Assembly (NCBI RefSeq): GCF_055900595.2 | Contig: NZ_CM148325.1 | Length of the DNA: 64,000 nucleotides | Strand: one strand, 5' to 3' | Shown: one piece after another, positions 1-64,000 of the stretch | How the letters are laid out: the number at the start of each line of letters is the position of its first letter | Numbering within the stretch: position 1 is the stretch's first letter | Position numbers and translations under genes: made by a program | The notes under the pieces: model-generated | The model's input: only the letters and a program-made list of their open reading frames with translations | Database searches by the model: none | Told to the model about the DNA's origin: nothing

Positions 1-59
1 AAACCCACTTCAACAGCGGCGGCGAGTTAGACAAGCTGTTAGCGGCGGGGCGTAACTAA
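1..59 (+). CDS. cysP: 3' end of sulfate/thiosulfate-binding protein CysP (partial, runs off left edge)
   Basis: Frame 3 reads ...THFNSGGELDKLLAAGRN then TAA at 57-59, overlapping the cysU ATG (TAATG); position immediately upstream of cysU matches the cysPUWAM operon order. Confidence 0.7.
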   Translation, partial: THFNSGGELDKLLAAGRN

Positions 60-892
60 TGTTTGCAGTTTCTTCCAGACGCGTGCTGCCGGGCTTTACC
101 TTAAGCCTCGGCACCAGTCTGCTGTTTGTGTGCCTGATTTTGCTGCTGCCGCTCTCCGCACTGGTGATGCAACTGGCTCAGATGAGCTGGGCGCAGTACT
201 GGGAGGTGATCACCAACCCGCAGGTGGTCGCGGCCTATAAAGTGACGCTGCTGTCGGCGTTTGTGGCATCGATTTTTAACGGCGTTTTCGGCCTGCTTAT
301 GGCGTGGATTTTAACCCGCTACCGCTTTCCGGGTCGCACGCTGCTCGATGCGTTGATGGATTTACCCTTTGCGCTGCCGACGGCGGTCGCAGGTTTGACG
401 CTGGCCTCGCTCTTTTCCGTGAACGGTTTTTACGGCGAGTGGCTGGCGAAATTTGATATCAAAGTCACCTACACCTGGCTTGGTATTGCGGTGGCGATGG
501 CCTTTACCAGCATTCCGTTTGTGGTGCGAACCGTGCAGCCGGTGCTGGAAGAGTTAGGCCCGGAATATGAAGAAGCGGCAGAAACGCTCGGCGCAACGCG
601 CTGGCAGAGTTTCTGCAAAGTGGTGCTGCCGGAGCTTTCTCCGGCGCTGGTGGCGGGCGTGGCGCTGTCGTTTACCCGTAGTCTCGGTGAGTTTGGTGCG
701 GTGATTTTTATCGCCGGGAACATCGCCTGGAAGACGGAAGTGACGTCGCTGATGATTTTTGTTCGCTTACAGGAGTTTGATTACCCGGCGGCGAGCGCAA
801 TTGCTTCGGTGATCCTCGCGGCATCCCTGCTGCTGCTGTTCTCAATTAACACTCTGCAAAGTCGCTTTGGTCGGCGTGTGGTAGGTCATTAA
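59..892 (+). CDS. cysU: Sulfate/thiosulfate ABC transporter permease CysU (CysT)
   Basis: 277-aa ORF with multi-pass membrane profile and ABC-permease EAA-like loop; recognised sequence and operon context. Confidence 0.95.
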   Translation: MFAVSSRRVLPGFTLSLGTSLLFVCLILLLPLSALVMQLAQMSWAQYWEVITNPQVVAAYKVTLLSAFVASIFNGVFGLLMAWILTRYRFPGRTLLDALMDLPFALPTAVAGLTLASLFSVNGFYGEWLAKFDIKVTYTWLGIAVAMAFTSIPFVVRTVQPVLEELGPEYEEAAETLGATRWQSFCKVVLPELSPALVAGVALSFTRSLGEFGAVIFIAGNIAWKTEVTSLMIFVRLQEFDYPAASAIASVILAASLLLLFSINTLQSRFGRRVVGH

Positions 893-1767
893 TGGCGGAA
901 GTTACCCAATTGAAGCGTTATGACACGCGCCCAATTAACTGGGGCAAATGGTTTCTGATTGGCACCGGAATGCTGGTTTCGGCGTTCATCCTGCTGGTGC
1001 CGATGATTTACATTTTCGTGCAGGCATTCAGCAAAGGGCTGATGCCGGTGTTACAGAATCTGGCCGATCCGGACATGCTGCACGCCATCTGGCTGACGGT
1101 GATGATCGCGCTGATTGCCGTACCGGTAAACCTGGTGTTCGGGATTCTGCTGGCCTGGCTGGTGACGCGCTTTAACTTCCCCGGACGCCAGTTGCTGCTG
1201 ACGCTGCTGGACATTCCGTTTGCCGTGTCGCCGGTGGTTGCCGGTCTGGTCTATCTGCTTTTCTACGGCTCTAACGGCCCGCTCGGCGGCTGGCTGGATG
1301 AACATAATCTGCAAATTATGTTCTCCTGGCCGGGAATGGTGCTGGTCACCATCTTCGTGACCTGTCCGTTTGTGGTGCGCGAGCTGGTGCCGGTGATGTT
1401 AAGCCAGGGCAGCCAGGAAGACGAAGCGGCGATTTTGCTTGGCGCGTCTGGCTGGCAGATGTTCCGCCGCGTCACGCTGCCGAACATCCGCTGGGCTCTG
1501 CTTTATGGCGTGGTGCTGACCAACGCCCGTGCGATTGGCGAGTTTGGCGCGGTGTCGGTGGTTTCCGGCTCGATTCGCGGTGAAACACTTTCGCTGCCGT
1601 TACAGATTGAATTGCTGGAGCAGGACTACAACACCGTCGGCTCCTTTACCGCCGCGGCGCTGTTGACGCTGATGGCGATTATCACCCTGTTTTTAAAGAG
1701 TATGTTGCAGTGGCGCCTGGAGAATCAGGAAAAACGCGCGCAACAGGAGGAACATCATGAGCATTGA
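892..1767 (+). CDS. cysW: Sulfate/thiosulfate ABC transporter permease CysW
   Basis: 291-aa ORF; start overlaps cysU stop (TAATG); paralogous permease profile. Confidence 0.95.
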
Positions 1768-2854
1768 GATTGCCAATATTAAGAAGTCGTTTGGTCGCAC
1801 CCAGGTGCTGAACGATATCTCACTGGATATTCCTTCTGGTCAGATGGTCGCATTGCTGGGGCCGTCCGGTTCCGGGAAAACCACGCTGCTGCGGATTATC
1901 GCCGGGCTGGAGCATCAAACCAGCGGGCATATTCGTTTCCACGGCACCGACGTCAGCCGCCTTCACGCGCGCGATCGTAAAGTCGGTTTCGTGTTTCAGC
2001 ATTACGCCCTGTTCCGCCATATGACGGTGTTCGACAATATCGCCTTCGGCCTGACGGTGCTGCCGCGTCGCGAGCGCCCGAATGCCGCAGCCATCAAAGC
2101 GAAAGTGACAAAATTGCTGGAAATGGTGCAGCTTGCGCATCTGGCGGATCGTTATCCGGCCCAGCTTTCCGGCGGCCAGAAACAGCGTGTGGCGCTGGCG
2201 CGGGCGCTGGCTGTCGAACCGCAAATTCTGCTGCTTGATGAACCGTTTGGCGCGCTGGATGCGCAGGTGCGTAAAGAGCTGCGTCGTTGGCTGCGTCAGT
2301 TGCATGAAGAGCTGAAATTCACCAGCGTGTTCGTGACCCACGACCAGGAAGAAGCGATGGAAGTCGCCAACCGCGTGGTGGTCATGAGCCAGGGCAATAT
2401 CGAACAGGCCGATGAACCGGATCAGGTCTGGCGCGAGCCGGCGACCCGTTTTGTGCTGGAGTTTATGGGCGAAGTGAACCGCTTGCAGGGAACGATTCGC
2501 GGTGGGCAGTTCCACGTTGGTGCGCACCGCTGGCCGCTGGGATACACCCCTGCGTATCAGGGGCCGGTGGATCTCTTCCTGCGCCCGTGGGAAGTGGATA
2601 TCAGCCGCCGCACCAGCCTCGATTCGCCGCTGCCGGTGCAGGTGCTGGAAGCCAGCCCGAAAGGTCACTACACCCAATTAGTCGTGCAGCCGCTGGGGTG
2701 GTATGAAGATCCGCTCACCGTGGTAATGCGTGGTGATGATGCGCCGGTGCGCGGCGATCGTTTGTTCGTCGGGCTGCAACATGCGCGGCTGTATAACGGC
2801 GACGAGCGTATTGAAACCCGCGATGAGGAACTTGCTCTCGCACAAAGCGCCTGA
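1757..2854 (+). CDS. cysA: Sulfate/thiosulfate ABC transporter ATP-binding protein CysA
   Basis: 365 aa; Walker [13 protein letters not shown] signature LSGGQKQR, Walker B LLLDEP; 11-nt overlap with cysW. Confidence 0.95.
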
Positions 2855-2875
2855 TAGGTTGAGTGAATGTTAAAC

Positions 2876-2908
2876 GCCCGGAGGCGCTTCCCGCGATCCG
2901 GGCTTTTT
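2876..2908 (+). terminator. Candidate rho-independent terminator downstream of cysA
   Basis: GC stem gcccgga/tccgggc (7 bp) followed by TTTTT, about 20 nt after cysA stop. Confidence 0.4.
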
Positions 2909-2929
2909 AATGGCAAGGTTTTGTAACCT

Positions 2930-2966
2930 GTAGGCCTGATAAGACGCGTAAACGTCGCATCAGGCA
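2930..2966. repeat. REP (repetitive extragenic palindromic) element
   Basis: gtaggcctgataagacgcg...cgtcgcatcaggca, classic REP palindromic unit in cysA-cysM spacer. Confidence 0.6.
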
Positions 2967-2988
2967 ACACCACGTATGGACAGAAATC

Positions 2989-3900
2989 GTGAGTACATTA
3001 GAACAAACAATAGGCAATACGCCTCTGGTGAAATTACAACGAATGGGGCCGGATAACGGCAGTGAAGTGTGGTTAAAGCTGGAAGGCAATAATCCGGCCG
3101 GTTCGGTGAAAGATCGTGCGGCGCTTTCGATGATCGTCGAGGCGGAAAAGCGCGGGGAAATTAAACCGGGTGATGTGTTAATCGAAGCCACCAGTGGTAA
3201 CACCGGGATTGCGCTGGCAATGATCGCTGCGCTAAAAGGCTATCGCATGAAATTGCTGATGCCCGATAACATGAGCCAGGAGCGTCGCGCGGCGATGCGT
3301 GCCTACGGTGCGGAGCTGATTCTGGTCACCAAAGAGCAGGGCATGGAAGGTGCGCGCGATCTGGCGCTGGAGATGGCGAATCGTGGCGAAGGCAAGCTGC
3401 TCGATCAGTTTAATAATCCCGATAATCCTTATGCGCATTACACCACCACCGGGCCGGAAATCTGGCAGCAAACCGGCGGTCGCATTACCCATTTTGTCTC
3501 CAGCATGGGGACGACCGGTACGATTACCGGCGTGTCGCGCTTTATGCGCGAGCAATCCAAACCGGTGGCGATTGTTGGTCTGCAGCCGGAAGAGGGCAGC
3601 AGCATTCCCGGCATTCGTCGCTGGCCTGAGGAATATCTGCCAGGCATCTTCAACGCTTCGCTGGTGGATGAGGTGCTGGATATTCATCAGCGTGATGCGG
3701 AAAACACCATGCGCGAACTGGCAGTGCGGGAAGGGATTTTCTGCGGTGTAAGTTCCGGTGGCGCGGTTGCCGGAGCACTGCGGGTGGCAAAAGCCAACCC
3801 CGGCGCTGTAGTGGTGGCGATCATCTGCGATCGCGGCGATCGCTACCTTTCTACCGGGGTGTTTGGGGAAGAGCACTTTAGTCAGGGGGCGGGGATTTAA
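2989..3900 (+). CDS. cysM: Cysteine synthase B (O-acetylserine sulfhydrylase B), GTG start
   Basis: 303 aa; PLP-dependent cysteine synthase fold with lysine motif ...GSVKDRAA...; operon position after cysA. Confidence 0.95.
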   Translation: MSTLEQTIGNTPLVKLQRMGPDNGSEVWLKLEGNNPAGSVKDRAALSMIVEAEKRGEIKPGDVLIEATSGNTGIALAMIAALKGYRMKLLMPDNMSQERRAAMRAYGAELILVTKEQGMEGARDLALEMANRGEGKLLDQFNNPDNPYAHYTTTGPEIWQQTGGRITHFVSSMGTTGTITGVSRFMREQSKPVAIVGLQPEEGSSIPGIRRWPEEYLPGIFNASLVDEVLDIHQRDAENTMRELAVREGIFCGVSSGGAVAGALRVAKANPGAVVVAIICDRGDRYLSTGVFGEEHFSQGAGI

Positions 3901-3938
3901 GGATTAATAGCATTGGAGGCTGATGACAAACGCAAAAC

Positions 3939-4037
3939 TGCCTGATGCGCTACGCTTATCAGGCCTACAAGGTTCCTGTAATATATTGAATTAGCAATAT
4001 TTTGTAGGCCGAATAAGGCGTTTACGCTGCATCTGGC
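3939..4037. repeat. BIME-like pair of REP elements
   Basis: tgcctgatgcgctacgcttatcaggcctaca (3939-3969) and gtaggccgaataaggcgtttacgctgcatctggca (4003-4037) in inverted orientation. Confidence 0.6.
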
Positions 4038-4104
4038 ATAAACAAAGTGCACTTTGTCAATAATCTGCTTTGTCGGCAGTTGTTGCTGCCGACAAATGCA
4101 GTTT

Positions 4105-4839
4105 TTAATTTTCGTGTGGAAACGTAGTAAGGTCATCAATCATTTTTTGAAGTATTGGTGAGTCCTGACCATCACCCCATTGAAGAATTTTTGCGGTAAG
4201 CTGATGACGGGCTAGTGCATTGAGTCCCATCTTTTTAAGTTTATGGGAGATTTTACCCATGACTTTAATCTGACCGAATGCAGTTGCGTAGGTAATCATA
4301 TTGCTCTGGATAGTGCTCATTTCATCGGCTAGTAATTGCGCACGAATATCCTCTTCAAGAATACTTTCCATAGCGATATATTTCATACCCCAGATAGTTT
4401 CAATTAACATTTGAGGGAAATCAGCACAATCTAGATCCGGCTCTTTACGCAGGCTATTTTCAAGAACGTTTAGAGCATCAGCACCTTCATCGCTGCCAAA
4501 AGGAGATTCTTCATCCCAGCAACACACATAAAGTGGATCAGTAAAATGGCACTGGAAGTTTGGGTGTGACGTTTTAACATGTAACCCAATTTCTTCATCA
4601 TCAAAATAGTAGCGATCCATGTAGTTAAAGTTTGGATCTTCTTGATAGCCTTTCTTCATTTTTGCGGCAATCAATTTACTGGCTTCTTTCAGACACTGTT
4701 CTTCATTATCGAACTCTTTTGTCTGGAATTTACCAATACTACCTACCTTGCCATAGTTGATGGCTAAACTATCCCCTTCGTAATCTATCCACCAAAATTT
4801 ATTCGATTTTTCATCGTTATAAATAAAGCATTTTTTCAT
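4105..4839 (-). CDS. yfeS: WGR-domain protein YfeS (function unknown)
   Basis: 244-aa ORF, N-terminal FWWIDYEGDSLAINYGKVGSIG resembles WGR domain; conserved position between cysM and yfeK. Confidence 0.85.
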   Translation of the reverse strand: MKKCFIYNDEKSNKFWWIDYEGDSLAINYGKVGSIGKFQTKEFDNEEQCLKEASKLIAAKMKKGYQEDPNFNYMDRYYFDDEEIGLHVKTSHPNFQCHFTDPLYVCCWDEESPFGSDEGADALNVLENSLRKEPDLDCADFPQMLIETIWGMKYIAMESILEEDIRAQLLADEMSTIQSNMITYATAFGQIKVMGKISHKLKKMGLNALARHQLTAKILQWGDGQDSPILQKMIDDLTTFPHEN

Positions 4840-4871
4840 GTTACCTCCTGTAAATGCCTTGCCAAAGCGGA

Positions 4872-5246
4872 TTAATTCCCTTCCGCAGGCACCGTTTTAT
4901 CCGTCTGCGCAATTAACGCATGTAAAAAAGGTTGCGCGTTTTCATCGCTCTTACCGGGCATCTTCACGATATACGGCTTCCCGGTAATCGATGATGACGA
5001 AGCAACCTTATCAATAAATTGCTCAGCAGTATCAATGCGATTACGGGTATTGCCCAGCTTCAGACGCAAATGGGAAACCGCTTCATCGCAGGTATGTTCA
5101 TCGCCGTTGCGCACAAATATCAAATCCTTTTTCTGTGCTAATCCCTCCAGCATGGCGTTGATGCGGGCTTCTTCGTGGGCGGTTAACTTCGCGTAAGCGG
5201 GGAGTGTCATTAGCAGCGTAATGACCAGACAAATGATTTTCTTCAT
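4872..5246 (-). CDS. yfeK: Secreted small protein YfeK (signal peptide, function unknown)
   Basis: 124 aa with N-terminal signal peptide [19 protein letters not shown]; conserved position. Confidence 0.8.
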
Positions 5247-5271
5247 TGAATTACCTTATCCTTGTTTTGTG

Positions 5272-5337
<66 letters not shown>

Positions 5338-5350
5338 GAGAAAAAATTAA

Positions 5351-6202
5351 ATGAGTAGTTTGTTGTTGTTTAACGATAAGAGCAGGGCATTGCAGGCGGA
5401 TATCGTCGCCGTGCAGTCGCAGGTAGTGTACGGCAGCGTAGGCAACAGCATTGCCGTGCCTGCTATCAAACAGAACGGCCTGAATGTCTTTGCCGTGCCG
5501 ACGGTATTGCTGAGCAATACGCCGCATTATGACACTTTCTACGGTGGTGCGATTCCGGACGAATGGTTTAGCGGTTATTTGCGTGCGCTTCAGGAGCGTG
5601 ATGCGCTGCGCCAGCTGCGCGCTGTCACCACGGGCTATATGGGAACGGCATCGCAAATCAAAATCCTTGCCGAGTGGCTGACTGCGCTACGCAAAGACCA
5701 TCCTGACTTATTGATTATGGTCGATCCGGTGATTGGCGATATTGATAGCGGAATTTATGTCAAACCTGACCTTCCTGAGGCATACCGACAATATTTACTG
5801 CCTCTGGCGCAGGGTATTACGCCTAATATCTTTGAGCTGGAAATCCTGACCGGTAAAGATTGCCGCGATCTCGACAGTGCCATTGCCGCAGCAAAAAGTC
5901 TGCTTTCAGACACCTTAAAATGGGTGGTCATTACCAGCGCCTCCGGTAACGAAGAAAATCAGGAGATGCAGGTGGTGGTGGTCAGTGCCGACAGCGTGAA
6001 TGTCATTTCCCATTCTCGGGTAAAGACGGATCTTAAAGGAACAGGCGATCTGTTTTGCGCCCAGCTTATCAGTGGCTTGTTGAAAGGTAAGGAATTAACT
6101 GACGCGGTACATAGCGCGGGATTACGCGTGCTGCAGGTGATGCGCTATACCCAGCAGCATGGTAGTGATGAATTGATTTTGCCGCCCCTGACGGAAGCAT
6201 AA
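5351..6202 (+). CDS. pdxK: Pyridoxal/pyridoxine/pyridoxamine kinase PdxK
   Basis: 283 aa, ribokinase-like PL kinase family sequence; position adjacent to crr. Confidence 0.93.
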
Positions 6203-6230
6203 AAAAATGGCGCCCATCGGCGCCATTTTT
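6203..6230. terminator. Bidirectional rho-independent terminator between convergent pdxK and crr
   Basis: 8-bp perfect stem atggcgcc/ggcgccat flanked by A-run and T-run. Confidence 0.5.
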
Positions 6231-6244
6231 CACTGCGGCAAGAA

Positions 6245-6754
6245 TTATTTCTTGATGCGAATAACCGGAGTTTCACCCACAGTCACGCTACCGGACAGTT
6301 TGATCAGTTCTTTGATTTCGTCCATGTTGGAGATAACAACCGGAGTCAGGGTAGACTTGGCTTTCTCTTCCAGCAGCGGCAGATCGAATTCAATCACAGT
6401 ATCGCCAACTTTCACGCGCTGACCTTCTTCAGCAATACGCTTGAAGCCTTCGCCTTTCAGTTCAACAGTGTCGATACCGAAGTGAACGAACAACTCAACG
6501 CCGCTATCAGATTCGATAGAGAACGCGTGGTTGGTTTCAAAGATTTTACCAATGGTGCCGTCTACAGGCGCGACCATTTTGTTACCAGTTGGTTTGATAG
6601 CAATACCATCACCAACGATTTTTTCCGCAAAAACGACATCCGGCACGTCTTCGATATTGACGATCTCGCCAGAGAGCGGAGCAATGATCTCAATAGTTCC
6701 GGTATCCTTCTTGTCGTCGGAAACCAGAGATTTCAGTTTATCGAACAAACCCAT
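6245..6754 (-). CDS. crr: PTS glucose-specific EIIA component (Crr, EIIA-Glc)
   Basis: 169 aa, exact recognisable EIIA-Glc sequence ([11 protein letters not shown]...); downstream of ptsI. Confidence 0.97.
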
Positions 6755-6794
6755 GATCTTCTCCTAAGCAGTAAATTGGGCCGCATCTCGTGGA

Positions 6795-8522
6795 TTAGCA
6801 GATTGTTTTTTCTTCAATGAACTTGTTAACCAGCGTCATTAACTCGTCCGTTGTCGGTTGAGCAAGAGCCTGCTCTGCTAACACCTTCGCATCTTCGAAG
6901 TTCGTGTTACGGATAATCTTCTTAATGCGCGGGATAGAAATGGCGCTCATAGAGAATTCGTCCAGACCCATCCCCAGCAACAGAAGTGTAGCACGTTCAT
7001 CGCCAGCAAGCTCACCACACATGCCAGTCCATTTGCCTTCAGCATGAGAAGCATCAATAACTTGCTTGATCAAGTTCAGCACGGACGGTGACATTGGCTG
7101 GTAAAGGTGTGAAATCATATCATTACCACGGTCAACTGCCAGAGTGTACTGCGTTAAATCATTGGTGCCGATACTAAAGAAATCAACTTCTTTGGCTAAA
7201 TGACGTGCAATTGTTGCGGCCGCTGGTGTTTCCACCATTACGCCGATTTCAATTGACTCGTCAAACGCTTTACCTTCGTCGCGCAGTTCCTGTTTGTAGA
7301 TTTCGATCTCTTTGCGCAGTGCACGCACTTCTTCAACAGAGATGATCATCGGGAACATGATGCGCAATTTACCGAAAGCAGAGGCACGCAGGATAGCGCG
7401 GAGCTGATCGCGCAGGATCTCTTTACGATCCATCGCGATACGGATAGCGCGCCAGCCGAGGAACGGGTTCTCTTCTTTCGGGAAGTTCATGTATGGCAGC
7501 TCTTTGTCGCCGCCGATGTCCATGGTACGAACGATAACCGCTTGTGAGCCACACGCTTCAGCTACTGCTTTGTAAGCAGCAAACTGTTCTTCTTCAGTGG
7601 GCAGCGCGTCGCGGTCCATGAACAGGAACTCAGTACGATACAGACCAACGCCTTCAGCGCCGTTACGCTCTGCACCTTCAACGTCACGAACCGTACCGAT
7701 GTTAGCGCACACTTCTACCTGGTGACCGTCCAGCGTAATAGCTGGCAGATCTTTCAGTTTAGCAAGCTCTGCTTTTTCAGAAGCCACTTGCTCCTGAACA
7801 GCGCGCATTTTATCAATAACTTCGTTGGTTGGATTGACGTAAACCTGATTATTTACGGCATCCAGAATCAGATAGTCGTCATTTTTCACCTGAGAGGTGA
7901 CGCTACCGGTACCCACGATAGCAGGCAGTTCCAGAGAACGCGCCATGATAGAGGTGTGGGAAGTACGGCCACCCGCGTCGGTGATGAAACCCAGCACCTT
8001 CTTCAGGTTCAGCTGTGCGGTTTCGGACGGCGTCAGATCAGCGGCAACCAGAATGACTTCATCCTGAATGGCGCTCAGGTCGATAATCTTCAGGCCCAGG
8101 ATGTTGCGCAGCAGGCGCTTACCGATATCACGTACGTCAGCCGCACGCTCTTTCAGGTATTCATCATCCAGCTCTTCCAGGGCAGAAGCCTGACCTTCGA
8201 TAACTTCATGAGCAGCTGCGTCAGCTGTCATGTGCTTATCTTTAATCAGGGCTATGATTTCCTGCTCCAGCTCCTCATCTTCGAGTAGCATAATATGCCC
8301 TTCAAAGATGGCTTCTTTTTCTTCACCGAACGTTTCACCAGCTTTCGTTTTGATCGTTTCCAGCTGGGCTGATGCCTTGGCACGACCGCTCAGAAAACGT
8401 TCAACTTCCTGATCAACCTGGTCGGCAGAAATTTTTTTCCGGTCAATGACAATTTCGTCTTCTTTCAGAAGCAGAGCTTTACCGAAAGCGATACCCGGGG
8501 ATGCTAAAATGCCTGAAATCAT
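6795..8522 (-). CDS. ptsI: PTS Enzyme I (phosphoenolpyruvate-protein phosphotransferase)
   Basis: 575 aa, recognisable EI sequence; ptsH-ptsI-crr operon. Confidence 0.97.
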
Positions 8523-8566
8523 AACCCTACCTTACTTGTGACTGATTTTTAAAAGAACCCGGGAAA

Positions 8567-8824
8567 TTACTCGAGTTCCGCCATCAGTTTAACCAGATGT
8601 TCAACCGCTTTCTGTTCGTCTTCGCCTTCTGCGGAGATAGTCACAACGGTACCTTGAGTCAGGCCCAGAGTCTGCAGTTTAAACAGGCTTTTCGCGCTGG
8701 CGCTTTTGCCGTTGGAAGTCACAGTAATTTCAGAAGTGAAGCCCTTAGCTTCTTTTACAAACTGGGCAGCAGGGCGGGTGTGCAGACCGTTCGGAGCGGT
8801 AATGGTAACTTCTTGCTGGAACAT
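8567..8824 (-). CDS. ptsH: Phosphocarrier protein HPr
   Basis: 85 aa [23 protein letters not shown]... with active-site His15. Confidence 0.97.
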
Positions 8825-9156
8825 TGTATTTCCCCAACTTATAGGTTTAGTGTTGTGGAACTAAAGTCTAGCCTGGCGGTTCGACTTTAGCCTGTATTGT
8901 TAGCGCCAGTTTTTAACAGACGCGACGCACGAAGAGCGCAATACAGTCCTTTGCTGGCGGGTGTTGACCGCTGACGTTTCGTACGTCATTAAACATTATG
9001 CCGCTAAAGGAAGAATTGAACCAAATCATAAAATCGATTCAGCTATGGCTTTTCCTGTAACGATTAATTTCGCGCATCAAAATAATTAGTCTGGTTAAAT
9101 ACCAGTTCCGACAGGCTGAATCAATGCCAGGAGGGGCGAAAGTTTGAAGCAGGCCA

Positions 9157-9185
9157 CAAAAAAGCACCTGAAAAGGTGCTTTTTT
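9157..9185 (-). terminator. Candidate rho-independent terminator of cysK
   Basis: Stem gcacc/ggtgc flanked by A6/T6 immediately 3' of cysK stop on the minus strand. Confidence 0.5.
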
Positions 9186-9207
9186 ACGCATTTTTAACAA
9201 GCTGGCA

Positions 9208-10179
9208 TTACTGTTGCAATTCTTTCTCAGTGAAGAGATCGGCAAACAATGCGGTGCTTAAATAACGCTCACCCGATGACGGTAGAATAACCACAATATT
9301 CTTGTTGGTAAAGCTTTCATCTTCTTGTAGTTTCAACGCTGCAGCAACAGCCGCTCCAGAAGAGATACCTGCAAGAATACCTTCCTCTTCCATCAGACGA
9401 CGCGCGGTAGAAATAGCTTCTTCATTGGTGATGCCAATGACTTTATCGACCAGCTTGAGATCAAGATTAGCCGGGATAAAACCAGCGCCAATCCCCTGAA
9501 TTTTATGCGGGCCAGGTTTAATCTCTTCACCTGCCAGCGCCTGGGCGATAACCGGAGAATCGGTTGGCTCCACGGCGACAGAGATGAGATCAGTCTTGCC
9601 TTTAGTGCCTTTAATGTAGCGGCTGACGCCGGTCAGCGTACCGCCAGTCCCAACACCAGCAATAAATACATCAACCTGACCGTCGGTATCTTCCCAGATC
9701 TCCGGACCGGTGGTTTTTTCGTGAATTTCAGGGTTTGCCGGATTGCTGAATTGTTGCAGCAGTAGGTATTTCTCTGGATTGCTGGCGACAATTTCTTCTG
9801 CTTTTTGGATTGCGCCTTTCATGCCTTTAGCACCTTCGGTCAGCACCAGGTTTGCACCTAACGCTTTCAGCAGCTTGCGGCGTTCAATACTCATGGTTTC
9901 TGGCATGGTCAGGGTGAGTTTGTAACCGCGAGCGGCAGCCACATAGGCCAGTGCAATCCCGGTATTACCGCTGGTTGGTTCAACCAGTTCAACGCCTGGT
10001 TTCAGCACGCCGCGCTTTTCGGCATCCCAAATCATATTGGCACCGATACGGCACTTAACGCTGAAGCTGGGGTTACGAGATTCCACCTTCGCCAGAATGC
10101 GTCCGTTACCGATGCGATTCAGGCGAACCAGCGGTGTGTGACCGATAGTCAGCGAGTTATCTTCAAAAATCTTACTCAT
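9208..10179 (-). CDS. cysK: Cysteine synthase A (O-acetylserine sulfhydrylase A)
   Basis: 323 aa, PLP-lysine motif SVKCRIG; recognised sequence. Confidence 0.97.
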
Positions 10180-10363
10180 GGCCTGTCCTTAACTGTATGA
10201 AATTGGGATACAACAGGTAGCATACCCGCTCAGAGAATATGCGGAAGTAAGGATTTAGCATATCTATATACAGAAGGGAAATAATGACATGCAAGATGGA
10301 ATAAGGGGTGGCATAAGCCACCCCTGTTTCACACAAACGGTTTACAAAATAACCGGTAGATTG

Positions 10364-11125
10364 TTACCGCCACATCGCGTGTTTATCGCGATAGCAATCG
10401 ACCCACATCGCCGTCGCGCCACAAACGGCAACGGGCATAATGAACAGATTAAGCAGCGGGATCATCGTAAACAGGCTGGTTAAAGCACCAAACTGCATAT
10501 TGGTGATTTTGCGTGTGCGCAGGGCGGTGCGCATCTCTTTAAACGGCACTTTGTGGTTATCGAAGGGGTAATCGCAATACTGGATGGCTAACATCCAGGC
10601 GCTAAACAGGAACCACAGTACCGGTGCGACGGTTTGCCCAATGCCAGGGATGAAGTAAAGAATTAGCAATACAATTGCGCGCGGCAGATACCAGGCAAAT
10701 TTTTGCCATTCGCGTTTCATGATTCGCGGCACATCTTTCATGATACCGAAAATTCCGGTATCTGGCGGTGTAGCGCCAGTCAGTCTTGCTTCCAGTTGTT
10801 CAGCCAATAAACCGTTGAACGGAGCAGCAATCCAGTTAGCAATCGTTGAGAAGAAATAGCCAAACACTAACAGCACAGAGATGACAGCCAGGGGCCACAA
10901 CAGATAGCTCAGCCATTGTAACCAGTCCGGAACATAACTCATGAGAGTCGGGATCCAGACATCGAGTTGCGTAAAGAGCCACCAGAATGCGCCCCCCATC
11001 AACAAAATATTGACCAACAGCGGTAAAATAACAAAACGCCGAATCCCAGGTTGCGAGACGAGCTTCCAGCCTTGCGCAAAATAGTAAAAACCGCTGCGTG
11101 GGGCAGATGTGAATGATGAAACCAT
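10364..11125 (-). CDS. cysZ: Sulfate transporter CysZ
   Basis: 253-aa multi-pass membrane protein; conserved position between cysK and zipA. Confidence 0.93.
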
Positions 11126-11354
11126 AATCAGGATGAGCTCCTTTTGACCAATCCCAGGAAAATTCTGCGTATTTTACCGGGTAATTGCGCAATGGACAGT
11201 TAGGATATGTTCGAAAAAACAGCAAAAAGCACGATTTCATCTATCTTTGTGCTGTGAAAGTTAATAGTGCACTTGCACTTGAGGTAATCGGCAAATACTC
11301 TTAGTGAGTAAATGTTTGCCGTGGTGGCAAGGTGTTAGAACAACAGAGAATATA

Positions 11355-12353
11355 ATGATGCAGGATTTGCGTCTGATATTAATCATTGTTGGCGCGATCG
11401 CCATAATCGCTTTACTGGTACATGGTTTCTGGACCAGCCGTAAAGAACGATCTTCTATGTTCCGCGATCGGCCATTAAAACGAATGAAGTCAAAACGTGA
11501 CGACGATTCTTATGACGAGGATGTCGAAGATGATGAGGGCGTTGGTGAGGTTCGTGTTCACCGCGTGAATCATGCCCCGGCTAACGCCCAGGAGCATGAG
11601 GCTGCTCGTCCGTCGCCGCAACACCAGTACCAACCGCCTTATGCGTCTGCGCAGCCGCGTCAACCGGTCCAGCAGCCGCCTGAAGCGCAGGTACCGCCGC
11701 AACATGCTCCGCGTCCAACGCAGCCGGTGCAGCAACCCGTGCAGCAGCCTGCCTATCAGCCTCAGCCTGAACAGCCGTTGCAGCAGCCAGTTTCGCCACA
11801 GGTCGCGTCAGCGCCGCAGCCAGTGCATTCAGCACCGCAACCGGCACAACAGGCTTTCCAGCCTGCAGAACCTGTAGCGGCACCACAGCCTGAGCCTGTA
11901 GCGGAACCGGCTCCAGTTATGGATAAACCGAAGCGCAAAGAAGCGGTGATTATCATGAACGTCGCGGCGCATCATGGTAGCGAGTTAAACGGTGAACTGC
12001 TTCTTAACAGCATTCAACAAGCGGGCTTTATTTTTGGCGATATGAACATTTACCATCGTCATCTTAGCCCGGATGGCAGCGGCCCGGCGTTATTCAGCCT
12101 GGCGAATATGGTGAAACCGGGAACCTTCGATCCTGAAATGAAGGATTTCACTACTCCGGGTGTCACTATCTTTATGCAGGTACCGTCTTACGGTGACGAG
12201 CTGCAGAACTTTAAGCTGATGCTGCAATCTGCGCAGCATATTGCCGATGAAGTGGGCGGTGTAGTGCTTGACGATCAGCGCCGTATGATGACTCCGCAGA
12301 AATTGCGCGAGTACCAGGACATCATCCGCGAAGTCAAAGACGCCAACGCCTGA
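11355..12353 (+). CDS. zipA: Cell division protein ZipA (start trimmed to MMQDLRL; track ORF over-extended)
   Basis: N-terminal TM anchor, charged region, long P/Q-rich linker, C-terminal FtsZ-binding domain; recognised sequence. Confidence 0.93.
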
Positions 12354-12383
12354 TACACTTAAGGCAAATTAACTTATCTTCGA

Positions 12384-12406
12384 ACCCCCGCTTGTCGGGG
12401 GTTTTT
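12384..12406 (+). terminator. Candidate hairpin/terminator between zipA and ligA
   Basis: Stem acccccg/cggggg followed by TTTTT. Confidence 0.4.
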
Positions 12407-12414
12407 AGCATTGA

Positions 12415-14439
<2,025 letters not shown>

Positions 14440-14440
14440 G

Positions 14441-14659
14441 ATGGAAAAAGAGCAGCTGATTGAAATAGCCAATACGATAATGCCGTTTGGCAAATACAAA
14501 GGGCGTCGCTTAATCGACCTGCCGGAGGAGTATCTTCTGTGGTTTGCCCGCAAAGATGAGTTCCCGGCAGGGAAGCTCGGTGAGCTAATGCAAATCACGC
14601 TGCTGATTAAAACCGAGGGGCTGACGCAACTGGTCCAGCCCCTGAAACGCCCACTTTAA
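14441..14659 (+). CDS. ypeB: Small protein YpeB (DUF3820-like)
   Basis: 72-aa ORF MEKEQLIEIANTIMPFGKYKGRRLIDLPEEYLLWF..., starts 2 nt after ligA stop; track ORF 14348-14659 is over-extended. Confidence 0.8.
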   Translation: MEKEQLIEIANTIMPFGKYKGRRLIDLPEEYLLWFARKDEFPAGKLGELMQITLLIKTEGLTQLVQPLKRPL

Positions 14660-15654
14660 GCTTTATCGGCGCTGCTTTCCTGCTGCGCCTGTAACTGTTC
14701 GGTCTGGCGTTTGTATCGACGCGCCAGCACCGCACAGACCATCAATTGGATCTGATGGAAAATCATCAGAGGCAGCACCATCATACCGATCACCGATGTG
14801 GGGAACAGAATGTTTGCCATCGGGATGCCATTTGCCAGACTCTTTTTCGAACCACAAAAGACGATAGTAATTTCATCTGCCTTATTGAAGCCCAGTCGGC
14901 GTGCCATAAAGACGTTAACTACAATCACGATAGCCAGAAGAACGCAGCTGACCACCACGATAAACAGCAATGATCCCCAGCCAACTTTATGCCAGATGCC
15001 GTTAACGACGGCTTCGCTGAATGCCGTATAAACCACCAACAGAATGGACGTCTGGTCAGTTTTCGCAATCCATTTTTTATTACGCGACACCCAGTTGCCA
15101 ATCCAAGGGCGGGAAAGATGCCCCAACACAAATGGCAGCAACAGTTGCAGCATAATTTTACCGACCTGCTCAAGGCTGCCCCCTGCACCGTGAACATTCA
15201 TCACCAGACCAACCAGCAATGGTGAAAGGAAAATCCCCAGTAGGCTGGATGCCGACGCAGAACAAACCGCCGCCGCGACGTTACCGCCCGCCATTGACGT
15301 GAAGGCGATTGCAGACTGCACGGTAGCAGGAAGAATGCACAAGTAGAGAAAACCGGAATAGAGCATCGGGTCGACATTTACCGGTTTCCACCAGGCAAAC
15401 AGCACGCCCAAAATTGGGAACAGCACGAAGGTGCTACACATCACCCATAAATGCAGTCGCCAATGACCACCGCCTGCAATAATGGCCTCTCGCGATAACT
15501 TCGCACCGTGCATAAAGAACAGCAGGGCAATAGCTGCGGTAGTCAGATTTTCAAAGAAGGGAACGAAATCGCCCCTGGCCGGAAAGAAAGAGGCCAGCAA
15601 CACCACCGTGATCAGGGTTAAGGTGAAAGGATCGAGGATACGAAAAAGTTTCAT
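14656..15654 (-). CDS. yfeH: Putative Na+/bile-acid symporter family transporter YfeH
   Basis: 332-aa polytopic membrane protein; conserved position. Confidence 0.9.
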   Translation of the reverse strand: MKLFRILDPFTLTLITVVLLASFFPARGDFVPFFENLTTAAIALLFFMHGAKLSREAIIAGGGHWRLHLWVMCSTFVLFPILGVLFAWWKPVNVDPMLYSGFLYLCILPATVQSAIAFTSMAGGNVAAAVCSASASSLLGIFLSPLLVGLVMNVHGAGGSLEQVGKIMLQLLLPFVLGHLSRPWIGNWVSRNKKWIAKTDQTSILLVVYTAFSEAVVNGIWHKVGWGSLLFIVVVSCVLLAIVIVVNVFMARRLGFNKADEITIVFCGSKKSLANGIPMANILFPTSVIGMMVLPLMIFHQIQLMVCAVLARRYKRQTEQLQAQQESSADKA

Positions 15655-15743
15655 AAAGACTCCAGATGATCGATGGTTCTATTGTGCTTCTTCCAGTTTG
15701 AGAAATAAAATCGATTTATTGCATCCATTCATGAAGAAAACAG

Positions 15744-16670
15744 ATGAATTATTCTTTAAAGCAATTAAAGGTTTTCGTCACAGTAGCGCAGGAGAAAAGT
15801 TTTAGTCGTGCAGGAGAGCGTATCGGCCTGAGCCAGTCGGCAGTGAGTCACAGTGTGAAGGAGCTGGAAAATCATACTGGTGTTCGCCTGCTGGACAGAA
15901 CCACGCGTGAAGTGGTGCTTACAGATGCAGGGCAGCAGTTGGCTTTGCGTCTTGAGCGACTGCTGGATGAACTTAACAGCACGTTGCGCGATACCGGGCG
16001 TATGGGGCAACAACTGAGCGGAAAAGTTCGGGTCGCTGCCAGCCAGACCATTTCCGCGCATCTTATTCCGCAATGCATTGCTGAAAGCCATCGCCGCTAT
16101 CCAGATATTCAGTTTGTCCTGCACGATCGTCCGCAGCAGTGGGTGATGGAAAGTATTCGCCAGGGAGATGTCGATTTTGGCATCGTCATCGATCCAGGCC
16201 CAGTGGGCGATCTGCAATGTGAAGCGATTCTTTCCGAGCCTTTCTTTCTGCTTTGCCATCGCGATAGCGCTTTGGCCGTGGAAGATTATGTACCCTGGCA
16301 GGCATTACAGGGAGCGAAATTGGTGTTGCAGGATTACGCGTCAGGCAGCCGACCGCTGATTGACGCAGCGCTGACGCGCAATGGTATTCAGGCGAATATT
16401 GTGCAGGAGATTGGTCATCCGGCGACGCTGTTCCCGATGGTAGCCGCAGGCATCGGCATCAGTATTCTTCCCGCACTGGCGCTACCATTGCCTGAAGGTA
16501 GCCCACTGGTGGTAAAGCGCATTACGCCGGTGGTTGAACGCCAGTTGATGCTGGTGCGCAGGAAGAACCGTTCACTTTCCACCGCCGCTGAAGCGTTATG
16601 GGACGTAGTACGAGACCAGGGCAATGCGCTAATGGCTGGGCGGGAAGGGGATCCGTTGTATCAGATATAG
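15744..16670 (+). CDS. yfeR: LysR-family transcriptional regulator YfeR
   Basis: 308 aa with N-terminal HTH ([35 protein letters not shown]) and LysR substrate-binding domain; divergent from yfeH. Confidence 0.9.
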
Positions 16671-16708
16671 AGTGAATTCATACTGCCGGGAGCTCCGGCA
16701 GTAATCAA

Positions 16709-17473
16709 TCAGAAATTAAATTTGATGGAGTAGATTATCGCATCCTGGTAAAAATCTTCGCCCAGTTTGTCATCCGCATAACGATACTGAATCCCTGTGG
16801 TGATGTGTGAAGTTGCATTCCACCAAAGTGCGACGGCACCGTTCAGACCTTCTTTGCCGCCATTACCTGCCGCGTAGGTGGCATCACGATCAAACTCGTA
16901 CTCGTTCCAGTTGGTGAGGGTGAATTTCTCACTGCCCAGCATAAAGCTGTAACCTGCAACCCAACCGGCGACATAACCGTTATCGCCGGTATAATAGGTT
17001 TGGTCTGTATAGCGTTTTGCAAAGAACGGTTTGAACCACCAACCGCTGCCGGTGAAATTGTAGCCGATCCCGTAAAGGAACATATCGTCATGGAAATTCA
17101 CACGATTCGCAGAACCGTAGGTGCCATACGCATGCAAGTAGAGATTAAATCCGGTGTCACCCAGGTAAATACGGTTGGTATTTTTAAATGTATAACGCTG
17201 CTCGCTACCCTGTTTATCATGACGATCATTATAAAAGTTTTCCCAGTCGAAGAACCCGTACATTTCTCCCCAACTAAAGTTAGCGCCGCCTTCCAGTTCC
17301 AGATATCCAAAATCATCTTTGTGTGATTTGGTCGACGATTTCTCAGTGGTTCTGCTAGTCCAGTCAAGATAATGAATACCTATATCAGCAAAACCGCCTT
17401 TAAATTCTGCATGGGATACTGCTGGTATCGCCAATACAAAAGAGAGTGTCAGAGTAAAAAGATGTTTTTTCAT
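16709..17473 (-). CDS. yfeN: Tsx-family outer membrane channel homolog YfeN
   Basis: 254 aa, signal peptide, aromatic-rich beta-barrel pattern ending in terminal F. Confidence 0.85.
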   Translation of the reverse strand: MKKHLFTLTLSFVLAIPAVSHAEFKGGFADIGIHYLDWTSRTTEKSSTKSHKDDFGYLELEGGANFSWGEMYGFFDWENFYNDRHDKQGSEQRYTFKNTNRIYLGDTGFNLYLHAYGTYGSANRVNFHDDMFLYGIGYNFTGSGWWFKPFFAKRYTDQTYYTGDNGYVAGWVAGYSFMLGSEKFTLTNWNEYEFDRDATYAAGNGGKEGLNGAVALWWNATSHITTGIQYRYADDKLGEDFYQDAIIYSIKFNF

Positions 17474-17721
17474 AGCATAATTCCCTATGCCGATCGTTAT
17501 TAGTTGATTGCTTAATAAAAAGGTTGATTAAAAGCGGCATATTGTTAATGCAAGGGAAAGGAGAGTACCAATACAGTTTTTTCAGCCTATTAATAGTGAA
17601 AAAATATAAATATATCGATATCGAATAACTATCGGATACATGAAAAAAGTGTATTGGTATGAGGTAGGGCAATCTCGTTATAAAAAGGCGTTAGATTCCA
17701 CCCTACAAAAAAAGGATATAT

Positions 17722-18555
17722 ATGTATCAGGCTCAGTTTTCTCATAACCCACTGTATTGCGTAGATATTATCAAGACTTATAAACCTGATTTCACGCCAC
17801 GAGTGGCCTTTATTTTAGGTTCCGGGCTGGGCGCGCTGGCCGATCAGATTGAGAACGCGGTCGCAATTTCCTACGAAAAGCTGCCTGGGTTCCCGGTAAG
17901 TACCGTACACGGTCATGCGGGTGAGCTGGTGCTGGGTTATCTCCAGGGGGTGCCAGTGGCGTGCATGAAAGGTCGCGGACATTTCTACGAAGGTCGTGGG
18001 ATGACCATCATGACGGATGCAATCCGTACCTTTAAGTTGCTGGGCTGCGAGTTGCTGTTCTGCACCAATGCGGCTGGCTCACTGCATCCTGAAGTGGGGG
18101 CCGGCAGTCTGGTCGCATTGAAAGATCACATCAACACCATGCCGGGAACGCCGATGGTGGGTCTTAATGATGAACGTTTTGGTGAGCGCTTCTTCTCGCT
18201 GGCGAATGCCTACGATGCGGAATACCGCGCACTGTTACAAAAAGTGGCGAAAGAAGAGGGGTTCCCTCTGACGGAGGGCGTGTTCGTCTCGTATCCGGGG
18301 CCGAATTTCGAGACTGCGGCGGAAATTCGCATGATGCAAATTATTGGTGGGGATGTTGTTGGTATGTCTGTGGTGCCTGAGGTTATTTCAGCTCGCCATT
18401 GCGAACTTAAAGTCGTTGCGGTCTCTGCGATTACCAACATGGCGGAAGGTCTGAGTGACGTGAAGCTTTCTCATGCCCAAACGCTGGCAGCAGCGGAACT
18501 CTCAAAGCAAAACTTTATTAATCTTATTTGCGGCTTTCTGCGCAAAATTGCCTGA
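17722..18555 (+). CDS. xapA: Xanthosine phosphorylase (purine nucleoside phosphorylase II)
   Basis: 277 aa PNP-family sequence; followed by xapB. Confidence 0.95.
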   Translation: MYQAQFSHNPLYCVDIIKTYKPDFTPRVAFILGSGLGALADQIENAVAISYEKLPGFPVSTVHGHAGELVLGYLQGVPVACMKGRGHFYEGRGMTIMTDAIRTFKLLGCELLFCTNAAGSLHPEVGAGSLVALKDHINTMPGTPMVGLNDERFGERFFSLANAYDAEYRALLQKVAKEEGFPLTEGVFVSYPGPNFETAAEIRMMQIIGGDVVGMSVVPEVISARHCELKVVAVSAITNMAEGLSDVKLSHAQTLAAAELSKQNFINLICGFLRKIA

Positions 18556-18615
18556 GTAAAACAACAATAAACGGCCTCACTGAGTGAGGCCATATGATGC
18601 GACAAGGAAACGATT

Positions 18616-19872
18616 ATGAGCATCGCTTTGCGCTTAAAGGTAATGTCCTTTTTGCAATATTTTATCTGGGGGAGCTGGCTGGTTACCCTCGGTTCTTACA
18701 TGATTAATACCCTTCATTTCACCGGCGCTAATGTTGGCATGGTTTACAGTTCCAAAGGGATCGCCGCGATTATTATGCCTGGTATAATGGGGATCATCGC
18801 AGACAAATGGCTGCGTGCAGAACGTGCATACATGCTGTGTCACCTGGTGTGTGCGGGCGTACTTTTTTATGCGGCATCCGTAACTGATCCGGATATGATG
18901 TTTTGGGTGATGTTAGTCAATGCGATGGCGTTTATGCCGACTATTGCGTTATCGAACAGCGTCTCTTATTCCTGTCTTGCCCAGGCAGGGCTTGACCCGG
19001 TGACCGCTTTCCCGCCCATTCGCGTTTTTGGTACGGTGGGGTTCATTGTCGCCATGTGGGCAGTAAGCCTGCTGCATCTGGAATTGAGTAGTCTGCAACT
19101 GTATATCGCGTCCGGTGCGTCATTGCTGCTGTCGGCTTATGCGCTGACTTTGCCGAAGATTCCGGTTGCGGAGAAAAAAGCGACTACATCGCTTGCCAGC
19201 AAGCTGGGTCTGGATGCCTTCGTGCTGTTTAAAAATCCACGCATGGCTATCTTTTTCCTCTTCGCCATGATGCTGGGTGCGGTGCTGCAAATTACCAACG
19301 TTTTTGGCAACCCGTTCCTGCATGATTTCGCCCGTAATCCTGAGTTTGCTGATAGCTTCGTGGTGAAATATCCGTCCATTTTACTGTCAGTTTCACAGAT
19401 GGCTGAAGTCGGTTTCATTCTGACGATACCGTTCTTTTTGAAGCGTTTCGGTATTAAAACCGTCATGCTGATGAGTATGGTGGCGTGGACGCTGCGCTTT
19501 GGCTTCTTTGCCTATGGCGATCCATCACCAACCGGGTTTATTTTGCTGTTGCTGTCGATGATTGTTTACGGTTGTGCATTCGATTTCTTCAATATTTCTG
19601 GTTCGGTCTTTGTCGAACAGGAAGTTGATTCCAGCATTCGTGCCAGCGCCCAGGGCCTTTTTATGACGATGGTAAATGGCGTCGGCGCATGGGTTGGCTC
19701 GATTCTGAGCGGTATGGCAGTGGATTACTTCTCGGTGGATGGCGTAAAAGATTGGCATACCATTTGGCTGATGTTTGCAGGGTATGCTCTTTTCCTCGCA
19801 GTGATATTTTTCTTTGGGTTTAAATATAACCATGACCCTGAAAAGATAACGCATCGTTCAGTTACACATTAA
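18616..19872 (+). CDS. xapB: Xanthosine permease (nucleoside:H+ symporter family)
   Basis: 418 aa, 12-TM MFS-like profile. Confidence 0.93.
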   Translation: MSIALRLKVMSFLQYFIWGSWLVTLGSYMINTLHFTGANVGMVYSSKGIAAIIMPGIMGIIADKWLRAERAYMLCHLVCAGVLFYAASVTDPDMMFWVMLVNAMAFMPTIALSNSVSYSCLAQAGLDPVTAFPPIRVFGTVGFIVAMWAVSLLHLELSSLQLYIASGASLLLSAYALTLPKIPVAEKKATTSLASKLGLDAFVLFKNPRMAIFFLFAMMLGAVLQITNVFGNPFLHDFARNPEFADSFVVKYPSILLSVSQMAEVGFILTIPFFLKRFGIKTVMLMSMVAWTLRFGFFAYGDPSPTGFILLLLSMIVYGCAFDFFNISGSVFVEQEVDSSIRASAQGLFMTMVNGVGAWVGSILSGMAVDYFSVDGVKDWHTIWLMFAGYALFLAVIFFFGFKYNHDPEKITHRSVTH

Positions 19873-20123
19873 AAGGATTCGCAGCTCTGTTCCTTGGGGC
19901 TGCTTTTATGATAAAGGTTAATTAGTGAAAGATATTTTATTTTCTTCTGGCGTTGGTTTTGGCATTGGTGCTTTGTTTACAATCGTGCGATTACCTATTC
20001 CTGTTCCAAATGTATTGCCGGGTATATTATCCATCGTGTTTATGTATGTCGGATATCTGGTGGTGAAATACTTTATGCCATGATAATTTAATATGATGTA
20101 TTTTTTATATGGAGCACTTAATT

Positions 20124-21008
20124 ATGGAACGCGTATATAGAACAGATCTTAAGTTGCTCCGTTATTTTCTTGCCGTAGCGGAAGAGTTGCATTTTGGTCG
20201 CGCAGCAGCGCGTTTAAATATGTCTCAGCCTCCGCTCAGTATTCATATTAAAGAGCTGGAAAATCAACTCGGCACGCAGCTTTTTATTCGCCATTCGCGC
20301 AGCGTCGTACTGACACACGCGGGCAAAATCTTGATGGAAGAATCGCGTCGATTGCTGGTGAATGCAAATAATATATTGGCTCGGGTTGAACAAATAGGTC
20401 GGGGAGAAGCAGGGCGGATTGAACTCGGGGTTGTGGGAACGGCAATGTGGGGACGGATGCGCCCGGTTATGCGGCGATTCCTTAGAGAAAATCCTAACGT
20501 TGAAGTTCTGTTTCGCGAAAAGATGCCCGCGATGCAAATGGCCTTGCTGGAACGCCGCGAACTTGATGCCGGGATCTGGCGAATGGCGACAGAACCACCG
20601 ACTGGTTTTACCAGCTTACGGTTGCATGAATCGGCGTTTCTGGTGGCGATGCCTGAAGAGCATCATCTCTCATCATTTTCCACCGTCCCGCTGGAAGCGC
20701 TACGTGACGAGTATTTCGTTACAATGCCGCCCGTGTACACTGACTGGGATTTTTTGCAGCGAGTTTGCCAGCAGGTGGGATTTTCACCGGTTGTTATTCG
20801 CGAAGTTAATGAACCGCAAACGGTACTCGCCATGGTCAGTATGGGTATTGGTATCACATTGATAGCGGACAGCTACGCGCAGATGAACTGGCCCGGTGTC
20901 ATATTCCGTCCGCTCAAAGAACGCATCCCGGCAGACTTATATATTGTTTATGAAACGCAGCAGGTGACGCCCGCGCTGGTTAAACTGCTGGCGGCGTTGG
21001 CGCAGTAG
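20124..21008 (+). CDS. xapR: LysR-family activator XapR (start trimmed to MERVYR)
   Basis: LysR HTH (LKLLRYFLAVAEELHFGRAAARLNMSQPPLSIHIKELE); 294 aa from trimmed start. Confidence 0.9.
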   Translation: MERVYRTDLKLLRYFLAVAEELHFGRAAARLNMSQPPLSIHIKELENQLGTQLFIRHSRSVVLTHAGKILMEESRRLLVNANNILARVEQIGRGEAGRIELGVVGTAMWGRMRPVMRRFLRENPNVEVLFREKMPAMQMALLERRELDAGIWRMATEPPTGFTSLRLHESAFLVAMPEEHHLSSFSTVPLEALRDEYFVTMPPVYTDWDFLQRVCQQVGFSPVVIREVNEPQTVLAMVSMGIGITLIADSYAQMNWPGVIFRPLKERIPADLYIVYETQQVTPALVKLLAALAQ

Positions 21009-21078
21009 ATGAGAGGCACGGGAACTGCCGGACATAGTTGGTCTGATAAGCGAAGCGCATCAGGCAATTTCGCAAATT

Positions 21079-21291
21079 GCAGATAGCAAAAAAGCGCCTT
21101 TAGGGCGCTTTTTTACATTGGTGGGTCGTGCAGGATGACTCGCTTCGCTCGCCCTTCGGGCCGTCGCCGCGAGCGGCTCCGTTGTTTCGCTGCGCTCAAC
21201 TCGAACCTGCTGCAGGTTCGAATCTTTGAGTATCGCAGATAGCAAAAAAGCGCCTTTAGGGCGCTTTTTTACATTGGTGGGTCGTGCAGGA
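21079..21291. repeat. 57-bp direct repeat (two copies, 21079-21135 and 21235-21291) comprising the lysV terminator plus the 3'-terminal 17 nt of tRNA-Lys
   Basis: gcagatagcaaaaaagcgcctttagggcgcttttttacattggtgggtcgtgcagga occurs twice 156 bp apart; second copy continues into intact lysV. Confidence 0.7.
21243..21269 (-). terminator. Rho-independent terminator of the valU-valX-valY-lysV tRNA operon
   Basis: On minus strand: stem agcgcc/ggcgct followed by TTTTTT, immediately 3' of lysV CCA end. Confidence 0.55.
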
Positions 21292-21349
21292 TTCGAACCT
21301 GCGACCAATTGATTAAAAGTCAACTGCTCTACCAACTGAGCTAACGACC
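21274..21349 (-). tRNA. lysV: tRNA-Lys (anticodon UUU)
   Basis: Reverse complement reads GGGTCGTTAGCTCAGTTGGTAGAGCAGTTGACTTTTAATCAATTGGTCGCAGGTTCGAATCCTGCACGACCCACCA. Confidence 0.95.
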
Positions 21350-21353
21350 CGAA

Positions 21354-21429
21354 GTGGTGGGTGATGACGGGATCGAACCGCCGACCCCCTCCTTGTAAGG
21401 GAGGTGCTCTCCCAGCTGAGCTAATCACC
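21354..21429 (-). tRNA. valY: tRNA-Val (anticodon UAC)
   Basis: Reverse complement reads GGGTGATTAGCTCAGCTGGGAGAGCACCTCCCTTACAAGGAGGGGGTCGGCGGTTCGATCCCGTCATCACCCACCA. Confidence 0.95.
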
Positions 21430-21475
21430 CACTTCGGTACTTCACATTTTTACAAGAAATCTAGCTGGCGAGAAA

Positions 21476-21551
21476 GTGGTGGGTGATGACGGGATCGAAC
21501 CGCCGACCCCCTCCTTGTAAGGGAGGTGCTCTCCCAGCTGAGCTAATCACC
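21476..21551 (-). tRNA. valX: tRNA-Val (anticodon UAC)
   Basis: Identical 76-nt copy of the tRNA-Val sequence. Confidence 0.95.
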
Positions 21552-21596
21552 CACTTCTCAATTTCTTGCTACACGGCGGAGACTACATAAAGTAGT

Positions 21597-21672
21597 TGGT
21601 GGGTGATGACGGGATCGAACCGCCGACCCCCTCCTTGTAAGGGAGGTGCTCTCCCAGCTGAGCTAATCACCC
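21597..21672 (-). tRNA. valU: tRNA-Val (anticodon UAC)
   Basis: Identical 76-nt copy; promoter-proximal gene of the operon. Confidence 0.95.
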
Positions 21673-21689
21673 CCGCTGTGTGGAGTCGC

Positions 21690-21717
21690 ATTATAGGGAG
21701 AGTTCAAAATGAGTCAA
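21690..21717 (-). promoter_or_regulatory. Near-consensus sigma70 promoter of the valU tRNA operon
   Basis: Minus strand reads TTGACT-16 nt-TATAAT with about 8 nt to the valU 5' end and an AT-rich upstream region. Confidence 0.55.
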
Positions 21718-21930
21718 CGCATTTTCTAAAGAAATTGTTCGTTCGTCGTAAATTTAAGCAAGATGATCGCAAAACAGACCGTGTTGCGCAATTTGTCAAC
21801 GAAAACAATAATGCGTAAGGTTGCAACCCGAACTACATTGAGGAATCAGGCGGGAGTGATAGAATATCGCCCACTCAATTTTTCCAGGATTTGCCGGTTG
21901 TCGGCATCTTTCTAAACGTAAGGCCATTTC

Positions 21931-23346
21931 ATGAAAATCAAAACTCGCTTCGCGCCAAGCCCAACAGGCTATCTGCACGTTGGCGGCGCGCGTACTGCTC
22001 TTTACTCCTGGCTTTTTGCACGTAACCACGGCGGTGAGTTCGTGCTGCGTATTGAAGACACCGATCTTGAGCGTTCCACGCCGGAAGCTATCGAAGCCAT
22101 TATGGATGGTATGAACTGGCTGAGCCTGGAGTGGGATGAAGGTCCGTACTTCCAGACCAAACGTTTTGATCGCTACAACGCGGTGATCGATCAGATGCTG
22201 GAAGAGGGCACTGCCTATAAATGCTACTGCTCCAAAGAGCGTCTGGAAGCGCTGCGTGAAGAGCAAATGGCAAAAGGTGAGAAACCACGTTATGACGGTC
22301 GCTGCCGCCACAGTCATGAGCATCACGCTGATGATGAGCCGTGTGTCGTACGTTTTGCTAACCCGCAGGAAGGTTCTGTTGTTTTTGACGATCAGATCCG
22401 TGGTCCGATCGAGTTCAGCAACCAGGAGCTGGATGATCTGATTATCCGCCGTACCGATGGTTCCCCAACCTATAACTTCTGTGTGGTTGTCGATGACTGG
22501 GATATGGAAATCACCCACGTTATACGTGGCGAAGACCATATCAACAACACACCGCGCCAGATTAACATTCTGAAAGCGCTGAAAGCACCGGTACCGGTTT
22601 ACGCGCACGTTTCTATGATCAACGGCGATGACGGTAAAAAACTGTCCAAACGACACGGGGCGGTCAGCGTCATGCAGTATCGTGACGACGGTTATCTGCC
22701 AGAAGCATTGCTGAACTATCTGGTGCGTCTGGGCTGGTCCCACGGCGATCAGGAAATCTTCACTCGTGAAGAGATGATCAAATACTTCACTCTGAATGCC
22801 GTCAGCAAATCTGCCAGTGCGTTCAACACCGACAAGCTGCTGTGGCTGAACCATCACTACATTAACGCGTTGCCGCCGGAGTATGTTGCTACTCATTTAC
22901 AGTGGCACATTGAGCAGGAAAATATCGATACCCGTAACGGCCCGCAGCTGGCTGATCTGGTGAAACTGCTGGGCGAACGCTGCAAGACGCTGAAAGAGAT
23001 GGCACAGAGCTGCCGTTATTTCTACGAAGATTTTGCTGAGTTCGATGCTGACGCCGCGAAAAAACATCTGCGTCCGGTTGCGCGTCAGCCGCTGGAAGTG
23101 GTTCGTGACAAACTGACTGCGATTACTGACTGGACCGCTGAAAACGTTCATCACGCTATTCAGGCGACGGCGGATGAGCTGGAAGTGGGTATGGGTAAAG
23201 TTGGTATGCCGCTGCGTGTCGCCGTAACCGGTGCGGGGCAGTCTCCGGCGCTGGATGTTACCGTTCACGCAATCGGTAAGACCCGCAGTATCGAGCGTAT
23301 CAACAAAGCGCTGGCTTTTATTGCTGAACGCGAAAATCAGCAGTAA
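21931..23346 (+). CDS. gltX: Glutamyl-tRNA synthetase
   Basis: 471 aa; class I HIGH motif ([15 protein letters not shown]) and KMSKS-like KLSKR; divergent from tRNA operon. Confidence 0.97.
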
Positions 23347-23365
23347 TTAGCGCATAAAAGATAAA

Positions 23366-23394
23366 CGGCAGGAGAGATCCCCCTGCCGTTTTTT
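23366..23394. terminator. Bidirectional terminator between convergent gltX and yfeD
   Basis: Stem cggcagg/cctgccg followed by T6 on plus strand and a T-rich run on minus strand. Confidence 0.5.
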
Positions 23395-23396
23395 AT

Positions 23397-23789
23397 TTAT
23401 TCTGATTCATCTATGTCGAGACGAGCAAGGAAATGACGAATTCCTTCACGTGACAAAAATTGCGCAACTTTTTCCTGCTCACTGTGAGTCATGTTGTCTA
23501 TTGCGCTGATGATTTGCCGATAAGCGGGAGTGCGAATCCCCGGTGCATATTCGGCAAGCGGTTCTTCGGCTTCCAGAAGCATCGGCGTGTTATGGAAGGC
23601 TGGCGTGTTCTGAATAAACTCGCAAACTTGCGTATCGACCAGAATAAGTCTGGCACGACCGCCTTTCACGCCGGGAAATTTTTCCGTTTTCCAGCCTTTC
23701 TCTCTGATCCAACGGTTAACAGTTTGTTTAGCCACACCGAGGCATTCCGCCAGTTCTTCGGTGGTCATTTTATTGCGTAATCTTTTCAT
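23397..23789 (-). CDS. yfeD: Putative DNA-binding protein YfeD (HTH, DUF1323-like)
   Basis: 130 aa; paralogous to the adjacent yfeC product (shared MT.EELA..G...QT.N.W.R..GW....PGV.GG.AR motif). Confidence 0.85.
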   Translation of the reverse strand: MKRLRNKMTTEELAECLGVAKQTVNRWIREKGWKTEKFPGVKGGRARLILVDTQVCEFIQNTPAFHNTPMLLEAEEPLAEYAPGIRTPAYRQIISAIDNMTHSEQEKVAQFLSREGIRHFLARLDIDESE

Positions 23790-23790
23790 A

Positions 23791-24150
23791 TTATTTGCTA
23801 TCGCGAATCCCTAAGCGTTGTAATAACCCGATAATCCCTTCCCGCAGAAGCAAGGATGTAAACTGTTTTTGTTCAACTGGCGTCATCTCTTTCGCCAGTG
23901 TCACAAGCAACACTTCAAGCGGCGCATCACCAGAAAGGGCTGGCGCTTCTCCCTGACCTTCTGGACGTTCAGCATTGCGAATATATTCACGAACCTGTTC
24001 ATTGACGTGAACCAGTCGAGCTTTGCCACCCTGGACGCCTGGTTTTGGTGATGTCGTCCAGCCTTCCTTGCGTACCCATTTATTAATGGTCTGACGGCTA
24101 TAACCGGTCAGTCTGGCAAGTTCATCTGGCGTCATCCTCTCCTTGAACAT
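23791..24150 (-). CDS. yfeC: Putative DNA-binding protein YfeC (true start may be the internal MTPDEL, giving 114 aa)
   Basis: 119-aa ORF paralogous to yfeD; stop of yfeC 1 nt from yfeD start. Confidence 0.85.
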   Translation of the reverse strand: MFKERMTPDELARLTGYSRQTINKWVRKEGWTTSPKPGVQGGKARLVHVNEQVREYIRNAERPEGQGEAPALSGDAPLEVLLVTLAKEMTPVEQKQFTSLLLREGIIGLLQRLGIRDSK

Positions 24151-24309
24151 AACAATTCCCTGAATGTATGTAGGTCTATTAGCGGTTCATTTTATAACAC
24201 CACTTTACAGGAAACCGTGACATGAATAACTACTGAATGCGAGCGGTTTTCCAAAATTGTTCATTTGCCTGATTTTTCAGCGATTGAAACTACACGCTGC
24301 AATTTGCCG

Positions 24310-24338
24310 TTGACACATTCGGGCGGAATTCATATGAT
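24310..24338 (+). promoter_or_regulatory. Candidate sigma70 promoter of the tRNA-Ala pair
   Basis: TTGACA-17 nt-TATGAT followed by GC-rich discriminator gccgcccg typical of stable-RNA promoters, about 30 nt upstream of first tRNA-Ala. Confidence 0.45.
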
Positions 24339-24370
24339 GCCGCCCGTCAACTCGACAAGCTTTACGTGAT

Positions 24371-24446
<76 letters not shown>

Positions 24447-24485
24447 AATTTTGCACCCAGCAAATTTGGTACGTAAACGACTCGT

Positions 24486-24561
<76 letters not shown>

Positions 24562-24567
24562 AATTTC

Positions 24568-24596
24568 AAACCCTCGCTGTAAAGCGGGGGTTTTTT
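24568..24596 (+). terminator. Rho-independent terminator after the tRNA-Ala pair
   Basis: Stem ccctcgc/gcggggg followed by TTTTTT. Confidence 0.55.
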
Positions 24597-24768
24597 GTCT
24601 CTGCTTTTTGCCGCTTTTGTAATACAGTCTACGTCCGGGTCAGCGCCGCCTGGTGAAAGCATCATTGGATGAAAAATCGGCAACAGGCTGGCCTCTGTTT
24701 GCTTCGCGATGCGAATAAACTTATTATTTGTGTGCCTGAAAACCCCGATCAGTGAGAGTAGTGTACTC

Positions 24769-26958
24769 ATGTTTGTGGAGCATAACCTGATAAAAAATAT
24801 CAAGATATTCACACTAGCGTTTACGCTCACCGTGGTACTTATTCAGCTATCCCGTTTTATTTCGCCACTTGCCGTTATCCATTCCAGTTATATCTTTTTG
24901 GCGTGGATGCCACTGTGCGTAATGCTGGCAATCTTGTTTATCTTTGGCTGGCGCGGTGTCGTTCCTGTTTTAGGCGGGATGTTTTGCACCAATCTGTGGA
25001 ATTTTCATCTCTCTTTTTTACAGAACTCCGTCATGCTCGGCAGCCAGACGTTTGCAGTCCTGTGTGCCTGTGCAATATTACGCTGGCAATTGGGAACGCG
25101 TTGGCGTTATGGTTTGACCAGCCGATACGTCTGGCAACGTCTCTTCTGGCTTGGTTTGGTGGCACCGATTGGCATCAAATGCAGCATGTATCTTGTGGGG
25201 AATTTCTTTGATTTTCCGCTAAAGATATCTACCTTTTTCGGCGATGCGGATGCCATTTTCACGGTCGTTGATTTGCTAAGCCTTTTCACCGCAGTGCTGA
25301 TTTACAACATGCTGTTTTACTATCTCACCCGCATGATTGTAAGTCCCCACTTTGCGCAGATACTGTGGCGCAGGGATATCGCTCCGTCGTTGAGCAAAGA
25401 GAAACGCGTATTTACCTTAAGCTGGCTGGCAGCTCTTAGCGTGCTGCTACTTCTGATGTGTACACCGTATGAAAATGACTTCATTGCCGGTTACCTGGTA
25501 CCTGTTTTCTTTATCATCTTTACCCTCGGGGTCGGTAAGCTTCGCTATCCGTTTTTAAATCTCACCTGGGCTGTTTCAACGCTTTGCCTTCTGAATTACA
25601 ACCAGAACTTTTTGCAAGGGGTACTAACCGAATATTCGCTGGCATTTATTCTCGCGGTGCTGATTTCCTTTAGTGTTTGCCTGCTCTATATGGTGCGCAT
25701 TTATCATCGTAGTGAATGGCTTAACCGACGCTGGCATTTGCAGGCGCTGACCGATCCGTTAACGCTCTTACCCAACTTTCGCGCGTTGGAACAAGCACCA
25801 GAGCAAGAGGCTGGCAAGAGTTTTTGCTGCCTGCGTATTGATAACCTTGAGTTTATGAGTCGTCATTACGGGTTAATGATGCGCGTTCACTGTATCCGCT
25901 CAATTTACCGTACGTTAATGCCGCTGATGCAGGAAAACGAAAAGTTGTATCAATTGCCGGGGAGTGAACTGCTATTAGTACTGAGCGGGCCGGAAACGGA
26001 AGGGCGACTCCAGCATATGGTTAACATCCTGAATAGTCGGCAAATTCACTGGAACAATACCGGGCTGGATATGGGCTATGGTGCCGCCTGGGGGCATTTC
26101 GATGGAAATCAGGAAACCCTGCAACCCTTGTTGGGGCAGTTAAGCTGGCTGGCGGAGCAATCCTGCGCACATCATCATGTGCTGGCGCTGGATAGCAGAG
26201 AGGAGATGGTTTCCGGGCAAACCACTAAACAGGTGCTATTGCTGAATACCATTCGCACGGCGTTAGATCAGGGTGATTTGCTGCTCTACGCCCAGCCAAT
26301 TCGCAACAAAGAGGGTGAAGGTTATGATGAGATCCTCGCGCGACTGAAGTATGACGGCGGCATTATGACCCCGGATAAGTTTCTGCCCCTTATTGCTCAG
26401 TTTAACCTTAGCGCGCGTTTTGATTTGCAAGTGCTGGAATCCTTGTTGAAGTGGCTGGCAACACACCCTTGCGACAAAAAAGGTCCGCGCTTTTCAGTCA
26501 ATTTAATGCCGCTCACGCTGCTGCAAAAAAATATCGCCGGGCGGATTATTCGTCTGTTTAAGCGTTATCACATCTCCCCGCAGGCGGTCATTCTTGAGAT
26601 CACCGAGGAACAGGCGTTTTCTAACGCAGAAAGCAGTATGTACAACATCGAGCAGCTGCATAAGTTTGGTTTCCGGATTGCGATTGATGATTTTGGCACC
26701 GGCTATGCCAACTACGAACGGCTAAAGCGTTTGCAGGCTGATATCATCAAAATTGATGGCGTCTTTGTGAAAGATATCGTCACGAACACGCTGGATGCGA
26801 TGATTGTGAGATCAATTACCGATCTGGCGAAAGCGAAGTCATTGAGTGTGGTCGCGGAGTTTGTCGAGACGCCACAGCAGCAGGCGCTATTGCATAAGCT
26901 CGGGGTGCAATATCTGCAAGGGTATTTGATTGGTCGCCCTCAGCCATTAACTGATTAA
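24769..26958 (+). CDS. pdeA: c-di-GMP phosphodiesterase PdeA (YfeA): N-terminal membrane sensor region, degenerate GGDEF-like and EAL domains (start trimmed to MFVEHNL)
   Basis: 729 aa from trimmed start; multiple TM helices then C-terminal EAL-type motifs (QPIRNKEGEGYDEILARL, DDFGTGYANY). Confidence 0.9.
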   Translation: MFVEHNLIKNIKIFTLAFTLTVVLIQLSRFISPLAVIHSSYIFLAWMPLCVMLAILFIFGWRGVVPVLGGMFCTNLWNFHLSFLQNSVMLGSQTFAVLCACAILRWQLGTRWRYGLTSRYVWQRLFWLGLVAPIGIKCSMYLVGNFFDFPLKISTFFGDADAIFTVVDLLSLFTAVLIYNMLFYYLTRMIVSPHFAQILWRRDIAPSLSKEKRVFTLSWLAALSVLLLLMCTPYENDFIAGYLVPVFFIIFTLGVGKLRYPFLNLTWAVSTLCLLNYNQNFLQGVLTEYSLAFILAVLISFSVCLLYMVRIYHRSEWLNRRWHLQALTDPLTLLPNFRALEQAPEQEAGKSFCCLRIDNLEFMSRHYGLMMRVHCIRSIYRTLMPLMQENEKLYQLPGSELLLVLSGPETEGRLQHMVNILNSRQIHWNNTGLDMGYGAAWGHFDGNQETLQPLLGQLSWLAEQSCAHHHVLALDSREEMVSGQTTKQVLLLNTIRTALDQGDLLLYAQPIRNKEGEGYDEILARLKYDGGIMTPDKFLPLIAQFNLSARFDLQVLESLLKWLATHPCDKKGPRFSVNLMPLTLLQKNIAGRIIRLFKRYHISPQAVILEITEEQAFSNAESSMYNIEQLHKFGFRIAIDDFGTGYANYERLKRLQADIIKIDGVFVKDIVTNTLDAMIVRSITDLAKAKSLSVVAEFVETPQQQALLHKLGVQYLQGYLIGRPQPLTD

Positions 26959-27018
26959 CAGGCGTAAAAAAAGCAGGGAATTATCCCCGGCTTTTGTGGC
27001 TGATGACAAACAGAAAAA

Positions 27019-27049
27019 TGCCTGATGCGCTACGCTTATCAGGCCTACA
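27019..27049. repeat. REP element in yfeA-nupC spacer
   Basis: tgcctgatgcgctacgcttatcaggcctaca, same REP unit as at 3939-3969. Confidence 0.55.
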
Positions 27050-27059
27050 TGGAATTGAA

Positions 27060-27084
27060 GCCGGGGAATTATCCCCGGCTTTTT
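27060..27084. terminator. Bidirectional rho-independent terminator (yfeA / nupC), GGGG-N6-CCCC hairpin
   Basis: 8-bp stem gccgggga/tccccggc, 4-nt loop, T5 on plus strand; A/T-rich on the other side. Confidence 0.55.
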
Positions 27085-27100
27085 AATTAATGAATTGGAC

Positions 27101-28303
27101 TTACAGCACCAGTGCTGCGATTGACGCAGACAGCACACTCACCAGAGTAGAGCCGTAAACCAGTTTCAGACCGAAGCGAGAAACCACGTTACCTTGTTCT
27201 TCATTCAGGCCTTTAACCGCACCGGCGATAATCCCGATAGAAGAGAAGTTAGCGAAGGAAACCAGGAACACAGAGATGATGCCTTCAGCACGCGGAGAGA
27301 GCGTGGAAGCAATTTTCTGCAGATCCATCATTGCAACGAACTCGTTGGAAACCAGTTTGGTCGCCATAATACTGCCCACCTGCAGTGCTTCACTGGAAGG
27401 AACACCCATCACCCACGCAACCGGATAGAAGATGTAGCCCAGGATGCCCTGGAAGGAGATGCTGTAGCCAAACCAGCCAGTCACAGTGGCAAACAGTGCG
27501 TTCAGCGCAGCGATCAGGGCGATAAAGCCGATCAGCATCGCGGCAACGATAATAGCAACTTTGAAACCTGCCAGAATGTATTCACCCAGCATTTCGAAGA
27601 AGCTCTGACCTTCGTGCAGGTTGGACATCTGAATGTTTTCTTCACTGGCATCAACACGGTAAGGGTTGATCAGTGACAGCACGATAAAGGTGCTGAACAT
27701 GTTCAGTACCAGCGCCGCAACGACGTATTTCGGCTCCAGCATCGTCATGTATGCACCAACGATGGACATCGACACGGTGGACATCGCCGTAGCTGCCATG
27801 GTGTACATACGATTGCGGGAGATTTTGCCGAGGATATCTTTATAGGCAATAAAGTTTTCAGACTGACCCAGAATCAGAGAGCTGACGGCGTTGAAGGATT
27901 CCAGTTTGCCCATACCGTTGACTTTGGAGAGCAGGAAACCAATTGCGCGGATAATCACCGGCAACACGCGAATGTGCTGGAGAATACCAATCAGCGCAGA
28001 GATAAAGACGATTGGGCACAGCACTTTCAGGAAGAAGAATGCCAGGCCTTGATCATTCATGCTACCAAAGACGAAGTTAGTCCCTTCGTTGGCAAATCCG
28101 AGCAGTTTCTCAAACATTTCGGAGAAGCCTTTCACGAAGCCCAAACCAACGTCGGAGTTCAGGAAGAACCACGCCAGTAACACTTCGATAACAAGCAGTT
28201 GAATAACATAACGGATACGAATTTTTTTGCGGTCGCTGCTTACCAGCAGTGCGAGAATCGCAACAACGGCAAGTGCCAGTACAAAATGAAGGACGCGGTC
28301 CAT
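27101..28303 (-). CDS. nupC: Nucleoside:H+ symporter NupC (start trimmed to MDRVLHF)
   Basis: 400 aa from trimmed start; concentrative nucleoside transporter family membrane profile. Confidence 0.95.
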
Positions 28304-28395
28304 ATTTGCTCCAAATATGAGGCAGGTTAAATTTCCGTGCACATTCTATGTAACATGGTTAAGGAAAACGAGATCTGACACACACTATAATGACG

Positions 28396-28433
28396 TCCTG
28401 TGACAAGCTTCAAAAATAGTGAGCTGTCATACA
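28396..28433 (-). promoter_or_regulatory. Two tandem CRP-like sites upstream of nupC (CytR/CRP-type promoter architecture)
   Basis: tgtgaCAAGCTtcaaa (28399-28414) and agtgaGCTGTCataca (28418-28433) approximate TGTGA-N6-TCACA. Confidence 0.3.
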
Positions 28434-28570
28434 TTTCTGCTATGTTGTGTATGGAAGCTGAAAGTTATGTAAATGTGCTAACATTAAACATAATCACAAC
28501 ATTCAAGTCATCAATCTTTTCGTCGTCATAGTTCTGGTCTTTCAAAGAAATCATCACAATCCATTTAAAT

Positions 28571-28589
28571 GAATTTGATAATCATTCTC
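28571..28589 (+). promoter_or_regulatory. Fur box upstream of mntH
   Basis: gaatttgataatcattctc matches the 19-bp Fur consensus GATAATGATAATCATTATC at about 15 of 19 positions. Confidence 0.45.
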
Positions 28590-28604
28590 GTTTGACATAG
28601 CATG

Positions 28605-28626
28605 AAACATAGCAAAGGCTATGTTT
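28605..28626 (+). promoter_or_regulatory. MntR operator upstream of mntH
   Basis: Perfect palindrome AAACATAGC-AAAG-GCTATGTTT ending 13 nt before the mntH ATG. Confidence 0.6.
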
Positions 28627-28629
28627 TAG

Positions 28630-29877
<1,248 letters not shown>

Positions 29878-29906
29878 TTCAACTGGCGTCGTACCAGGCA
29901 TCACTG

Positions 29907-29995
29907 GCGGATGCGGCGTAAAACGCCTTATCCGCCCTACGCGTTAAAGAGCCGGTTTGTAGGCCTGATAAGACGCGCTAGCGTCGCATCAGGCA
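29907..29995. repeat. BIME-like pair of REP elements downstream of mntH
   Basis: ggcggatgcggcgtaaaacgccttatccgccctac and gtaggcctgataagacgcgctagcgtcgcatcaggca. Confidence 0.55.
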
Positions 29996-30018
29996 TTGTG
30001 CTCCAGTGGCGAATGTGT

Positions 30019-30345
30019 TTAATGGCGATGCCCATGTCCGCGGCCCTTTCCGCGATGATCATCACGATCGCGCCAGCCTTCACGATAGCCACGCTCATAG
30101 GCTTTACGCTTATCCCAGCCACGGTGGTAGCCATTATCATGACGCCACCAGCGGTTCTTACGCCATTCATAATTGCGATGCCAGTAGTCACGGTCGCGCC
30201 AGTGACCACCGTCCCAGTAATTACCGTAATGATCGCGATCGCCAATTTGTAATTTGATTGATGGCAGTAGGGTGATTTCACCTGCGTTTGCCGCAAGCGG
30301 GGTAAATGCCATCAGGGCGGCCGCCAGAAACAGTGACCTGAACAT
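30019..30345 (-). CDS. ypeC: Periplasmic small protein YpeC (DUF2502), Arg/Asp/His/Trp-rich
   Basis: 108 aa with signal peptide [21 protein letters not shown] and low-complexity RD/WR/H-rich C-terminal half. Confidence 0.85.
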
Positions 30346-30459
30346 TGTTATTCTCCTTCACGATCGAAGCCGTCAGCGGCCTGTTAACGCAATATTACGG
30401 GGAGGTAAAGCCCCGTATCATCGCCATAACTCTTAAATCATAAAGGAGAGCATTTTTTG

Positions 30460-31716
30460 CTAAACGTTATCGTGGGGTGGCTGTTGCTTCGGACGATTGA
30501 CCATCATCATCGGCTTACCGGCTAATAACAGCCATGCAGGAAGCATGACGATACAGAGCAGCGGTAGCAATGTGGTGTTAGGGACAACAACCGCAGCCAT
30601 AAATAGACTTAACCAGCCATCGCGTGTTACCACCAGCACGATGCCGAGAATAGCGCAGGAAACGGTTATTGCCGCCGGGACAGCGGGAACGTGCTCATGT
30701 AGCATCAATCCTAATGCCACGCCGACAAACACTGCCGGGAAGATTCGCCCACCGCGAAAGCCGCTGGCGGCAGCAACCACGAGAGCGGCAAGTTTAATCA
30801 CTGCCAGCAAAAAGTAATCGCTGGTGCTGAAAGCCTGATTTGCCACCATCTGCTGCATCTCATCCAGCCCTTTAAATAGCGAAACCGGTCCAGCAATAAC
30901 CCCCAGAATACCGAGAATAAATCCGCCCACTCCCAGCATTAGCACCGGATTTTTAATCTGATGCATCATCGCGTGCAACCGTGGCAGACACCATACGGCA
31001 ACCATCCCTGCTGCGATGGCAATCGCCGCCACAATTGCACCGCTGAGAATATCGGTCATCTCCATCTGCCCATAATGCGCAATGGGCAGTGAAAAATGAG
31101 GATGGAAAAATAATCCGGTAGTAAGTGCACCAGCTGCTGCGGCCATTAACGGCGCAAAGAGACGGTCCCATAGCGGAACCTCATTACTGCCATTTAAGGT
31201 TTGCGAAAATATCAACGCCGCCGCAACAGGTGTGCCAAACAGCGCGCCGATGGTTCCGGCAGAGGCTAAAATAGTCCACTCCATTCGGTTGACGCGCGGT
31301 AACAGACGAGCGCCAATGGCGACGGCAAGGGCGATATTGACGGTCATGATCGGATGTTCCGGCCCCAGGCTGACGCCGCCAGCAAGACCGAGAATTAATG
31401 CTACGATAAGTCCTGGTAGCGCAGAGGGCGGAACGGGTGCGCCGATCAGCGGTTCACAGGCGGGGTCTGGTCCAGCATGCCCCTGGCTGAAACGGATAAC
31501 CAACCCCACCGCAATACCCGTTAGCGTTAATATGGCGATGATCCAGAAAGGTGAATCCTGGGCTATTCCCAGAGTTCCCGGCAGTCGTTGCCAGAGCAGA
31601 GTCTGTAATACCGAGGCGATTTTCATCACCACAATCAGAATAAGACTGGACGCAATCCCAATTGCCACGGCGGGGAGTGATAATAACAACATGGTTCTGG
31701 CTCGCGGATGGAGCAT
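30460..31716 (-). CDS. yfeO: Putative ClC-like ion channel YfeO
   Basis: 418-aa polytopic membrane protein with G/A-rich helices typical of voltage-gated chloride channel family. Confidence 0.9.
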
Positions 31717-31919
31717 GGTCTATTCCTTATGCGGGGTCAGATACTTAGTTTGCCCAGCTTGCAAAAAGGCATCGCTGCAATTGGTGCTGAAACGATAAAG
31801 TAATTGTGTGACCCAGATCGATATTTACAGGGAGCCTGCCTTTCCGGCGTTGTTGTTATGCCCCCAGGTATTTACAGTGTGAGAAAGAATTATTTTGACT
31901 TTAGCGGAGCAGTTGAAGA

Positions 31920-32885
31920 ATGACAAAGTATGCATTAGTCGGTGATGTGGGCGGCACCAACGCACGTCTTGCTCTGTGTGATATTGCCAGTGGTGAAATC
32001 TCGCAGGCTAAGACCTATTCAGGGCTTGATTACCCCAGCCTCGAAGCGGTCATTCGCGTTTATCTTGAAGAACATAAGGTCGAGGTGAAAGACGGCTGTA
32101 TTGCCATCGCTTGCCCAATTACCGGTGACTGGGTGGCAATGACCAACCATACCTGGGCGTTCTCAATTGCCGAAATGAAAAAGAATCTCGGTTTTAGCCA
32201 TCTGGAAATTATTAACGATTTTACCGCTGTATCGATGGCGATCCCGATGCTGAAAAAAGAGCATCTGATCCAGTTTGGTGGCGCAGAACCGGTCGAAGGT
32301 AAGCCTATTGCGGTTTACGGTGCCGGAACGGGGCTTGGGGTTGCGCATTTGGTCCATGTCGATAAGCGTTGGGTAAGCTTGCCAGGCGAAGGCGGTCACG
32401 TTGATTTTGCGCCGAATAGTGAAGAAGAGGCCATTATCCTCGAAATACTGCGTGCAGAAATTGGTCATGTTTCGGCAGAGCGCGTGCTTTCTGGTCCTGG
32501 GCTGGTGAATTTGTATCGCGCGATTGTGAAAGCCGACAACCGCCTGCCAGAAAATCTCAAGCCAAAAGATATTACCGAACGTGCGCTGGCTGACAGCTGC
32601 ACCGATTGCCGCCGCGCGTTGTCGCTGTTTTGCGTCATTATGGGCCGTTTTGGCGGCAATCTGGCGCTCAATCTCGGGACATTTGGCGGCGTGTTTATTG
32701 CCGGTGGTATCGTGCCGCGCTTCCTTGAGTTCTTCAAAGCCTCTGGTTTCCGTGCCGCATTTGAAGATAAAGGGCGCTTTAAAGAATATGTCCATGATAT
32801 TCCGGTGTATCTCATCGTCCATGACAATCCGGGCCTTCTTGGTTCCGGTGCACATTTACGCCAGACCTTAGGTCACATTCTGTAA
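31920..32885 (+). CDS. glk: Glucokinase
   Basis: 321 aa; N-terminal ROK/glucokinase ATP motif [14 protein letters not shown]. Confidence 0.97.
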
Positions 32886-33103
32886 ATCCTTCCTGTTATA
32901 TCGGGAGATAACTCTCCCGATAATCTTTTAAATCAAACAGTTAATTCAATTTTTCTTTGTGTCCCCTCACAAGGCCGACCTGCGTCACACTTCCGTACAG
33001 CGGGATTAATTCTCCAGTAAATGCATTATTTGTCTGGTAACGGCGATTTGTTTTGCACGTTCATAATTTCACTCGTCAACTATCACCGAACGAGGAATTA
33101 ACG

Positions 33104-33430
33104 ATGAGTAAGAAACTGATTGCCTTATGTGCCTGCCCAATGGGCCTGGCTCACACCTTTATGGCCGCTCAGGCGCTGGAAGAAGCGGCGGTAGAAGCCG
33201 GTTATGAAGTGAAAATTGAAACCCAGGGTGCGGACGGCATCCAGAATCGTCTGACCGCGCAGGATATCGCCGAAGCGACCATCATCATCCACTCCGTGGC
33301 GGTTACCCCGGAAGATAACGAACGTTTCGAATCACGCGACGTTTATGAAATCACTTTGCAGGACGCAATTAAAAACGCTGCGGGCATCATCAAAGAAATC
33401 GAAGAGATGATTGCCGCTGAACAACAGTAA
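33104..33430 (+). CDS. fryB: PTS fructose-like EIIB component FryB (start trimmed to MSKKLIAL)
   Basis: 108 aa with EIIB-Fru-type CxxMG active-site cysteine context (ALCACPMGLAHTFMAA). Confidence 0.9.
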   Translation: MSKKLIALCACPMGLAHTFMAAQALEEAAVEAGYEVKIETQGADGIQNRLTAQDIAEATIIIHSVAVTPEDNERFESRDVYEITLQDAIKNAAGIIKEIEEMIAAEQQ

Positions 33431-33451
33431 TATTCGACAGGGATAATTGTT

Positions 33452-34699
33452 ATGGCCATTAAAAAACGCAGTGCAACCGTTGTGCCTGGCGCATCCGGTG
33501 CGGCAGCGGCAATTAAGAATCCGCAGGCCTCTAAAACCAGCTTCTGGGGTGAACTCCCGCAGCATGTGATGTCAGGGATTTCACGCATGGTGCCGACCTT
33601 AATTATGGGCGGTGTGATCCTCGCTTTCAGCCAGCTGATTGCTTATAGCTGGCTTAAAATTCCTGCGGATATCGGCATCATGGATGCGCTTAATAGCGGG
33701 AAATTCTCCGGTTTCGACCTCTCCTTACTGAAGTTTGCCTGGCTGTCACAGTCCTTTGGTGGCGTACTGTTTGGCTTTGCCATACCGATGTTTGCCGCTT
33801 TTGTGGCGAACTCCATCGGCGGCAAACTGGCGTTCCCGGCTGGTTTTATCGGCGGCTTGATGTCTACCCAGCCTACGCAACTGCTGAACTTCGATCCCAG
33901 CACGATGCAATGGGCGACCTCTTCGCCGGTGCCGTCCACCTTCATTGGTGCCCTGATTATTTCTATCGTTGCGGGTTACCTTGTGAAGTGGATGAACCAG
34001 AAAATCCAGTTACCGGATTTCCTGTTAGCGTTCAAAACCACATTTTTGCTACCGATTCTTTCCGCCATTTTTGTCATGCTGGCGATGTACTACGTCATCA
34101 CCCCCTTTGGTGGCTGGATTAACGGTGGTATCCGTACCGTGCTGACCGCCGCGGGTGAGAAGGGCGCGCTGATGTATGCGATGGGTATCGCAGCAGCGAC
34201 CGCCATCGACCTCGGTGGTCCAATCAACAAAGCAGCAGGTTTCGTTGCCTTTAGCTTTACCACCGACCACGTATTACCGGTTACCGCGCGTTCAATCGCT
34301 ATCGTTATTCCGCCGATAGGCCTGGGTCTGGCGACCATTATCGACCGTCGTTTAACTGGCAAACGCCTGTTCAACGCTCAGCTTTATCCGCAGGGTAAAA
34401 CCGCGATGTTCCTTGCTTTTATGGGGATCAGTGAAGGTGCGATTCCGTTTGCGCTGGAAAGCCCCATCACCGCTATTCCGTCCTATATGGTTGGCGCGAT
34501 TGTCGGCTCAACCGCCGCTGTCTGGCTGGGTGCAGTTCAATGGTTCCCGGAATCTGCTATCTGGGCATGGCCGCTGGTCACTAACCTCGGTGTCTATATG
34601 GCGGGGATCGCGCTGGGAGCAATCATTACTGCGCTGATGGTGGTATTCCTGCGTCTGATGATGTTCCGTAAAGGCAAATTGTTAATCGATAGCCTGTAA
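33452..34699 (+). CDS. fryC: PTS fructose-like EIIC component FryC
   Basis: 415-aa polytopic membrane protein of EIIC-Fru family. Confidence 0.9.
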
Positions 34700-34713
34700 G
34701 AAGGAAAATCCAG

Positions 34714-35799
34714 ATGACATTACTCGCTTCGCTGCGCGACTGGCTTAAGGCACAACAACTGGATGCAGTGCTTCTCTCCTCACGGCAGAACAAACAACCG
34801 CATCTGGGGATCTCCACCGGATCAGGCTATGTGGTGATTAGCCGTGAAAGTGCGCACATTCTGGTGGATTCGCGCTATTACGCGGATGTAGAAGCCCGCA
34901 CGCAAGGCTACCAGCTGCATTTGCTTGACGCGACGAACACGCTTACCACTATCGTCAATCAAATCATTGCCGATGAGCAGTTGCAAACGCTCGGTTTTGA
35001 AGGCCAGCAGGTAAGTTGGGAAACCGCGCACCGCTGGCAGTCTGAACTCAATGCGAAACTGGTAAGCGCCACGCCGGATGTGCTGCGGCAAATCAAAACG
35101 CCAGAGGAGGTGGAGAAAATCCGCCTCGCCTGTGGGATTGCCGATCGCGGTGCAGAGCATATTCGCCGCTTTATTCAGGCGGGGATGAGCGAATGCGAGA
35201 TTGCTGCTGAACTGGAGTGGTTTATGCGCCAGCAGGGCGCAGAAAAAGCCTCTTTTGACACCATTGTCGCCAGCGGCTGGCGTGGGGCGCTGCCGCACGG
35301 CAAAGCCAGCGACAAGATTGTTGCAGCGGGCGAGTTTGTCACTCTCGATTTCGGTGCGCTGTATCAGGGCTACTGCTCTGATATGACGCGCACCTTGCTG
35401 GTGAATGGCGAAGGGGTGAGCGCCGAATCTCACCCACTGTTTGATGTGTATAACATTGTCCTGCAGGCACAGCTCGCGGCAATCTCCGCGATTCGCCCCG
35501 GCGTGCGCTGCCAGCAGGTTGACGACGCCGCGCGCCGGGTCATTACAGAAGCCGGTTATGGCGACTATTTCGGTCATAACACCGGTCATGCTATCGGCAT
35601 TGAAGTCCATGAAGATCCGCGTTTTTCACCGCGGGACACCACGACGCTACAGCCAGGGATGTTACTGACCGTGGAGCCGGGGATTTATTTGCCAGGGCGA
35701 GGGGGCGTGCGCATCGAAGATGTCGTGCTGGTTACCCCGCAAGGCGCGGAAGTGCTCTACGCCATGCCAAAAACAGTGTTGCTCACGGGAGAGGCATAA
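34714..35799 (+). CDS. ypdF: Xaa-Pro aminopeptidase YpdF (M24 family)
   Basis: 361 aa with M24 metal-ligand pattern ([13 protein letters not shown], ...VEPGIY...). Confidence 0.9.
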
Positions 35800-36836
35800 T
35801 GGATTTATCGCTATTAAAAGCGTTGAGCGAGGCAGATGCGATCGCCTCCTCGGAACAGGAAGTGCGGCAGATCCTGCTGGATGAAGCGGATCGCCTGCAA
35901 AAGGAGGTGCGATTTGATGGTCTGGGATCGGTGCTGATCCGCCTCAATGAATCGACAGGTCCGAAGGTGATGATCTGTGCGCATATGGACGAAGTGGGAT
36001 TTATGGTGCGTAGCATCTCCCGCGAAGGGGCGATTGATGTCCTGCCAGTTGGCAATGTGCGCATGGCTGCCCGCCAGCTTCAGCCAGTACGGATCACTAC
36101 TCGTGAAGAGTGCAAAATTCCCGGTTTGCTCGATGGCGAGCGGCAGGGGAATGACGTCAGCGCCATGCGCGTGGACATTGGTGCGCGCTCGTATGACGAA
36201 GTGATGCAGGCAGGTATTCGTCCGGGCGATCGTGTCACGTTTGATACCACTTTTCAGGTTCTCCCTCACCAGCGAGTGATGGGTAAAGCCTTTGATGACC
36301 GCCTCGGTTGCTACCTGCTGGTGACGTTACTACGTGAGCTGCACAACACCGAGCTGCCTGCGGAAGTGTGGCTGGTGGCAAGTTCCAGCGAAGAGGTGGG
36401 ATTACGCGGCGGGCAAACCGCCACCCGCGCGGTGTCGCCGGACATCGCCATTGTGCTTGATACCGCCTGCTGGGCGAAAAACTTTGATTATGGCGCGGCT
36501 AACCATCGCCAGATTGGTAACGGCCCGATGCTGGTGTTAAGCGACAAGTCGCTGATTGCGCCGCCAAAACTTACCGCGTGGATCGAAACCGTGGCGGCAG
36601 AAATTGGCGTGCCGTTGCAGGCCGATATGTTCAGCAACGGCGGAACGGACGGCGGGGCGGTGCATTTAACCGGCACTGGCGTACCCACAGTGGTGATGGG
36701 GCCAGCAACCCGCCACGGACATTGCGCCGCATCGATTGCCGACTGCCGCGACATTTTGCAGATGCAGCAGCTTTTATCTGCCCTTATTCAACGTCTTACC
36801 CGTGAGACGGTTGTTCAACTGACGGATTTCAGATGA
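35799..36836 (+). CDS. ypdE: Aminopeptidase YpdE (M42 family)
   Basis: 345 aa, M42 peptidase-like; start overlaps ypdF stop. Confidence 0.9.
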
Positions 36837-36860
36837 TCTCCTGATTAACCCGGAGCGGTT

Positions 36861-39356
36861 ATGTTAACGATTCAATTTCTCTGTCCTTTGCCAAACGGTC
36901 TGCATGCTCGTCCGGCGTGGGAACTTAAAGAGCAGTGCAGCCAGTGGCAAAGTGAAGTCACCTTTATTAATCATCGCCAGAACGCCAGGGCTGATGCCAA
37001 AAGCTCGCTGGCGCTGATTGGCACCAGCACCTTATTTAATGACAGTTGCAGCTTGAACATTAGCGGCAGCGATGAAGAGCAGGCGCGGCGCGTGCTGGAA
37101 GAGTATATCCAGGTGCGCTTTATCGACAGCGACAGCGTTCAGCCGACGCAGGCAGAACTGACGGCGCATCCGCTGCCGCGTTCATTAAGCCGCCTTAACC
37201 CGGATTTACTGTACGGCAATGTGCTGGCAAGCGGCGTCGGCGTGGGTACGCTGACCCTGTTACAAAGCGACAGCCTCGACAGTTACCGGGCGATCCCCGC
37301 CAGTGCGCAAGATTCCACCCGGCTGGAGCACAGCCTGGCAACGCTTGCCGAGCAACTGAACCAGCAATTGCGCGAGCGTGACGGCGAAAGCAAAACCATT
37401 CTCAGCGCCCATTTGTCGCTGATTCAGGATGATGAATTCGCGGGCAATATCCGTCGCCTGATGACAGAACAACATCAGGGGTTGGGTGCAGCGATCATCA
37501 GCAATATGGAGCAGGTTTGCGCCAAACTTTCTGCTTCTGCCAGTGATTATCTGCGCGAACGTGTTAGCGACATTCGCGATATCAGCGAACAGTTACTGCA
37601 TATCACCTGGCCGGAACTGAAGCCGCGCAACAATCTGGTGCTGGAAAAACCGACTATTCTGGTAGCCGAGGATTTAACCCCAAGCCAGTTTTTGAGCCTC
37701 GATTTAAAAAATCTTGCGGGCATGATTCTGGAGAAAACCGGGCGCACCTCGCATACCCTGATTCTGGCCCGTGCCTCGGCGATCCCGGTTTTGAGCGGCC
37801 TGCCGCTGGATGCGATCGCGCGTTATGCCGGGCAACCGGCGGTGCTTGACGCCCAGTGCGGCGTGCTGGCGATTAACCCGAATGACGCGGTGAGCGGTTA
37901 TTATCAGGTTGCGCAGACGCTGGCGGATAAACGTCAGCAACAACAGGCGCAAGCTGCCGCGCAGCAGGCCTATTCCCGTGATAACAAGCGCATTGATATC
38001 GCGGCGAATATTGGCACCGCTCTTGAAGCGCCTGGCGCGTTTGCCAACGGCGCGGAAGGCGTTGGACTGTTCCGTACCGAAATGCTCTATATGGAGCGCG
38101 ACAGTGCGCCGGACGAACAGGAACAGTTTGAAGCATACCAACAGGTGCTACTGGCGGCGGGCGACAAGCCGATTATTTTCCGCACGATGGACATCGGCGG
38201 CGATAAAAGCATTCCTTACCTCAACATTCCCCAGGAAGAGAACCCGTTCCTCGGCTATCGCGCGGTACGTATTTACCCGGAATTTGCTGGTCTGTTCCGC
38301 ACTCAATTGCGGGCTATTTTGCGCGCTGCCAGTTTCGGTAATGCCCAGTTAATGATCCCAATGGTCCACAGCCTCGATCAGATCTTATGGGTGAAGGGCG
38401 AGATCCAAAAAGCGATCGTTGAGCTTAAGCGCGATGGCCTGCGTCATGCAGAGTCGATTACGCTGGGTATCATGGTGGAAGTACCGTCGGTGTGCTACAT
38501 CATCGACCACTTCTGCGATGAGGTCGATTTCTTCAGTATCGGTTCTAACGATATGACCCAGTATCTGTATGCGGTCGATCGTAATAACCCGCGCGTATCG
38601 CCGCTGTATAACCCGATTACGCCATCGTTCCTGCGCATGTTGCAGCAGATTGTTACCACTGCGCATCAGCGGGGTAAATGGGTAGGTATTTGCGGTGAAC
38701 TGGGCGGTGAAAGTCGTTATCTGCCGCTACTGCTTGGACTGGGCCTGGATGAGCTGAGTATGAGTAGCCCGCGTATTCCGGCGGTGAAAAGCCAGCTTCG
38801 TCAACTGGATAGCCAGGCGTGTCGGGAATTGGCTCGTCAGGCATGTGAATGCCGCAGTGCGCAGGAAATTGAAGCGTTACTCACCGCCTTTACGCCGGAA
38901 GAAGACGTTCGCCCACTGCTGGCGCTGGAGAATATCTTTGTTGATCAGTCATTTAGCAATAAAGAGCAGGCGATCCAGTTCCTGTGCGGCAACCTTGGCG
39001 TTAACGGGCGTACTGAACATCCGTTTGAGCTGGAAGAAGATGTCTGGCAGCGGGAAGAGATTGTTACTACTGGCGTTGGTTTTGGCGTGGCGATCCCGCA
39101 CACCAAATCTCAGTGGATCCGTCATTCCAGTATCAGCATTGCCCGGCTGGTGAAACCGGTTGACTGGCAGTCAGAAATGGGCGAAGTCGAACTGGTGATT
39201 ATGCTGACGCTGGGCGCTAACGAAGGGATGAATCATGTGAAAGTCTTCTCGCAGCTGGCGCGTAAACTGGTGAATAAAAACTTCCGCCAGTCGTTGTTTG
39301 CCGCGCAAGATGCACAAAGCATCCTGACGCTGCTGGAAACGGAATTAACCTTCTGA
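36861..39356 (+). CDS. fryA: PTS multiphosphoryl transfer protein FryA (HPr-like, EI-like and EIIA-Fru-like domains)
   Basis: 831 aa; N-terminal HPr-like (LHARPAWEL), central Enzyme I homology closely paralleling ptsI in this same window, C-terminal EIIA domain. Confidence 0.92.
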   Translation: MLTIQFLCPLPNGLHARPAWELKEQCSQWQSEVTFINHRQNARADAKSSLALIGTSTLFNDSCSLNISGSDEEQARRVLEEYIQVRFIDSDSVQPTQAELTAHPLPRSLSRLNPDLLYGNVLASGVGVGTLTLLQSDSLDSYRAIPASAQDSTRLEHSLATLAEQLNQQLRERDGESKTILSAHLSLIQDDEFAGNIRRLMTEQHQGLGAAIISNMEQVCAKLSASASDYLRERVSDIRDISEQLLHITWPELKPRNNLVLEKPTILVAEDLTPSQFLSLDLKNLAGMILEKTGRTSHTLILARASAIPVLSGLPLDAIARYAGQPAVLDAQCGVLAINPNDAVSGYYQVAQTLADKRQQQQAQAAAQQAYSRDNKRIDIAANIGTALEAPGAFANGAEGVGLFRTEMLYMERDSAPDEQEQFEAYQQVLLAAGDKPIIFRTMDIGGDKSIPYLNIPQEENPFLGYRAVRIYPEFAGLFRTQLRAILRAASFGNAQLMIPMVHSLDQILWVKGEIQKAIVELKRDGLRHAESITLGIMVEVPSVCYIIDHFCDEVDFFSIGSNDMTQYLYAVDRNNPRVSPLYNPITPSFLRMLQQIVTTAHQRGKWVGICGELGGESRYLPLLLGLGLDELSMSSPRIPAVKSQLRQLDSQACRELARQACECRSAQEIEALLTAFTPEEDVRPLLALENIFVDQSFSNKEQAIQFLCGNLGVNGRTEHPFELEEDVWQREEIVTTGVGFGVAIPHTKSQWIRHSSISIARLVKPVDWQSEMGEVELVIMLTLGANEGMNHVKVFSQLARKLVNKNFRQSLFAAQDAQSILTLLETELTF

Positions 39357-39358
39357 CG

Positions 39359-40216
39359 TTAGCCCTGAAAACGGGCGCTGTACTCTCCCGGCGTCAGGCC
39401 AAACTGACGCCGGAAGACGCGACAAAAATAGTCGCTGTCCGGAAAGCCGCAACGCTGCGCCACTTCATGAATCGACAGATGATATTTCTGCAAAATCATC
39501 CTCGCCTTCGCCATTCGCACCCAACGCACATATTCGATAAAACGCATTGTTCCATGCTGCGCAAACAGTTTTGACAGATGATTGGGCGTGATATTAAAAA
39601 ACTGCGCCACGTTCTCACGGGTGAGCGGCTGGGCATAATTATCCTGAACCCAGTTACAAATGCTGTGATAGAGAAAATCGCCGCGCGGCTGCGAATTACC
39701 CGGCGGCATATTCACCACGTTGCGGCAAAGATGCAGCAAACTTAACACCAGCGGCTGAATGATATTCTGCTCCAGCGGCGAACGGCTAAGATGGGTGAGG
39801 GCAGTAAGCATTGCTTCACCTTCGCCGCGTTGCAGGCTGGGAAGTTGGATCTGGCGAGCAGGATGCAACAACGACGTGGTGCGGCTATCGTAAAACGATA
39901 ACCCAAGCCAGGTCGGCGCGAATACCAGGCTTAACAGCATTACCGGTTTGTTGTTGACCGGTAAATTAGCCGCGCGCGCTGGAATAAACAGCATTTCTCC
40001 TTCCACCATACGCTGCTGCTTTGCTTCCAGCAGGTTGCCGTATTCGCCGCGTAGCACGATATCCAGACGGGGAAAATCAATACATAAACTGCCCACCGGC
40101 AATGAGGCAGGCTGGCTGGCAAACCAGACGCGCCCCAGTAGTTGCGGGTTAAGCACCAGGCCGCTGAACAGATCGGCGAAAAATTGTTGATCGGCGGGCA
40201 AGCCTGTTGCTTTCAT
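39359..40216 (-). CDS. ypdC: AraC-family transcriptional regulator YpdC
   Basis: 285 aa with C-terminal AraC-type HTH. Confidence 0.9.
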   Translation of the reverse strand: MKATGLPADQQFFADLFSGLVLNPQLLGRVWFASQPASLPVGSLCIDFPRLDIVLRGEYGNLLEAKQQRMVEGEMLFIPARAANLPVNNKPVMLLSLVFAPTWLGLSFYDSRTTSLLHPARQIQLPSLQRGEGEAMLTALTHLSRSPLEQNIIQPLVLSLLHLCRNVVNMPPGNSQPRGDFLYHSICNWVQDNYAQPLTRENVAQFFNITPNHLSKLFAQHGTMRFIEYVRWVRMAKARMILQKYHLSIHEVAQRCGFPDSDYFCRVFRRQFGLTPGEYSARFQG

Positions 40217-40227
40217 GAAAATCCCGA

Positions 40228-40962
40228 TTACAGATGCATTAACTGCCTGAATTCTTTTACTTTGCTACGGCTGACCGGTACTTCAAAATCCAGATCTTTC
40301 AGTCGCAGAATGTAGGTGTTATTAAACCACGGTTCGATTTCGCGGATTTTGTTCAGATTGACACAAAATGAGCGATGGCAGCGGAAAAAATGTGACGGCG
40401 GCAGCTTGCTGCAAAACTCGGTAATGTTCATCGGCATTACGTAGGATTCACGCCGCGTATAGACAAAGGTCATTTTCTCGTGCGCTTCGGCGTAATAGAT
40501 ATCGTTAATTGGCGTGACGATGATGCGCTCATCTTTCACCAGATTAATGGTGTCATTCTCACGCATTACCGTCGTGGCAGGCGTACTGCTGGTCTGCTGT
40601 TGTTGCCAGGCCGCTTCCAGCTTTTGCAGCATTCCTGTAATGCGTGATTCCTGATACGGTTTGAGAATGTAGTCAAACGCCTCCAGTTCAAACGCTTCTA
40701 CCGCATGTTCTTTCCAGGCGGTGATAAATACAATAAACGGTTTATGAGCAAACTGGCTGATGTTTTGCGCCAGCAACACGCCATCCAGCGACGGAATATT
40801 GATATCCAGAAAAATGGCGTCGACGCGGTTATGCTGCAAAAACTTCAACACGTCCAGACCATCGTCAAAGGTGCCGACAATCTCCATCTGGCTGTGCTCT
40901 TTAATCAGCCAGCTCAGTTCCTGTTGTGCCAGGAATTCGTCTTCAACAATGATGACTTTCAC
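40228..40962 (-). CDS. ypdB: LytTR-family response regulator YpdB (GTG start; track ORF begins 18 nt upstream at TTG)
   Basis: Receiver domain with D-D-K pattern plus C-terminal LytTR DNA-binding domain; 244 aa from GTG with GGAG 6-9 nt upstream. Confidence 0.88.
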   Translation of the reverse strand: MKVIIVEDEFLAQQELSWLIKEHSQMEIVGTFDDGLDVLKFLQHNRVDAIFLDINIPSLDGVLLAQNISQFAHKPFIVFITAWKEHAVEAFELEAFDYILKPYQESRITGMLQKLEAAWQQQQTSSTPATTVMRENDTINLVKDERIIVTPINDIYYAEAHEKMTFVYTRRESYVMPMNITEFCSKLPPSHFFRCHRSFCVNLNKIREIEPWFNNTYILRLKDLDFEVPVSRSKVKEFRQLMHL

Positions 40963-40976
40963 AATATCACTCCGGC

Positions 40977-42674
40977 TCAAAGCAATAACGTAGCCTGTGA
41001 GGCGACAGGGGTGCGTTGGTTAGGAATGTAAAACGCAATTTCCGTTCCTGGTTCCAGGCGGCGGATATGCAGCCCCTCGCCATACAATAACTTCACGCGA
41101 TGATGGACATTCAGCAGGCCAATTTTATTGCCCGGCATTTCGTTCGCTTCGACCCGCTCAATGACTTTTGGATCGATGCCGTGCCCGGTATCTCGCACCG
41201 CAATGCGTACCCGATTACCGCACTCTGCAACGCTGATGGTGACAACGCCTTTACCTTTGCAAGGCTGAATACCGTGGACAATGGCGTTTTCCACCAACGG
41301 CTGGATCAGCAGGCTGGGAATGCAGCAATTGACCTCTTCATCAATATCATAGATAACCGTCAGCTTGTCGCCAAAGCGGGCCTGCTCAATGGCAATATAG
41401 TCTTTAATTTGATACAGCTCTTTTTTGATATCGATTTGCTCATCGTCTTTTAATTCAATGTTATAGCGTAGATAACGCGACAGATTAAAGATTAACTGGC
41501 GAGCGGTATCCGGATTCAGACGGATCGACGATGAGATAGCATTCAGAGCATTAAACAGGAAATGGGGATTAATTTTGCTTTGCAGAGCGCGAAGCTCTGC
41601 CTTATTTGCCATTTCACGTAGCTGCTCGGCGCGTGAAACCTCCAGTTGGGTGGAGATGATTTGCGACAGACCGACAGCCATTTCCTGTAATGACGAGGTG
41701 ATCTGATGCGCGTGGCAGTAGTAAATTTTCAGTGTTCCTGTCACCACGCCTTTCTCCCACAATGGGATCACCAGCATCGAATGAATCTCTGGCGTGCGGT
41801 GGGCTTCATCATTATTTTTAATAATGATTTTTCCGTAATTCATTGCCTGACGCGTTGTTGGGCTAATGAAGTCATCGCCATTCTGATAGTTGTGTTCACC
41901 TACGCCAACATAGGCCAGCACATGATCGGTGTTGGTAATCGCTACCGCATCGGCGTGAATATCATCGCGGATAATTTCACAAACTTTGCGTAATGACTCG
42001 CTATTGACATGGCGAAACAGCGGCAGCGTTTTGTTGGCGATATCCAGCGCCAACTTGGCCTGCCGCGCGGCGCTGGCCTCTTTTTCGCCCTCAACGCTTT
42101 GTACCAGCAACACAATAAAGCCGATACAAACGCTGCCGAGGATCATCGGAATCCCGATTTTGGAGACGATATCAATCCCCAGTGCAGTGGTGGGCGCCCA
42201 GACAATCACCAGAATCATCGTCAACGTTTCACATAACATGCCACCGAGAATACCGACGCGCCAGCGCTGTGCTTTGGGGATTTTCAGGTTGATCCAGCCT
42301 GATATGCAACCCGCGAGAATACTGGTGATAAAGCACGGAATTGCCGTCACGCCGCCGATGTCAATTAAATAACGGTGAATACCCGCAATCACACCGGTAA
42401 TGATGCCTACCCACGGGCCAAATAGAATTCCGCCTGACATCACCGCGATAATGCGCACATTAACCAGCGAGCCTTCTACGGGCACGCCGGACCAGGTGCT
42501 GAACAGGGCGAACAGCGAGAAAATGGCGGTAACGGCGAGCAGCTCTTTTGGGGAGTGCGCCGACTTGTGCAACAGTTCGCGAAACAGGCGGATACGGATG
42601 AGAAAGAACAGGCAGATAAGCATTAACGCTGCCCGATCGAAGACCGCCAGCAGCATATTGAATATTTCGTGCAC
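40977..42674 (-). CDS. ypdA: Sensor histidine kinase YpdA (LytS-type: 5TM-LytS membrane domain, GAF, HisKA_3/HATPase)
   Basis: 565 aa; membrane N-terminus, conserved His region ([11 protein letters not shown]), ATPase G-box (DTGHGI). Confidence 0.92.
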
Positions 42675-43050
42675 GGGTGACTCTGAATAAGGATTAAACC
42701 TCTATGATAGGTAACCTGAAGGCCGATGACCAGCAGGCCGTTTTTGAGGAAAGACCACAACTTTAAAAGGGGATTGAAAGTTAAATGGTGTATTAGCAAT
42801 GCATCTCTTGATAATGCATATCTGTTTGGTAAATTTATTGAAATTATAATGTTAATAGATTGGGTGGTAATTTTCTTGTTAGCGTAGATAAATTTCCTGT
42901 TTTTAAAGCGGAGTTCCTCATTTAAGGCTATTAACAAAAATGTTCTAAAACGCTGGACAGACAGAAATTAATCAGGCTATTTTCAAAACAGCCACCATCG
43001 TGGCAGCGTCGCTCGGACGGTCCGGGCGCTCACGTTAATCTGAGGAAATT

Positions 43051-44289
43051 ATGGCTGACACTCGCCCTGAACGTCGCTTTACGCGTATTGATCGTCTCCC
43101 ACCCTACGTTTTTAACATTACCGCTGAACTGAAAATGGCTGCGCGTCGGCGCGGCGAAGATATTATCGATTTCAGTATGGGTAACCCGGACGGTGCGACC
43201 CCGCCGCATATCGTCGAAAAATTATGTACGGTGGCCCAGCGACCGGACACGCATGGTTATTCCACCTCGCGTGGTATTCCGCGGTTACGTCGCGCCATTT
43301 CCCGCTGGTATCAGGATCGTTACGACGTCGAGATCGACCCGGAATCAGAGGCTATCGTCACCATTGGCTCGAAAGAGGGGCTGGCGCATCTGATGCTGGC
43401 GACGCTGGATCACGGTGACACTGTACTGGTGCCTAATCCAAGCTACCCGATTCATATTTACGGCGCGGTGATTGCCGGGGCGCAGGTACGCTCAGTGCCG
43501 CTGGTGGACGGTGTCGATTTCTTCAACGAACTGGAACGCGCCATTCGCGAAAGTTATCCGAAACCGAAGATGATGATCCTCGGCTTTCCCTCGAACCCAA
43601 CCGCGCAATGCGTGGAACTGGAATTCTTTGAGAAGGTTGTAGCGCTGGCGAAACGCTACGATGTGCTGGTGGTCCATGACCTGGCCTATGCCGATATCGT
43701 CTACGATGGCTGGAAAGCGCCGTCAATCATGCAGGTGCCAGGTGCACGCGATGTGGCGGTCGAGTTCTTTACGCTGTCGAAAAGCTACAACATGGCGGGC
43801 TGGCGTATCGGCTTTATGGTCGGTAACAAAACGCTGGTCAGCGCGTTGGCACGTATTAAAAGCTATCACGATTACGGCACCTTTACGCCGTTGCAGGTGG
43901 CGGCGATTGCGGCACTGGAGGGCGATCAACAGTGCGTTCGCGACATTGCCGAACAGTACAAACGCCGCCGTGATGTACTGGTTAAAGGGCTGCATGAAGC
44001 GGGCTGGATGGTCGAAATGCCGAAGGCTTCGATGTATGTCTGGGCGAAAATCCCGGAACCATATGCGGCCATGGGCTCACTGGAATTTGCCAAGAAACTG
44101 CTTAACGAAGCGAAGGTCTGTGTCTCTCCAGGGATTGGCTTTGGCGACTACGGCGACACCCATGTTCGCTTTGCGCTGATTGAAAACCGCGATCGTATTC
44201 GCCAGGCGATTCGTGGAATTAAAGCGATGTTCCGTGCCGACGGTTTACTACCCGCCAGCAGCAAACATATTCACGAAAACGCGGAATAA
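43051..44289 (+). CDS. alaC: Glutamate-pyruvate aminotransferase AlaC (YfdZ)
   Basis: 412 aa class-I aminotransferase with PLP-lysine context ([12 protein letters not shown]). Confidence 0.95.
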
Positions 44290-44309
44290 ACACCATCGCC
44301 AGAAATGCA

Positions 44310-44336
44310 AACAGGAGCCAGATGGCTCCTGTTTTT
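44310..44336 (+). terminator. Rho-independent terminator of alaC
   Basis: 10-bp stem aacaggagcc/ggctcctgtt, loop agat, followed by TTT. Confidence 0.5.
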
Positions 44337-44353
44337 CATTGCACAGTTTGCTT

Positions 44354-44425
44354 TTAGATCATCAGGGCAAAAGTACCGGCCCAAACGATGACCATAAAAG
44401 AAATGCCCATAAAGAAATATTTCAC
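44354..44425 (-). CDS. ypdK: Small membrane protein YpdK (23 aa, GTG start)
   Basis: Minus strand reads GTG-AAA-TAT... translating to MKYFFMGISFMVIVWAGTFALMI with GGAGAG about 8 nt upstream; too short for the ORF track. Confidence 0.55.
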   Translation of the reverse strand: MKYFFMGISFMVIVWAGTFALMI

Positions 44426-44712
44426 TTTACATCTCTCCGCGTAATTACTGTTACGCCTGAATGACTTCATTACACCTGATACAGTGAGTTGACACCGGGC
44501 AAAACGACATTGAAAGTCCGTATTTTACCGTGGGCATCACCCCAGAATTCTGAGCTAAACTGCTCCAGACGGCGCTAATGTACGCCTAAAACTGAAACGA
44601 GACAAGAGGCATTTTCTTATTTACTTTTAGTAACTTACAGGTGTCTCATATCGGCGACAGTTTAATTTCTGACGGTAATAATTAGAGATTCAGCGAAGGA
44701 AAAAACCTTAAG

Positions 44713-44747
44713 AAAAAAGCCATAAAAACCATGAGGTTATTATGGCT
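44713..44747 (-). terminator. Candidate rho-independent terminator of lpxP
   Basis: On minus strand: stem agccata/tatggct followed by TTTTTT, about 35 nt 3' of lpxP stop. Confidence 0.45.
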
Positions 44748-44779
44748 GATTTGAGGAGGGAAAGAGTAAGAGCAATTTG

Positions 44780-45700
44780 TTAAATGTATAACGACGATTC
44801 TCCCACCGGGCGCGTTTTAAAGCGACGGTGGATCCAGAGGTACTGCTCAGGTGCGCGCATAATCTCTTTCTCGATAATCTTGTTCATATAGGCAGCGGCT
44901 TGATTTTCATCTGCCGGGTAGCCTTCCATTTCAGGGGTGATGAACAACCGATATCCGCTGTAATCCGCTTTTCTGACCATCGTTACGGTCAACATGGCTG
45001 CGCCAGAGAGACGAGAGAGGACATAGGTGCCATTGGTTGTGGCAACATTTTCTACCGCAAAGAACGGTGCGAAGGAGCTGCCTTTACGACCATAATCCTG
45101 ATCGGGAGCAAACCATACGGCTTCACCTTTCTTCAGCGCACCGACAATACCGCGCAGATTATTTCTGCCGATCATCGCTTTGTTAGAGCGCATGCGACCA
45201 CGGGTCTGCACCCATTCCATCAGCTGATTATTATGCGGACGATAGGTGGCCATCATTGGCTGACATAGTCCCATCACGCGGCCGCCCAATTCCAGCGACA
45301 TAAAATGGACGCCGACAACCATCACGCCACGATTTTGCAGTTGTGCGCGTTTGAGGTTATCCAGCCCTTCAACATCAAACCATTTACGTACGCGACTGTC
45401 GGGCCAGAACCATGCCATGCCGGTTTCTACCAGCGCCATGCCGAGTGAACGAAAGTTTTCGGCAATCATCTTCTCGCGCTCTTCAGCAGAATGCTGTGGG
45501 AAACAAAGTTCCAGGTTCTTACGGGCGATAGATTCACGACGTTTCAGGAATGGTCGCGCCATCGTGCCGATACGCGTGCCGAGAAAACAGAGAACAGGGT
45601 AAGGAAGCTGTACCCAAAGCCAGAGTACACCAAGCCCAAACCATGTGAGCCAGTAGCGAGGATGTAGAAACTCGCGGGAAAATTTGCATTTTGGAAACAT
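44780..45700 (-). CDS. lpxP: Lipid A palmitoleoyl-ACP acyltransferase LpxP (cold-induced LpxL paralog; start trimmed to MFPKCKF)
   Basis: 306 aa from trimmed start; LpxL/HtrB-family lauroyl/palmitoleoyl acyltransferase sequence. Confidence 0.9.
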   Translation of the reverse strand: MFPKCKFSREFLHPRYWLTWFGLGVLWLWVQLPYPVLCFLGTRIGTMARPFLKRRESIARKNLELCFPQHSAEEREKMIAENFRSLGMALVETGMAWFWPDSRVRKWFDVEGLDNLKRAQLQNRGVMVVGVHFMSLELGGRVMGLCQPMMATYRPHNNQLMEWVQTRGRMRSNKAMIGRNNLRGIVGALKKGEAVWFAPDQDYGRKGSSFAPFFAVENVATTNGTYVLSRLSGAAMLTVTMVRKADYSGYRLFITPEMEGYPADENQAAAYMNKIIEKEIMRAPEQYLWIHRRFKTRPVGESSLYI

Positions 45701-46053
45701 AGTTACCTTCTGTAGATACGAATTGTTGTATCGCAGAAGATTCCATGTCGACAGCGGTACACTCAATTGGTTGGGCCATCATGTACGACAATGGTTCCTG
45801 TAAAGAGTGTAAAGACTAGTCAGGACATAACCACGAGGAGCATGAATGCGGTGCTTTTACTTTATCACTGGCTGACTGCTTTCAGCTACTGATTATTTAT
45901 CGTGCAAAGTAAATATTTTTTTCGCACATTACAGTCTTGCATTTAACGTGCTGTTTTCATTAATACTTAGCAAAAATTGCCAGAGGTTAAGGATTGTCTT
46001 ACTATTAAAGTGACTGAAGTTACAGGTTTTTTAGCGCGGCAGGAGGTTGAGCT

Positions 46054-46296
46054 ATGATTTATTTATGGATGTTTCTCGCCCTGTGTATTGTCTGCGTAAG
46101 CGGATACATCGGTCAGGTACTGAACGTGGTCTCGGCGGTCTCTTCTTTCTTCGGCATGGTGATCCTCGCTGCACTCATTTACTACTTCACCATGTGGTTA
46201 ACTGGCGGTAATGAACTAGTGACGGGGATATTTATGTTTCTTGCCCCGGCTTGTGGCTTGATGATTCGCTTTATGGTGGGGTATGGCAGGCGGTAG
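46054..46296 (+). CDS. yfdY: Small inner-membrane protein YfdY (DUF2545)
   Basis: 80 aa, two predicted TM helices; conserved position. Confidence 0.75.
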   Translation: MIYLWMFLALCIVCVSGYIGQVLNVVSAVSSFFGMVILAALIYYFTMWLTGGNELVTGIFMFLAPACGLMIRFMVGYGRR

Positions 46297-46372
46297 TAGT
46301 TCAGGATGGATCATTTGGGCAGGTGCTCACATCATCAACAGATATGATTGTTCACCTGCCATGTGACAGACG

Positions 46373-46648
46373 CTATCGCACAGGATGAATAAGATAATTC
46401 GCCTTTGTCGGAAAAGGGGGCGTGATGTCTTCTGTGAGATTTAATGGTGGCGCATCTTCTCTCATCTTAAACAAAATCGCCTGTGATGGTTGAAGTTTTG
46501 TAGAATGAGTTGTCGTCATCACTGACGTTTTTTCTGTCCCTTTATAGCTCGTCTCACTTCCACCACCAGAAATGGAAAATGCAAAAACATTGCATGCCAT
46601 AATAGAGACCAATAAAAATAAGCTAAAAAGCATTAAGTTTACTTTCAT
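46373..46648 (-). CDS. ypdI: Small secreted/lipoprotein-like protein YpdI
   Basis: 91 aa with signal peptide and Cys near the cleavage region (SIMAC); conserved position. Confidence 0.75.
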   Translation of the reverse strand: MKVNLMLFSLFLLVSIMACNVFAFSISGGGSETSYKGTEKTSVMTTTHSTKLQPSQAILFKMREDAPPLNLTEDITPPFPTKANYLIHPVR

Positions 46649-46790
46649 AGAAAGTTATCCTGAGAATGGCTCACTGAGAACCTACGATGTTATGGCTGTA
46701 TTTACATTTAATTAATCAGTATTTACATCGATATAATAAATGACATCTCTTTGTGGTATATAAGAATAGTTCTCTGCGACAGGAAGCATA

Positions 46791-46845
46791 TTCCTACAAT
46801 TGTAAGACTAAATACTTCTTGCGATAATAACTACAACTGTAAGAT
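46791..46845. promoter_or_regulatory. Two EvgA-box-like 18-bp inverted repeats upstream of yfdX
   Basis: TTCCTACA-AT-TGTAAGAC (46791-46808) and TAACTACA-AC-TGTAAGAT (46828-46845) versus consensus TTCYTACA-N2-TGTARGAA. Confidence 0.45.
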
Positions 46846-46942
46846 AACCCTTTCAAAATGACCGTTGCTCTCTGATTTCTCATTTCATGCTCACCCAATA
46901 TGATGGCGGCGTTTTCTAAAACTGTTAAAGAATGAGGTAAGT

Positions 46943-47575
46943 ATGAAACGTTTAATTATGGCTACGATGGTCACAGCAGTTCTGGCATCTTCAACTGTAT
47001 GGGCTGCTGATAATGCACCGGTAGCAGCACAACAGCAAACTCAGCAAGTTCAGCAAACCCAGAAAACGGTAGCAGCAGAGCGTATCTCTGAACAGGGTTT
47101 ATATGCGATGCGTGACGTGCAGGTAGCGCGCCTGGCTCTGTTTCATGGCGATCCGGAAAAGGCAAAAGAACTGACCAATGAAGCTTCCGCTTTGCTGTCA
47201 GATGACAGTACTGAATGGGCAAAGTTCGCTAAGCCAGGTAAAAAGACCAATGTCAATGATGACCAATATATTTTCATTAATGCATCTGTCGGAATTTCTG
47301 AGAGTTATGTAGCGACACCCGAAAAAGAAGCCGCGATAAAAATTGCCAACGAAAAAATGGCGAAAGGGGATAAAAAGGGCGCAATGGAAGAGCTTCGCCT
47401 GGCCGGTGTTGGTGTAATGGAAAACCAATATCTGATGCCGCTTAAACAGACTCGTAATGCACTTGCTGATGCGCAGAAACTGCTTGATAAAAAGCAATAC
47501 TACGAGGCAAACCTGGCGCTTAAAGGTGCGGAAGATGGAATCATCGTCGATAGCGAAGCACTGTTTGTGAACTAA
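46943..47575 (+). CDS. yfdX: Periplasmic protein YfdX (EvgA-regulated, function unclear)
   Basis: 210 aa with signal peptide; first gene of yfdX-frc-oxc-yfdV-yfdE cluster. Confidence 0.9.
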
Positions 47576-47819
47576 TGCTGACAGGCAGCATATTGAAGTA
47601 AAAGATTTTACTCCCTCCTGGCGACAATTTTTTATGACCACAATACGACCGATTGTGGTCATAAAATTATTTGGCGCTCGCGGTTCTATTAACACGAATT
47701 TTCTATTCCTCAAAGTAAACATCAATAATCCCGTGTCATCACGAAATCATTGTTTATGTTATGTTTTATGGTACGATTTAAAAATCGTAATCATTTCCCT
47801 AACTGTAAATCACAATCGC

Positions 47820-47837
47820 TTCTTACAGTTGTAAGAA
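47820..47837. promoter_or_regulatory. Perfect EvgA-box palindrome about 250 bp upstream of frc
   Basis: TTCTTACA-GT-TGTAAGAA, a perfect 8-2-8 inverted repeat matching the EvgA consensus. Confidence 0.55.
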
Positions 47838-48088
47838 TAACATCACAAATGTCGCGGCTCTCTCTGATTACCGCAAACCAATATTTATCATATTCTTCTT
47901 TTCGTCCTCACTACTTACCATGCAAAAAGGAATTGGAAGTGGCGATGAAATGATTTTCCGCACTTGATACAGGAATTTAAAAATATCGAGTGCAGCTACG
48001 ACGATATTTTGCGGATTATTTATAGAGGGCGTTATGCCTTAAATAAACGCTAAATTAACATATATTTAATTAACTAATAGGTATTGCT

Positions 48089-49339
48089 ATGTCAACTCCA
48101 CTTCAAGGAATTAAAGTTCTCGATTTCACCGGTGTGCAATCTGGCCCATCTTGTACTCAGATGCTGGCGTGGTTTGGCGCTGACGTCATTAAAATTGAAC
48201 GTCCCGGCGTTGGTGACGTAACGCGTCGCCAGCTGCGAGATATTCCTGATATCGATGCGCTTTACTTCACCATGCTTAACAGCAACAAACGTTCTATTGA
48301 ATTAAATACCAAAACAGCGGAAGGCAAAGAGGTAATGGAAAAGCTGATCCGCGAAGCTGATATCTTGGTCGAGAACTTTCATCCAGGGGCTATTGATCAC
48401 ATGGGCTTCACCTGGGAGCATATTCAGGAAATCAACCCACGTCTGATTTTTGGTTCGATCAAAGGGTTTGATGAGTGTTCACCTTATGTGAATGTAAAAG
48501 CCTATGAAAACGTTGCTCAGGCAGCGGGTGGCGCGGCATCCACTACGGGTTTTTGGGACGGCCCGCCGCTGGTAAGCGCTGCAGCGTTGGGTGACAGCAA
48601 CACCGGAATGCATTTGCTGATCGGTTTACTTGCTGCTTTGCTGCATCGCGAAAAAACGGGGCGTGGGCAACGAGTTACCATGTCAATGCAGGATGCCGTG
48701 TTGAACCTTTGCCGCGTGAAATTACGTGACCAGCAGCGCCTCGATAAGCTGGGTTATCTGGAAGAATACCCGCAGTATCCGAATGGCACATTTGGCGACG
48801 CAGTACCACGCGGTGGTAATGCGGGTGGTGGCGGTCAGCCTGGCTGGATCCTGAAATGTAAAGGCTGGGAAACCGATCCTAACGCCTATATTTATTTCAC
48901 TATTCAGGAGCAAAACTGGGAAAACACCTGTAAAGCTATCGGCAAACCAGAATGGATTACCGATCCGGCATACAGTACAGCTCATGCCCGACAGCCACAT
49001 ATTTTCGATATTTTTGCTGAAATCGAAAAATACACTGTCACTATTGATAAACATGAAGCGGTGGCCTATTTGACTCAGTTTGATATTCCTTGTGCACCGG
49101 TTTTAAGTATGAAAGAAATTTCACTCGATCCCTCTTTGCGCCAAAGTGGCAGTGTTGTCGAAGTAGAGCAACCGTTGCGTGGAAAATATCTGACAGTTGG
49201 TTGTCCAATGAAATTCTCTGCCTTTACGCCGGATATTAAAGCTGCGCCGCTATTAGGTGAACATACCGCTGCTGTATTGCAGGAGCTGGGTTATAGCGAC
49301 GATGAAATTGCTGCAATGAAGCAAAACCACGCCATCTGA
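48089..49339 (+). CDS. frc: Formyl-CoA:oxalate CoA-transferase (family III CoA-transferase)
   Basis: 416 aa, CaiB/BaiF family; paired with oxc. Confidence 0.95.
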
Positions 49340-49392
49340 TATTAACGGGGGCTTCTGGCTCCCAATTTATAAAAATTTCGAGGTTATTAATC

Positions 49393-51087
49393 ATGTCAGA
49401 TCAACTTCAAATGACAGATGGTATGCATATCATCGTTGAAGCATTAAAACAGAATAATATTGACACTATTTATGGTGTTGTAGGTATTCCTGTGACGGAT
49501 ATGGCGCGCCATGCCCAGGCGGAAGGCATTCGTTATATTGGTTTTCGTCATGAGCAATCTGCAGGCTATGCGGCTGCGGCAAGCGGTTTTCTTACCCAAA
49601 AGCCAGGGATCTGCCTGACCGTTTCTGCGCCAGGATTCCTCAATGGTTTGACTGCATTGGCCAACGCAACAGTAAATGGTTTTCCGATGATCATGATCAG
49701 CGGCTCCAGCGATCGCGCGATCGTTGATCTCCAGCAAGGTGATTATGAAGAGCTGGACCAAATGAATGCGGCAAAACCCTATGCCAAAGCGGCATTCCGC
49801 GTTAACCAGCCGCAGGATCTTGGCATTGCGTTGGCACGCGCTATCCGGGTCTCCGTTTCGGGTCGCCCTGGTGGTGTTTATCTTGATTTGCCAGCAAATG
49901 TCCTGGCTGCGACGATGGAAAAAGACGAAGCATTAGCCACTATTGTTAAAGTTGAAAACCCATCGCCAGCGTTATTGCCATGCCCGAAGTCAGTCACTAG
50001 TGCAATTTCGCTGTTAGCAAAAGCAGAACGGCCATTAATTATCCTTGGTAAAGGCGCGGCGTATTCACAAGCTGATGAGCAGCTTCGTGAGTTTATTGAA
50101 AGTACCCAGATTCCATTCCTGCCAATGTCTATGGCGAAAGGGATCCTGGAAGATACGCATCCACTTTCTGCGGCGGCTGCGCGTTCGTTTGCGCTGGCAA
50201 ATGCTGATGTTGTCATGCTTGTTGGGGCGCGACTGAATTGGTTACTGGCGCACGGTAAAAAAGGATGGGCGGCAGATACACAGTTTATTCAACTGGATAT
50301 AGAACCGCAGGAAATTGACAGCAATCGACCCATTACTGTGCCAGTCGTTGGCGATATTGCATCCAGTATGCAAGGTATGCTGGCAGAACTGAAACAAAAC
50401 ACATTTACGACTCCACTGGTGTGGCGCGATATTTTAAATATCCACAAGCAGCAAAATGCGCAAAAAATGCATGAAAAGTTAAGTACAGATACCCAACCAT
50501 TAAATTACTTTAATGCATTGAGTGCGGTGCGCGATGTATTGCGCGAGAACCAGGATATTTATTTAGTTAATGAAGGGGCAAATACCCTAGATAATGCACG
50601 AAATATTATTGATATGTATAAACCACGTCGTCGTCTGGATTGTGGCACCTGGGGGGTTATGGGCATCGGTATGGGTTATGCTATCGGCGCGAGTGTAACC
50701 TCTGGTTCCCCAGTTGTTGCCATTGAAGGTGATAGTGCTTTTGGTTTCAGTGGGATGGAGATTGAAACGATTTGTCGATATAACCTGCCGGTGACAATCG
50801 TTATTTTTAATAATGGCGGCATCTACAGAGGAGACGGTGTTGATCTCAGTGGCGCTGGTGCACCATCACCAACAGATCTATTGCACCATGCAAGGTATGA
50901 CAAATTAATGGATGCATTTCGTGGCGTTGGATATAACGTCACCACGACAGATGAACTTCGTGATGCTTTAACCACCGGTATTCAGTCGCGCAAACCGACC
51001 ATTATTAATGTGGTCATCGACCCAGCAGCAGGAACTGAAAGTGGCCATATTACCAAACTTAACCCAAAACAAGTCTCTGGTAATTAA
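49393..51087 (+). CDS. oxc: Oxalyl-CoA decarboxylase (ThDP-dependent)
   Basis: 564 aa, thiamine-diphosphate enzyme with [14 protein letters not shown] ThDP-binding motif. Confidence 0.95.
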
Positions 51088-51155
51088 ATACTGACATCGT
51101 CTCCTCTTGCCAACTCATTATCGATGGTGAGGGGACCCTTATCGGAAATACTATT

Positions 51156-52100
51156 ATGCTAACATTTTTTATTGGCGATTTATTGCCTATTATCGTAATC
51201 ATGCTGTTGGGTTATTTTAGCGGCAGACGAGAAACTTTTTCAGAAGATCAAGCCCGGGCATTTAATAAACTGGTATTAAATTACGCTCTTCCTGCGGCCC
51301 TATTTGTTTCTATTACCCGGGCAAACAGGGAAATGATTTTTGCGGACACTCGCCTGACCCTTGTATCACTTGTGGTTATTGTCGGATGTTTCTTTTTCTC
51401 CTGGTTTGGTTGCTACAAATTTTTTAAACGTACCCATGCAGAAGCAGCAGTATGTGCATTAATTGCAGGTTCACCTACCATTGGATTCCTGGGGTTTGCA
51501 GTTCTCGACCCTATTTATGGTGATTCCGTATCAACAGGTTTAGTGGTAGCAATTATTTCTATTATTGTTAACGCAATTACTATTCCTATTGGTCTGTATT
51601 TGCTGAATCCCTCCTCAGGAGCGGATGGTAAGAAGAATAGCAATCTGAGCGCGTTAATCTCTGCGGCAAAGGAGCCAGTCGTATGGGCACCTGTTCTGGC
51701 AACGATCCTGGTGTTGGTTGGGGTAAAAATTCCGGCAGCATGGGATCCAACCTTTAATCTGATTGCGAAGGCCAACTCAGGGGTAGCGGTATTCGCTGCG
51801 GGTTTGACTCTGGCTGCACATAAATTCGAGTTCAGTGCTGAAATTGCTTATAACACCTTCCTGAAGCTGATTCTGATGCCACTGGCACTGCTTCTCGTTG
51901 GTATGGCATGTCATTTGAACAGCGAACATCTGCAGATGATGGTACTGGCAGGCGCATTACCGCCGGCATTCTCCGGAATCATTATTGCCAGCCGGTTTAA
52001 TGTCTACACCCGCACTGGTACAGCGTCATTGGCTGTTAGCGTGCTGGGTTTTGTCGTCACGGCTCCCTTGTGGATTTATGTCAGTCGACTGGTTTCATAA
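51156..52100 (+). CDS. yfdV: AEC-family membrane transporter YfdV
   Basis: 314-aa polytopic membrane protein. Confidence 0.9.
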
Positions 52101-52173
52101 TTAATCATGTTATTAATTTTCATAAATGCCGAAGAGTCTTTTCACCTTCGGCTTTTTTTCAAGGCATAAGCAA

Positions 52174-53319
52174 ATGACAAATACTGAAAGCAAAGGCCCA
52201 TTTGAAGGGTTATTAGTTATTGATATGACTCATGTCCTTAATGGGCCTTTCGGAACTCAACTCCTTTGTAATATGGGCGCAAGGGTCATTAAAGTTGAGC
52301 CGCCGGGTCATGGTGATGATACCCGCACATTTGGTCCCTATGTGGATGGGCAGTCACTCTATTACAGTTTTATTAATCATGGCAAAGAGAGCGTGGTTCT
52401 TGATTTAAAGAATGACCACGATAAAAGTATATTTATAAATATGCTTAAACAAGCTGATGTATTAGCCGAGAATTTCCGCCCAGGTACAATGGAAAAAATG
52501 GGGTTTTCGTGGGAAACGCTACAAGAAATCAACCCACGTCTCATCTATGCTTCATCGTCAGGTTTCGGACATACCGGTCCGCTAAAAGATGCTCCGGCCT
52601 ACGATACCATTATTCAGGCAATGAGTGGAATAATGATGGAAACGGGATATCCTGATGCTCCGCCAGTGCGTGTTGGCACCTCTCTTGCAGATCTCTGTGG
52701 CGGTGTCTATTTATTCAGTGGAATCGTGAGTGCGCTTTATGGCCGCGAAAAGAGCCAGCGAGGGGCGCATGTCGATATCGCGATGTTTGATGCCACTCTG
52801 AGTTTTCTGGAGCATGGACTGATGGCATATATCGCGACTGGGAAGTCACCACAACGTCTGGGAAATCGCCATCCCTACATGGCTCCTTTTGATGTTTTCG
52901 ATACTCAGGATAAACCAATTACTATTTGTTGTGGTAATGACAAGCTTTTTTCTGCGTTATGCCAGGCACTGGATCTGACGGAACTTGTTGATGATCCCCG
53001 ATTTAACAGCAATATTTTACGTGTACAAAATCAAGCTATTCTTAAACAATATATTGAGCGGACGTTAAAAACGCAGGCAGCTGAAGTTTGGTTAGCCAGA
53101 ATACATGAAGTTGGTGTACCCGTAGCGCCGTTATTAAGTGTGGCTGAGGCCATTAATTTGCCACAAACTCAGGCGAGAAATATGTTGATTGAAGCCGGGG
53201 GAATAATGATGCCGGGTAATCCGATAAAAATCAGCGGCTGCGCGGACCCGCATGTTATGCCGGGAGCGGCAACGCTCGACCAGCATGGGGAACAAATTCG
53301 CCAGGAATTCTCATCGTAA
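52174..53319 (+). CDS. yfdE: Acetyl-CoA:oxalate CoA-transferase YfdE (start trimmed to MTNTESK)
   Basis: 381 aa from trimmed start; family III CoA-transferase, paralogous to frc. Confidence 0.9.
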   Translation: MTNTESKGPFEGLLVIDMTHVLNGPFGTQLLCNMGARVIKVEPPGHGDDTRTFGPYVDGQSLYYSFINHGKESVVLDLKNDHDKSIFINMLKQADVLAENFRPGTMEKMGFSWETLQEINPRLIYASSSGFGHTGPLKDAPAYDTIIQAMSGIMMETGYPDAPPVRVGTSLADLCGGVYLFSGIVSALYGREKSQRGAHVDIAMFDATLSFLEHGLMAYIATGKSPQRLGNRHPYMAPFDVFDTQDKPITICCGNDKLFSALCQALDLTELVDDPRFNSNILRVQNQAILKQYIERTLKTQAAEVWLARIHEVGVPVAPLLSVAEAINLPQTQARNMLIEAGGIMMPGNPIKISGCADPHVMPGAATLDQHGEQIRQEFSS

Positions 53320-53341
53320 ATGTTAGATGTGCTGGTAAATA

Positions 53342-53368
53342 GCTCCCACATTTGAACATTGTGGGAGC
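53342..53368. other. 9-bp-stem hairpin between convergent yfdE and evgS (possible terminator)
   Basis: gctcccaca ... tgtgggagc inverted repeat; no clear T-run. Confidence 0.3.
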
Positions 53369-53374
53369 CGCTAT

Positions 53375-56300
53375 TTAGTCATTTTGTTGACAGAAAACCG
53401 CAATCTCCTGGTCTAACTCTGCAATGTGTTCTTTAACAGAGTTCAGCAACTTAAGAATTTCAGGCTTGCTGTCATCTGAAACTGGCGTTATTTCTAACTG
53501 GTGGCTAAGATTAATCAACTTTTGCAAATTCAGGATGTTAGCCGCACCGTGGATGCGATGAATACACTGATGGAAAGTTCTGTTATCGCCAGCTTCTAAC
53601 GCATGAAACGCAGCGGGTAGATCTTTATGCGTTTCATGCTGGAAAGTCATGAGAATCTCCTGCATCAGTTGTAGATCGTTCGCCGTATTATTTTTCAGGG
53701 CCTCGATATCAAGGTGGCGATACTGAGGTGCAATATGTGCAACCTGGTGTAACTGACTTAAATGTGTTTTCAGTACATCCAGGGTTAACGGTTTGAACAA
53801 ACATAAGTTCATGCCGCAATTTAACCCTTTTTCACGTTCGTTAGCCTGTGCGTTGGCTGTAAGCCCCCAGATGGGTAAGGAAGAATTTTGCTCACGGAGT
53901 TTGCGAGTCAACTCAAAACCATCCATATTCGGCATATTAACGTCAGTAATAAGCAGATCATAATGCTGCATACTGACTTTGTGTAGCGCCTGTACACCAT
54001 CAGAGGCTTCATCAACATCATATCCTAATAGGTTTAGCTGGCGTTTGAGTAATAGCCTGTTGGTCGGATGATCATCCGCGATTAATATGCTCAACTTTTC
54101 AGGGAGTGTCATAGGTTGTTCTGCTTTTGCCTCGACAGTCGCCACTTGTTGGGTAATTTCTACCGGGATTGTGATCGTAAATGTCGTTCCTATGCCGGGA
54201 TGACTTTCTAATGACAAATCGCCCTGCATGTTTTTAATTAATTCTTTGCAGATCATTAAGCCTAAACCAGAACCTGTTTGCTGACGACCTGCTGTTGTTT
54301 GGCTATAGCGTTTAAACAGTTGTTGTTGTTCTTCCTGCGATAATCCGCTTCCGGTGTCCATAATCGTCATTTTGATAACAGCGTGGTTGTCATCAATATG
54401 AACCAGGGAAGTCGTAATTTTTACTGCCCCCTCGGTGGTAAATTTAAGGGCATTACTCAGTAAATTAGACAGCACCTGCTTAAATGCTTGAGGGTCGATT
54501 TTAACCAGGTAGCGTTCAGGAAGCGTACTGCTGCAATTTAATGCGATGGATTTGCTTGCAGCAATCGCACCGAAAGAATGACAAGTGTTCTGGACTAAAG
54601 TAGGGATATCGACCCATTGTGGTTGAAGTTGATAGTTACCCGACTCAATTTTGTCGACATCAAGGATTTCACCAATTAAGCCGAGGAGCGACTGTCCGGT
54701 GGCGTAAGCAAGTGAAATCGCCTCCACACGTTGCTCCTTGCTAAGACCTGAACCCGACAGAAGTTCCAGGAAGCCCATAATGGAGCTTATTGGTGTTCTT
54801 ATTTCGTGACTCATTGTTGCCAGGAACTGGCTTTTTGCGACAGTTGCATTGATCGCTTTATTTCTTTCTACTTCGAGTGCATGAATTAAATCACGCGTCT
54901 CGGTAATATCTTGCCAACCACAAATATATACTGCATTGTCACTTGCAGGTAAATTGCATAATGTATGCCAATGATTAATGCATCTTTTTTCAGTACCATT
55001 ATTAATTTCAAAAACTTGGCTATATATTGTTCTGTTTTCTTTTGTTTCTGCTGTGACTTCATGCACATTAGAAAAAACATCTTTAAAGGGGGAGTCACTG
55101 TTTTCTAATGGTAACATTGCATTTTTGTAGTAATCAGCAGTGAAATAATGTTCAAATGCACTATTGTGACTAATGACATTACCTTGCCAGTTTACAACAT
55201 AAGTTGGATTCGGTAAGGAATCCGAGAGTGCTTTCCGGAATGATATTTGGTTTTCTAAATCACCCTGAATTACCTTACGACGACGAACTGAGCGTAACAG
55301 GTAGAATCCCCATAAAAGGCTACTGCCAACTAATAAAACGGATAAAGTCGTAACAATGTAAAATTGCTCACTATAGAGGTCCCATGTGTCAATGGTCACA
55401 TTGGGCATTTTGATCCATTTTTCCGTCAGGCGCAGAACTTCGCTTGGGGGAATTGCATTCAATGCTTTATTAATAATATCCTTAAGTTCTGGTTCTCCGC
55501 GAGGAAAAGCGAACGAAAGCGATGCATTCTCAACGCCGGGAATAAGAAAATGATAAAGCTCATTAGGATAGTAATGGTCGATCATGTAACGCGAATTTAG
55601 CTGTGTCGCGACCAGGGCATCAAGTTCACCTTCCTTAACCTTGTGAAATGCAGCGCTAGCATTATCGACTTGTATCCACTCAACCTCCGGATACATCTCT
55701 TTCAATTGCGAATGAAGCTCATAATAATATGGAATGGCAACTTTCATTCCTTTTTTTAAAGTTTGTTCACTATCAGGCGCTTTTTGCATGACGAAAACGT
55801 AAGGCGTTGTTATGAATGCTTCAGCAAATAAAACATTATTTTCTCGATCTTCATTATAAATAGCGCCAGGTAAGATATCCCATCCATCGGGATTAAGCTG
55901 TGTTCCGGCATGGATATTGTGTGAAACGGTGATCGGAGAAAATCTTAAACCTGTTTGCAATGTAATAATATTAAGAATATCCCCCATAACGCCCCGAACC
56001 GAGCCATTTTCATCAGTCATAGAATAGGGAGGGGAGTAAGGATTTTCCAGCACCTTTAAATCGGGATGTTGCTTAATCCACTGTTTTTCATGTTCAGTGA
56101 GTTCTAATGGTTTGTTCAGAAAGGCCAGGTTTCCTGTATCAAGCCAATTTTGTGATACTTCATAGCGAACTTCATTTGTTAAAGCATCAACAAACCGATT
56201 GAGTACTTCATTAAGAATGACGGATTCTTTTCTGGTCAAGAAAAAATTATATTGACGCGGCGAGTTATAATATTTCACTACATTTAAGGAGTGAGTGAAA

Positions 56301-56968
56301 TAGCGGGAAATCATACTGCTGGTAATGATGTTACTACCAATAAAGTAATCATTATGTCCGGTAGAAACGGATGCTAATGCCTGATATAAATTTGTAAAAG
56401 AGATAATTGTTGCTTTTGGAAATGATTGATGAATTACCTTGTCTGGGGGGTAATTTGCTACCCGAGCAATATTTACTGGTTTTGGTGAGGTAAGCGGTCG
56501 CATTGAGTCGTGAAGGGTGGTTACCAGCGCCGGAAAGGTAATTATCAATGGTTTGGTTGCAGCAATGTCATTATTAAGAGGCGGCGAAGTAACTAAATGT
56601 GATAACACTATATCGACTTCACCTTCTGCAAGCGCGTCCATTGCTTTTTGATGATCTGCGTATTCCCGGAGTGTTAATTTGATATTTAACGCTCTTTTTA
56701 AAAGATTTAAATAATCAGCATTAATACCACGAACCCGTTGCTGCGAATCGGTATGCAACAACGTAGCCGTTTGGGACTTGTGTACTGCAATCACAAGATT
56801 TTTTTTGCTCGCTAACCAACGTAATTCCTTGTTGCTCAGACGTAGTGGATCAAGCGTGACACGGTTGTTACTACTGATGCCACGATATTCGATGTAATCT
56901 TCGTCTGCGAAACTTATGGTCGACCAAAGACCACAACAGAGAAGAAAAAAATAGGGTAAAAACTTCAT
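53375..56968 (-). CDS. evgS: Hybrid sensor histidine kinase EvgS (periplasmic tandem binding domains, HisKA/HATPase, receiver, HPt)
   Basis: 1197 aa; His box SHEIRTP, receiver domain and C-terminal HPt. Confidence 0.95.
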   Translation of the reverse strand: MKFLPYFFLLCCGLWSTISFADEDYIEYRGISSNNRVTLDPLRLSNKELRWLASKKNLVIAVHKSQTATLLHTDSQQRVRGINADYLNLLKRALNIKLTLREYADHQKAMDALAEGEVDIVLSHLVTSPPLNNDIAATKPLIITFPALVTTLHDSMRPLTSPKPVNIARVANYPPDKVIHQSFPKATIISFTNLYQALASVSTGHNDYFIGSNIITSSMISRYFTHSLNVVKYYNSPRQYNFFLTRKESVILNEVLNRFVDALTNEVRYEVSQNWLDTGNLAFLNKPLELTEHEKQWIKQHPDLKVLENPYSPPYSMTDENGSVRGVMGDILNIITLQTGLRFSPITVSHNIHAGTQLNPDGWDILPGAIYNEDRENNVLFAEAFITTPYVFVMQKAPDSEQTLKKGMKVAIPYYYELHSQLKEMYPEVEWIQVDNASAAFHKVKEGELDALVATQLNSRYMIDHYYPNELYHFLIPGVENASLSFAFPRGEPELKDIINKALNAIPPSEVLRLTEKWIKMPNVTIDTWDLYSEQFYIVTTLSVLLVGSSLLWGFYLLRSVRRRKVIQGDLENQISFRKALSDSLPNPTYVVNWQGNVISHNSAFEHYFTADYYKNAMLPLENSDSPFKDVFSNVHEVTAETKENRTIYSQVFEINNGTEKRCINHWHTLCNLPASDNAVYICGWQDITETRDLIHALEVERNKAINATVAKSQFLATMSHEIRTPISSIMGFLELLSGSGLSKEQRVEAISLAYATGQSLLGLIGEILDVDKIESGNYQLQPQWVDIPTLVQNTCHSFGAIAASKSIALNCSSTLPERYLVKIDPQAFKQVLSNLLSNALKFTTEGAVKITTSLVHIDDNHAVIKMTIMDTGSGLSQEEQQQLFKRYSQTTAGRQQTGSGLGLMICKELIKNMQGDLSLESHPGIGTTFTITIPVEITQQVATVEAKAEQPMTLPEKLSILIADDHPTNRLLLKRQLNLLGYDVDEASDGVQALHKVSMQHYDLLITDVNMPNMDGFELTRKLREQNSSLPIWGLTANAQANEREKGLNCGMNLCLFKPLTLDVLKTHLSQLHQVAHIAPQYRHLDIEALKNNTANDLQLMQEILMTFQHETHKDLPAAFHALEAGDNRTFHQCIHRIHGAANILNLQKLINLSHQLEITPVSDDSKPEILKLLNSVKEHIAELDQEIAVFCQQND

Positions 56969-56972
56969 GTGA

Positions 56973-57587
56973 TTAGCCGATTTTGTTACGTTGCGCGAAT
57001 GTGTAAAGATCCATCAGTGATTTACATTCTAATTTTTCCATCAGGCGACTTTTATACGTGCTGACAGTTTTGTTGCTGATGAACATTTTTTCCGCAATGT
57101 CATTATTGTCCTTGCCATCAAGAATATACCTCATGACACTAATTTCTTGTTTCGATAAGGAGTCGAGTTTTTGCTGGTCGGACGTTAAACTTCCAACAAA
57201 CCGGTTGAGAGAGAAAGGGAAATAGCAGTAGCCATTTTTTGCAGCTTCAATAGCCGCAATGATATTGTTCATGCCTTCTTTTTTACTCACGAATCCATTA
57301 GCGCCTGCATCAGCACAATGTTTCCCGTAAAAATGGTCATTTTTAGCGGAGACGATAATAATAATTCCGCTATATTGGCGCTTCCTCAGCGTTTCTAACA
57401 CCTGGATACCGTTAACTCCGGGGATATCGACATCAATGATGACGATATCAGGTTTAAGTGTTTCCACCCGCTGAACGGCACTTCCCCCTTCAGTCAACTC
57501 CGCTAAGATTTCAATATCGTTTTTGATCAATAAATTACGAATTGCTGCGATAGCAAGAGGATGGTCATCAATAATTATTGCGTTCAT
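56973..57587 (-). CDS. evgA: Response regulator EvgA (NarL/FixJ family)
   Basis: 204 aa; receiver domain plus LuxR-type HTH. Confidence 0.95.
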   Translation of the reverse strand: MNAIIIDDHPLAIAAIRNLLIKNDIEILAELTEGGSAVQRVETLKPDIVIIDVDIPGVNGIQVLETLRKRQYSGIIIIVSAKNDHFYGKHCADAGANGFVSKKEGMNNIIAAIEAAKNGYCYFPFSLNRFVGSLTSDQQKLDSLSKQEISVMRYILDGKDNNDIAEKMFISNKTVSTYKSRLMEKLECKSLMDLYTFAQRNKIG

Positions 57588-57801
57588 AGATTATTCCCTT
57601 TGCAATGAAGCATCTCCCTTCTCCCTGTAGTAATACAGACATAAGGCATCATCTCATTTTCTCAATCAAAATAAGAAAATTTGAGCTTCCTTTAAGATAA
57701 TTCAACAAGTATACCATATAAATAGTCGGCATAAATGAAATGTCAACAATAAAATCAGGGATAATACCGCTAACTTATAGTTTCAAATGAGTACTATAAG
57801 G

Positions 57802-57819
57802 CTTCTTATTAATCCTACA
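57802..57819. promoter_or_regulatory. EvgA-box-like inverted repeat in evgA-emrK divergent region
   Basis: ATCCTACA-GG-CGTAAGAA versus TTCYTACA-N2-TGTARGAA, one mismatch per half. Confidence 0.5.
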
Positions 57820-58002
57820 GGCGTAAGAATTGTATTGCAAAAGTCACGGTTTAGTCCTCTGTTGTATCTTCTGCAACTCCTTTAAATTAGGCCTCCAACG
57901 TTCCTGGGATAATGTGTAACACATGCACTGTGTTTGATATGAAGAATGAATACTCTTTTCATTCAATTCATAAATTTCATCTATGCGAAATGAGAGATAA
58001 TA

Positions 58003-59166
58003 GTGGAACAGATTAATTCAAATAAAAAACATTCTGACAGAAGAAAATATTTTGCTTTATTAGCAGTGGTTTTATTTATTGCGTTTTCAGGAGCCTATGC
58101 CTATTGGTCACTGGAATTAGAAGACATGATTAGTACAGATGACGCCTATGTTACGGGGAATGCTGATCCAATTTCTGCACAAGTCTCAGGCAGTGTCACT
58201 GTCGTTAATCATAAAGATACGAACTTTGTTCGACAGGGTGACATTTTAGTTTCACTGGATAAAACTGATGCTACGATTGCACTCAATAAAGCTAAAAATA
58301 ATCTGGCAAATATTGTGCGACAAACGAATAAACTATACTTACAGGATAAACAATACAGTGCCGAAGTCGCTTCAGCACGTATCCAGTATCAACAATCTTT
58401 AGAAGATTATAATCGTCGTGTGCCGCTAGCAAAGCAGGGGGTTATTTCAAAAGAAACGCTGGAGCACACCAAAGATACGTTAATAAGTAGCAAAGCGGCA
58501 TTGAATGCAGCTATTCAGGCTTATAAAGCGAACAAAGCCTTAGTAATGAACACACCATTAAATCGCCAGCCACAAGTTGTTGAAGCTGCGGATGCAACCA
58601 AAGAAGCCTGGTTGGCGCTTAAACGTACGGATATTAAGAGTCCGGTTACCGGTTATATTGCCCAGAGAAGTGTTCAGGTCGGCGAAACAGTGAGTCCTGG
58701 ACAATCGTTAATGGCTGTCGTACCGGCACGTCAAATGTGGGTTAATGCCAACTTTAAAGAAACACAACTCACGGATGTACGGATTGGTCAATCGGTTAAT
58801 ATAATCAGCGATCTTTATGGTGAAAATGTTGTGTTTCATGGTCAGGTGACAGGGATCAATATGGGAACCGGCAATGCGTTCTCCTTATTACCTGCACAAA
58901 ATGCGACAGGGAACTGGATCAAAATCGTTCAGCGTGTACCGGTTGAGGTGTCTCTGGATCCAAAAGAACTCATGGAACATCCCTTGCGCATTGGTTTATC
59001 GATGACTGCAACCATTGATACCAGGAACGAAGACATTGCCGATATGCCTGATCTGGCTTCATCCGTGACGTCAATGCCTGCTTACACCAGTAAGGCCTTA
59101 GTTATCGATACCAGTCCGATAGAAAAAGAGATTAACAACATTATTTCTCATAATGGACAACTTTAA
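58003..59166 (+). CDS. emrK: Multidrug efflux periplasmic adaptor EmrK (EmrA paralog)
   Basis: 387 aa HlyD-family membrane fusion protein. Confidence 0.93.
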   Translation: MEQINSNKKHSDRRKYFALLAVVLFIAFSGAYAYWSLELEDMISTDDAYVTGNADPISAQVSGSVTVVNHKDTNFVRQGDILVSLDKTDATIALNKAKNNLANIVRQTNKLYLQDKQYSAEVASARIQYQQSLEDYNRRVPLAKQGVISKETLEHTKDTLISSKAALNAAIQAYKANKALVMNTPLNRQPQVVEAADATKEAWLALKRTDIKSPVTGYIAQRSVQVGETVSPGQSLMAVVPARQMWVNANFKETQLTDVRIGQSVNIISDLYGENVVFHGQVTGINMGTGNAFSLLPAQNATGNWIKIVQRVPVEVSLDPKELMEHPLRIGLSMTATIDTRNEDIADMPDLASSVTSMPAYTSKALVIDTSPIEKEINNIISHNGQL

Positions 59167-60704
59167 TGGCAATCACTAAATCAACTCCGGCACCATTAAC
59201 CGGTGGGACGTTATGGTGCGTCACTATTGCATTGTCATTAGCGACGTTTATGCAAATGTTGGACTCCACTATTTCTAACGTCGCAATACCCACAATATCT
59301 GGCTTTCTCGGAGCATCAACGGACGAAGGCACATGGGTTATCACATCGTTTGGCGTAGCAAATGCCATTGCGATCCCTGTTACCGGCAGGCTGGCACAAA
59401 GAATAGGCGAATTAAGGTTATTTTTACTATCAGTAACCTTCTTTTCGCTGTCTTCATTAATGTGTAGTCTTTCGACTAATCTTGATGTTCTTATATTTTT
59501 TAGAGTCGTCCAGGGATTAATGGCGGGGCCGTTAATTCCATTGTCACAGAGTTTATTATTAAGGAATTATCCGCCAGAAAAAAGAACATTTGCTTTGGCG
59601 TTATGGTCAATGACCGTAATTATCGCTCCGATTTGTGGGCCGATATTGGGTGGCTATATTTGTGATAACTTTAGTTGGGGATGGATATTTTTAATCAATG
59701 TCCCTATGGGGATTATCGTCCTGACATTATGTTTAACTTTACTTAAAGGAAGAGAAACTGAAACTTCACCGGTCAAAATGAATTTACCAGGGTTGACCCT
59801 GTTAGTGCTCGGTGTTGGTGGCTTGCAAATTATGCTTGATAAAGGGCGCGATCTGGATTGGTTTAACTCGAGTACAATCATAATATTAACAATAGTGTCA
59901 GTTATTTCTCTGATCTCTCTAGTCATTTGGGAGTCGACCTCAGAGAACCCGATTCTTGACCTCAGTTTATTCACGTCGCGTAATTTCACCATTGGTATTG
60001 TGTGTATCACATGCGCATATTTATTTTACTCTGGGGCGATTGTACTTATGCCGCAGTTGCTGCAGGAAACTATGGGGTATAATGCGATATGGGCCGGGCT
60101 TGCCTATGCGCCAATCGGCATAATGCCACTATTAATATCGCCTTTAATAGGACGTTATGGCAACAAAATTGATATGCGTGCATTGGTTACATTTAGTTTT
60201 TTGATGTATGCGGTTTGCTATTACTGGCGTTCTGTGACATTTATGCCAACGATTGATTTCACAGGCATCATTTTGCCACAGTTTTTCCAGGGATTCGCCG
60301 TTGCCTGTTTCTTTTTACCCTTAACAACGATTTCGTTTTCAGGGTTGCCAGATAATAAATTTGCCAATGCCTCGAGTATGAGTAATTTTTTTCGTACCCT
60401 GTCAGGATCAGTTGGTACGTCGTTGACAATGACGTTGTGGGGACGACGCGAATCGTTACACCATAGTCAGTTGACAGCAACCATCGATCAATTTAACCCC
60501 GTGTTTAATTCATCATCACAAATTATGGATAAATACTATGGTTCGCTTTCAGGGGTTCTTAATGAAATTAATAATGAAATAACTCAGCAGTCACTTTCAA
60601 TTTCTGCAAATGAGATTTTCCGTATGGCGGCTATTGCTTTTATCTTACTTACGGTATTGGTTTGGTTTGCGAAACCGCCGTTTACAGCGAAAGGTGTTGG
60701 GTGA
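59166..60704 (+). CDS. emrY: Multidrug efflux MFS transporter EmrY (EmrB paralog)
   Basis: 512 aa, 14-TM MFS; start overlaps emrK stop. Confidence 0.93.
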   Translation: MAITKSTPAPLTGGTLWCVTIALSLATFMQMLDSTISNVAIPTISGFLGASTDEGTWVITSFGVANAIAIPVTGRLAQRIGELRLFLLSVTFFSLSSLMCSLSTNLDVLIFFRVVQGLMAGPLIPLSQSLLLRNYPPEKRTFALALWSMTVIIAPICGPILGGYICDNFSWGWIFLINVPMGIIVLTLCLTLLKGRETETSPVKMNLPGLTLLVLGVGGLQIMLDKGRDLDWFNSSTIIILTIVSVISLISLVIWESTSENPILDLSLFTSRNFTIGIVCITCAYLFYSGAIVLMPQLLQETMGYNAIWAGLAYAPIGIMPLLISPLIGRYGNKIDMRALVTFSFLMYAVCYYWRSVTFMPTIDFTGIILPQFFQGFAVACFFLPLTTISFSGLPDNKFANASSMSNFFRTLSGSVGTSLTMTLWGRRESLHHSQLTATIDQFNPVFNSSSQIMDKYYGSLSGVLNEINNEITQQSLSISANEIFRMAAIAFILLTVLVWFAKPPFTAKGVG

Positions 60705-60781
60705 TGGTAAAAAGAGGAGGCTAGAGCAGGCAAGTCCGCGGAATTTTGAACCTGTACCATCATTTTATATGGATATTATCA

Positions 60782-60821
60782 GGCAGCATCGCTCACCCAG
60801 GGAAAGGATGGCGATGCTGCG
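60782..60821. other. Perfect 10-bp inverted repeat hairpin between convergent emrY and dsdA (possible terminator)
   Basis: gcagcatcgc ... gcgatgctgc; no T-run. Confidence 0.3.
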
Positions 60822-60832
60822 GTGAAACGTTA

Positions 60833-62161
60833 TTAACGGCCTTTAGCCAGATATTGCTTCATCTCTTCTTCCGGCACCATTCCACCTCCTGTCGCCCACA
60901 CCAGATGAGTGGCATTACGCAGTTGTTCTGTGCTGAAACCTTGCATCTGTTGGTAAATTACTGATGCGCACACGCGCTGAGGCCCGGCCATACCCGCCAG
61001 TGCTGAAGGCTCAAGACGAATGTCTTCTTCCTGCGCCAGCCAGCCAAGCATGTCATACATGGTTTGATCGCTAAGGGTATAGAAGCCATCCAGCAGACGC
61101 TCCATTGCCCGCCCGACAAAGCCTGATGCGCGACCAACAGCAAGGCCATCCGCTGCGGTAAGGTTGTCGATACCAATATCCTGAACAGAAATCTGATCGT
61201 GTAATCCAGTATGGACGCCTAACAGCATACAAGGGGAGTGCGTGGGTTCGGCAAAAAAGCAGTGAACATGATCGCCAAACGCCAGTTTAAGACCGAATGC
61301 GACGCCACCAGGACCACCGCCAACGCCACACGGCAGATAGACAAACAGAGGGTTACCAGCATCGACGATACGACCTTGCTTGGCAAATTGCGCTTTAAGA
61401 CGCTGGCCTGCGACGGAATACCCAAGGAACAACGTGCGGGAATTCTCGTCATCAATAAAGAAACAGTTCGGGTCAGACTGCGCTGCTTTACGTCCTTCCT
61501 CGACGGCAACCCCATAATCTTGCTCATATTCCACGACCGTAACGCCATGGCTGCGCAGTTTCTCTTTTTTCCATGCTCGGGCATCAGCAGACATATGCAC
61601 TGTCACCTTAAAGCCAATGCGGGCGCTCATAATGCCGATTGATAACCCCAGATTTCCGGTTGAGCCCACAGCAATGCTGTATTGGCTAAAGAACTGTTTA
61701 AACTCCGGAGAAAGCAGTTTGCTGTAGTCATCTTCAAGCGTCAGCAACCCTGCTTCCAGAGCCAGTTTTTCTGCATGTGCCAGGACTTCATAAATCCCGC
61801 CGCGTGCTTTTATGGAGCCGGAAATAGGCAAATGGCTATCTTTTTTCAGTAACAGTTGCCCGCTGATCGGTTGCTGATATTCCTTTTCCAGCCGTTTTTG
61901 CATAGCCGGAATGGCAACCAGTTCTGATTCAATAATCCCTCCAGAGGCAGCCGTTTCAGGAAATGCTTTTGCCAGATAGGGGGCAAAACGAGATAAGCGC
62001 GCATGGGCGTCCTGAACATCCTGTTCGGTCAGGCCAACATAAGGTAAACCTTCAGCCAATGAGGTCGTGCCAGGATTGAACCAGGTGGTTTCTTTAAGAG
62101 CAACCAGATCCTTTACCAACGGATACTGGGCGATGAGCGAGTTCATTTTAGCGTTTTCCAT
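60833..62161 (-). CDS. dsdA: D-serine ammonia-lyase (D-serine dehydratase)
   Basis: 442 aa [19 protein letters not shown]...; PLP-lysine context SGSIKARGG. Confidence 0.95.
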
Positions 62162-62361
62162 AGTATGTCTCTTTGCGCTTCGATGATAAATGACAGCAGG
62201 AATGTGCCCGCCAGAGCGACGACTGAAGCGATAAATGTCGCTGTCGTATAGTATTTATATGTTTCACTGAGCGTAGCGCCGCAAAATTGTTTCATCAGCC
62301 AGAAAAACGAGTCCGTAACGATCGTGCAGCCAATCGCAATAATTTCCGGGCTGATGTCTGG
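62143..62361 (-). pseudogene. dsdX: 3'-terminal remnant of D-serine transporter gene dsdX (about 72 codons, 5' truncated)
   Basis: Hand translation of minus strand gives [60 protein letters not shown]..., a GntP-family C-terminus; frame closed by in-frame TAA at 62362-62364; overlaps dsdA start. Confidence 0.5.
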
Positions 62362-62617
62362 TTACAGCCACAGCACAATGATCCATATTTATATTTTTTC
62401 TCCGGGTGGGTGATGCCAGTCGGCATGTTTTACCTACTTGTCTGCATGGTGACTCGTTGGCGAGAACAGAGGCGGAATTGGTTACAATTGTCCGGGAATT
62501 CTTGTTATTTTTTACTGTATTGTCGTGTCGGGTGATAGGACGTTAAGAATATCGCTGGATCTCGCCAGTGACGTCTGTTTCTGCTACAGTGCCCGTTTTA
62601 CGGCAAACGGCTTGGGT

Positions 62618-63613
62618 ATGGCTTCATTAAAGGATGTCGCACGCCTGGCGGGAGTGTCGATGATGACTGTCTCCCGGGTGATGCATAATGCAGAATCTGT
62701 GCGTCCTGCAACGCGTGACCGCGTATTGCAGGCAATCCAAACCCTGAATTATGTTCCTGATCTTTCCGCTCGTAAGATGCGCGCTCAGGGACGTAAGCCG
62801 TCGACTCTCGCCGTGCTGGCGCAGGATACTGCTACCACTCCTTTCTCTGTTGATATTCTGCTTGCCATTGAACAAACCGCCAGCGAGTTTGGCTGGAATA
62901 GTTTTTTAATCAATATTTTTTCTGAAGATGACGCTGCCCGCGCGGCACGTCAGCTGCTTGCCCTCCGTCCGGATGGCATTATCTATTCTACAATGGGACT
63001 GAGGCATATCACGCTGCCTGAGTCTCTGCATGGTGAAAATATTGTATTGGCGAACTGTGTGGCGGATGACCCAGCGTTACCCAGTTATATCCCTGATGAT
63101 TACACTGCCCAATATGAAGCAACACAGCATTTGCTCGCGGCAGGCTATCGTCAACCGTTATGCTTCTGGCTACCGGAAGGTGCGTTGGCAACAGGGTATC
63201 GTCGGCAGGGATTTGAGCAGGCCTGGCGTGATGCTGGACGAGATCTGGCTGAGGTGAAACAATTTCACATGGTCATAGGTGATGATCACTACACCGATCT
63301 CGCAAGTATACTCAATGCCCACTTCCCGTCTGGAAAACCAGATTTTGATGTTCTGATTTGTGGTAACGATCGCGCAGCCTTTGTGGCTTATCAGGTTCTT
63401 CTGGCGAAGGGGGTACGTATCCCGCAGGATGTCGCCGTAATGGGCTTTGATAATCTGGTTGGCGTCGGGCATCTGTTTTTACCGCCGCTGACCACAATTC
63501 AGCTTCCACATGACATTATCGGGCGGGAAGCTGCATTGCATATTATTGAAGGTCGTGAAGGGGGAAGGGTAACGCAGATCCCTTGCCCGCTGTTGATCCG
63601 TTGTTCCACCTGA
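62618..63613 (+). CDS. cscR: LacI-family sucrose operon repressor CscR (start trimmed to MASLKDV)
   Basis: 331 aa from trimmed start; LacI-type HTH (MASLKDVARLAGVSMMTVSRVMHN) and periplasmic-binding-like sugar domain. Confidence 0.85.
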   Translation: MASLKDVARLAGVSMMTVSRVMHNAESVRPATRDRVLQAIQTLNYVPDLSARKMRAQGRKPSTLAVLAQDTATTPFSVDILLAIEQTASEFGWNSFLINIFSEDDAARAARQLLALRPDGIIYSTMGLRHITLPESLHGENIVLANCVADDPALPSYIPDDYTAQYEATQHLLAAGYRQPLCFWLPEGALATGYRRQGFEQAWRDAGRDLAEVKQFHMVIGDDHYTDLASILNAHFPSGKPDFDVLICGNDRAAFVAYQVLLAKGVRIPQDVAVMGFDNLVGVGHLFLPPLTTIQLPHDIIGREAALHIIEGREGGRVTQIPCPLLIRCST

Positions 63614-63620
63614 TATTATG

Positions 63621-64000
63621 TTACCCCAGTTGCCAGAGTGCTCCATGTTTCAGCACGGCCACTCCGTGGGCGGCATAGAGCGACAGTTCCCGTTCTTCTG
63701 GCTGCGGATAGATTCGGCTACTCATCACTGCTTCCCCGTCGTTAATAAATACTTCCACGGATGATGTATCGATAAATATCCTTAGGGCGAGCGTGTCACG
63801 CTGCGGGAGGGGAATACTACGGTAACCATCTAAATTCTCGTGTGGGTAATACCGCCACAAAACAAGTCGCTCAGATTGGTTATCAATATACAGCCGCATT
63901 CCCGTGCCGAGCTGTAATCCGTAATGTTCGGCATCGCTGTTCTTCAGAGCCCAGTGCAACTGAATCTCAACCGCTTGCGCGTTTTCCTGCAAAACATATT
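63621..64000 (-). CDS. cscA: Sucrose-6-phosphate hydrolase / invertase CscA (GH32), C-terminal part only; gene runs off right edge
   Basis: Minus-strand ORF ending 7 nt from cscR stop, C-terminal beta-sandwich-like sequence; convergent cscR-cscA arrangement typical of the csc locus. Confidence 0.75.
   Translation of the reverse strand, partial: YVLQENAQAVEIQLHWALKNSDAEHYGLQLGTGMRLYIDNQSERLVLWRYYPHENLDGYRSIPLPQRDTLALRIFIDTSSVEVFINDGEAVMSSRIYPQPEERELSLYAAHGVAVLKHGALWQLG

Follow-up and report, generated by a model that had tools for sequence, protein, structure and literature searches.

The mntH promoter and operator region of an Escherichia coli chromosome and its separate sites for metal-sensing regulators

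The region around positions 28571-28626 of the DNA analysed here, a single stretch of 64,000 nucleotides that we call the window, is in our judgement almost certainly the promoter and operator of the E. coli mntH gene, with independent sites for metal-sensing regulators. The inputs of iron, manganese and probably peroxide on one importer gene could be read correctly from the raw sequence. The dual repression of mntH by Fur and MntR is already known, having been published in 2001-2002; a 2001 paper of Patzer and Hantke (J Bacteriol 183:4806) is said to have the dual repression of mntH by Fe2+-Fur and Mn2+-MntR as its title. The sequence reading agrees with the published binding data, and it brings nothing new on the control of mntH itself. 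The first-pass annotation, which was made from the sequence, had proposed this dual metal control, with manganese acting through MntR and iron through Fur. The proposal is borne out by ChIP-exo data, by the recurrence of the motif at other genes, by conservation, and by open papers stating that MntR:Mn and Fur:Fe each repress mntH.

The window belongs to an E. coli chromosome, and the 501 bases round the operators are 100% identical to several complete genomes; this region was found in 5424 of 5426 genomes. The identity of the downstream gene, called mntH from the beginning, is confirmed by the NCBIfam model NF001923 (MntH), which scores the open reading frame at 28639-29877 at 623 bits (cut-off 430), and the RefSeq annotation in E. 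coli genomes concurs. The divergent neighbour is nupC, at 27101-28303, and the intergenic region between the two genes is 335 bp long with 35% G+C. From the Fur box to the start codon, the elements read 5'-GAATTTGATAATCATTCTC-gtttgacatagcatg-AAACATAGC-AAAG-GCTATGTTT-tagaggcacaag-ATG. The features of the region are the following.

28528-28564, no strand assigned: OxyR-like activator site, ATAG-N7-CTTT-N7-ATCA-N7-CCAT, from a consensus match and a conserved block.
28569-28595, plus strand: truncated remnant of ypeD, 8 codons and TGA (29 aa in K-12), from the K-12 annotation b4819 and alignment.
28569-28600, no strand assigned: equivalent of the K-12 Fur ChIP-exo peak P75, by coordinate conversion via the K-12 alignment.
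28571-28589, no strand assigned: Fur box GAATTTGATAATCATTCTC, from its match to the consensus (15/19), its 7-1-7 motifs and its conservation.
28575-28580, plus strand: predicted -35 hexamer TTGATA, inside the Fur box, from a promoter consensus scan.
28597-28601, plus strand: extra ATAGC half-site, 12 nt upstream of the left ATAGC of the inverted repeat and overlapping the -10.
28598-28603, plus strand: predicted -10 hexamer TAGCAT, from the same scan.
28605-28626, no strand assigned: predicted MntR operator, AAACATAGC-AAAG-GCTATGTTT, from the inverted repeat, a matrix score and conservation.
28628-28632, plus strand: Shine-Dalgarno sequence AGAGG, 6 nt before the mntH ATG, read from the sequence.
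28639-29877, plus strand: mntH, Nramp-family Mn2+/H+ importer of 412 aa, from NCBIfam NF001923 and the RefSeq annotation.

The promoter that we favour is the pair TTGATA-17-TAGCAT, which matches the promoter consensus at 9 of 12 positions and whose predicted -35 hexamer overlaps the Fur box. The sequence TTGATAA is present in all of the 81 Enterobacteriaceae sequences compared (see below); TAGCAT is present in 52 of them, the remainder having TAGCTT, TAATAT, TAACAT and similar hexamers, and the two elements are conserved at a spacing of 16-17 bp. Such a sigma-70 promoter would be expected to start transcription near 28609-28611 and to give a leader of about 30 nt. In this strain the A at 28595, which is a G in K-12, also makes a perfect TTGACA (28592-28597) between the Fur box and the -10; because no plausible -10 lies 16-18 bp downstream of it, this hexamer probably has no role as a promoter.

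We should also weigh the possibility that the working promoter lies further upstream and is served by the same operators, with ATCACA (28553-28558) as its -35 and GATAAT (28577-28582) as its -10. In that case the -10 would lie under Fur, and the MntR repeat (about +15 to +36) would serve as a roadblock. The pair ATCACA-18-GATAAT likewise matches the consensus at 9 of 12 positions, with both hexamers inside conserved blocks. However, a spacer of 18 bp is less favourable, its -35 would be wholly overlapped by the OxyR-like site, and the TAGCAT just 5' of the repeat is itself kept at 16-17 bp from TTGATA. The layout that Kehres et al. reportedly described in 2002 also has Fur at the -35 and the repeat past the -10. 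We therefore regard the upstream pair as unlikely to be the working promoter, and take TTGATA and TAGCAT as the promoter in what follows.

A published table of E. coli transcription start sites lists two weak starts, which lie 147 and 186 nt before the mntH ATG (5 and 11 reads), and it has no proximal start near 28610; the promoter may have been repressed in the cultures used. The transcripts from the weak starts, which correspond to about 28492 and 28453 on the plus strand, would cross both operators and include the start of ypeD. The same table has a start on the nupC strand at about 28651 (minus strand), inside codons 4-5 of mntH.

The element assigned to MntR is a perfect 9+4+9 inverted repeat. 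Its arms, AAACATAGC at 28605-28613 and GCTATGTTT at 28618-28626, are fully complementary, and no outward extension is possible. It had been described in the first-pass annotation as a 22-bp perfect palindrome that ends 13 nt before the start codon. The perfection of the 9-nt arms stands, but the AAAG in the centre (28614-28617) is not self-complementary, so that the element is not a strict 22-bp palindrome; its position stands as well, with 12 nt lying between the repeat and the ATG at 28639, the figure of 13 being a count from end to start. Perfect 9-bp inverted repeats with spacers of 0-8 nt are not rare in the window: there are 31 seed positions, which fall into about 16 distinct repeats, mostly terminator-like. 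By simple arithmetic, chance alone would give about 2 in the window and about 0.01 in the 335-bp intergenic region.

Further evidence on this element comes from other genes. The literature names mntS, mntP and dps as MntR-regulated alongside mntH, and the K-12 regions carrying these three genes (13 kb) were scanned with the mntH repeat at a threshold of at least 14 of the 18 arm positions. The scan returned exactly four matches, each upstream of one of the genes named in the literature.

K-12 dps: one MntR-type site, 46-67 bp upstream of the dps ATG.
K-12 mntS: one MntR-type site, across the annotated 5' end of rybA/mntS.
K-12 mntP: two MntR-type sites, about 400 bp before the mntP ATG and 40 bp from each other.

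The sites at mntH, mntS, mntP and dps share the core ATAGC-N4-GCTAT, with GCTAA in place of GCTAT at one of the mntP sites. With a symmetrised matrix made from the mntS, dps and two mntP sites, the mntH repeat scores 26.8 bits, the maximum possible being 30.4. No other position in the window scores above 13.6 bits, and on 100 randomised 64-kb sequences the maximum averaged 13.0 and never exceeded 19.6. A matrix scan of this kind had been put forward early on as a check, and its outcome favours MntR, with the reservation that it is partly circular, since the training sites were themselves found with the mntH pattern; the positions of these sites before the expected genes are free of this circularity. 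A search of the full-text literature for the repeat sequence returned no relevant match. Taken together, the recurrence of the motif, its conservation and secondary citations point to MntR as the protein that binds 28605-28626. The K-12 mntR gene (b0817) is annotated about 1.66 Mb from mntH, and for this reason it was not expected in the window.

The conservation of the region was examined at 80 mntH loci from different Enterobacteriaceae species, and 79 sequences were aligned over the 200 nt that precede mntH. The inverted repeat is found at the same place in all 80 of these loci, its core preceding the ATG by 27-31 nt (46 nt in one locus). The mean identities to the window, over 79-81 sequences, are as follows.

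Distal intergenic DNA: 0.40.
OxyR-like block: 0.64.
Fur 19-mer: 0.92.
The 8 nt from the Fur box to the -10: 0.48.
-10 hexamer: 0.93.
Inverted repeat: 0.955.

Both operators are thus conserved among the 80 species while the flanking DNA is not. In the Fur 19-mer, 14 of the 19 columns are at least 95% conserved among 79 species, and the Shine-Dalgarno sequence is kept as (A/G)GAGG or GGGG. A comparison of nine diverse E. coli gives a similar picture: variation is found in the spacer that separates Fur box and -10, the inverted repeat is invariant in all nine, and the Fur 19-mer is invariant in eight, the lone change falling on the central N of a 7-1-7 motif.

The two arms of the repeat differ in how strictly they are kept. 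The left arm is invariant in 81 of 81 sequences and the AAAG spacer is kept in 80; the right arm varies at three positions, reading GCTATGTTT in 22 sequences, GCTATATTT in 43, GCTATATCT in 12 and something else in the other 4. The right arm that gives perfect symmetry, GCTATGTTT, is confined to Escherichia, Salmonella, Citrobacter and Kluyvera. With 22 of 81 sequences carrying it, perfect symmetry therefore marks a single clade, and it is not required of an MntR site.

This pattern of variation also bears on whether the inverted repeat could work as RNA, that is, as a hairpin in the mntH leader with control over translation or elongation, instead of as a DNA site to which a protein binds. If 28600-28645 were fully transcribed, it would form a hairpin with 11 bp and -14.2 kcal/mol (z = -4.6), the end of which lies a few nucleotides before the Shine-Dalgarno sequence, and transcripts from the weak starts at -147 and -186 would include the whole of it. 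Transcription from the predicted proximal start, however, would leave a 5-bp stem of -6 kcal/mol (z = +0.8). The G-to-A change in the right arm is never compensated in the left arm, so that 59 of the 81 species would have a C.A mismatch in the middle of the stem, the right-arm A facing the invariant left-arm C. Copies of the motif are also found before mntP, where the DNA is untranscribed, and across the promoters of dps and mntS, and there is no terminator-like site at mntH and no Rfam family above threshold. These observations make a hairpin with a regulatory role very unlikely and agree better with a DNA site for MntR. A permissive search of 28000-29000 for the yybP-ykoY Mn2+ riboswitch or any other Rfam family found none; it returned noise from snoRNA models at 12-20 bits, below gathering scores of 40-75. 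A riboswitch in the mntH leader is thus unsupported by that search.

A small open reading frame shares the same DNA. In K-12 the 29-aa ypeD is annotated over the equivalent of 28569-28658, that is, over the Fur box, the -10 and the MntR repeat, and a ribosome-profiling study lists it among small open reading frames with putative homologues in Salmonella and Citrobacter koseri. It could be argued from these data that the conservation described above reflects the coding sequence of YpeD instead of operators. Yet the frame is cut to 8 codons in this strain by a TGA at 28593-28595 (TGG to TGA, the changed base being 28595), and it has the same length in other E. coli lineages, where codon 9 is TAA; it is cut to 8 codons in other Escherichia too. 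In most genera the open reading frame has 11 codons, or 23-31 codons in a shifted frame, while the DNA blocks are conserved throughout. The PGAP annotation of an identical strain has no ypeD and gives in its place a 14-aa "hypothetical protein" at 28602-28646. We consider a coding origin of the conservation very unlikely. The reported conservation of YpeD in Salmonella and Citrobacter is most simply the conservation of the operators, and it serves as a caution that this annotated small protein looks conserved mainly through the conserved operators over which it is encoded.

The Fur box is the element for which the published binding data are most direct. The 19-mer GAATTTGATAATCATTCTC (28571-28589) is identical to the Fur consensus GATAATGATAATCATTATC at 15 of 19 positions, and it carries overlapping 7-1-7 motifs, matching at 12 of 14 positions at 28576-28590 and at 10 of 14 at 28570-28584. 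The description of a Fur-like 19-mer upstream of the repeat is upheld by this match; the gap to the repeat, given earlier as 16 nt, is 15 nt. Three sites in the 64-kb window, both strands included, match the Fur consensus at 15 of 19 positions or better, where Markov-1 randomisations give an expectation of 0.26. The probability of one such match in a composition-matched intergenic region of 335 bp is 0.005 by simulation.

A ChIP-exo study of Fur in nine E. coli strains reported in K-12 MG1655 an intergenic peak, P75, at 2510767-2510798, which was assigned to mntH and detected in iron-replete cells only. We converted this peak with the NC_000913.2 numbering, in which the mntH coding sequence is 2509490-2510728 with its ATG at 2510728, and with a gap-free alignment of K-12 and the window. 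The peak spans 39 to 70 nt upstream of the mntH ATG, or 28569-28600, and it encloses the 19-mer; K-12 and the window have no gaps and no differences over 28566-28594. An information-theory model of Fur, derived from footprinted sites, likewise places a two-site cluster of 19.9 bits at mntH -56, which is position 28583 in the window. The first-pass annotation had proposed comparison with published footprints and a scan with a Fur matrix, and on the Fur side the ChIP-exo peak and the published information-theory model lead to the box at 28571-28589. Expression data are available as well: mntH is among the 36 core Fur regulon genes common to the nine E. coli strains, it is de-repressed in their fur mutants (log2 change of 1.16-3.30), and an mntH-lacZ fusion is repressed by Fur. 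That the 19-mer is an accidental likeness in AT-rich promoter DNA, as its four mismatches to the consensus and the 35% G+C of the intergenic region might suggest, is hardly tenable against the composition-matched simulation, the ChIP-exo occupancy, the information-theory score, the Fur-dependent expression and the near-invariance of the 19-mer in 80 species.

Several other Fur-like sites came to our attention. The remaining two matches in the window at 15 of 19 or better, at 12472-12490 and 17368-17386, lie within the long open reading frames 12424-14439 (plus strand) and 16709-17473 (minus strand), and are probably chance matches or else weak sites. Another Fur peak from the published ChIP-exo data, P76, which was found in iron-replete cells and has no transcription unit assigned, converts to 28294-28323, over the start codon and ribosome-binding site of nupC; this stretch contains a 7-3-7 palindrome, ATATTTG-CTC-CAAATAT, at 28302-28318. 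Upstream of mntP in K-12 (locus L004, 2266-2401), a Fur-like site with 14 of 19 matches lies about 50 bp past the two MntR-type repeats, and it coincides with the published "yebN -300" Fur cluster and with ChIP-exo peak P58.

Just upstream of the Fur box, the block at 28528-28564 is likely a third input, from OxyR, which was absent from the earlier reading. The putative site matches the consensus ATAGnTnnnAnCTATn7ATAGnTnnnAnCTAT at 14 of the 20 specified positions. Nothing else in the intergenic region scores as high against this consensus (P = 0.027), and the site shares first place in the 64-kb window. In 62 of 79 species the highest-scoring stretch before mntH likewise falls at the homologous position. 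Conservation is poor in the fourth tetrad; the CTAT tetrad is elsewhere strongly kept from genus to genus. This strain carries ATAG..CTTT at the site, as opposed to ATAA..CTAT in eight other E. coli examined. The induction of mntH by OxyR is stated in open papers.

From these elements a simple scheme for the control of mntH can be drawn. When iron is plentiful, Fe2+-Fur on the 19-bp box, as its binding in K-12 indicates, would cover the -35 region and keep RNA polymerase off the promoter, because the box contains the predicted -35 hexamer. When manganese is plentiful, a dimer of Mn2+-MntR, a member of the DtxR family and a repressor of mntH according to the literature, would occupy 28605-28626. 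The repeat fills the interval from the -10 to the ribosome-binding site and lies over the predicted start, so that initiation would be blocked. One of the two repressors should be enough by itself. The Fur core and the repeat are 29 bp apart in 54 species and 30 bp apart in 25; since this spacing differs by 1 bp among genera, a required contact between the two proteins is unlikely, and Fur and MntR probably act independently, without fixed contact. Under peroxide stress, in keeping with the induction reported in the literature, OxyR at its putative site upstream of the -35 would activate the promoter.

It is worth considering whether the inverted repeat is the whole of the MntR site. In K-12, an extra ATAGC in the same orientation is found 12-13 nt upstream of the left ATAGC at mntH (N7), dps (N7) and mntS (N8), the loci other than mntH being at about 1958-1991 and 6055-6090 of locus L003; it is absent at the two K-12 mntP sites. 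At mntH the extra half-site is moderately conserved: of 81 species, 42 have an exact ATAGC and 68 have NTAGC, and in Salmonella it is a full AAACATAGC copy. ATAGC or GCTAT occurs about 1.9 times per kb in the window, and three such coincidences among five sites have an estimated chance of less than 1e-3, with generous offsets allowed. The G and C of the -10 hexamer TAGCAT, which are unusual for a -10, are kept in about 85% of the 81 species. On this basis one may propose that the MntR-repressed promoters mntH, dps and mntS share an operator of three half-sites, ATAGC-N7/8-ATAGC-N4-GCTAT. We offer the proposal, which comes from motif comparison, as a speculative one that is probably wrong. The extra ATAGC of dps may belong to an OxyR site instead, and the mntS promoter is wholly conserved in six Escherichia, Salmonella and Citrobacter genomes, in which mntR served as the anchor, which leaves a test of the half-site there without power. 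If the proposal were true, a further MntR subunit or dimer would contact the -10 during repression, in an arrangement absent from the activating mntP sites.

The closest system for comparison is the mntH promoter of E. coli K-12, which is the same locus; the window is 98% identical to it over 391 aligned bases. No base differs between the two in the Fur 19-mer, the -10, the inverted repeat or the Shine-Dalgarno sequence. The single change in the operator region falls in the spacer between the Fur box and the -10, at 28595 (A here, G in K-12), and several bases of the OxyR-like region differ, with ATAG..CTTT here and ATAA..CTAT in K-12. The mntH promoters of Salmonella enterica subsp. arizonae and diarizonae have the same order of OxyR-like site, Fur box and inverted repeat, and their 22-bp repeat is the same. 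On its 3' side (ATTATC) the Fur box of Salmonella is nearer to the consensus, and the extra half-site there, as mentioned, is the full AAACATAGC. In the work of Kehres et al. (2002, J Bacteriol 184:3151) on Salmonella mntH, a Fur motif is said to lie over the -35, with an OxyR motif just upstream of that hexamer and an inverted repeat in the interval from the -10 to the ribosome-binding site. This layout is also that of the elements in the window.

The other MntR sites of E. coli, at mntS, mntP (two sites) and dps, were reportedly the subject of papers by Waters et al. and Yamamoto et al. in 2011. They share with the mntH site the ATAGC-N4-GCTAT core and the A/T-rich flanks, and agree with it at 14-15 of the 18 arm positions; perfectly symmetric 9-nt arms are found only at mntH. 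The mntP sites differ further in that they lie about 400 bp upstream of the ATG, are activating according to the literature, and have no extra half-site. In the wider DtxR/MntR family, of which the MntR of B. subtilis is an example, the protein, as a dimer loaded with metal, recognises an AT-rich inverted repeat, about 20 bp in length, which overlaps a manganese importer's promoter. The mntH operator appears to share this plan of an AT-rich inverted repeat with the other operators of the family, while the sequence of its half-sites, as far as can be judged from the DNA, would be specific to the enterobacterial protein.

What the first reader, a model, noticed from the sequence alone, without database searches (positions are those of the whole stretch)
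30019..30345. YpeC: secreted, highly repetitive Arg/Asp/His/Trp-rich small protein beside mntH
After the signal peptide, the mature YpeC is dominated by RD, WR, HR and GH repeats (for example [42 protein letters not shown]...GHGHRH). This composition suggests metal or nucleic-acid binding in the periplasm. It sits between the Mn/Fe importer mntH and the channel yfeO, and the function is unknown.
Basis: inference. Interest (0 to 1): 0.3.

Follow-up and report, generated by a model that had tools for sequence, protein, structure and literature searches.

The report
YpeC: envelope-stress periplasmic protein, function unknown
This is the known E. coli gene ypeC, a small exported protein made mostly of Arg, Asp, His, Trp, Tyr and Gly; published data show that cell-envelope and antibiotic stress regulators switch it on, nothing found here ties it to manganese or iron, and its biochemical job is still unknown.

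Summary
The ORF at 30019-30345 (minus strand, 108 aa) is real. The odd composition is confirmed, but the protein is not truly repetitive. It has a signal peptide, a conserved Trp/Tyr-rich core (IGDRDxxGxYWDGxxWRDxxWW) that AlphaFold2 predicts confidently and that matches no solved fold, a second segment conserved among YpeC orthologues, and a variable Gly/Arg/His tail.

The link to mntH looks like inherited gene order. The two genes are convergent. The MntR box lies only in the mntH promoter. Family members outside the conserved glk-nupC block have no Nramp neighbour.

ypeC has its own promoter, conserved across genera, with the published MarA/SoxS marbox. Published transcriptomes show strong Rcs-dependent induction (42-60-fold up with a LolCDE inhibitor, 24-fold down in an rcsB mutant). 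The paralogue yaaX and a Serratia homologue are also Rcs-induced.

Best reading: a periplasmic envelope-stress effector whose core binds an envelope component. The His tail could bind metal or respond to pH, but this is untested. The gene is already catalogued and interest is modest.

The parts
30019..30345 (-). ypeC coding sequence (108 codons plus TAA stop)
   Evidence: ORF list; RefSeq annotation; Pfam DUF2502 E=3e-24; purifying selection with dN/dS 0.01-0.17
30283..30345 (-). Signal peptide, residues 1-21 ([21 protein letters not shown]), with predicted SPase I cleavage after A-N-A
   Evidence: Read from the sequence. Ala21 is invariant or nearly invariant in alignments A1-A3. There is no lipobox Cys. 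Cleavage is inferred, not shown.
30136..30282 (-). DUF2502 core, residues 22-70: a short hydrophobic strand region followed by IGDRDxxGxYWDGxxWRDxxWW. This is the family-defining, confidently predicted mini-domain.
   Evidence: Invariant P28, G35, G41, Y43, W44, W49 and near-invariant D38, D45, G46, W55. AF2 pLDDT is 83-94 for residues 31-70 in two runs. dN/dS is 0.01-0.17.
30055..30135 (-). Segment specific to the YpeC subfamily, residues 71-97 ([27 protein letters not shown]). It is conserved in Enterobacteriaceae orthologues but predicted with low confidence.
   Evidence: dN/dS is 0.02-0.05 for residues 71-108; per-column conservation; pLDDT below 50; not conserved in distant family members
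30022..30054 (-). Variable Gly/Arg/His C-terminal tail, residues 98-108 ([11 protein letters not shown])
   Evidence: Length and sequence vary between genera but the tail always ends His-rich
30353..30357 (-). Shine-Dalgarno AGGAG inside the highly conserved GATCGTGAAGGAGAA block
30368..30381 (-). Conserved stem-loop GGCCG-NNNN-CGGCY, in the 5' UTR if transcription starts after TAATAT
   Evidence: 92% of cells paired across 20 genera, with one pair showing changes on both sides. Its position relative to the transcription start is inferred.
30392..30397 (-). Candidate -10 hexamer TAATAT. The candidate -35 is ATGATA at 30416-30421, with an 18-nt spacer.
   Evidence: Nearly invariant across genera. 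The strict consensus scan found no promoter, so this is an inference. No transcription start data were available.
30398..30415 (-). Conserved GC-rich hairpin CGGGGCTTTACCTCCCCG immediately upstream of TAATAT
   Evidence: Four of six pairs show changes on both sides; 0 of 500 shuffles reach the observed covariation score. Its role is unknown. It may be a remnant or weak terminator of the upstream gene, or a promoter-spacer element.
30428..30439 (-). Conserved block GATTTA(A/G)GAGTT just upstream of the candidate -35. It contains a TN(G/A)GA RcsB half-site.
   Evidence: Conserved in nearly all of 27 orthologous promoters. The full RcsB box TN(G/A)GAN4TC(T/C)NA is absent at up to 1 mismatch. RcsB binding is not shown.
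30450..30464 (+). Marbox GCATTTTTTGCTAAA (MarA/SoxS site). It points backward relative to ypeC and overlaps the yfeO stop codon (30460-30462).
   Evidence: Exact match in the window. It is identical to the sites bound by MarA in E. coli (PMC5684230) and by SoxS in Salmonella (PMC10268841). It is conserved at -119..-105 from the ATG across genera.

Best explanation
ypeC encodes a small Sec-exported periplasmic protein that belongs to the envelope-stress and antibiotic-stress response, not to Mn/Fe homeostasis.

Regulation. The gene is transcribed from its own promoter. That promoter carries a conserved, backward-oriented marbox bound by MarA and SoxS. Expression depends strongly on the Rcs phosphorelay.

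Architecture. After signal-peptide cleavage the roughly 11-kDa mature protein has three parts:
- a compact Trp/Tyr/Asp/Arg-rich mini-domain (the DUF2502 core, residues about 22-70);
- a second segment conserved among YpeC orthologues (residues 71-97);
- a flexible Gly/Arg/His tail.

Proposed mechanism (inferred, not shown). The aromatic and charged core docks on a conserved envelope component, most plausibly an anionic glycan or lipid such as LPS core, peptidoglycan, periplasmic glucans or capsule intermediates. The cationic tail ending in His adds binding that depends on pH or divalent metal. Together these help stabilise or protect a damaged envelope.

What is shown: gene identity, family membership, conservation pattern, promoter conservation, and regulation (from the literature). 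What is inferred: periplasmic location, the fold, the ligand, and the protective role.
For: Identity and family.

Regulation:
- The marbox GCATTTTTTGCTAAA at 30450-30464 is the site listed for MarA ChIP-seq, marked '+++' in that table, and ypeC is named among SoxS ChIP-exo targets (PMC5684230).
- The same site is a SoxS ChIP-seq target in Salmonella (PMC10268841).
- ypeC rises 42-60-fold with a LolCDE inhibitor, alongside wza, bdm, ycfJ and spy (PMC5105897).
- ypeC falls 24-fold when rcsB is disrupted (PMC5343319).
- The paralogue yaaX is listed in the RcsB regulon (PMC2731931 and PMC3599342).
- The promoter of a Serratia DUF2502 gene rises several log10 in an rcsB-dependent way (PMC8470065).

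Promoter: the marbox, the GATTTARGAGTT block, TAATAT and the SD block are conserved across genera even though the upstream gene differs (yfeO in Escherichia, gpr elsewhere).

Protein:
- The invariant residues are G, P, Y, W and D.
- AF2 pLDDT is 83-94 for residues 31-70.
- Purifying selection acts on the whole mature protein.
- The composition (W, Y, H, R, D, N) is the set typically enriched at carbohydrate-binding sites. This rests on general knowledge, not on a test here.

Distribution: the family is essentially confined to Enterobacterales, the order that has Rcs, plus a few Chromobacteriaceae.
Against: - No ligand, phenotype or localisation experiment was found in the searchable literature. 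As late as 2025 ypeC is still listed as an 'Uncharacterized protein'.
- Net positive charge is not conserved across the family. Charge after the motif ranges from -7 to +8 in distant members. This weakens a simple 'polycation binds polyanion' model.
- The canonical RcsB box is absent from the E. coli promoter, so Rcs control could be indirect.
- The fold rests on AF2 alone, with overall pTM 0.41-0.42, and has no structural analogue to lend a function.
- A few homologues occur in Deefgea and Jeongeupia, outside Enterobacterales.
Confidence: 0.4

Rival explanations
1. YpeC is mainly a periplasmic buffer or chaperone for transition metals (Zn, Ni, Cu). It binds them through its C-terminal His cluster and scattered His/Asp residues, and is produced when the envelope is stressed. 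This would be analogous in operation to ZraP.
For: - His is concentrated at the extreme C-terminus: 36% of the last 12 residues against 12% of the mid-tail, and 74 of 86 members have at least 3 His there.
- Orthologues keep His rather than swapping it for Lys or Arg, for example GHGHRH, GHKHHH and GHGHHH.
- Many distant members end in HxH/HD runs.
- One Pantoea member carries the database name 'Zinc ABC transporter substrate-binding protein'. This is probably an annotation transfer and is weak evidence.
- From memory: zinc is a reported stimulus of the Rcs system, and ZraP and Spy are stress-induced periplasmic proteins linked to Zn/Cu.
Against: - The family-defining core has no invariant His or Cys.
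- The tail is the least conserved part in length and sequence.
- 11 of 26 distant members lack a His-rich end.
- No metal-responsive regulation of ypeC was found in the literature searched.
- No gene neighbour is consistently metal-related outside the inherited block.
- There is no similarity to LTXXQ (CpxP/Spy/ZraP) or any other Pfam metal family.
Confidence: 0.25
2. This is the first reader's idea: YpeC works with MntH in Mn/Fe acquisition, for example by capturing Mn2+ or Fe2+ in the periplasm and handing it to the importer.
For: - The ypeC-mntH adjacency holds in about 70 of 80 loci across many Enterobacteriaceae genera. It also holds in Chimaeribacter (Yersiniaceae), and in Pantoea (Erwiniaceae) with one inserted gene.
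- The protein is rich in His and Asp.
- From memory: mntH is induced by oxidative stress through OxyR. ypeC is a SoxS target. Both genes therefore respond to oxidants.
Against: - The genes are convergent, so there is no operon.
- The MntR box lies only in the mntH promoter, and no Fur-box match is found.
- The adjacency is part of a whole conserved block, glk-(yfeO)-(ipdC-gpr)-ypeC-mntH-nupC, so it is explained by vertical inheritance.
- Every family member found outside that block lacks an Nramp neighbour.
- Several Citrobacter loci have about 5 kb inserted between the two genes.
- His-rich tails usually favour Zn, Ni or Cu over Mn2+ (general knowledge).
Confidence: 0.05
3. YpeC is a protective, largely disordered hydrophilic protein (a hydrophilin or ATP-independent holdase). 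It shields periplasmic proteins or membranes during osmotic, desiccation or acid stress without binding any specific ligand.
For: - GRAVY is -2.1 and Gly is 15%. This meets the usual hydrophilin definition, which is recalled from memory.
- Residues 71-108 are predicted with pLDDT below 50.
- ypeC is induced together with stress genes such as osmB, osmY, yjbJ and spy.
- It is mildly induced by rapid acid shift.
- It is listed among genes responding to many different stressors.
Against: - A generic protective polymer would not need invariant Gly, Tyr and Trp positions or a confidently predicted compact core.
- dN/dS of 0.01-0.05 over nearly the whole mature protein points to specific contacts.
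Confidence: 0.15
4. YpeC binds nucleic acid (extracellular or incoming DNA or RNA) in the periplasm through its Arg/Gly/aromatic residues.
For: - The composition is Arg/Gly/Tyr/Trp-rich and the pI is about 10.
- ypeC is among 13 genes induced in both E. coli and Klebsiella recipients during RP4 conjugation (bioRxiv 10.1101/2025.06.12.659224).
Against: - No nucleic-acid-binding domain is detected.
- Some family members are net acidic.
- The induction during conjugation fits envelope stress equally well.
- No gene for DNA uptake or processing is a neighbour in any locus examined.
Confidence: 0.03

Closest known systems
YaaX (E. coli b0005) and other DUF2502 (PF10697) proteins
   Same: They share the family: a signal peptide, a hydrophobic strand, the GDRDxxGxYWDGxxWRDxxWW core and a His-rich tail. 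yaaX and a Serratia member are also induced by Rcs.
   Different: YaaX-type genes sit at thrC|yaaX|yaaA, not beside mntH. Their tails are Pro/His/Asp-rich and can be net acidic. The segment [25 protein letters not shown] is specific to YpeC orthologues. No family member has a known function.
ZraP / Spy / CpxP (LTXXQ periplasmic stress proteins)
   Same: They resemble the proposed role: small periplasmic proteins induced by envelope stress. ZraP has Gly/His-rich ends and binds Zn (from memory). spy is co-induced with ypeC by LolCDE inhibition.
   Different: There is no sequence relationship: only DUF2502 is found in Pfam scans of 25 members. The predicted secondary structure is mostly short strands plus one helix rather than an all-helical hairpin. 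No chaperone or feedback activity has been tested for YpeC.
Ivy and MliC/PliC (Rcs-induced periplasmic lysozyme inhibitors)
   Same: They are small exported proteins of the Rcs regulon that protect the envelope by binding one specific target (from memory; ivy is listed as Rcs-induced in PMC3599342).
   Different: No homology or fold match was found. YpeC is strongly basic, which makes binding to basic lysozyme unlikely.
His-rich segments of periplasmic zinc proteins (ZnuA loop, ZinT N-terminus)
   Same: They have clustered HxH/GH residues in an exported protein. One database even names a Pantoea DUF2502 protein as a zinc ABC substrate-binding protein.
   Different: YpeC has no ZnuA or ZinT domain. 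The resemblance is compositional only, and metal binding by YpeC is untested.
Trp/Arg-rich antimicrobial peptides (indolicidin, tritrpticin)
   Same: They share a composition dominated by Trp and Arg, which in those peptides drives binding to anionic membranes and LPS (from memory).
   Different: YpeC is a conserved, chromosomally encoded 87-residue protein with many Asp residues and a predicted folded core. It is retained in the producer's own periplasm. No membrane activity has been tested.

Membership tests
DUF2502 (Pfam PF10697) | Match to the family HMM above the gathering score | tested here: met
   85.4 bits against a cut-off of 27, E=3.1e-24, covering profile positions 1-90 of 90. All 25 aligned relatives also match.
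DUF2502 (Pfam PF10697) | N-terminal signal peptide followed by the conserved core IGDRDxxGxYWDGxxWRDxxWW | tested here: met
   Invariant P28, G35, G41, Y43, W44 and W49 in a 25-sequence alignment reaching down to 29% identity. YpeC carries every one of them.
MarA/SoxS/Rob regulon | A marbox upstream of the gene that is bound by the activators | tested here: met
   GCATTTTTTGCTAAA lies at 30450-30464 and is conserved across genera. Binding comes from the literature: MarA ChIP-seq plus cited SoxS ChIP-exo (PMC5684230), and SoxS ChIP-seq in Salmonella (PMC10268841). Transcriptional activation of ypeC by these factors was not seen in the text read.
MarA/SoxS/Rob regulon | Class I geometry: a backward-oriented marbox about 52-72 bp upstream of the transcription start | tested here: inconclusive
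   The orientation is backward. The marbox centre is about 72 bp upstream of a start inferred 7 nt after TAATAT. No experimental transcription start was available.
Rcs regulon | RcsB-dependent expression | not testable with these tools
   Literature only: 24-fold down in an rcsB-disrupted O157 isolate (PMC5343319), and 42-60-fold up on LolCDE inhibition together with classical Rcs genes (PMC5105897).
Rcs regulon | Canonical RcsB box TN(G/A)GAN4TC(T/C)NA in the promoter (PMC7913699) | tested here: not met
   At the conserved GATTTARGAGTT position, only 2 of the 27 orthologous promoters carry a box there at up to 1 mismatch, and the Escherichia promoters carry none anywhere in 180 bp (3 other promoters have hits at unrelated positions). 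Only the left half-site is conserved, in GATTTARGAGTT. Control could be indirect or through a non-canonical or heteromeric site.
MntR/Fur metal-homeostasis regulon (functional partner of MntH) | An MntR or Fur operator at the ypeC promoter, or co-transcription with mntH | tested here: not met
   The MntR palindrome lies only at 28606-28625 in the mntH promoter. No match to the Fur consensus within 3 mismatches occurs in the window. The genes are convergent.
MntR/Fur metal-homeostasis regulon (functional partner of MntH) | Adjacency to an Nramp gene that recurs independently of general synteny | tested here: not met
   Adjacency is seen only inside the inherited glk..nupC block. It is absent at five loci outside that block.
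LTXXQ periplasmic stress proteins (CpxP/Spy/ZraP) | LTXXQ-family HMM match and an all-helical fold | tested here: not met
   No Pfam family other than DUF2502 matches at E up to 10 (apart from two chance hits at E>1, one member each). The predicted secondary structure is mainly short strands with one helix.
WXXGXW repeat proteins (Pfam PF12779) | HMM match and the W-x-x-G-x-W register | tested here: not met
   None of the 25 members scanned gives a hit. The invariant Gly in DUF2502 is at W+2 (YWDGxxW), not W+3.
Tandem-repeat proteins | Periodic repeats at the DNA or protein level beyond what composition explains | tested here: not met
   TRF finds none. Self-alignment is not above shuffles and dipeptide counts roughly follow composition. 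Some distant homologues do carry two copies of the core motif, but YpeC has one.
Hydrophilins | Gly above 6% and mean hydrophilicity above 1 (definition recalled from memory) | tested here: met
   The mature protein has 14.9% Gly and GRAVY -2.12. This is a compositional class, not a homologous family.

The most novel reading that the evidence does not exclude
DUF2502 proteins (YpeC, YaaX and relatives) may be a new class of periplasmic module built on a previously undescribed Trp-rich mini-fold. The module would recognise an envelope component specific to Enterobacterales, or the Rcs sensing machinery itself (RcsF/IgaA). They could then act as the missing periplasmic feedback modulator or adaptor of the Rcs response, in the way CpxP serves Cpx and ZraP serves ZraSR.
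Probability: 0.1. Interest if true: 0.65.

Novelty: already known. Interest (0 to 1): 0.3.

Why it matters
ypeC is among the most strongly Rcs-induced genes reported in the papers read here. It is present in essentially every E. coli genome and has a conserved MarA/SoxS site, yet neither it nor any other DUF2502 protein has a known activity. Finding its ligand would fill a gap in how enteric bacteria repair or protect a damaged envelope during antibiotic, lipoprotein-trafficking or host-derived stress. It would also add a new small fold to the known periplasmic proteins. For this scan, the useful result is negative. The position next to mntH is inherited gene order, not evidence of a role in manganese or iron handling, and the 'repeats' are compositional bias around one conserved motif.

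Tried and rejected
- **Internal repeats.** TRF on the DNA, N-half against C-half alignment with shuffles, and dipeptide shuffles all showed nothing beyond composition.
- **Other protein families.** NCBIfam gave no hit. Pfam at E up to 10 on 25 members gave only DUF2502. This rejects the WXXGXW (PF12779) and LTXXQ leads, both of which came from memory.
- **EF-hand or DxDxDG-like Ca site in GDRDxxG.** Rejected by inspection: position 5 of the putative loop is Y, R, S or H in the family.
- **Domain fusions that might hint at function.** The apparent hits to only part of YpeC are frameshifted or chimeric gene calls.
- **Fur and MntR operators near ypeC.** None found.
- **Canonical RcsB box.** None in E. 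coli.
- **Rfam.** Only sub-threshold REP-type (naRNA4) matches, between mntH and ypeC.
- **Strict sigma-70 scan.** No hit. The promoter hexamers reported are inferred from conservation.
- **Promoters of distant orthologues and of yaaX.** No recognisable marbox or shared block by eye.
- **Literature search by b-number and locus tags.** Unproductive.
- **First genome scan with the diverse alignment.** It was repeated with closer sequences, so the 80 loci returned are all close Enterobacteriaceae orthologues. More distant contexts had to be fetched one at a time.
Full report
**1. The observation**

The window has an ATG-initiated ORF at 30019..30345 on the minus strand. A megablast of 29800-30500 against complete E. 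coli genomes matches 5424 of 5426 genomes. RefSeq annotates the features there as mntH, 'ypeC: DUF2502 domain-containing protein YpeC' and yfeO. Pfam assigns the protein to DUF2502 (PF10697, 85 bits against a 27-bit cut-off, E=3e-24). NCBIfam has no model for it. The local gene order is nupC(-), mntH(+), ypeC(-), yfeO(-), glk(+).

The composition is as extreme as described. After the predicted signal peptide ([21 protein letters not shown]|GE), the 87-residue mature protein is R 18%, G 15%, D 11.5%, H 10%, W 9% and Y 8%, with pI about 10 and GRAVY -2.1. Its last 73 residues use only nine residue types plus one Ala. R/D/H/W/Y/G make up 59% of the precursor. Among 79 ORFs of at least 100 aa in the window, the next-highest value is 37% and the median is 23%.

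The description 'highly repetitive' does not hold:
- No DNA tandem repeat is found.
- The two halves of the protein align no better than shuffled sequence.
- The RD, WR, HR and GH dipeptide counts are roughly what the composition predicts.

**2. Anatomy of the protein and its family**

The family is small. An exhaustive HMMER pass over 1.84 billion representative proteins found only 85 clusters at E up to 1e-3. The word-indexed search found 278 clusters at 90% identity, all carrying PF10697. Named members come from Enterobacteriaceae, Yersiniaceae (Chimaeribacter, Rouxiella), Erwiniaceae (Pantoea) and Pectobacteriaceae (Brenneria). A few come from Chromobacteriaceae (Deefgea, Jeongeupia).

An alignment of 25 intact members, reaching down to 29% identity, has these conserved positions:
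- invariant: P28, G35, G41, Y43, W44, W49;
- nearly invariant: D38, D45, G46, W55.

What defines the family is a short hydrophobic strand region followed by IGDRDxxGxYWDGxxWRDxxWW. Some distant members carry this motif twice. No invariant position is His or Cys.

AlphaFold2 was run with two different alignments. Both runs give pLDDT 83-94 for residues 31-70. The predicted elements are short strands, a helix at 52-58 and a hairpin at 59-68. Both runs give pLDDT below 50 beyond residue 73. The model has no counterpart among solved structures:
- Foldseek gave nothing better than E=6.
- A profile search of PDB sequences was empty.

The C-terminal half is not a freely drifting tail. Within Enterobacteriaceae, residues 71-108 have dN/dS 0.02-0.05, as low as the core. 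The segment [25 protein letters not shown] is nearly unchanged across genera. Only the last ten or so residues vary in length and sequence, and they stay rich in Gly, Arg and His. Across 86 intact family members, His makes up 36% of the last 12 residues against 12% of the rest of the tail, and 74 of 86 have at least three His there. Net charge is positive in YpeC orthologues. In distant members it ranges from clearly negative to strongly positive.

The mature protein therefore has three parts: a family-wide mini-domain, a segment conserved among YpeC orthologues, and a variable tail ending in His.

**3. The mntH neighbourhood**

The adjacency is conserved well outside Escherichia. About 70 of 80 orthologous loci from many Enterobacteriaceae genera have mntH within a few hundred bases downstream of ypeC, always convergent. 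So do Chimaeribacter and an unnamed metagenomic relative. Pantoea has one gene inserted between the two.

The conserved unit, however, is the whole block glk-(yfeO)-(ipdC-gpr)-ypeC-mntH-nupC (PMC5770404). Shared ancestry is enough to explain it. Family members outside that block have no Nramp neighbour:
- the YaaX-type gene lies between thrC and yaaA;
- one glk-adjacent gene is followed by unrelated genes;
- the Deefgea, Jeongeupia and Brenneria genes lie among unrelated transporters and enzymes.

Several Citrobacter loci have about 5 kb inserted between ypeC and mntH. The exact MntR palindrome AACATAGCAAAGGCTATGTT occurs once in the window, at 28606-28625 in the mntH promoter. The Fur consensus finds no match within three mismatches. 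Convergent orientation rules out a shared promoter.

**4. Regulation**

ypeC has its own promoter, and the promoter travels with the gene. In Escherichia the upstream gene is yfeO. In most other genera it is the aldo-keto reductase gpr. The 120 bp upstream of the ATG are nevertheless conserved. The conserved elements are:
- TTTAGCAAAAA(A/G)TGC at -119..-105;
- a GATTTA(A/G)GAGTT block;
- a GC-rich hairpin;
- TAATAT;
- a second small hairpin;
- GATCGTGAAGGAGAA, which contains the Shine-Dalgarno sequence.

The first element, read on the plus strand as GCATTTTTTGCTAAA (30450-30464), is letter for letter the marbox reported upstream of ypeC in three studies. It appears in the E. coli MarA ChIP-seq table, where it is marked '+++'. 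That paper also cites ypeC as a SoxS ChIP-exo target (PMC5684230). The Salmonella SoxS ChIP-seq reports the same site (PMC10268841). The marbox points backward relative to ypeC. It lies about 72 bp upstream of a start site inferred from TAATAT, which fits a class I arrangement. The start site is an inference, and a strict consensus scan found no promoter.

The published Rcs evidence is strong:
- ypeC rises 42-60-fold after LolCDE inhibition, alongside wza, wzb, bdm, ycfJ and spy (PMC5105897).
- ypeC falls 24-fold in an O157 isolate whose rcsB is disrupted (PMC5343319).
- The paralogue yaaX is in the RcsB regulon and is induced by colicin M and by the LolCDE inhibitor (PMC2731931, PMC3599342, PMC5105897).
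- The promoter of a Serratia DUF2502 gene rises several log10 in a gumB (igaA-like) mutant, and only if rcsB is intact (PMC8470065).

Rcs induction thus looks like a family trait.

The canonical RcsB box TN(G/A)GAN4TC(T/C)NA (PMC7913699) is nevertheless absent from the E. coli promoter at up to one mismatch. Only its left half is conserved. Direct binding is therefore unproven.

ypeC also appears in several broader lists:
- genes responding to multiple stressors (PMC9501238);
- a 'core perturbome', where it is still listed as an uncharacterised protein (PMC12389024);
- genes mildly induced by rapid acid shift (PMC2270276);
- genes induced in recipients during RP4 conjugation in both E. coli and Klebsiella (bioRxiv 10.1101/2025.06.12.659224).

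None of the ypeC papers read reported regulation by Mn or Fe, and none of them was a metal-limitation study.

**5. Most likely mechanism**

Shown or well supported:
- the gene, its family and the conservation pattern;
- an autonomous, conserved promoter carrying a marbox that MarA and SoxS bind;
- strong Rcs-dependent expression.

Inferred:
- export and cleavage after Ala21;
- the compact fold;
- everything about the ligand.

I commit to the following reading. YpeC is a periplasmic envelope-stress effector. Its invariant Gly/Tyr/Trp/Asp core binds a conserved envelope component. The residue set (W, Y, H, R, D, N) is the one typically enriched at carbohydrate-binding sites, so an anionic glycan or lipid is the most plausible target. 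Candidates are LPS core, peptidoglycan, periplasmic glucans and capsule intermediates. The tail would add binding that depends on pH or metal. My confidence in this specific mechanism is about 0.4. My confidence that the gene belongs to the Rcs and Mar/Sox stress response rather than to Mn/Fe homeostasis is about 0.85.

The main rival, at about 0.25, is that metal buffering by the His tail (Zn, Ni or Cu rather than Mn or Fe) is the primary function. His at the tail is retained rather than exchanged for Lys or Arg, which argues for a His-specific property, either metal binding or titration near neutral pH. But the tail is the least conserved part of the protein, and 11 of 26 distant members lack it.

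A generic protective hydrophilin role (about 0.15) fits the composition and the co-induced genes. It fits poorly with invariant aromatic positions and very low dN/dS. Partnership with MntH (about 0.05) and nucleic-acid binding (about 0.03) have little support.

**6. Comparison with known systems**

YpeC is a bona fide member of DUF2502, and it is the E. coli reference protein of that family. In operation it most resembles small stress-induced periplasmic proteins such as ZraP, Spy and CpxP, or the Rcs-induced inhibitors Ivy and MliC. It shares neither sequence family nor predicted fold with any of them. The resemblance of YWDGxxW to WXXGXW repeats came from memory and failed the test: there is no PF12779 hit, and the Gly sits in a different register.

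**7. Novelty and verdict**

The gene, its family and its regulators are all on record, so the finding is 'already known' as an object. Its function is still open. This analysis adds five points:
- the three-part architecture;
- the absence of true repeats;
- the predicted mini-fold with no solved-structure analogue;
- the family-wide His-rich end;
- evidence that the mntH adjacency is inherited synteny, with no supporting regulatory or recurrent-neighbourhood signal.

Interest is modest (0.3). A specialist would not be surprised, but this is a compact and tractable unknown that is strongly induced by envelope stress.

Noticed in passing
window 29856-30033: Two REP-type palindromic elements fill the mntH-ypeC intergenic space. 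They give sub-threshold matches to Rfam naRNA4 (RF02564; 47 and 41 bits against a gathering score of 59.5). The length of this spacer varies between Escherichia loci: mntH begins 107-201 bp after ypeC.
   Followed up: partly
window 30450-30464 and 30460-30462; loci L002-L080: In Escherichia the yfeO stop codon lies inside the ypeC marbox and yfeO abuts ypeC. Most other Enterobacteriaceae have about 3 kb between them, which published synteny (PMC5770404) identifies as ipdC plus gpr. Escherichia appears to have lost that segment right up to the edge of the ypeC promoter.
   Followed up: partly
window 30398-30415: A GC-rich hairpin (CGGGGCTTTACCTCCCCG) lies between the candidate -35 and -10 of ypeC. 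It is conserved across genera with compensatory changes (4 of 6 pairs change on both sides; 0 of 500 shuffles reach the score). Its role is unknown: it could be a terminator of the upstream gene or a promoter-spacer element.
   Followed up: partly
window 30368-30381: A small stem-loop GGCCG-NNNN-CGGCY, followed by the near-invariant GATCGTGAAGGAGAA, lies in the presumed ypeC 5' UTR. It could stabilise the mRNA or be a regulatory target.
   Followed up: partly
window 29911-30296: Long ORFs in other frames overlap ypeC: 29911..30252 (+) 113 aa, 29937..30296 (-) 119 aa and 30006..30257 (+) 83 aa. They look like a by-product of the biased codon content. Many metagenomic 'homologues' are frameshifted chimeras that switch into these frames, with tails such as ...IIMTTK.
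   Followed up: partly
L001; L054: A 398-bp contig labelled Rhizobium wenxiniae is 100% identical to E. coli ypeC. A contig labelled Chryseobacterium sp. 18061 carries the full enterobacterial glk-yfeO-ypeC-mntH-nupC block. Both are probably contaminated or mislabelled assemblies.
   Followed up: no
P0213 (Pantoea stewartii cluster): One source names a 116-aa DUF2502 protein 'Zinc ABC transporter substrate-binding protein'. This is probably an annotation transferred on the strength of the His-rich low-complexity region.
   Followed up: no
window 28606-28625: A perfect MntR-type palindrome AACATAGCAAAGGCTATGTT lies just upstream of the mntH start codon (28639). It is the only such site in the 64-kb window.
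   Followed up: yes
P0160, P0164, P0170, P0173, P0198, P0199 / L091: Some distant DUF2502 proteins (Brenneria, Jeongeupia, metagenomic) contain two tandem copies of the G(D/E)RDxxGxYWDGxxWRDxxWW motif. This suggests the roughly 25-residue motif is the evolutionary unit.
   Followed up: partly

Follow-up and report, generated by a model that had tools for sequence, protein, structure and literature searches.

The fry operon of Escherichia coli as a conserved peptidase-linked PTS with a candidate mannosyl-conjugate substrate and a predicted YpdC-dependent promoter

To our knowledge, fry has been an orphan PTS since the first genome annotation, and no member of the Fry family has a demonstrated substrate in the literature consulted. 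Among described systems, MngA/MngB of E. coli (a 2-O-alpha-mannosyl-D-glycerate PTS and its hydrolase) resembles it in pairing a fructose-family PTS with a following enzyme, there one that frees mannose-6-phosphate. Outside the peptidase-type loci, the nearest relatives of FryC share 50-62% identity with it and are likewise coupled to full-length MngB-like GH38 enzymes. However, FryC shares only 27% identity with E. coli MngA, and no GH38 domain was found in the five proteins of the locus studied here, where peptidases occupy the GH38 place. FryC was also tried as an MngA-type ortholog and rejected (NF007293, 101.7 bits against a cutoff of 763). Skin staphylococci and corynebacteria have a Cys-Gly-(S)-conjugate pathway in which a peptidase is followed by a PatB/AecD PLP beta-lyase, yielding pyruvate and ammonia (PMC7385124). 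The same enzyme families occur in non-enterobacterial Fry-type operons, but uptake in that pathway is via the peptide transporter DtpT, with no PTS and no sugar, and fry of E. coli has no lyase. The E. coli frvABXR and sgcXBCQAER operons are orphan PTS operons as well, each with an M42 paralog (frvX, sgcX), but their EIIC proteins belong to other subfamilies (27% identity between FrvB and FryC; sgc is galactitol-type), and they have neither an M24 partner nor their own EI/HPr.

In the present study, we analysed a window of 64,000 nucleotides, which is the whole stretch of DNA considered. The locus of interest is the already annotated E. coli fry operon and comprises five ORFs on the plus strand at 33104-39356:

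33104-33430, + strand: fryB, PTS EIIB, 108 aa; RBS GAGGAA at 33093-33098
33452-34699, + strand: fryC, PTS EIIC, 415 aa; substrate-specific permease
34714-35799, + strand: ypdF, M24B Xaa-Pro-type aminopeptidase, 361 aa
35799-36836, + strand: ypdE, M42 aminopeptidase, 345 aa
36861-39356, + strand: fryA, multiphosphoryl transfer protein HPr-EI-EIIA, 831 aa

The intergenic gaps were 21, 14, -1, and 24 nt in the order fryB to fryA, and the ypdF/ypdE junction read TAATG. The first-pass annotation had given the same coordinates, gene names, operon structure, and 1-nt ypdF/ypdE overlap, and all of these were confirmed. The same five genes are annotated by RefSeq in a 100%-identical genome, and the K-12 RefSeq counterparts of fryBC-ypdFE-fryA are b2387-b2383. 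Genes, order, lengths, and junctions were those of K-12, with a nucleotide identity of 94.6-97.9% and very few amino-acid changes, the differences being allelic only; across a 15.5-kb region, the window strain and K-12 were ~95.8% identical. The operon itself is known; what is new here is the EIIC-M24 linkage, the lyase, M42, M20, and isomerase genes in relatives, the GH38 sister loci, the YpdC linkage, and the promoter layout.

Pfam and family-model scores bore out the domains assigned in the first pass. FryB was recognized as PTS_IIB (PF02302, 71.2 bits; TIGR00829, 92.2 bits against a cutoff of 76.85), with its phosphorylatable Cys11 in the motif CPMGLAHT. FryC was recognized as PTS_EIIC (PF02378, 53.1 bits; cutoff 30.7) and carried a GISEGAIPF motif; its score against the fructose-subfamily model TIGR01427 (157.2) was marginally under the threshold of 157.55. 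FryA contained five Pfam domains: PTS-HPr, PEP-utilisers_N/mobile/C, and PTS_EIIA_2. Its EI part scored 506.9 bits with TIGR01417 (cutoff 341.7), and its type 2 EIIA scored 111 bits with PF00359 and 141.1 bits with TIGR00848 (cutoff 103.5). The phosphorylation sites His15 (GLHARPA), His298 (GRTSHT), and His747 (GVAIPH) were found, and the conserved EI cysteine (CGE) was retained. The gene for the general Enzyme I lies in the same window, outside the fry operon:

6795-8522, - strand: ptsI, general Enzyme I, 575-aa ORF

Residues 117-683 of FryA aligned to the full-length PtsI with 39% identity (E = 2e-131). Judged by this alignment, PtsI and the central domain of FryA are paralogs, as had been proposed.

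YpdF contained Creatinase_N and Peptidase_M24 domains and matched the equivalog NF007310 at 815.5 bits (cutoff 393). Its metal ligands D212, D223, H292, E321, and E335 were all present, and the protein was near-identical to PDB 5CNX (crystal structure, "Aminopeptidase YpdF"). YpdE contained a Peptidase_M42 domain and matched the equivalog NF007421 at 678.5 bits (cutoff 412), with an intact signature (H62/D64, FDDR, EE198-199, D221, H306/H308) and near-identity to PDB 1YLO, the crystal structure of the Shigella ortholog SF2450. Across the fry proteins, the full set of catalytic residues, phospho-relay residues, and metal ligands was intact. The in vitro specificity of YpdF has been quoted (PMC7939560), and E. 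coli has three M42 enzymes, of which YpdE has already been characterized for activity (PMC3511314). On plain peptides in vitro, both YpdF and YpdE act as ordinary aminopeptidases (PMC7939560, PMC3511314), which counts against a mannosyl-conjugate reading of the operon.

To place the operon in its family, we used a comparison set of 80 species-level FryC-family loci. An M24 gene lay directly after EIIC in 61 of the 80, spread over Proteobacteria, Clostridia, and Negativicutes, and M42 came next in 49 of these 61. The M24 peptidase is the usual EIIC neighbour in the FryC family, and peptidases beside PTS genes are no one-off. The first-pass annotation had described peptidases in a sugar PTS operon as unusual; their presence stands, but the adjective needs qualification, with M24 in this position and all three K-12 M42 paralogs lying in PTS operons. 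In complete loci, the second peptidase, M42 or M20, was exchanged but always replaced. The M20 protein standing in where M42 was absent was a PepV/Sapep-type dipeptidase, which also matched the Cys-Gly-3M3SH dipeptidase model at 181-217 bits, under the cutoff. Pairwise identities of FryC and M24 were correlated (r = 0.92; r = 0.87 among 26 non-enterobacterial loci), as were those of FryC and M42 (r = 0.90), correlations that in part reflect species phylogeny. Twenty-four loci, among them an Enterobacterales MAG (L045), had a PatB-family C-S beta-lyase after the peptidases, scoring 307-357 bits with TIGR04350 against a cutoff of 340. Outside Enterobacterales, the M24-type operon also contained the PatB lyase, either M42 or the PepV-like M20, and, in five loci, a phosphomannose isomerase. 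In the 61 peptidase-type loci, phosphomannose isomerase was the sole sugar-phosphate-processing enzyme seen alongside. This type I enzyme closed the operon in L055 and L060, followed PatB in L072, and adjoined the operon in L081 and L084. In 17 sister loci, a full-length MngB-like GH38 mannosidase (616-927 bits) took the place of M24 after EIIC. Peptidase-type and GH38-type operons interleaved in the EIIC tree (neighbour-joining, without support values), and E. coli FryC was 62% identical to the GH38-linked EIIC of Hungatella.

This distribution bears on the reading that the substrate of fry is a plain fructose- or mannose-like sugar or polyol, and that the two peptidases are housekeeping enzymes co-transcribed without a chemical link to it. 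Such a reading would suit the "fructose-like" labels of the family models, the in vitro cleavage of ordinary peptides described above, and the C. difficile papers that regard CD2486-88 as a fructose PTS. We nevertheless consider it unlikely in view of the EIIC-M24 adjacency across bacterial phyla, the M24 divergence that tracks that of EIIC, the second peptidase that is never dropped unreplaced in complete loci, and the peptidase-type loci that hold no sugar-phosphate-processing enzyme save phosphomannose isomerase.

Our preferred reading, which we hold tentatively, is that fryBC-ypdFE-fryA encodes, under the control of YpdC, a self-contained PTS for conjugates of a mannose-type sugar with an amino acid or peptide, which would be trimmed in the cytoplasm after import. 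FryA, with its own Enzyme I, HPr, and EIIA, would relay phosphate from PEP to Cys11 of FryB, and FryC would take up and phosphorylate the substrate. From the gene neighbourhoods, we infer that this substrate is a mannose-type glycoside with an amino acid or short-peptide aglycone rather than free fructose, and that in vivo the peptide part would be trimmed by YpdF (Xaa-Pro-type) and YpdE (broad aminopeptidase). The orthologous operons of Clostridia and related bacteria may complete the pathway with the PatB-family PLP beta-lyase and, at five loci, phosphomannose isomerase, giving mannose-6-phosphate and then fructose-6-phosphate. The E. coli fry operon has no phosphomannose isomerase, and the window fry operon has no PatB/MalY-family PLP lyase, the fryA stop lying 2 nt from the ypdC stop. 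These enzymes would then have to be encoded elsewhere, or the E. coli pathway would halt at a phospho-glycosyl amino acid; a pathway derived from Clostridia may therefore fail in E. coli. In addition, the C. difficile fry ortholog is glucose-induced through CcpA, which is unusual for a secondary-substrate PTS and counts against the mannosyl-conjugate reading.

A more specific and distinctly unlikely version of the mannosyl-conjugate reading is that Fry-family operons represent an unrecognized pathway whose substrates are O-mannosylated amino acids or glycopeptides, for example alpha-Man-Ser/Thr remnants of fungal, actinobacterial, or host O-mannosylated proteins. The conjugate would be imported by the PTS and its mannose phosphorylated at O6, and trimming by M24 (Xaa-Pro) and M42 or M20 would leave 6-phosphomannosyl-serine or -threonine. 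A PatB-type PLP enzyme, with no glycosidase, is then predicted to release mannose-6-phosphate and aminoacrylate by beta-elimination, the latter giving pyruvate and ammonia, and phosphomannose isomerase would bring the sugar into glycolysis. E. coli would have kept the permease, the peptidases, and the dedicated regulator YpdC and lost the lyase, a loss that might account for the benefit of a fryA lesion in yeast-extract medium.

PatB enzymes are known as C-S lyases, a point against the mannosyl-conjugate reading, and the same genes might instead indicate a cysteine S-conjugate with a sugar-like group (a Cys-Gly or Cys thioether), from which a dipeptidase and then the PatB lyase would release a thiol, pyruvate, and ammonia. 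The lyase scores that reach or exceed the PatB family cutoff and the PepV/Sapep-like M20 with its sub-cutoff match to the Cys-Gly-3M3SH model agree with this, and a PTS is paired with a C-S lyase in malXY of E. coli. A similar pair is found in C. difficile CD3027-30 with malY, and the dipeptidase-plus-lyase logic is documented for the body-odour precursor Cys-Gly-3M3SH (PMC7385124). We regard a cysteine S-conjugate as quite improbable, since the E. coli operon has no lyase and since the GH38 sister operons and phosphomannose isomerase suggest an ordinary O-glycosidic alpha-mannoside. Moreover, we know of no natural mannosyl-S-cysteine compound, that is, of no mannose thioether of cysteine.

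The araBAD promoter has the I1-I2 direct repeats for AraC and an upstream CRP site. The region between glk, whose stop is at 32885, and fryB contained no consensus sigma-70 promoter. The following features were found or predicted there and at the far end of the operon:

32899-32922, + strand: terminator-like hairpin after glk, 10-bp stem (5 G-C pairs), then a T-rich tail
32974-32989, + strand: predicted CRP-like site, strong right half TCACA at 32985-32989
33005-33020, + strand: direct repeat R1, ATTAATTCTCCAGTAA, a conserved block; predicted distal half-site of an AraC-type activator (YpdC)
33025-33040, + strand: direct repeat R2, ATTATTTGTCTGGTAA, 20 bp after R1 and abutting a poor -35; predicted proximal activator half-site
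33062-33067, + strand: predicted -10 hexamer CATAAT
39359-40216, - strand: ypdC, AraC-family regulator, convergent with fryA, stop codons 2 nt apart

The hairpin after glk marks the upstream limit of the fry transcription unit. The CRP-like site would be centred at about -92.5 from the inferred transcription start; its core cCGA-N6-TCACAyTTC was kept in 20 Enterobacterales fryB upstream regions with variable flanks, and CCATAAT was invariant or nearly so in 20 aligned Enterobacterales. These promoter elements were retained in 20 genera, from Escherichia to Hafnia. The pattern derived from the repeats, ATTAWTTNTCYRGTAA, had no match in the 64-kb window other than R1 and R2, a result that is circular for the match itself. 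The predicted fryB promoter would resemble araBAD in its two direct repeats beside a weak -35, its CRP-like site ~93 bp ahead of the inferred start, and the AraC-family gene nearby; its repeats are, however, 20 bp apart rather than 21. YpdC showed HTH_18/HTH_AraC domains at its C-terminus only, and its N-terminal domain matched no Pfam family. In 29 Enterobacterales loci, some of them from genera that lack ypdAB, fry was flanked by a full-length YpdC ortholog (44-98% identity); in L045 the ortholog lay directly upstream of fryB. We predict YpdC to be an activator dedicated to fry: transcription from fryB would need YpdC on the two repeats at about -69 to -34, together with cAMP-CRP upstream. 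A ChIP-exo study, in which no YpdC-bound site was detected under the conditions used, counts against this assignment. Our analysis also questions whether ypdC belongs with the pyruvate-sensing ypdAB (pyrSR) genes, with which it is usually grouped.

The operon had been described as cryptic in the first-pass annotation, and it might be a silent leftover of evolution, or a phosphorelay with a regulatory but no transport role, kept by linkage only. The dN/dS values of the five genes (all within 0.009-0.17 in comparisons with K-12, E. whittamii, Citrobacter, Salmonella, and Enterobacter; 0.009-0.117 for FryC), together with the intact catalytic residues, indicated that it is not decaying. FryC differed from K-12 by 68 nucleotide changes and just 3 amino-acid changes, 5424 of the 5426 complete E. 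coli genomes carried the locus, and deleting fryA in frame altered fitness after prolonged LB culture (PMC5364489). With this strong purifying selection and the fitness change, "cryptic" was not supported. A remnant or bare phosphorelay is very improbable given these data and the promoter elements kept from Escherichia to Hafnia, even though it would agree with the missing consensus promoter, the negative ChIP-exo result, the lack of the relatives' lyase and isomerase, and the broken copies in single lineages (ypdE split in L014, fryA split in L022). The earlier suggestion of a glycosylated amino acid or peptide as substrate fits the co-inheritance of EIIC and peptidases across phyla, with C-S beta-lyase and phosphomannose isomerase, but its fructosylated variant is not favoured. 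An Amadori product, from which the peptidases would free a fructosyl amino acid, is the least probable substrate, because, although a fructose-family PTS and a sugar-plus-amino-acid logic would account for the gene set, neither the window operon nor the set of recurrent gene neighbours in the 61 peptidase-type loci includes the SIS-type deglycase or fructosamine kinase that defines the frl, gfr, and fra pathways, and the associated sugar enzymes, a mannosidase and phosphomannose isomerase, point to mannose.

Collectively, fry is a core-genome PTS of E. coli for which the cell pays with a separate Enzyme I and HPr, yet it is under strong purifying selection. The comparative picture converts "function unknown" into specific testable leads, with candidates for the regulator and its binding site, for the sugar (mannose), for the aglycone class (amino acid or peptide), and, in relatives, for an unusual bond-breaking step, PLP beta-elimination in place of a glycosidase. 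In Clostridioides difficile, the orthologous system is expressed, and one component has been reported up during mouse infection; the fry substrate could therefore matter for the biology of gut colonization.

Five open reading frames were found exactly at the positions that the first-pass annotation had given for the fry operon, and its domain calls agreed with Pfam and NCBIfam. The operon and the ptsI gene of the same window were as follows:

33104-33430, plus strand: fryB, PTS_IIB (Pfam, NCBIfam)
33452-34699, plus strand: fryC, PTS_EIIC (Pfam, NCBIfam)
34714-35799, plus strand: ypdF, Creatinase_N and Peptidase_M24 (NF007310, 815 bits; cutoff 393)
35799-36836, plus strand: ypdE, Peptidase_M42 (NF007421, 678 bits; cutoff 412)
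36861-39356, plus strand: fryA, HPr, EI and EIIA-2
6795-8522, minus strand: ptsI, intact 575-aa open reading frame

The junctions of the fry genes measured, in order, 21, 14, -1 and 24 nt, and a TAATG junction bore out the proposed 1-nt overlap of ypdF and ypdE. The paralogy claimed for FryA and ptsI also held, since PtsI aligned over its full length with FryA residues 117-683 (39% identity, E = 2e-131). It was observed that the fry stretch was present in 5424 of 5426 complete E. coli genomes; RefSeq annotates the same genes, and the K-12 counterparts of the five genes are b2387-b2383. The specificity of YpdE and YpdF was reportedly described in a J Bacteriol paper of 2005. Crystal structures exist for YpdF (5CNX) and for the Shigella ortholog of YpdE (1YLO); a passage of PMC7939560 quotes YpdF as an MP-, MA-, MS-, AP- and NP-specific aminopeptidase, and a passage of PMC3511314 reports that YpdE is a dodecamer with characterised activity. 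The fry feature was therefore already known, with structures, peptidase activities and the K-12 annotation on record. These results demonstrated that the finding is real and its names are correct. In RefSeq (PGAP) records, the gene named fryA in K-12 carries the symbol ptsP (36861-39356 in the window; 9962-12457 in the FryC-family locus L001). The symbol ptsP belongs to another gene, that of the nitrogen-PTS Enzyme I.

The first-pass annotation had called the operon cryptic. In the present study, fry was found to carry a complete private phosphorelay, with all phosphorelay residues present (FryB Cys11; FryA His15, His298, the CGE cysteine and His747), and the metal ligands of YpdF and YpdE were complete. 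FryC differed from its K-12 counterpart by 3 amino-acid changes against 68 nucleotide differences, and dN/dS was 0.009-0.17 for all five genes (Nei-Gojobori; five comparators, from E. coli to Enterobacter). A BL21(DE3) derivative with a 48-bp in-frame fryA deletion showed better fitness after prolonged LB culture (PMC5364489), indicating that the system was not inert in rich medium. Collectively, the intact residues, the dN/dS values and the fitness effect of the fryA allele gave no support to a decaying operon. A 36-aa in-frame deletion of FryC residues 120-155, which takes out residues invariant in the family, occurred in some E. coli/Shigella draft assemblies (proteins P0072, P0012, P0014, P0023 and others). 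This allele was rejected as a common sign of decay, because the segment was kept in 5417 of 5426 complete genomes and was absent from at most 9. A few E. coli contigs encoded fusions of EIIC with Creatinase_N and M24 (657-688 aa) or with M42 (653 aa) (P0081, P0082, P0112 and P0085), which probably arose from the tightly packed genes by deletion or read-through. Broken copies were observed in single lineages, namely ypdE as two open reading frames in Escherichia sp. MOD1-EC7003 (L014) and a split fryA in Citrobacter amalonaticus S646 (L022); these could be true pseudogenes or sequencing errors.

Sliding identity indicated that the window strain was about 95.8% identical to K-12 across the whole 15.5 kb from 30846 to 46346. 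Identity to the representatives of Escherichia sp. E1V33 and E. whittamii was 92-93%. The fry locus itself was at least 99% identical in just 8 of 5,426 complete E. coli genomes, and the next best identity was 97.4%. An unusual divergence of fry within E. coli was rejected, since the entire surrounding region was about equally diverged from K-12; at an identity of about 96%, the scarcity of close matches was a strain-lineage effect and not specific to fry. It appears that the window belongs to an E. coli lineage that is both rare and deeply branching. In Z0117EC0005 (L002, NZ_CP098223.1 3335392-3349637), the reference genome with a 100% match, genes marked as frameshifted ran from xapR to ptsI, and there were three tRNA-Ala genes and an IS421 beside nupC; in the window, two tRNA-Ala genes are present, and pdeA and nupC have no IS between them. 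Because the window ptsI is intact and the tRNA-Ala and IS content differs, the window strain is a close relative of Z0117EC0005, and local errors are probable in the assembly of the latter. A complete enterobacterial-type fry-ypdC locus was also found in an assembly labelled Chryseobacterium sp. 18061 (L035, CACSKA010000002.1); its FryC was 74% identical to E. coli FryC and grouped with Pluralibacter, and the assembly looks mislabelled or contaminated.

When 1.84 billion representatives were searched with FryC by full HMMER, a narrow subfamily emerged. One genome per species was scanned, yielding 80 FryC loci at 50-100% identity, and the open reading frames of these loci were labelled by phmmer, for which the window proteins plus a few neighbours served as queries. 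An M24 peptidase directly followed EIIC in 61 of the 80 loci (peptidase-type operons), with M42 next in 49 of these 61; GH38 took the place after EIIC in 17 loci (GH38-type sister operons), and two loci were truncated. The 37 Enterobacterales loci came from Escherichia, Citrobacter, Salmonella arizonae and diarizonae, Kluyvera, Enterobacter, Lelliottia, Hafnia, Serratia and others, and a single EIIC clade took in 34 of them, their genes ordered as in E. coli. In the remaining three (L087, L088 and L090), the operon was of the M20 type, neither M42 nor fryA was found, and the EIIC branched elsewhere. The Clostridia order was PRD regulator, EIIA, EIIB, EIIC, M24, M42 and an "aminotransferase", as seen in Enterocloster, Hungatella, Caproiciproducens, Breznakia, Lachnospiraceae and Ruminococcaceae; a second variant, with an upstream M20 and without M42, occurred in C. 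difficile, Geosporobacter, Caloramator, Pelosinus, Lucifera and Rahnella. The "aminotransferase" was a PatB/MalY-family C-S beta-lyase (TIGR04350: 345, 340, 357 and 307 bits; cutoff 340), and the M20 was a PepV/Sapep-type dipeptidase (TIGR01887: 329 and 310 bits; cutoff 208). The Clostridial M24 was nearest the YpdF model (352/337 bits) and the Clostridial M42 nearest the YpdE model (393 bits). Pairwise identities of FryC correlated with those of M24 (r = 0.92; 0.87 for non-enterobacterial loci alone) and of M42 (r = 0.90), suggesting that the block was inherited together. All three M42 paralogs of K-12 lie in orphan PTS operons (frvABXR, sgcXBCQAER and fry). A PatB-like lyase was kept after fryA in one Enterobacterales MAG (L045). 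Ahead of its fry operon, at 1889-8231, this MAG has a second M24, two M20 peptidases and an Ldh_2-family dehydrogenase on the same strand, which may form an extended peptide or amino-acid module. Linkage of RidA to the lyase was dropped as weak evidence: RidA was near the operon in L004, and unrelated genes lay between in L051, L056 and L058.

In the 17 sister loci, the GH38 proteins matched the mannosylglycerate hydrolase (MngB) model along the full length of the protein at 616-927 bits, under the equivalog cutoff of 1138. Remoter relatives (40-44% identity) were encoded in operons with GH38 and GH13, and with glycerate kinase too in two of three. In a neighbour-joining tree, GH38-type and peptidase-type EIICs interleaved, and the GH38-linked EIIC of Hungatella was 62% identical to E. 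coli FryC over 415 residues; E. coli MngA and FrvB, in contrast, were each just 27% identical to FryC. A type I phosphomannose isomerase closed the peptidase-type operon, 41-43 nt past the lyase, both in Caproiciproducens and in the genome of an uncultured Ruminococcaceae; it stood after the lyase in Geosporobacter, and was divergent and adjoining the operon in C. difficile and a related Clostridium. Both lyase and isomerase were absent from the E. coli fry operon, and no glycosidase was found in the peptidase-type operons (61 loci). Taken together, the GH38 sisters, the interleaving EIICs and the isomerase suggest that the sugar product is mannose-6-phosphate in both operon types.

From gene order and annotation (PMC3510511), we inferred that the C. 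difficile counterpart is CD2484-CD2491. Previous studies have reported that CD2486-88 and CD2485 are glucose-induced via CcpA (PMC3510511), that the proteins of the locus occur in cells and spores, with CD2487 up 14 h after mouse infection (bioRxiv 10.1101/598045), and that genes of the locus are up late in deoxycholate biofilms. These papers all label the locus a fructose PTS and leave the peptidases and the lyase unaddressed.

Upstream of the operon, glk ends with a good terminator-like hairpin, indicating that fry is transcribed from a promoter of its own. Upstream of fryB, no consensus sigma-70 promoter was found, the overall count of the scan being that expected from shuffling; phylogenetic footprinting was therefore used instead, with 200 nt upstream of fryB aligned for 20 Enterobacterales. 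A single conserved block stood out from surrounding DNA that could not be aligned, and the features of the region were as follows:

32899-32922: terminator-like hairpin after glk
32985-32989: TCACA of a conserved, predicted CRP-like site, cCGA-N6-TCACAyTTC
33005-33020: R1, conserved direct repeat, ATTAATTCTCCAGTAA
33025-33040: R2, conserved direct repeat, ATTATTTGTCTGGTAA
33062-33067: CATAAT, invariant or nearly so in the 20 Enterobacterales

R1 and R2, too short and degenerate for the repeat search, which missed them, are based on cross-species conservation. With the start taken near 33074, the repeats occupy positions from about -69 to -34, with the centre of the CRP-like site at about -92.5, a layout resembling that of the araBAD promoter. 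A sigma-54 promoter at about 33036-33056 was rejected by eye because its GG-to-GC spacing was wrong, and no riboswitch, leader or sRNA was found in 31.5-43.5 kb (Rfam, E <= 1). Full-length orthologs of ypdC, which encodes an AraC-family protein, flanked fry in 29 loci (44-98% identity), mostly tail to tail and 1-13 nt from fryA; in L045 the ortholog was directly upstream of fryB. Since ypdC flanks fry this widely and ypdAB lies alongside ypdC-fry in Escherichia, Citrobacter and Pseudocitrobacter only, we predict that YpdC activates fry and does not function within the pyruvate-sensing module. ChIP-exo gave no YpdC sites under the conditions used, which is expected for a ligand-free activator, yet counts against this role. 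Outside Enterobacterales, a homolog of the PRD-type regulator (HTH-Mga-PRD-EIIB-EIIA) was present in 38 of 41 loci, covering both operon types, and takes the role predicted here for YpdC. The stops of fryA and ypdC are 2 nt apart on opposite strands (39354-39361), with similar spacing of 1-13 nt in most Enterobacterales. No terminator-like hairpin was found between them, and transcription from each side should continue into its neighbour in antisense.

In the nearest relatives of FryC, the permease is coupled to one of two sets of partners: a 6-phospho-alpha-mannosidase-like enzyme, or two peptidases together with a PLP beta-lyase. The Fry substrate, for which the first-pass annotation had suggested assays with glycosylated or fructosylated amino acids or peptides, would be a mannose-type glycoside with an amino acid or peptide as aglycone. 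Both peptidases are predicted to be cytoplasmic from their N-termini; cleavage before Pro, Ala or Ser would fall to YpdF, and the rest of the trimming to YpdE, a broad aminopeptidase. In the complete operons, the PatB-type enzyme would act on the sugar-bearing amino acid left after trimming. Of these proposals the most specific, and also the least certain, is that the lyase might free mannose-6-phosphate from O-(6-phosphomannosyl)-serine or -threonine by elimination. Ser/Thr O-glycans are chemically prone to beta-elimination. Another PTS family, the glucose type, also pairs a PTS permease with a MalY/PatB C-S lyase, as in E. coli malXY and C. difficile CD3027-CD3030; such pairing may be a general theme. 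In C. difficile, the PTS is paired with the lyase in CD3027-30/malY, and malY is described as an essential gene and the most biofilm-induced one (PMC6143707). The nearest documented logic to the complete Fry-type operons is the Cys-Gly-S-conjugate pathway, with its dipeptidase and PatB (PMC7385124). In summary, the comparative results make an orphan PTS of the core genome directly testable, and its family may use an unusual catabolic chemistry.

Follow-up and report, generated by a model that had tools for sequence, protein, structure and literature searches.

The araBAD and rhaBAD promoters are activated by AraC and RhaS together with CRP, and the half-sites araI1 and araI2 repeat with a period of 21 bp. 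E. coli K-12 also has cryptic fructose-like PTS operons, such as frvABXR and the sgc cluster, in which a fructose-family PTS without a known substrate is encoded together with an M42 peptidase-like gene and a regulator of its own. A third system bearing on this locus is YpdA/YpdB (PyrS/PyrR), which acts on yhjX and is of the same kind as the pyruvate-sensing LytS/LytTR system BtsS/BtsR with its target btsT. The documented YpdB operator is a direct repeat of GGCATTTCAT. LytTR sites consist of 9-11-nt repeats with 11-13 nt between them, and the only direct YpdB target reported is yhjX (PMC4847170), which lies elsewhere in the genome, as a preliminary description of this DNA had said.

Here we analyze the chromosomal block in which ypdA and ypdB, the very genes of that system, stand beside ypdC and the fry PTS operon. 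The preliminary description treated the three ypd genes as a single functional cluster and called its possible control of fry unresolved. On the second point we agree: YpdC is still counted as uncharacterized (PMC4797297), a ChIP-exo screen of tagged YpdC gave zero peaks anywhere under the conditions used (PMC8464067), and FryABC has no known substrate (PMC5364489). The explanation we favor, and consider probable on balance, is that the block consists of ypdAB plus an inserted ypdC-fry cassette, in which YpdC would be the activator of fry and YpdAB would have no direct control over it.

Genes and proteins of the block

The window, by which we mean the whole 64-kb stretch of E. coli DNA analyzed, carries the following genes in this block:

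40977-42674, minus strand: ypdA (pyrS), LytS-type sensor histidine kinase with a GTG start (ORF, RefSeq annotation, Pfam)
40228-40962, minus strand: ypdB (pyrR), LytTR-type response regulator of 244 aa (annotation, Pfam)
39359-40216, minus strand: ypdC, AraC/XylS-family regulator of 285 aa (Pfam, AlphaFold, Foldseek, co-localization with fryA)
36861-39356, plus strand: fryA (ptsA), fused HPr, Enzyme I and EIIA(Fru) (Pfam, NCBIfam)
35799-36836, plus strand: ypdE, M42 aminopeptidase (Pfam Peptidase_M42; NCBIfam NF007421)
34714-35799, plus strand: ypdF, M24 (Xaa-Pro/Met-type) aminopeptidase (Pfam Creatinase_N and Peptidase_M24; NCBIfam NF007310)
33452-34699, plus strand: fryC, fructose-family PTS EIIC (Pfam PTS_EIIC; TIGR01427 just under its cut-off)
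33104-33430, plus strand: fryB, fructose-family PTS EIIB (Pfam PTS_IIB; TIGR00829)

The three ypd reading frames on the minus strand match the annotated genes ypdA, ypdB and ypdC of E. coli at 100% identity, which together with their Pfam domains bears out the names first given to them. The fry operon, in the order fryB-fryC-ypdF-ypdE-fryA (33104-39356), runs toward them on the plus strand, and the two groups meet tail to tail: the stop codons of fryA (39354-39356) and ypdC (39359-39361) are separated by 2 nt. This confirms the reported adjacency to fry, and of the two orientations that had been offered, divergent or convergent, only the convergent one holds. No terminator lies between the convergent fry and ypdABC transcripts. 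At the other end, alaC is divergent from ypdA across a spacer of 376 bp. Scored at a coverage of at least 80%, the 10.1-kb block is found in 5,413 of 5,426 complete E. coli genomes and is therefore fixed in the species. Rfam gave no match in 32800-43200 (E<=1), and the predicted fold of the conserved alaC leader is not significantly more stable than the folds of shuffled sequence (z = -1.8).

The domains of YpdA (5TM-5TMR_LYT, 2e-42; GAF, 6e-07; His_kinase PF06580, 4e-25; HATPase_c, 7e-11) and YpdB (Response_reg, 2e-24; LytTR, 2e-34) are those of a LytS/LytTR two-component system. FryA contains PTS-HPr, PEP-utilisers_N, PEP-utilizers, PEP-utilizers_C and PTS_EIIA_2, and FryC is borderline for TIGR01427, scoring 157.2 against a cut-off of 157.55. 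FryABC thus supplies the EIIB, EIIC and EIIA(Fru) of a fructose-family PTS along with the energy-coupling proteins. Like frvABXR and sgc, fry joins a fructose-family PTS to an M42 peptidase and a putative dedicated regulator; it differs from them in the fused HPr-Enzyme I-EIIA protein, in a second peptidase (M24) and in having a regulator of the AraC type.

YpdC has, at residues 204-281, matches to HTH_18 (1e-20) and HTH_AraC (4e-13), and with them the C-terminal double helix-turn-helix of ~100 aa that marks the AraC/XylS family. In Foldseek searches this double HTH reached TM-scores of 0.8-0.9 (target-normalized) to the DNA-binding domains of MarA, SoxS, AraC and AdpA. Pfam has no match for the N-terminal domain. 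In the AlphaFold model (pLDDT 84) this domain is beta-rich and cupin-like, followed by helices and the double HTH; the Foldseek hits include full-length matches to Rns, CsvR and ToxT, and the N-terminal domain matches the RhaR regulatory domain, BgaR and cupins weakly (E-values 3e-4 to 8e-3). YpdC is accordingly modeled as a two-domain AraC-family protein, a predicted architecture that it would share with AraC and RhaS.

Distribution of ypdAB and ypdC-fry among genomes

The two parts of the block have different distributions. In 36 of 37 loci with a YpdC orthologue, drawn from more than 10 genera, fryA is adjacent and convergent to ypdC, and just 15 of the 37 have ypdAB. The gene order in Salmonella is alaC-ypdC-fry-glk, with every fry gene intact and without ypdAB; a recognizable remnant of the 3' end of ypdB persists upstream of ypdC, and ypdAB has therefore been deleted there. 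In S. Typhimurium a single pyruvate-sensing system is reported in the literature. In Enterobacter, Pseudenterobacter, Lelliottia, Huaxiibacter, Pluralibacter, Superficieibacter and Buttiauxella, ypdC-fry lies instead between rnk and rna, which adjoin in E. coli and form the empty site for the cassette. The reciprocal empty site, alaC-ypdA-ypdB-glk with no insert, is seen in Superficieibacter sp. 1612_C1, Enterobacter asburiae and Kosakonia. Linkage between ypdAB and fry is absent from at least 19 loci, which represent 7 or more genera.

Sequence divergence follows the same partition. YpdB is ~90% identical between E. coli and Enterobacter, as it also is in Kosakonia and Superficieibacter, versus 67% for YpdC and 68-75% for FryA, YpdE, YpdF and FryC, so that YpdC appears to have diverged at the rate of the fry proteins. 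The extent of the cassette was taken from edge conservation, flank clustering and the empty sites. Its left edge is the ATG of ypdC, upstream of which there is no conservation across contexts, and its right edge is just upstream of a CRP-like site before fryB:

32971-40216, no strand assigned: ypdC-fry cassette, ~7.25 kb (co-occurring block at two chromosomal locations)

These comparisons divide the supposed single cluster into ypdAB and ypdC-fry. The former is a core two-component system, and many genera have it in the interval from alaC to glk; 'ypdABC' is a chimera of two unrelated units joined by chance. Its appearance as an operon comes from the start of ypdC only 11 nt past the ypdB stop. 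On the same comparisons, the chromosomal linkage between YpdAB and fry is specific to one lineage.

As a counterpoint, Enterobacter-type genomes keep ypdAB elsewhere on the chromosome, and therefore only Salmonella separates the fry operator, described below, from YpdB.

The fryB promoter and the region upstream of ypdA

The sequence upstream of fryB was aligned for 21 species covering both chromosomal contexts. The elements discussed below are:

32899-32922, plus strand: glk terminator hairpin, a 10-bp stem followed by a T-run, ending the upstream transcription unit
32971-32992, plus strand: candidate CRP site aagGCCGAcctgcgTCACActt, with 8 of 22 columns invariant in 21 species; the assignment to CRP is putative
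33001-33020, plus strand: candidate distal operator half-site CGGGATTAATTCTCCAGTAA, repeat copy 1 (22.2 bits against the PWM)
33021-33040, plus strand: candidate proximal operator half-site ATGCATTATTTGTCTGGTAA, repeat copy 2 (8 of 20 columns invariant; 29.5 bits)
33062-33067, plus strand: putative fryB -10 hexamer CATAAT, invariant in 21/21 species
42704-42732, minus strand: candidate ypdA promoter, TGGTCA-17 nt-TATCAT (promoter scan)

The central element, at 33001-33040, is a tandem direct repeat whose period is 20 bp and whose consensus is nnGCATyAtTtnTCCrGtAA; all 21 aligned species conserve it. The PWM picks it out as the sole strong match in the window, where it scores 51.7 bits and the second-best tandem site 5.4, and it sits at the fryB promoter in every locus that has fryB, including 10 loci outside the training of the PWM. 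Elsewhere in 1.42 Mb there are only 7 weak matches to single half-sites. The proximal half-site abuts or overlaps the -35 position, and its distance to the -10 hexamer is fixed at 20-21 nt over a spacer of variable sequence. The -35 itself (33039-33044, AACGGC) is poor, and a search of 32850-33150 found no complete sigma-70 promoter upstream of fryB, as expected of an activator-dependent promoter. Transcription would start at ~33074. Relative to that position the candidate CRP site would be centered at ~-92.5, which like -61.5 and -72.5 is a helical-face position for CRP at its promoters; it matches TGTGA-N6-TCACA at 7 of 10 positions, with a perfect and invariant right half (TCACA) and a weak left half (2/5) of which GA alone is conserved.

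The promoter resembles araBAD and rhaBAD in several respects: two direct-repeat half-sites ~20 bp apart, the proximal one reaching the -35; a poor -35 with a good -10; a CRP-like site ~20 bp upstream of the candidate operator; and a regulator gene adjoining the operon proposed as its target. There are also differences. The fry period is 20 bp rather than the 21 bp of araI1-I2, ypdC is convergent with the operon where the ara and rha regulator genes are divergent, and no counterpart of the distal looping half-site O2 of ara was found: in the cassette and the DNA on either side of it, no conserved position scored as much as 14 bits with the PWM, either as an O2-like half-site or as a second operator.

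The YpdB motif, in comparison, fits poorly. The best match to the GGCATTTCAT repeat upstream of fryB (32886-33103) has 8 mismatches in 20 positions, and the best in the ypdA-alaC spacer (42675-43050) has 7 in 20, so that fry and ypdA promoters both differ from the targets of YpdA/YpdB and BtsS/BtsR in lacking this operator. The fry operon therefore shows neither mark of a YpdB regulon member, having no such motif in its promoter and no consistent co-occurrence with the regulator. The search for LytTR-type repeats that the preliminary description had proposed was thus rewarded in part: it yields the conserved tandem repeat before fryB, which is not of the YpdB type, and in the ypdA-alaC spacer only three short pairs of direct repeats with spacings of 15 and 38 bp, which are not LytTR-like and are unconserved even within Escherichia and Citrobacter.

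Two other candidates were discarded. Scanning both strands of the whole window for GGCATTTCAT-N9-14-GGCATTTCAT gave best matches at 51884-51914 and 40215-40247 (4/20 mismatches), and the counts equal those of first-order Markov simulations, so these are not taken as YpdB sites. GCAT...TGGTAA strings at 42798-42880, which look like fry half-sites and could have suggested autoregulation of ypdC, have no PWM match and lie in an unconserved region.

Could phosphorylated YpdB nevertheless control fry directly, with the 33001-33040 repeat as a divergent LytTR-type site and fry as a second pyruvate-responsive output of YpdAB? The 20-bp period is compatible with the geometry of LytTR sites (PMC4847170), the repeat core GCATTATTT has GCATT in common with GGCATTTCAT, and ypdAB and fry adjoin in essentially all E. 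coli. We nonetheless regard this as very improbable: matches to the YpdB motif as good as or better than that of the repeat are abundant by chance, Salmonella keeps the repeat fully conserved together with a complete fry operon after losing ypdAB, the two units are unlinked in the many loci counted above, and yhjX alone is reported as a direct YpdB target. The mismatch to the YpdB motif and the conservation in Salmonella point to YpdC over YpdB as the protein that recognizes the repeat.

Upstream of ypdA, CTGGTCATC and TATCATA are invariant in 6 of 6 aligned genomes that have ypdA and are missing in Salmonella. When the 200 bp upstream of ypdC were aligned across contexts, nothing was conserved beyond the ATG. 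With no conserved promoter in front of it, ypdC probably owes its transcription to the ypdA promoter.

Proposed control of fry by YpdC

We propose that the block is made of two units. The first would be a pyruvate-responsive ypdAB in its ancestral place between alaC and glk, with its output, yhjX, elsewhere. The second would be a self-contained cassette of 7.25 kb, comprising ypdC, the convergent fryB-fryC-ypdF-ypdE-fryA and the fryB promoter, which came to lie between ypdB and glk in the lineage of Escherichia, Citrobacter, Kluyvera and Salmonella. Within the cassette YpdC probably turns on fry at the conserved repeat before fryB. A sugar-like or glycopeptide-like ligand may bind its cupin-like N-terminal domain, and a YpdC dimer would then occupy the tandem repeat, at ~-73 to -34. 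Because this position adjoins a poor -35, the dimer would bring RNA polymerase to the invariant CATAAT, and cAMP-CRP may assist from the TCACA site, as at araBAD and rhaBAD. YpdB would be inactive at this promoter, and in E. coli YpdAB would probably be connected to fry only indirectly, through transcription of ypdC from the ypdA promoter. The assignment of the upstream site to CRP, the position of the start and the direction of the effect, activation rather than repression, are all read from sequence.

YpdC might instead bind the repeat as a repressor that keeps fry silent. The operon is indeed silent ('cryptic') under laboratory conditions, repression is known for some AraC-family proteins, and a protein covering the -35 could block RNA polymerase. 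However, all 21 species lack a usable -35 but keep the -10 unchanged, as is characteristic of a promoter in need of an activator, and CRP-like site and repeat are arranged as at ara and rha, where the promoters are activated; we think repression unlikely.

A different objection is that YpdC may not regulate fry at all, either having another target or decaying, with the fryB repeat bound by a transcription factor encoded elsewhere. The zero ChIP-exo peaks (PMC8464067) would fit, being expected of a non-functional protein and equally of a ligand-dependent or poorly expressed activator. So would the lack of a conserved promoter for ypdC and the truncated ypdC alleles common in E. coli and Shigella, which make up about 5-10% of their YpdC sequence clusters and suggest weak selection. 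Finally, Citrobacter amalonaticus retains ypdABC but lacks fry genes within 10 kb of it, and ypdC can therefore persist without an adjacent fry operon. Against this, ypdC alone among regulator genes travels with fry between the two chromosomal sites; the candidate operator, a tandem direct repeat abutting the -35, follows the AraC-family pattern, in which half-sites of ~17-20 bp are repeated beside or across the -35, and not the palindromes typical of LacI, GntR or Cra-type sugar repressors; and YpdC is full length with 90 residues invariant among 17 orthologues. This objection strikes us as rather doubtful, and activation of fry by YpdC stays our preferred reading.

A bolder extension, which we hold to be quite a long shot, is that the insertion created new wiring in Escherichia and Citrobacter. 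As ypdC lacks a promoter of its own and begins 11 nt past ypdB, transcription of the pyruvate-sensor operon would determine how much of the fry activator is made, and fry and ypdABC transcripts would collide tail to tail, the coupling thus arising from co-transcription and antisense interference and not from YpdB binding. The cassette would then be a mobile, self-energized PTS for an unrecognized class of substrate, for example sugar-peptide conjugates, as its two aminopeptidases would suggest.

YpdC is among the few AraC-family regulators of E. coli K-12 still uncharacterized, and the fry PTS is without a known substrate or inducer. For both, the candidate operator at 33001-33040 and the promoter model of CRP-like site, tandem repeat and invariant -10 provide concrete hypotheses, with the prediction that fryB expression would require ypdC and crp and be independent of ypdB. 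The operon picture would also be corrected: 'ypdABC' would be a conserved pyruvate sensor fused to the regulator of an inserted cassette, which would explain why ypdC has never fitted into YpdAB signaling.

Gene order and the two locations of the ypdC-fry cassette

The window is E. coli chromosome: over 33000-43100 it matches several RefSeq genomes at 100% identity, and 5,413 of 5,426 complete E. coli genomes carry the block at ≥80% coverage. The gene coordinates of the preliminary description match the RefSeq annotation and open reading frames, and its gene identities are backed by Pfam and NCBIfam domains.

Genes of the locus (RefSeq annotation and ORF; protein types from Pfam and NCBIfam)
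31920-32885, +, glk
33104-33430, +, fryB, fructose-family EIIB
33452-34699, +, fryC, fructose-family EIIC
34714-35799, +, ypdF, M24 aminopeptidase
35799-36836, +, ypdE, M42 aminopeptidase
36861-39356, +, fryA/ptsA, HPr-Enzyme I-EIIA fusion
39359-40216, -, ypdC, AraC-type, HTH
40228-40962, -, ypdB, receiver + LytTR regulator
40977-42674, -, ypdA, LytS-type kinase
43051-44289, +, alaC

The preliminary description had the ypd genes running divergently or convergently to fryA. fryA and ypdC are indeed convergent, with 2 nt between their stop codons, but the divergent pair is ypdA and alaC, 376 bp apart. The two genes are 0-3 nt apart at Enterobacter-type loci, and 104 nt apart in Salmonella. An intrinsic terminator was looked for at the E. 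coli junction (39354-39412) and none is present; convergent read-through, with antisense overlap of the two tails, looks likely. The 3' end of ypdC carries a 9-bp perfect palindrome (CGGCGTCAG, 39389-39397; CTGACGCCG, 39404-39412) inside the conserved coding motif RRQFGLTP.

To compare gene content we used 37 loci, 34 from a pattern scan of 100,044 species genomes plus three others, searched by tblastn with ten E. coli proteins. YpdC orthologues occur only in Enterobacteriaceae. At 36 of the 37 loci fryA adjoins ypdC convergently, whereas ypdAB are present at only 15 (Escherichia, Citrobacter, Pseudocitrobacter and Kluyvera). Furthermore, the cassette (32971-40216) has two chromosomal locations. 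In Enterobacter, Pseudenterobacter, Lelliottia, Huaxiibacter, Pluralibacter, Superficieibacter and Buttiauxella the order is rnk-(ypdC-fry)-rna, and E. coli has the corresponding empty site, rnk adjoining rna. Conversely, alaC-ypdA-ypdB-glk with ypdB and glk uninterrupted, again an empty site, is found in Superficieibacter sp. 1612_C1, Enterobacter asburiae and Kosakonia; the named Superficieibacter strain holds both ypdAB and ypdC-fry, unlinked (loci L035 and L040). E. coli and Enterobacter share ~90% identity in YpdB, 67% in YpdC and 68-75% in the Fry proteins, in agreement with this split. The treatment of ypdA, ypdB and ypdC as one cluster is thus not supported. We conclude with high confidence from the comparison that ypdC is part of a 7.25-kb ypdC-fry cassette, and that an insertion produced the fused 'ypdABC'.

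Salmonella has the order alaC-ypdC-fryA-ypdE-ypdF-fryC-fryB-glk. The sequence upstream of its ypdC still aligns to the final few tens of bases of ypdB, and ypdAB have therefore been deleted there, consistent with the single pyruvate-sensing system reported in S. Typhimurium (PMC9504724).

The tail-to-tail junction is a recurrent insertion point: a few Citrobacter and Kluyvera genomes carry inserts of 1-8 kb (~1.1 kb, 6.8 kb and 8 kb) between ypdC and fryA.

Junction intervals (locus coordinates)
L010/L011, 10853-11990
L038, 10856-17700
L019, 6520-14740
L013, 10859-20855, C. amalonaticus, no fry gene within 10 kb of ypdC

Two assemblies with an Enterobacter-type ypdC-fry locus, 'Chryseobacterium sp. 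18061' (L036) and 'Citrobacter sp. 18056' (L026), are probably mislabelled or contaminated. Elsewhere in the window, at ~61000-64000 (record 1551935-1556156), a truncated dsdX-type permease pseudogene lies by dsdA, and beyond it come a LacI-family regulator and cscA (sucrose-6-phosphate hydrolase); sucrose (csc) genes have therefore been inserted at the D-serine locus in this strain.

The fryB promoter

We aligned ~200 bp 5' of fryB from 21 species, covering both chromosomal contexts. Upstream of ~32970 the sequences are unrelated between species, each containing the terminator of its own neighbour gene (in E. coli the glk hairpin, 32899-32922). Downstream lies a conserved footprint.

32985-32989, TCACA, invariant; its flanks are conserved, as is a GA six bases 5'
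33001-33020 and 33021-33040, tandem 20-bp direct repeat, consensus nnGCATyAtTtnTCCrGtAA
33062-33067, CATAAT, invariant in 21/21 species

Within each species the repeat copies share 11-15 of 20 positions (in Lelliottia, CTGCATCATTTATCCAGCTA and AAGCATCATTTATCCGGTAA), and the spacer from the repeat to the -10 hexamer is fixed at 20-21 nt in length while its sequence is unconserved. The -35 position is poor (AACGGC), and a promoter scan upstream of fryB did not detect a complete sigma-70 promoter. The TCACA element, a putative CRP site, matches the CRP core at 7/10 positions, its right half perfect and its left half weak.

A weight matrix built from 42 half-sites, i.e., single repeat copies, finds a tandem site in the 64-kb window at fryB only (51.7 bits; the runner-up scores 5.4). 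It recovers the fryB promoter in every fryB-bearing related locus, including 10 outside the training set, and only seven weak single matches in the rest of the 1.42 Mb of related loci. The best half-site-like match beyond the fryB promoter (58339-58358, -, CTGTATTGTTTATCCTGTAA, 17 bits) is a single copy in emrK without a tandem partner, and is probably due to chance.

If transcription starts ~7 nt past the -10, the repeat would span ~-73 to -34, with the centre of the CRP-like site at ~-92.5. This would be the layout of CRP site, repeat and core promoter known from araBAD and rhaBAD; at fryB the start and all positions are predicted from sequence.

Candidate regulators of fry

FryABC has no assigned function or substrate (PMC5364489), and nothing in the literature searched ties YpdC or YpdAB to fry. 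The preliminary description asked whether the genes adjoining fryA also control it; its observation is confirmed and its interpretation holds in part.

YpdA/YpdB (PyrS/PyrR) are pyruvate-responsive and induce yhjX, and the YpdB target is a direct repeat of GGCATTTCAT (PMC4847170). Scanning both strands of the whole window for GGCATTTCAT-N9-14-GGCATTTCAT gave 2 matches at ≤4 mismatches and 42 at ≤6, against 1.0 ± 0.9 and 47 ± 7 in simulated sequence. The motif is absent at both places where LytTR-type repeats had been thought worth seeking: the best match has 8/20 mismatches before fryB and 7/20 in the ypdA-alaC spacer, which has only short repeats (spacings 15 and 38 bp) that are not kept between genera. 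Action of YpdB at either promoter is thus without sequence support. One of the two best matches (40215-40247, -, GGCAGTTAAT-N13-GGATTTTCAT, 4/20 mismatches) covers the ypdB stop and ypdC start, and such matches are as frequent in simulated sequence. Within the same spacer, the ~75 bp directly 5' of alaC (42975-43050) are nearly invariant from Escherichia to Kluyvera and Salmonella, far above the rest, and contain two small hairpins; no Rfam match was found and folding against shuffled sequence was not significant (z = -1.8). The stretch may serve as a conserved leader or operator of alaC.

The simplest interpretation takes YpdC to be the ligand-responsive activator of the fry operon: a YpdC dimer would bind the repeat at 33001-33040 and work together with CRP, and YpdAB would have no direct role. 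In the AlphaFold model of YpdC (pLDDT 84) a helical linker joins a beta-rich N-terminal domain to a double HTH. With Foldseek the model aligns full-length to Rns, CsvR and ToxT of the AraC family, and its N-terminal part to the RhaR regulatory domain, BgaR and cupins. Both the binding of YpdC to the repeat and activation rather than repression are inferred. As caveats, the repeat geometry would also fit a LytTR protein, and Salmonella alone separates the operator from YpdB genetically. C. amalonaticus (L013), the exception among the 37 loci, keeps ypdC with no fry gene within 10 kb. YpdC, listed among uncharacterised AraC-family proteins (PMC4797297), was also one of two HTH proteins without peaks in a 40-protein ChIP-exo screen, whose authors suggest that it was inactive under the conditions used (PMC8464067).

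Across contexts, nothing is conserved upstream of ypdC. Its ATG directly follows an unrelated co-directional gene everywhere except at the Salmonella deletion scar. In E. coli this gene is ypdB, in Enterobacter it encodes a flavin reductase, and Superficieibacter and Pluralibacter have a different gene there. E. coli ypdC is therefore most likely transcribed from the ypdA promoter, i.e., co-transcribed with ypdAB.

42732-42704, -, candidate ypdA promoter TGGTCA-17-TATCAT (promoter scan), invariant in ypdA-bearing genomes and absent in Salmonella

At Enterobacter-type loci 1-2 nt separate the end of the flavin reductase gene (206 aa) from the start of ypdC (L003, 9379-9999; L004, 9378-9998). 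Among the YpdC clusters of E. coli and Shigella, many are truncated or frameshifted (187-250 aa, without the HTH domain; P0078, P0081, P0102 and others, with clusters P0122, P0124 and P0003 also surveyed), including one with 200 members and one from Shigella flexneri with 90. Rare 317-aa proteins of E. coli (receiver, LytTR and AraC-HTH) and one of 373 aa (receiver and AraC-HTH) look like YpdB-YpdC fusions by deletion.

The fryB promoter would then be of an ordinary type, an AraC/CRP-type sugar-operon promoter, here with an uncharacterised regulator and a cryptic PTS. The outcome is a concrete operator prediction and a corrected picture of the 'ypdABC' operon.

Follow-up and report, generated by a model that had tools for sequence, protein, structure and literature searches.

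Small single-pass inner-membrane proteins, among them AcrZ, MgtS, CydX and KdpF, act as a class by binding a larger membrane protein. Several such small membrane proteins are listed beside YpdK in one screen (PMC10470546), and ypdK itself is counted as one of 18 new small membrane proteins in the work of Hemm et al. (2008), as cited in PMC3009722. The locus described here lies in a 64,000-nt stretch of contig NZ_CM148325.1 (assembly GCF_055900595.2), hereafter called the window. Its minus strand at positions 44354-44425 reads GTG AAA TAT TTC TTT ATG GGC ATT TCT TTT ATG GTC ATC GTT TGG GCC GGT ACT TTT GCC CTG ATG ATC TAA, which translates as V(=fMet)KYFFMGISFMVIVWAGTFALMI*, that is, 23 codons from a GTG start to a TAA stop with the product (f)MKYFFMGISFMVIVWAGTFALMI.

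The first-pass annotation, made from the letters alone, had called this open reading frame ypdK, and the name proved to be correct. In the best-match genome, RefSeq places "membrane protein YpdK" (WP_010723117.1) on the minus strand at 3155-3226 of the locus, corresponding exactly to 44354-44425 of the window; the K-12 MG1655 counterpart is b4680 (2496921-2496992), located between b2378 and b2379; and the NCBIfam equivalog model NF033437 "YpdK" matches with 57.5 bits (E 9.4e-16, cut-off 30 bits) over its full length, residues 1-23 falling on profile positions 1-23 of 23. Since RefSeq annotates it at the same coordinates and the NF033437 match exceeds the cut-off, the feature is ypdK, a gene already known and annotated. 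Its coding DNA in the window is identical to that of K-12; the two differ by a small number of substitutions in the leader and by a 1-nt indel, and not at all in the YpdK protein. At least 1000 contigs carry the identical 23-aa sequence under the name YpdK, and the 600 bases around ypdK were found in 5422 of the 5426 complete E. coli genomes, at a median of one place per genome. The RefSeq annotation beneath the E. coli matches is alaC, ypdK and lpxP, and the stretch covering the Shine-Dalgarno (SD) sequence and the ORF is ≥99% identical in 4769 of 5423 E. coli records.

The further claim that ypdK had been missed by the ORF track holds for the mechanical ORF list and fails for the genome annotation. 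At the default threshold of 60 aa the ypdK frame is unlisted, and at a threshold of 20 aa it appears as a 38-aa ATG ORF (44354-44470) and not as the 23-codon GTG ORF, while RefSeq carries the gene; there is no new gene here, because it is only the length-thresholded list, and not the annotation, that lacks it. A total of 43 ORFs of at least 20 aa overlap positions 43000-46000, so that within these surrounding 3 kb a 23-codon ORF taken alone would be insignificant by chance, and it is the conservation of the ORF across species that carries the coding case beyond chance. Overall, we put at roughly 85% the probability that ypdK is a genuine monocistronic gene, transcribed on its own, whose 23-residue product consists of little more than a single transmembrane (TM) helix.

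For comparison across taxa, we sampled 80 loci around AlaC relatives, taking one genome per species. A YpdK-like ORF is present in 75 of these 80 alaC-linked loci, in Enterobacteriaceae, Erwiniaceae and Serratia; it is absent from four (Erwinia endophytica, Lonsdalea, Symbiopectobacterium, and a record titled Pseudomonas resinovorans), and one locus is truncated where its contig stops. The 75 ORF-bearing loci, together with the window and locus L001, make up the 77 sequences discussed below. Their constant neighbor is the convergent alaC, with 42-153 nt separating ypdK codon 23 from the alaC stop in 72 of the 77. The E. coli order, in which ypdK lies downstream of lpxP and is convergent with alaC, is far from general: lpxP is found upstream in only 19/77 sequences, and elsewhere the place is taken by unrelated genes, often divergent, at a distance of 200-630 nt. 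Because the upstream neighbor varies, ypdK must own a promoter; it is a stand-alone monocistronic transcription unit, tied only to the alaC terminator.

The block upstream of the gene is conserved whatever the neighbor may be, and consists of CTTGT(C/T/A)N, 17-18 nt, and TACATT within the nearly invariant GTACATTAGCGCC. An element of the form TA[C/A/G/T]ATT was found in 74 of 76 loci, and in 58 of those 74 it is accompanied by TTG 17-18 nt away. In the window, this corresponds to a putative sigma-70-type promoter on the minus strand at 44577-44605, with the -35 hexamer TTGTCT (44605-44600), a 17-nt spacer, and the -10 hexamer TACATT (44582-44577), directly followed by a GC-rich discriminator, AGCGCC (44571-44576). 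Upstream of the -35 hexamer, at 44611-44631, there is an A/T-rich block, ACTAAAAGTAAATAAGAAAAT, conserved in position and A/T-rich across genera, which is possibly an UP element. The predicted +1 is the G at 44570, about 145 nt upstream of the start codon, which would give a 5′ UTR extending over 44426-44570; the predicted 5′ UTR has a median length of 145 nt across loci. A published tiling-array transcript with boundaries of low resolution (2494795-2494997 in old K-12 coordinates, where ypdK begins at 2494943; log2 +1.06 after UV) starts 148 nt upstream of the K-12 GTG, in agreement with the predicted promoter. A consensus promoter scan did not flag this promoter, as only 8 of the 12 hexamer positions in E. 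coli agree with the consensus.

A second -10-like element, CTCTATACT, is located at about -60 and conserved in other genera, and could act as an alternative promoter. As a candidate for the main promoter it was ranked second, being degenerate in E. coli (CACTGTATC) and missing in taxa with short leaders, with the tiling-array transcript starting at -148. The upstream inverted repeat TGTCG-N-CGACA was compared by eye with LexA, CRP and CpxR sites and set aside, as its spacing and half-sites do not fit.

At the other end of the transcription unit, a bidirectional intrinsic terminator at 44309-44334 serves ypdK on the minus strand and alaC on the plus strand. Its stem, AAACAGGAGCC/GGCTCCTGTTT, closes a 4-nt loop, ATCT, with a ΔG of -21.3 (minus strand) or -20.7 kcal/mol (plus strand) and a z-score of about -4.4, and in other taxa hairpins of different sequence occupy the same place. 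The Term-seq 3′ end at K-12 position 2497040 (+), assigned to the class "primary ypdK", falls at about 44306 of the window, and with a start about 145 nt upstream of the GTG it sets the length of the ypdK RNA at ~265 nt. A consensus terminator scan missed this real terminator, which has the tail TTTGCATTTC, and pointed to a site within the ORF (44394-44377) that resembles a terminator and was discounted. In the sequence of events that we propose, transcription would begin at the conserved promoter ~145 nt upstream and produce the ~265-nt RNA, which ends at the hairpin common to ypdK and alaC.

The predicted leader is probably folded. In an alignment of 32 leaders from Enterobacteriaceae, RNAalifold returned a long-range helix (P2) as well as a hairpin immediately ahead of the SD sequence, with compensatory changes in 8 of the 16 predicted pairs. 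On the minus strand of the window, P2 extends over 44486-44543 (44543-44532 pairing with 44497-44486) and has an apex that is variable or deleted in some strains, while the SD hairpin occupies 44439-44456 (GCGTAA at 44456-44451, a 6-nt loop, and TTACGC at 44444-44439) and abuts the SD sequence; a 5′-proximal stem-loop, SL1, is located at 44550-44568 (CTGGAGC, loop AGTTTA, GCTCAG). Over the three helices, 88.2% of cells are paired, compared with no more than 47% after sliding of the 3′ partners. Changes on both sides are seen in 65 cells versus 31 in shuffles, and the covariation score is 0.348 versus 0.227 in shuffles, with 0 of 500 shuffles reaching 65 and 0 of 500 reaching 0.348. Taken individually, P2 is 92.5% paired with 4 of 10 pairs changed on both sides, the SD hairpin is 94.2% paired with 4 of 6 pairs so changed (GC/AU, CG/UA), and SL1 is 75% paired with 4 of 6, despite misalignment. 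SL1 forms a hairpin of at least 5 bp in 68 of 71 distinct sequences, but its per-sequence thermodynamics are weak (median z -0.85). The stems of the SD hairpin differ across taxa (GCGTAC/GTACGC, GCATAC/GTATGC, GCACAC/GTGTGC, GCGCG/CGCGC). The P2 apex has undergone a natural 36-nt deletion in another E. coli and is also deleted in Pseudocitrobacter, with the base of the helix retained in these cases. A candidate outer stem around the SD sequence, TTCAT:ATGAA, is 79% paired and displays no compensatory change. The leader with its three helices would probably set mRNA stability and ribosome access.

We also considered whether the leader might serve specifically as a sensor, for example as a thermometer or by binding a ligand or a protein, or whether the ypdK RNA might have a dual function, either of which would be compatible with a monocistronic gene for a membrane peptide. 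The helices covary; the SD-adjacent hairpin is kept in Klebsiella sp. BIGb0407, where the rest of the leader is lost and only 67 nt remain; the spacer between the SD sequence and the GTG, GATGAAAC, hardly varies, and there is a conserved palindrome, CAGAATTCTG. A scan of 43800-45000 on both strands against Rfam gave no match at the gathering score, and the matches with E up to 1, to the plastid psbJ 3′ UTR (24.3 versus 65.6 bits) and to a snoRNA (20.4 versus 48), are at chance level. However, we identified no conserved single-stranded seed and no junction resembling a ligand pocket, the candidate outer stem enclosing the SD sequence lacks covariation, and some taxa do without the middle part of the leader, all of which makes a sensor or a dual role unlikely. 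The broader suggestion, which we find somewhat easier to entertain and still advance only tentatively, is that an undescribed conserved cis-regulatory leader and an rrn-P1-like promoter may couple YpdK synthesis to growth state or to a signal, or else that the locus yields a ~265-nt dual-function RNA. The conserved promoter and the folded leader are the only possibly new element at this locus, and they appear to be undescribed.

The encoded product, at 23 aa and with a GRAVY of 1.73, is almost wholly one hydrophobic helix, as the first-pass annotation had described it, and TMHMM assigns a TM segment from F4 to L21 (Table S1 in PMC10470546). K2 is the sole charged residue, and the protein is virtually devoid of an extramembrane tail. 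In the RseP screen, plasmid-expressed HA-MBP-YpdK was not cleaved, i.e., it is not an RseP substrate (PMC10470546); Table S1 records cleavage only, and so the screen is silent on toxicity. YpdK would be expected to insert into the inner membrane, where, by analogy with better-described proteins of this size, it would bind a larger membrane protein within the bilayer and modulate or stabilize that protein, a proposal to which we give even odds. Specific intramembrane binding is the likeliest role because ten fixed residues across three families exceed what membrane anchoring needs. A PDB sequence search with E up to 10 found no chain matching YpdK, which is therefore not a subunit in any solved complex; a Pfam scan gave no match for it, no partner was found in the literature searched, and no conserved operon partner is seen among the 77 sequences, in which the upstream neighbor varies.

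Could YpdK instead be a membrane-damaging peptide of the type I toxin kind, with translation blocked by the structured 5′ UTR and a divergent RNA acting as the control? It is very hydrophobic and 23 aa long, its SD sequence is flanked by structure, and a conserved promoter-like site on the plus strand (44654-44682) points away from the gene from ~120 nt upstream. In E. coli, the 5′ end of tpke70 lies just downstream of this site, at about 44695 on the plus strand by our estimate. EcoCyc lists tpke70 as an sRNA candidate in the lpxP-ypdK region, and the current K-12 record of RefSeq has no entry for it. A layout with a divergent RNA is reminiscent of tisB/istR-1, shoB/ohsC and zor/orz. However, tpke70 lies on the strand opposite to ypdK and runs antisense into lpxP, overlapping neither ypdK nor its predicted leader, and hence the divergent transcript does not overlap the predicted ypdK RNA. 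Moreover, ypdK is single-copy, at a median of one place per genome, and is highly conserved in fixed synteny across three families, whereas type I toxins have a patchy distribution and are often multi-copy. Because ypdK is single-copy, syntenic and broadly conserved, we regard a toxin-like role as improbable.

The claim of a 23-codon GTG-initiated ORF and its peptide on the minus strand is borne out by the sequence itself and by the comparison, in which the start codon is GTG in 77/77 sequences. The ORF has 23 codons in 56 of the 77 and 24 codons in the other 21, the additional residue being E, K or A. The 77 sequences comprise 68 distinct nucleotide versions and 39 peptides, for which the mean entropy at codon positions 1, 2 and 3 is 0.58, 0.18 and 1.13, respectively. 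For the 68 distinct versions the pooled pN/pS of the ypdK frame is 0.27, and in the other scorable frames it ranges from 0.45 to 2.5. Invariant or nearly invariant residues are M1, K2 (66/68), Y3, M6, G7, S9, W15 (66/68), G17, T18 and F19, and the peptide from the window conforms to the resulting motif of 23-24 aa, (M)KY-x2-MG-x-S-x5-W-x-GTF-x-LM-x. A large survey of intergenic small ORFs has likewise reported YpdK clusters in Citrobacter, Kosakonia, Erwinia, Pantoea, Escherichia and Yersinia. Judged by its substitution pattern, ypdK is a real protein-coding gene.

These data leave very little room for a non-coding RNA at this locus, in which the conservation would be that of RNA structure and the ORF would have no functional translated peptide. 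The length and the conserved structure of the transcript leader, the sRNA-like size of ~265 nt, and the earlier call of the sRNA candidate tpke70 in the same intergenic region all speak in its favor, but three-base periodicity and a pN/pS of 0.27 are unexpected for a purely structural RNA, as are the invariant GTG with its SD sequence, the fixed ORF length and the conserved amino-acid identities. The two Rfam matches are at chance level, and a tagged form of YpdK was reportedly detected by Hemm and colleagues.

The position of the start codon deserves separate consideration. The SD sequence GGAGAG is located on the minus strand at 44433-44438, 7 nt before the GTG, in line with the initial description of the start site; GGAG is found 6-10 nt ahead of the GTG in 76/77 loci, and is invariant in two alignments (A1 and A3). 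Codons 3, 4 and 7, on both sides of the internal Met6, vary synonymously, and therefore the constraint begins at the GTG and not at Met6. On the upstream side, the frame in the window remains open as far as an ATG at 44470, and a number of E. coli and Shigella records carry a 38-aa protein beginning with MKSFRRNSNYAERCKVKYFF, labelled "hypothetical" or "putative membrane protein". We consider it most improbable that this longer form is the true product, since the ATG at codon -15 is present only in the two E. coli sequences, has no SD sequence before it and lies inside the conserved leader, and in the 38-aa form the match to the NCBIfam model is confined to residues 17-38. In 30 of 76 loci the frame is closed by a TGA two codons ahead of the GTG, so that no longer form can be conserved, and the in-frame extension (44426-44470, minus strand) does not belong to the gene. 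The comparative data thus settle the start at the GTG, against a 38-aa mis-annotation that persists in some records.

The TTG-initiated 94-aa ORF on the plus strand (44180-44464) is the longest across the interval and lies in the exact antisense register of ypdK, yet the chance that it is the real gene and ypdK its antisense shadow is close to nil, because it is interrupted by stops within the overlap in 41 of the 77 sequences (Salmonella and Citrobacter among them), and, moreover, its frame has a pN/pS of about 1.8, it begins inside alaC, takes in the 3′ end of that gene and continues across the terminator hairpin, its Pfam scan gave one weak match below threshold and none that is significant, and RefSeq has no gene on the plus strand at this place in either the best-match genome or K-12, so that the initial verdict of a probably spurious ORF can be upheld.

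The existence of the gene is thus not new, and in the literature accessible to us YpdK is among the E. coli small membrane proteins without an assigned function. As the example shows, 23-codon genes that length-thresholded ORF lists miss or provide with a wrong start can be recovered by reading the sequence alone. The comparative work adds that ypdK is autonomous, being tied to the alaC terminator only, and its conserved promoter and structured leader offer handles for finding when YpdK is made.

Comparison with known systems can be made at the level of the promoter, the locus layout and the protein. The K-12 rrnB P1 promoter (verified sequence) consists of CTCTTGTCA, 16 nt, TATAAT and GCGCC, and shares with the predicted ypdK promoter the -35 context CTCTTGTC(A/T), an A/T-rich block upstream, and a GC-rich GCGCC after the -10 hexamer. 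The ypdK promoter thus combines the rrn P1-like traits of a GC-rich discriminator, a sub-optimal -35 and spacer, and an A/T-rich block; it differs in having a spacer of 17-18 nt instead of 16, TACATT in place of TATAAT, and an extra A before GCGCC, and its likeness to the stringently controlled rrnB P1 is to be read as a resemblance only. With TisB, ShoB, Ibs and ZorO, YpdK has in common a small hydrophobic peptide, a long structured leader, an SD sequence beside a helix, and a divergent RNA nearby, but it differs from them in being single-copy, syntenic and conserved across families, with no overlapping antisense RNA identified. With AcrZ, MgtS, MgrB, CydX/CydH, KdpF and PmrR it shares a length of ≤50 aa and one hydrophobic helix, and, like other proteins of the AcrZ type, it is missed by gene finders that apply a length threshold. 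Unlike them, it carries its sole charge at K2, has virtually no extramembrane tail, and has no candidate partner in an operon, since the upstream neighbor varies; the comparison with this group is one of analogy, and not of family membership. The closest described counterpart is K-12 YpdK, which is in effect the same gene, located in the same position between lpxP and alaC and identical in its coding DNA.

Whichever gene lies upstream, ypdK keeps a putative promoter of its own and a structured leader of about 145 nt, the helices of which covary (window 44426-44631, minus strand, for promoter and leader together); a scan of this region against Rfam gave nothing above chance. Directly after the first stem-loop, the leader carries a palindrome, TCAGAATTCTG(A/G) (44541-44552, minus strand), seen as CAGAATTCTGAGG across many genera, and it could be either a protein-binding site or a component of the RNA fold. 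Further downstream on the same strand, at about 44478-44486, there is a -10-like element, CTCTATACT/CTCTATAAT, which in other genera is located approximately at position -60 relative to the GTG and is kept in many of them, the E. coli version (CACTGTATC) being degenerate. It resembles a -10 hexamer with a C upstream, a preference of sigma-S, and may represent a second promoter or else the single-stranded 3′ flank of the leader helix P2 (44543-44532 paired with 44497-44486).

Leader length is polymorphic even within E. coli: in comparison with window 44498-44533, another E. coli locus, L002, displays a 36-nt indel, with the apical part of P2 deleted and its base retained. The Pseudocitrobacter leader has a similar deletion, and this apical region also distinguishes K-12 from the window, through several substitutions and an indel of 1 nt. 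The spacer between the Shine-Dalgarno sequence and the GTG (44426-44432; columns 156-164 of the leader alignment A3) is non-coding yet nearly invariant, reading GATGAAAC in most genera and GATGTAAA in E. coli. In most genera it includes an in-frame TGA, which blocks any upstream extension of the ypdK frame; the loss of this TGA in E. coli gives rise to a misleading 38-aa ORF.

On the downstream side, ypdK is usually separated from alaC by about 50 nt, as opposed to 217-1625 nt in five of the alaC-linked comparison loci, namely L069, L076 and L080 (Serratia), L042 (Buttiauxella brennerae) and L041 (Entomohabitans), indicating that DNA was inserted between the two genes. On the upstream side, the block at window 44641-44695, which is retained also in genera without lpxP, includes inverted repeats of the form (C)TGTCGCCGAT..GACAC(C). 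In this block, a promoter-like site on the plus strand (GCGACA, 17 nt, AATAAT; 44654-44682) is directed away from ypdK, and its position agrees with the 5′ end of tpke70, an sRNA candidate that extends into lpxP in antisense orientation. The mechanical ORF list gives lpxP a TTG start and 328 aa (44780-45766, minus strand), and RefSeq starts it 22 codons downstream, at ATG 45700 (306 aa, MFPKCKF...).

Directly past the lpxP stop codon, at about 44700-44779 on the minus strand, there is an lpxP terminator made up of the hairpin GCCATAA...TTATGGC and a stretch of T residues after it, and a published Term-seq 3′ end (K-12 2496632) coincides with it. Transcription of lpxP therefore mostly ends ahead of the ypdK promoter. 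This putative promoter consists of a -35 hexamer TTGTCT (44605-44600), a -10 hexamer TACATT (44582-44577) and the discriminator AGCGCC, with an A/T-rich block upstream of the hexamers, all on the minus strand, and is similar in sequence to rrnB P1.
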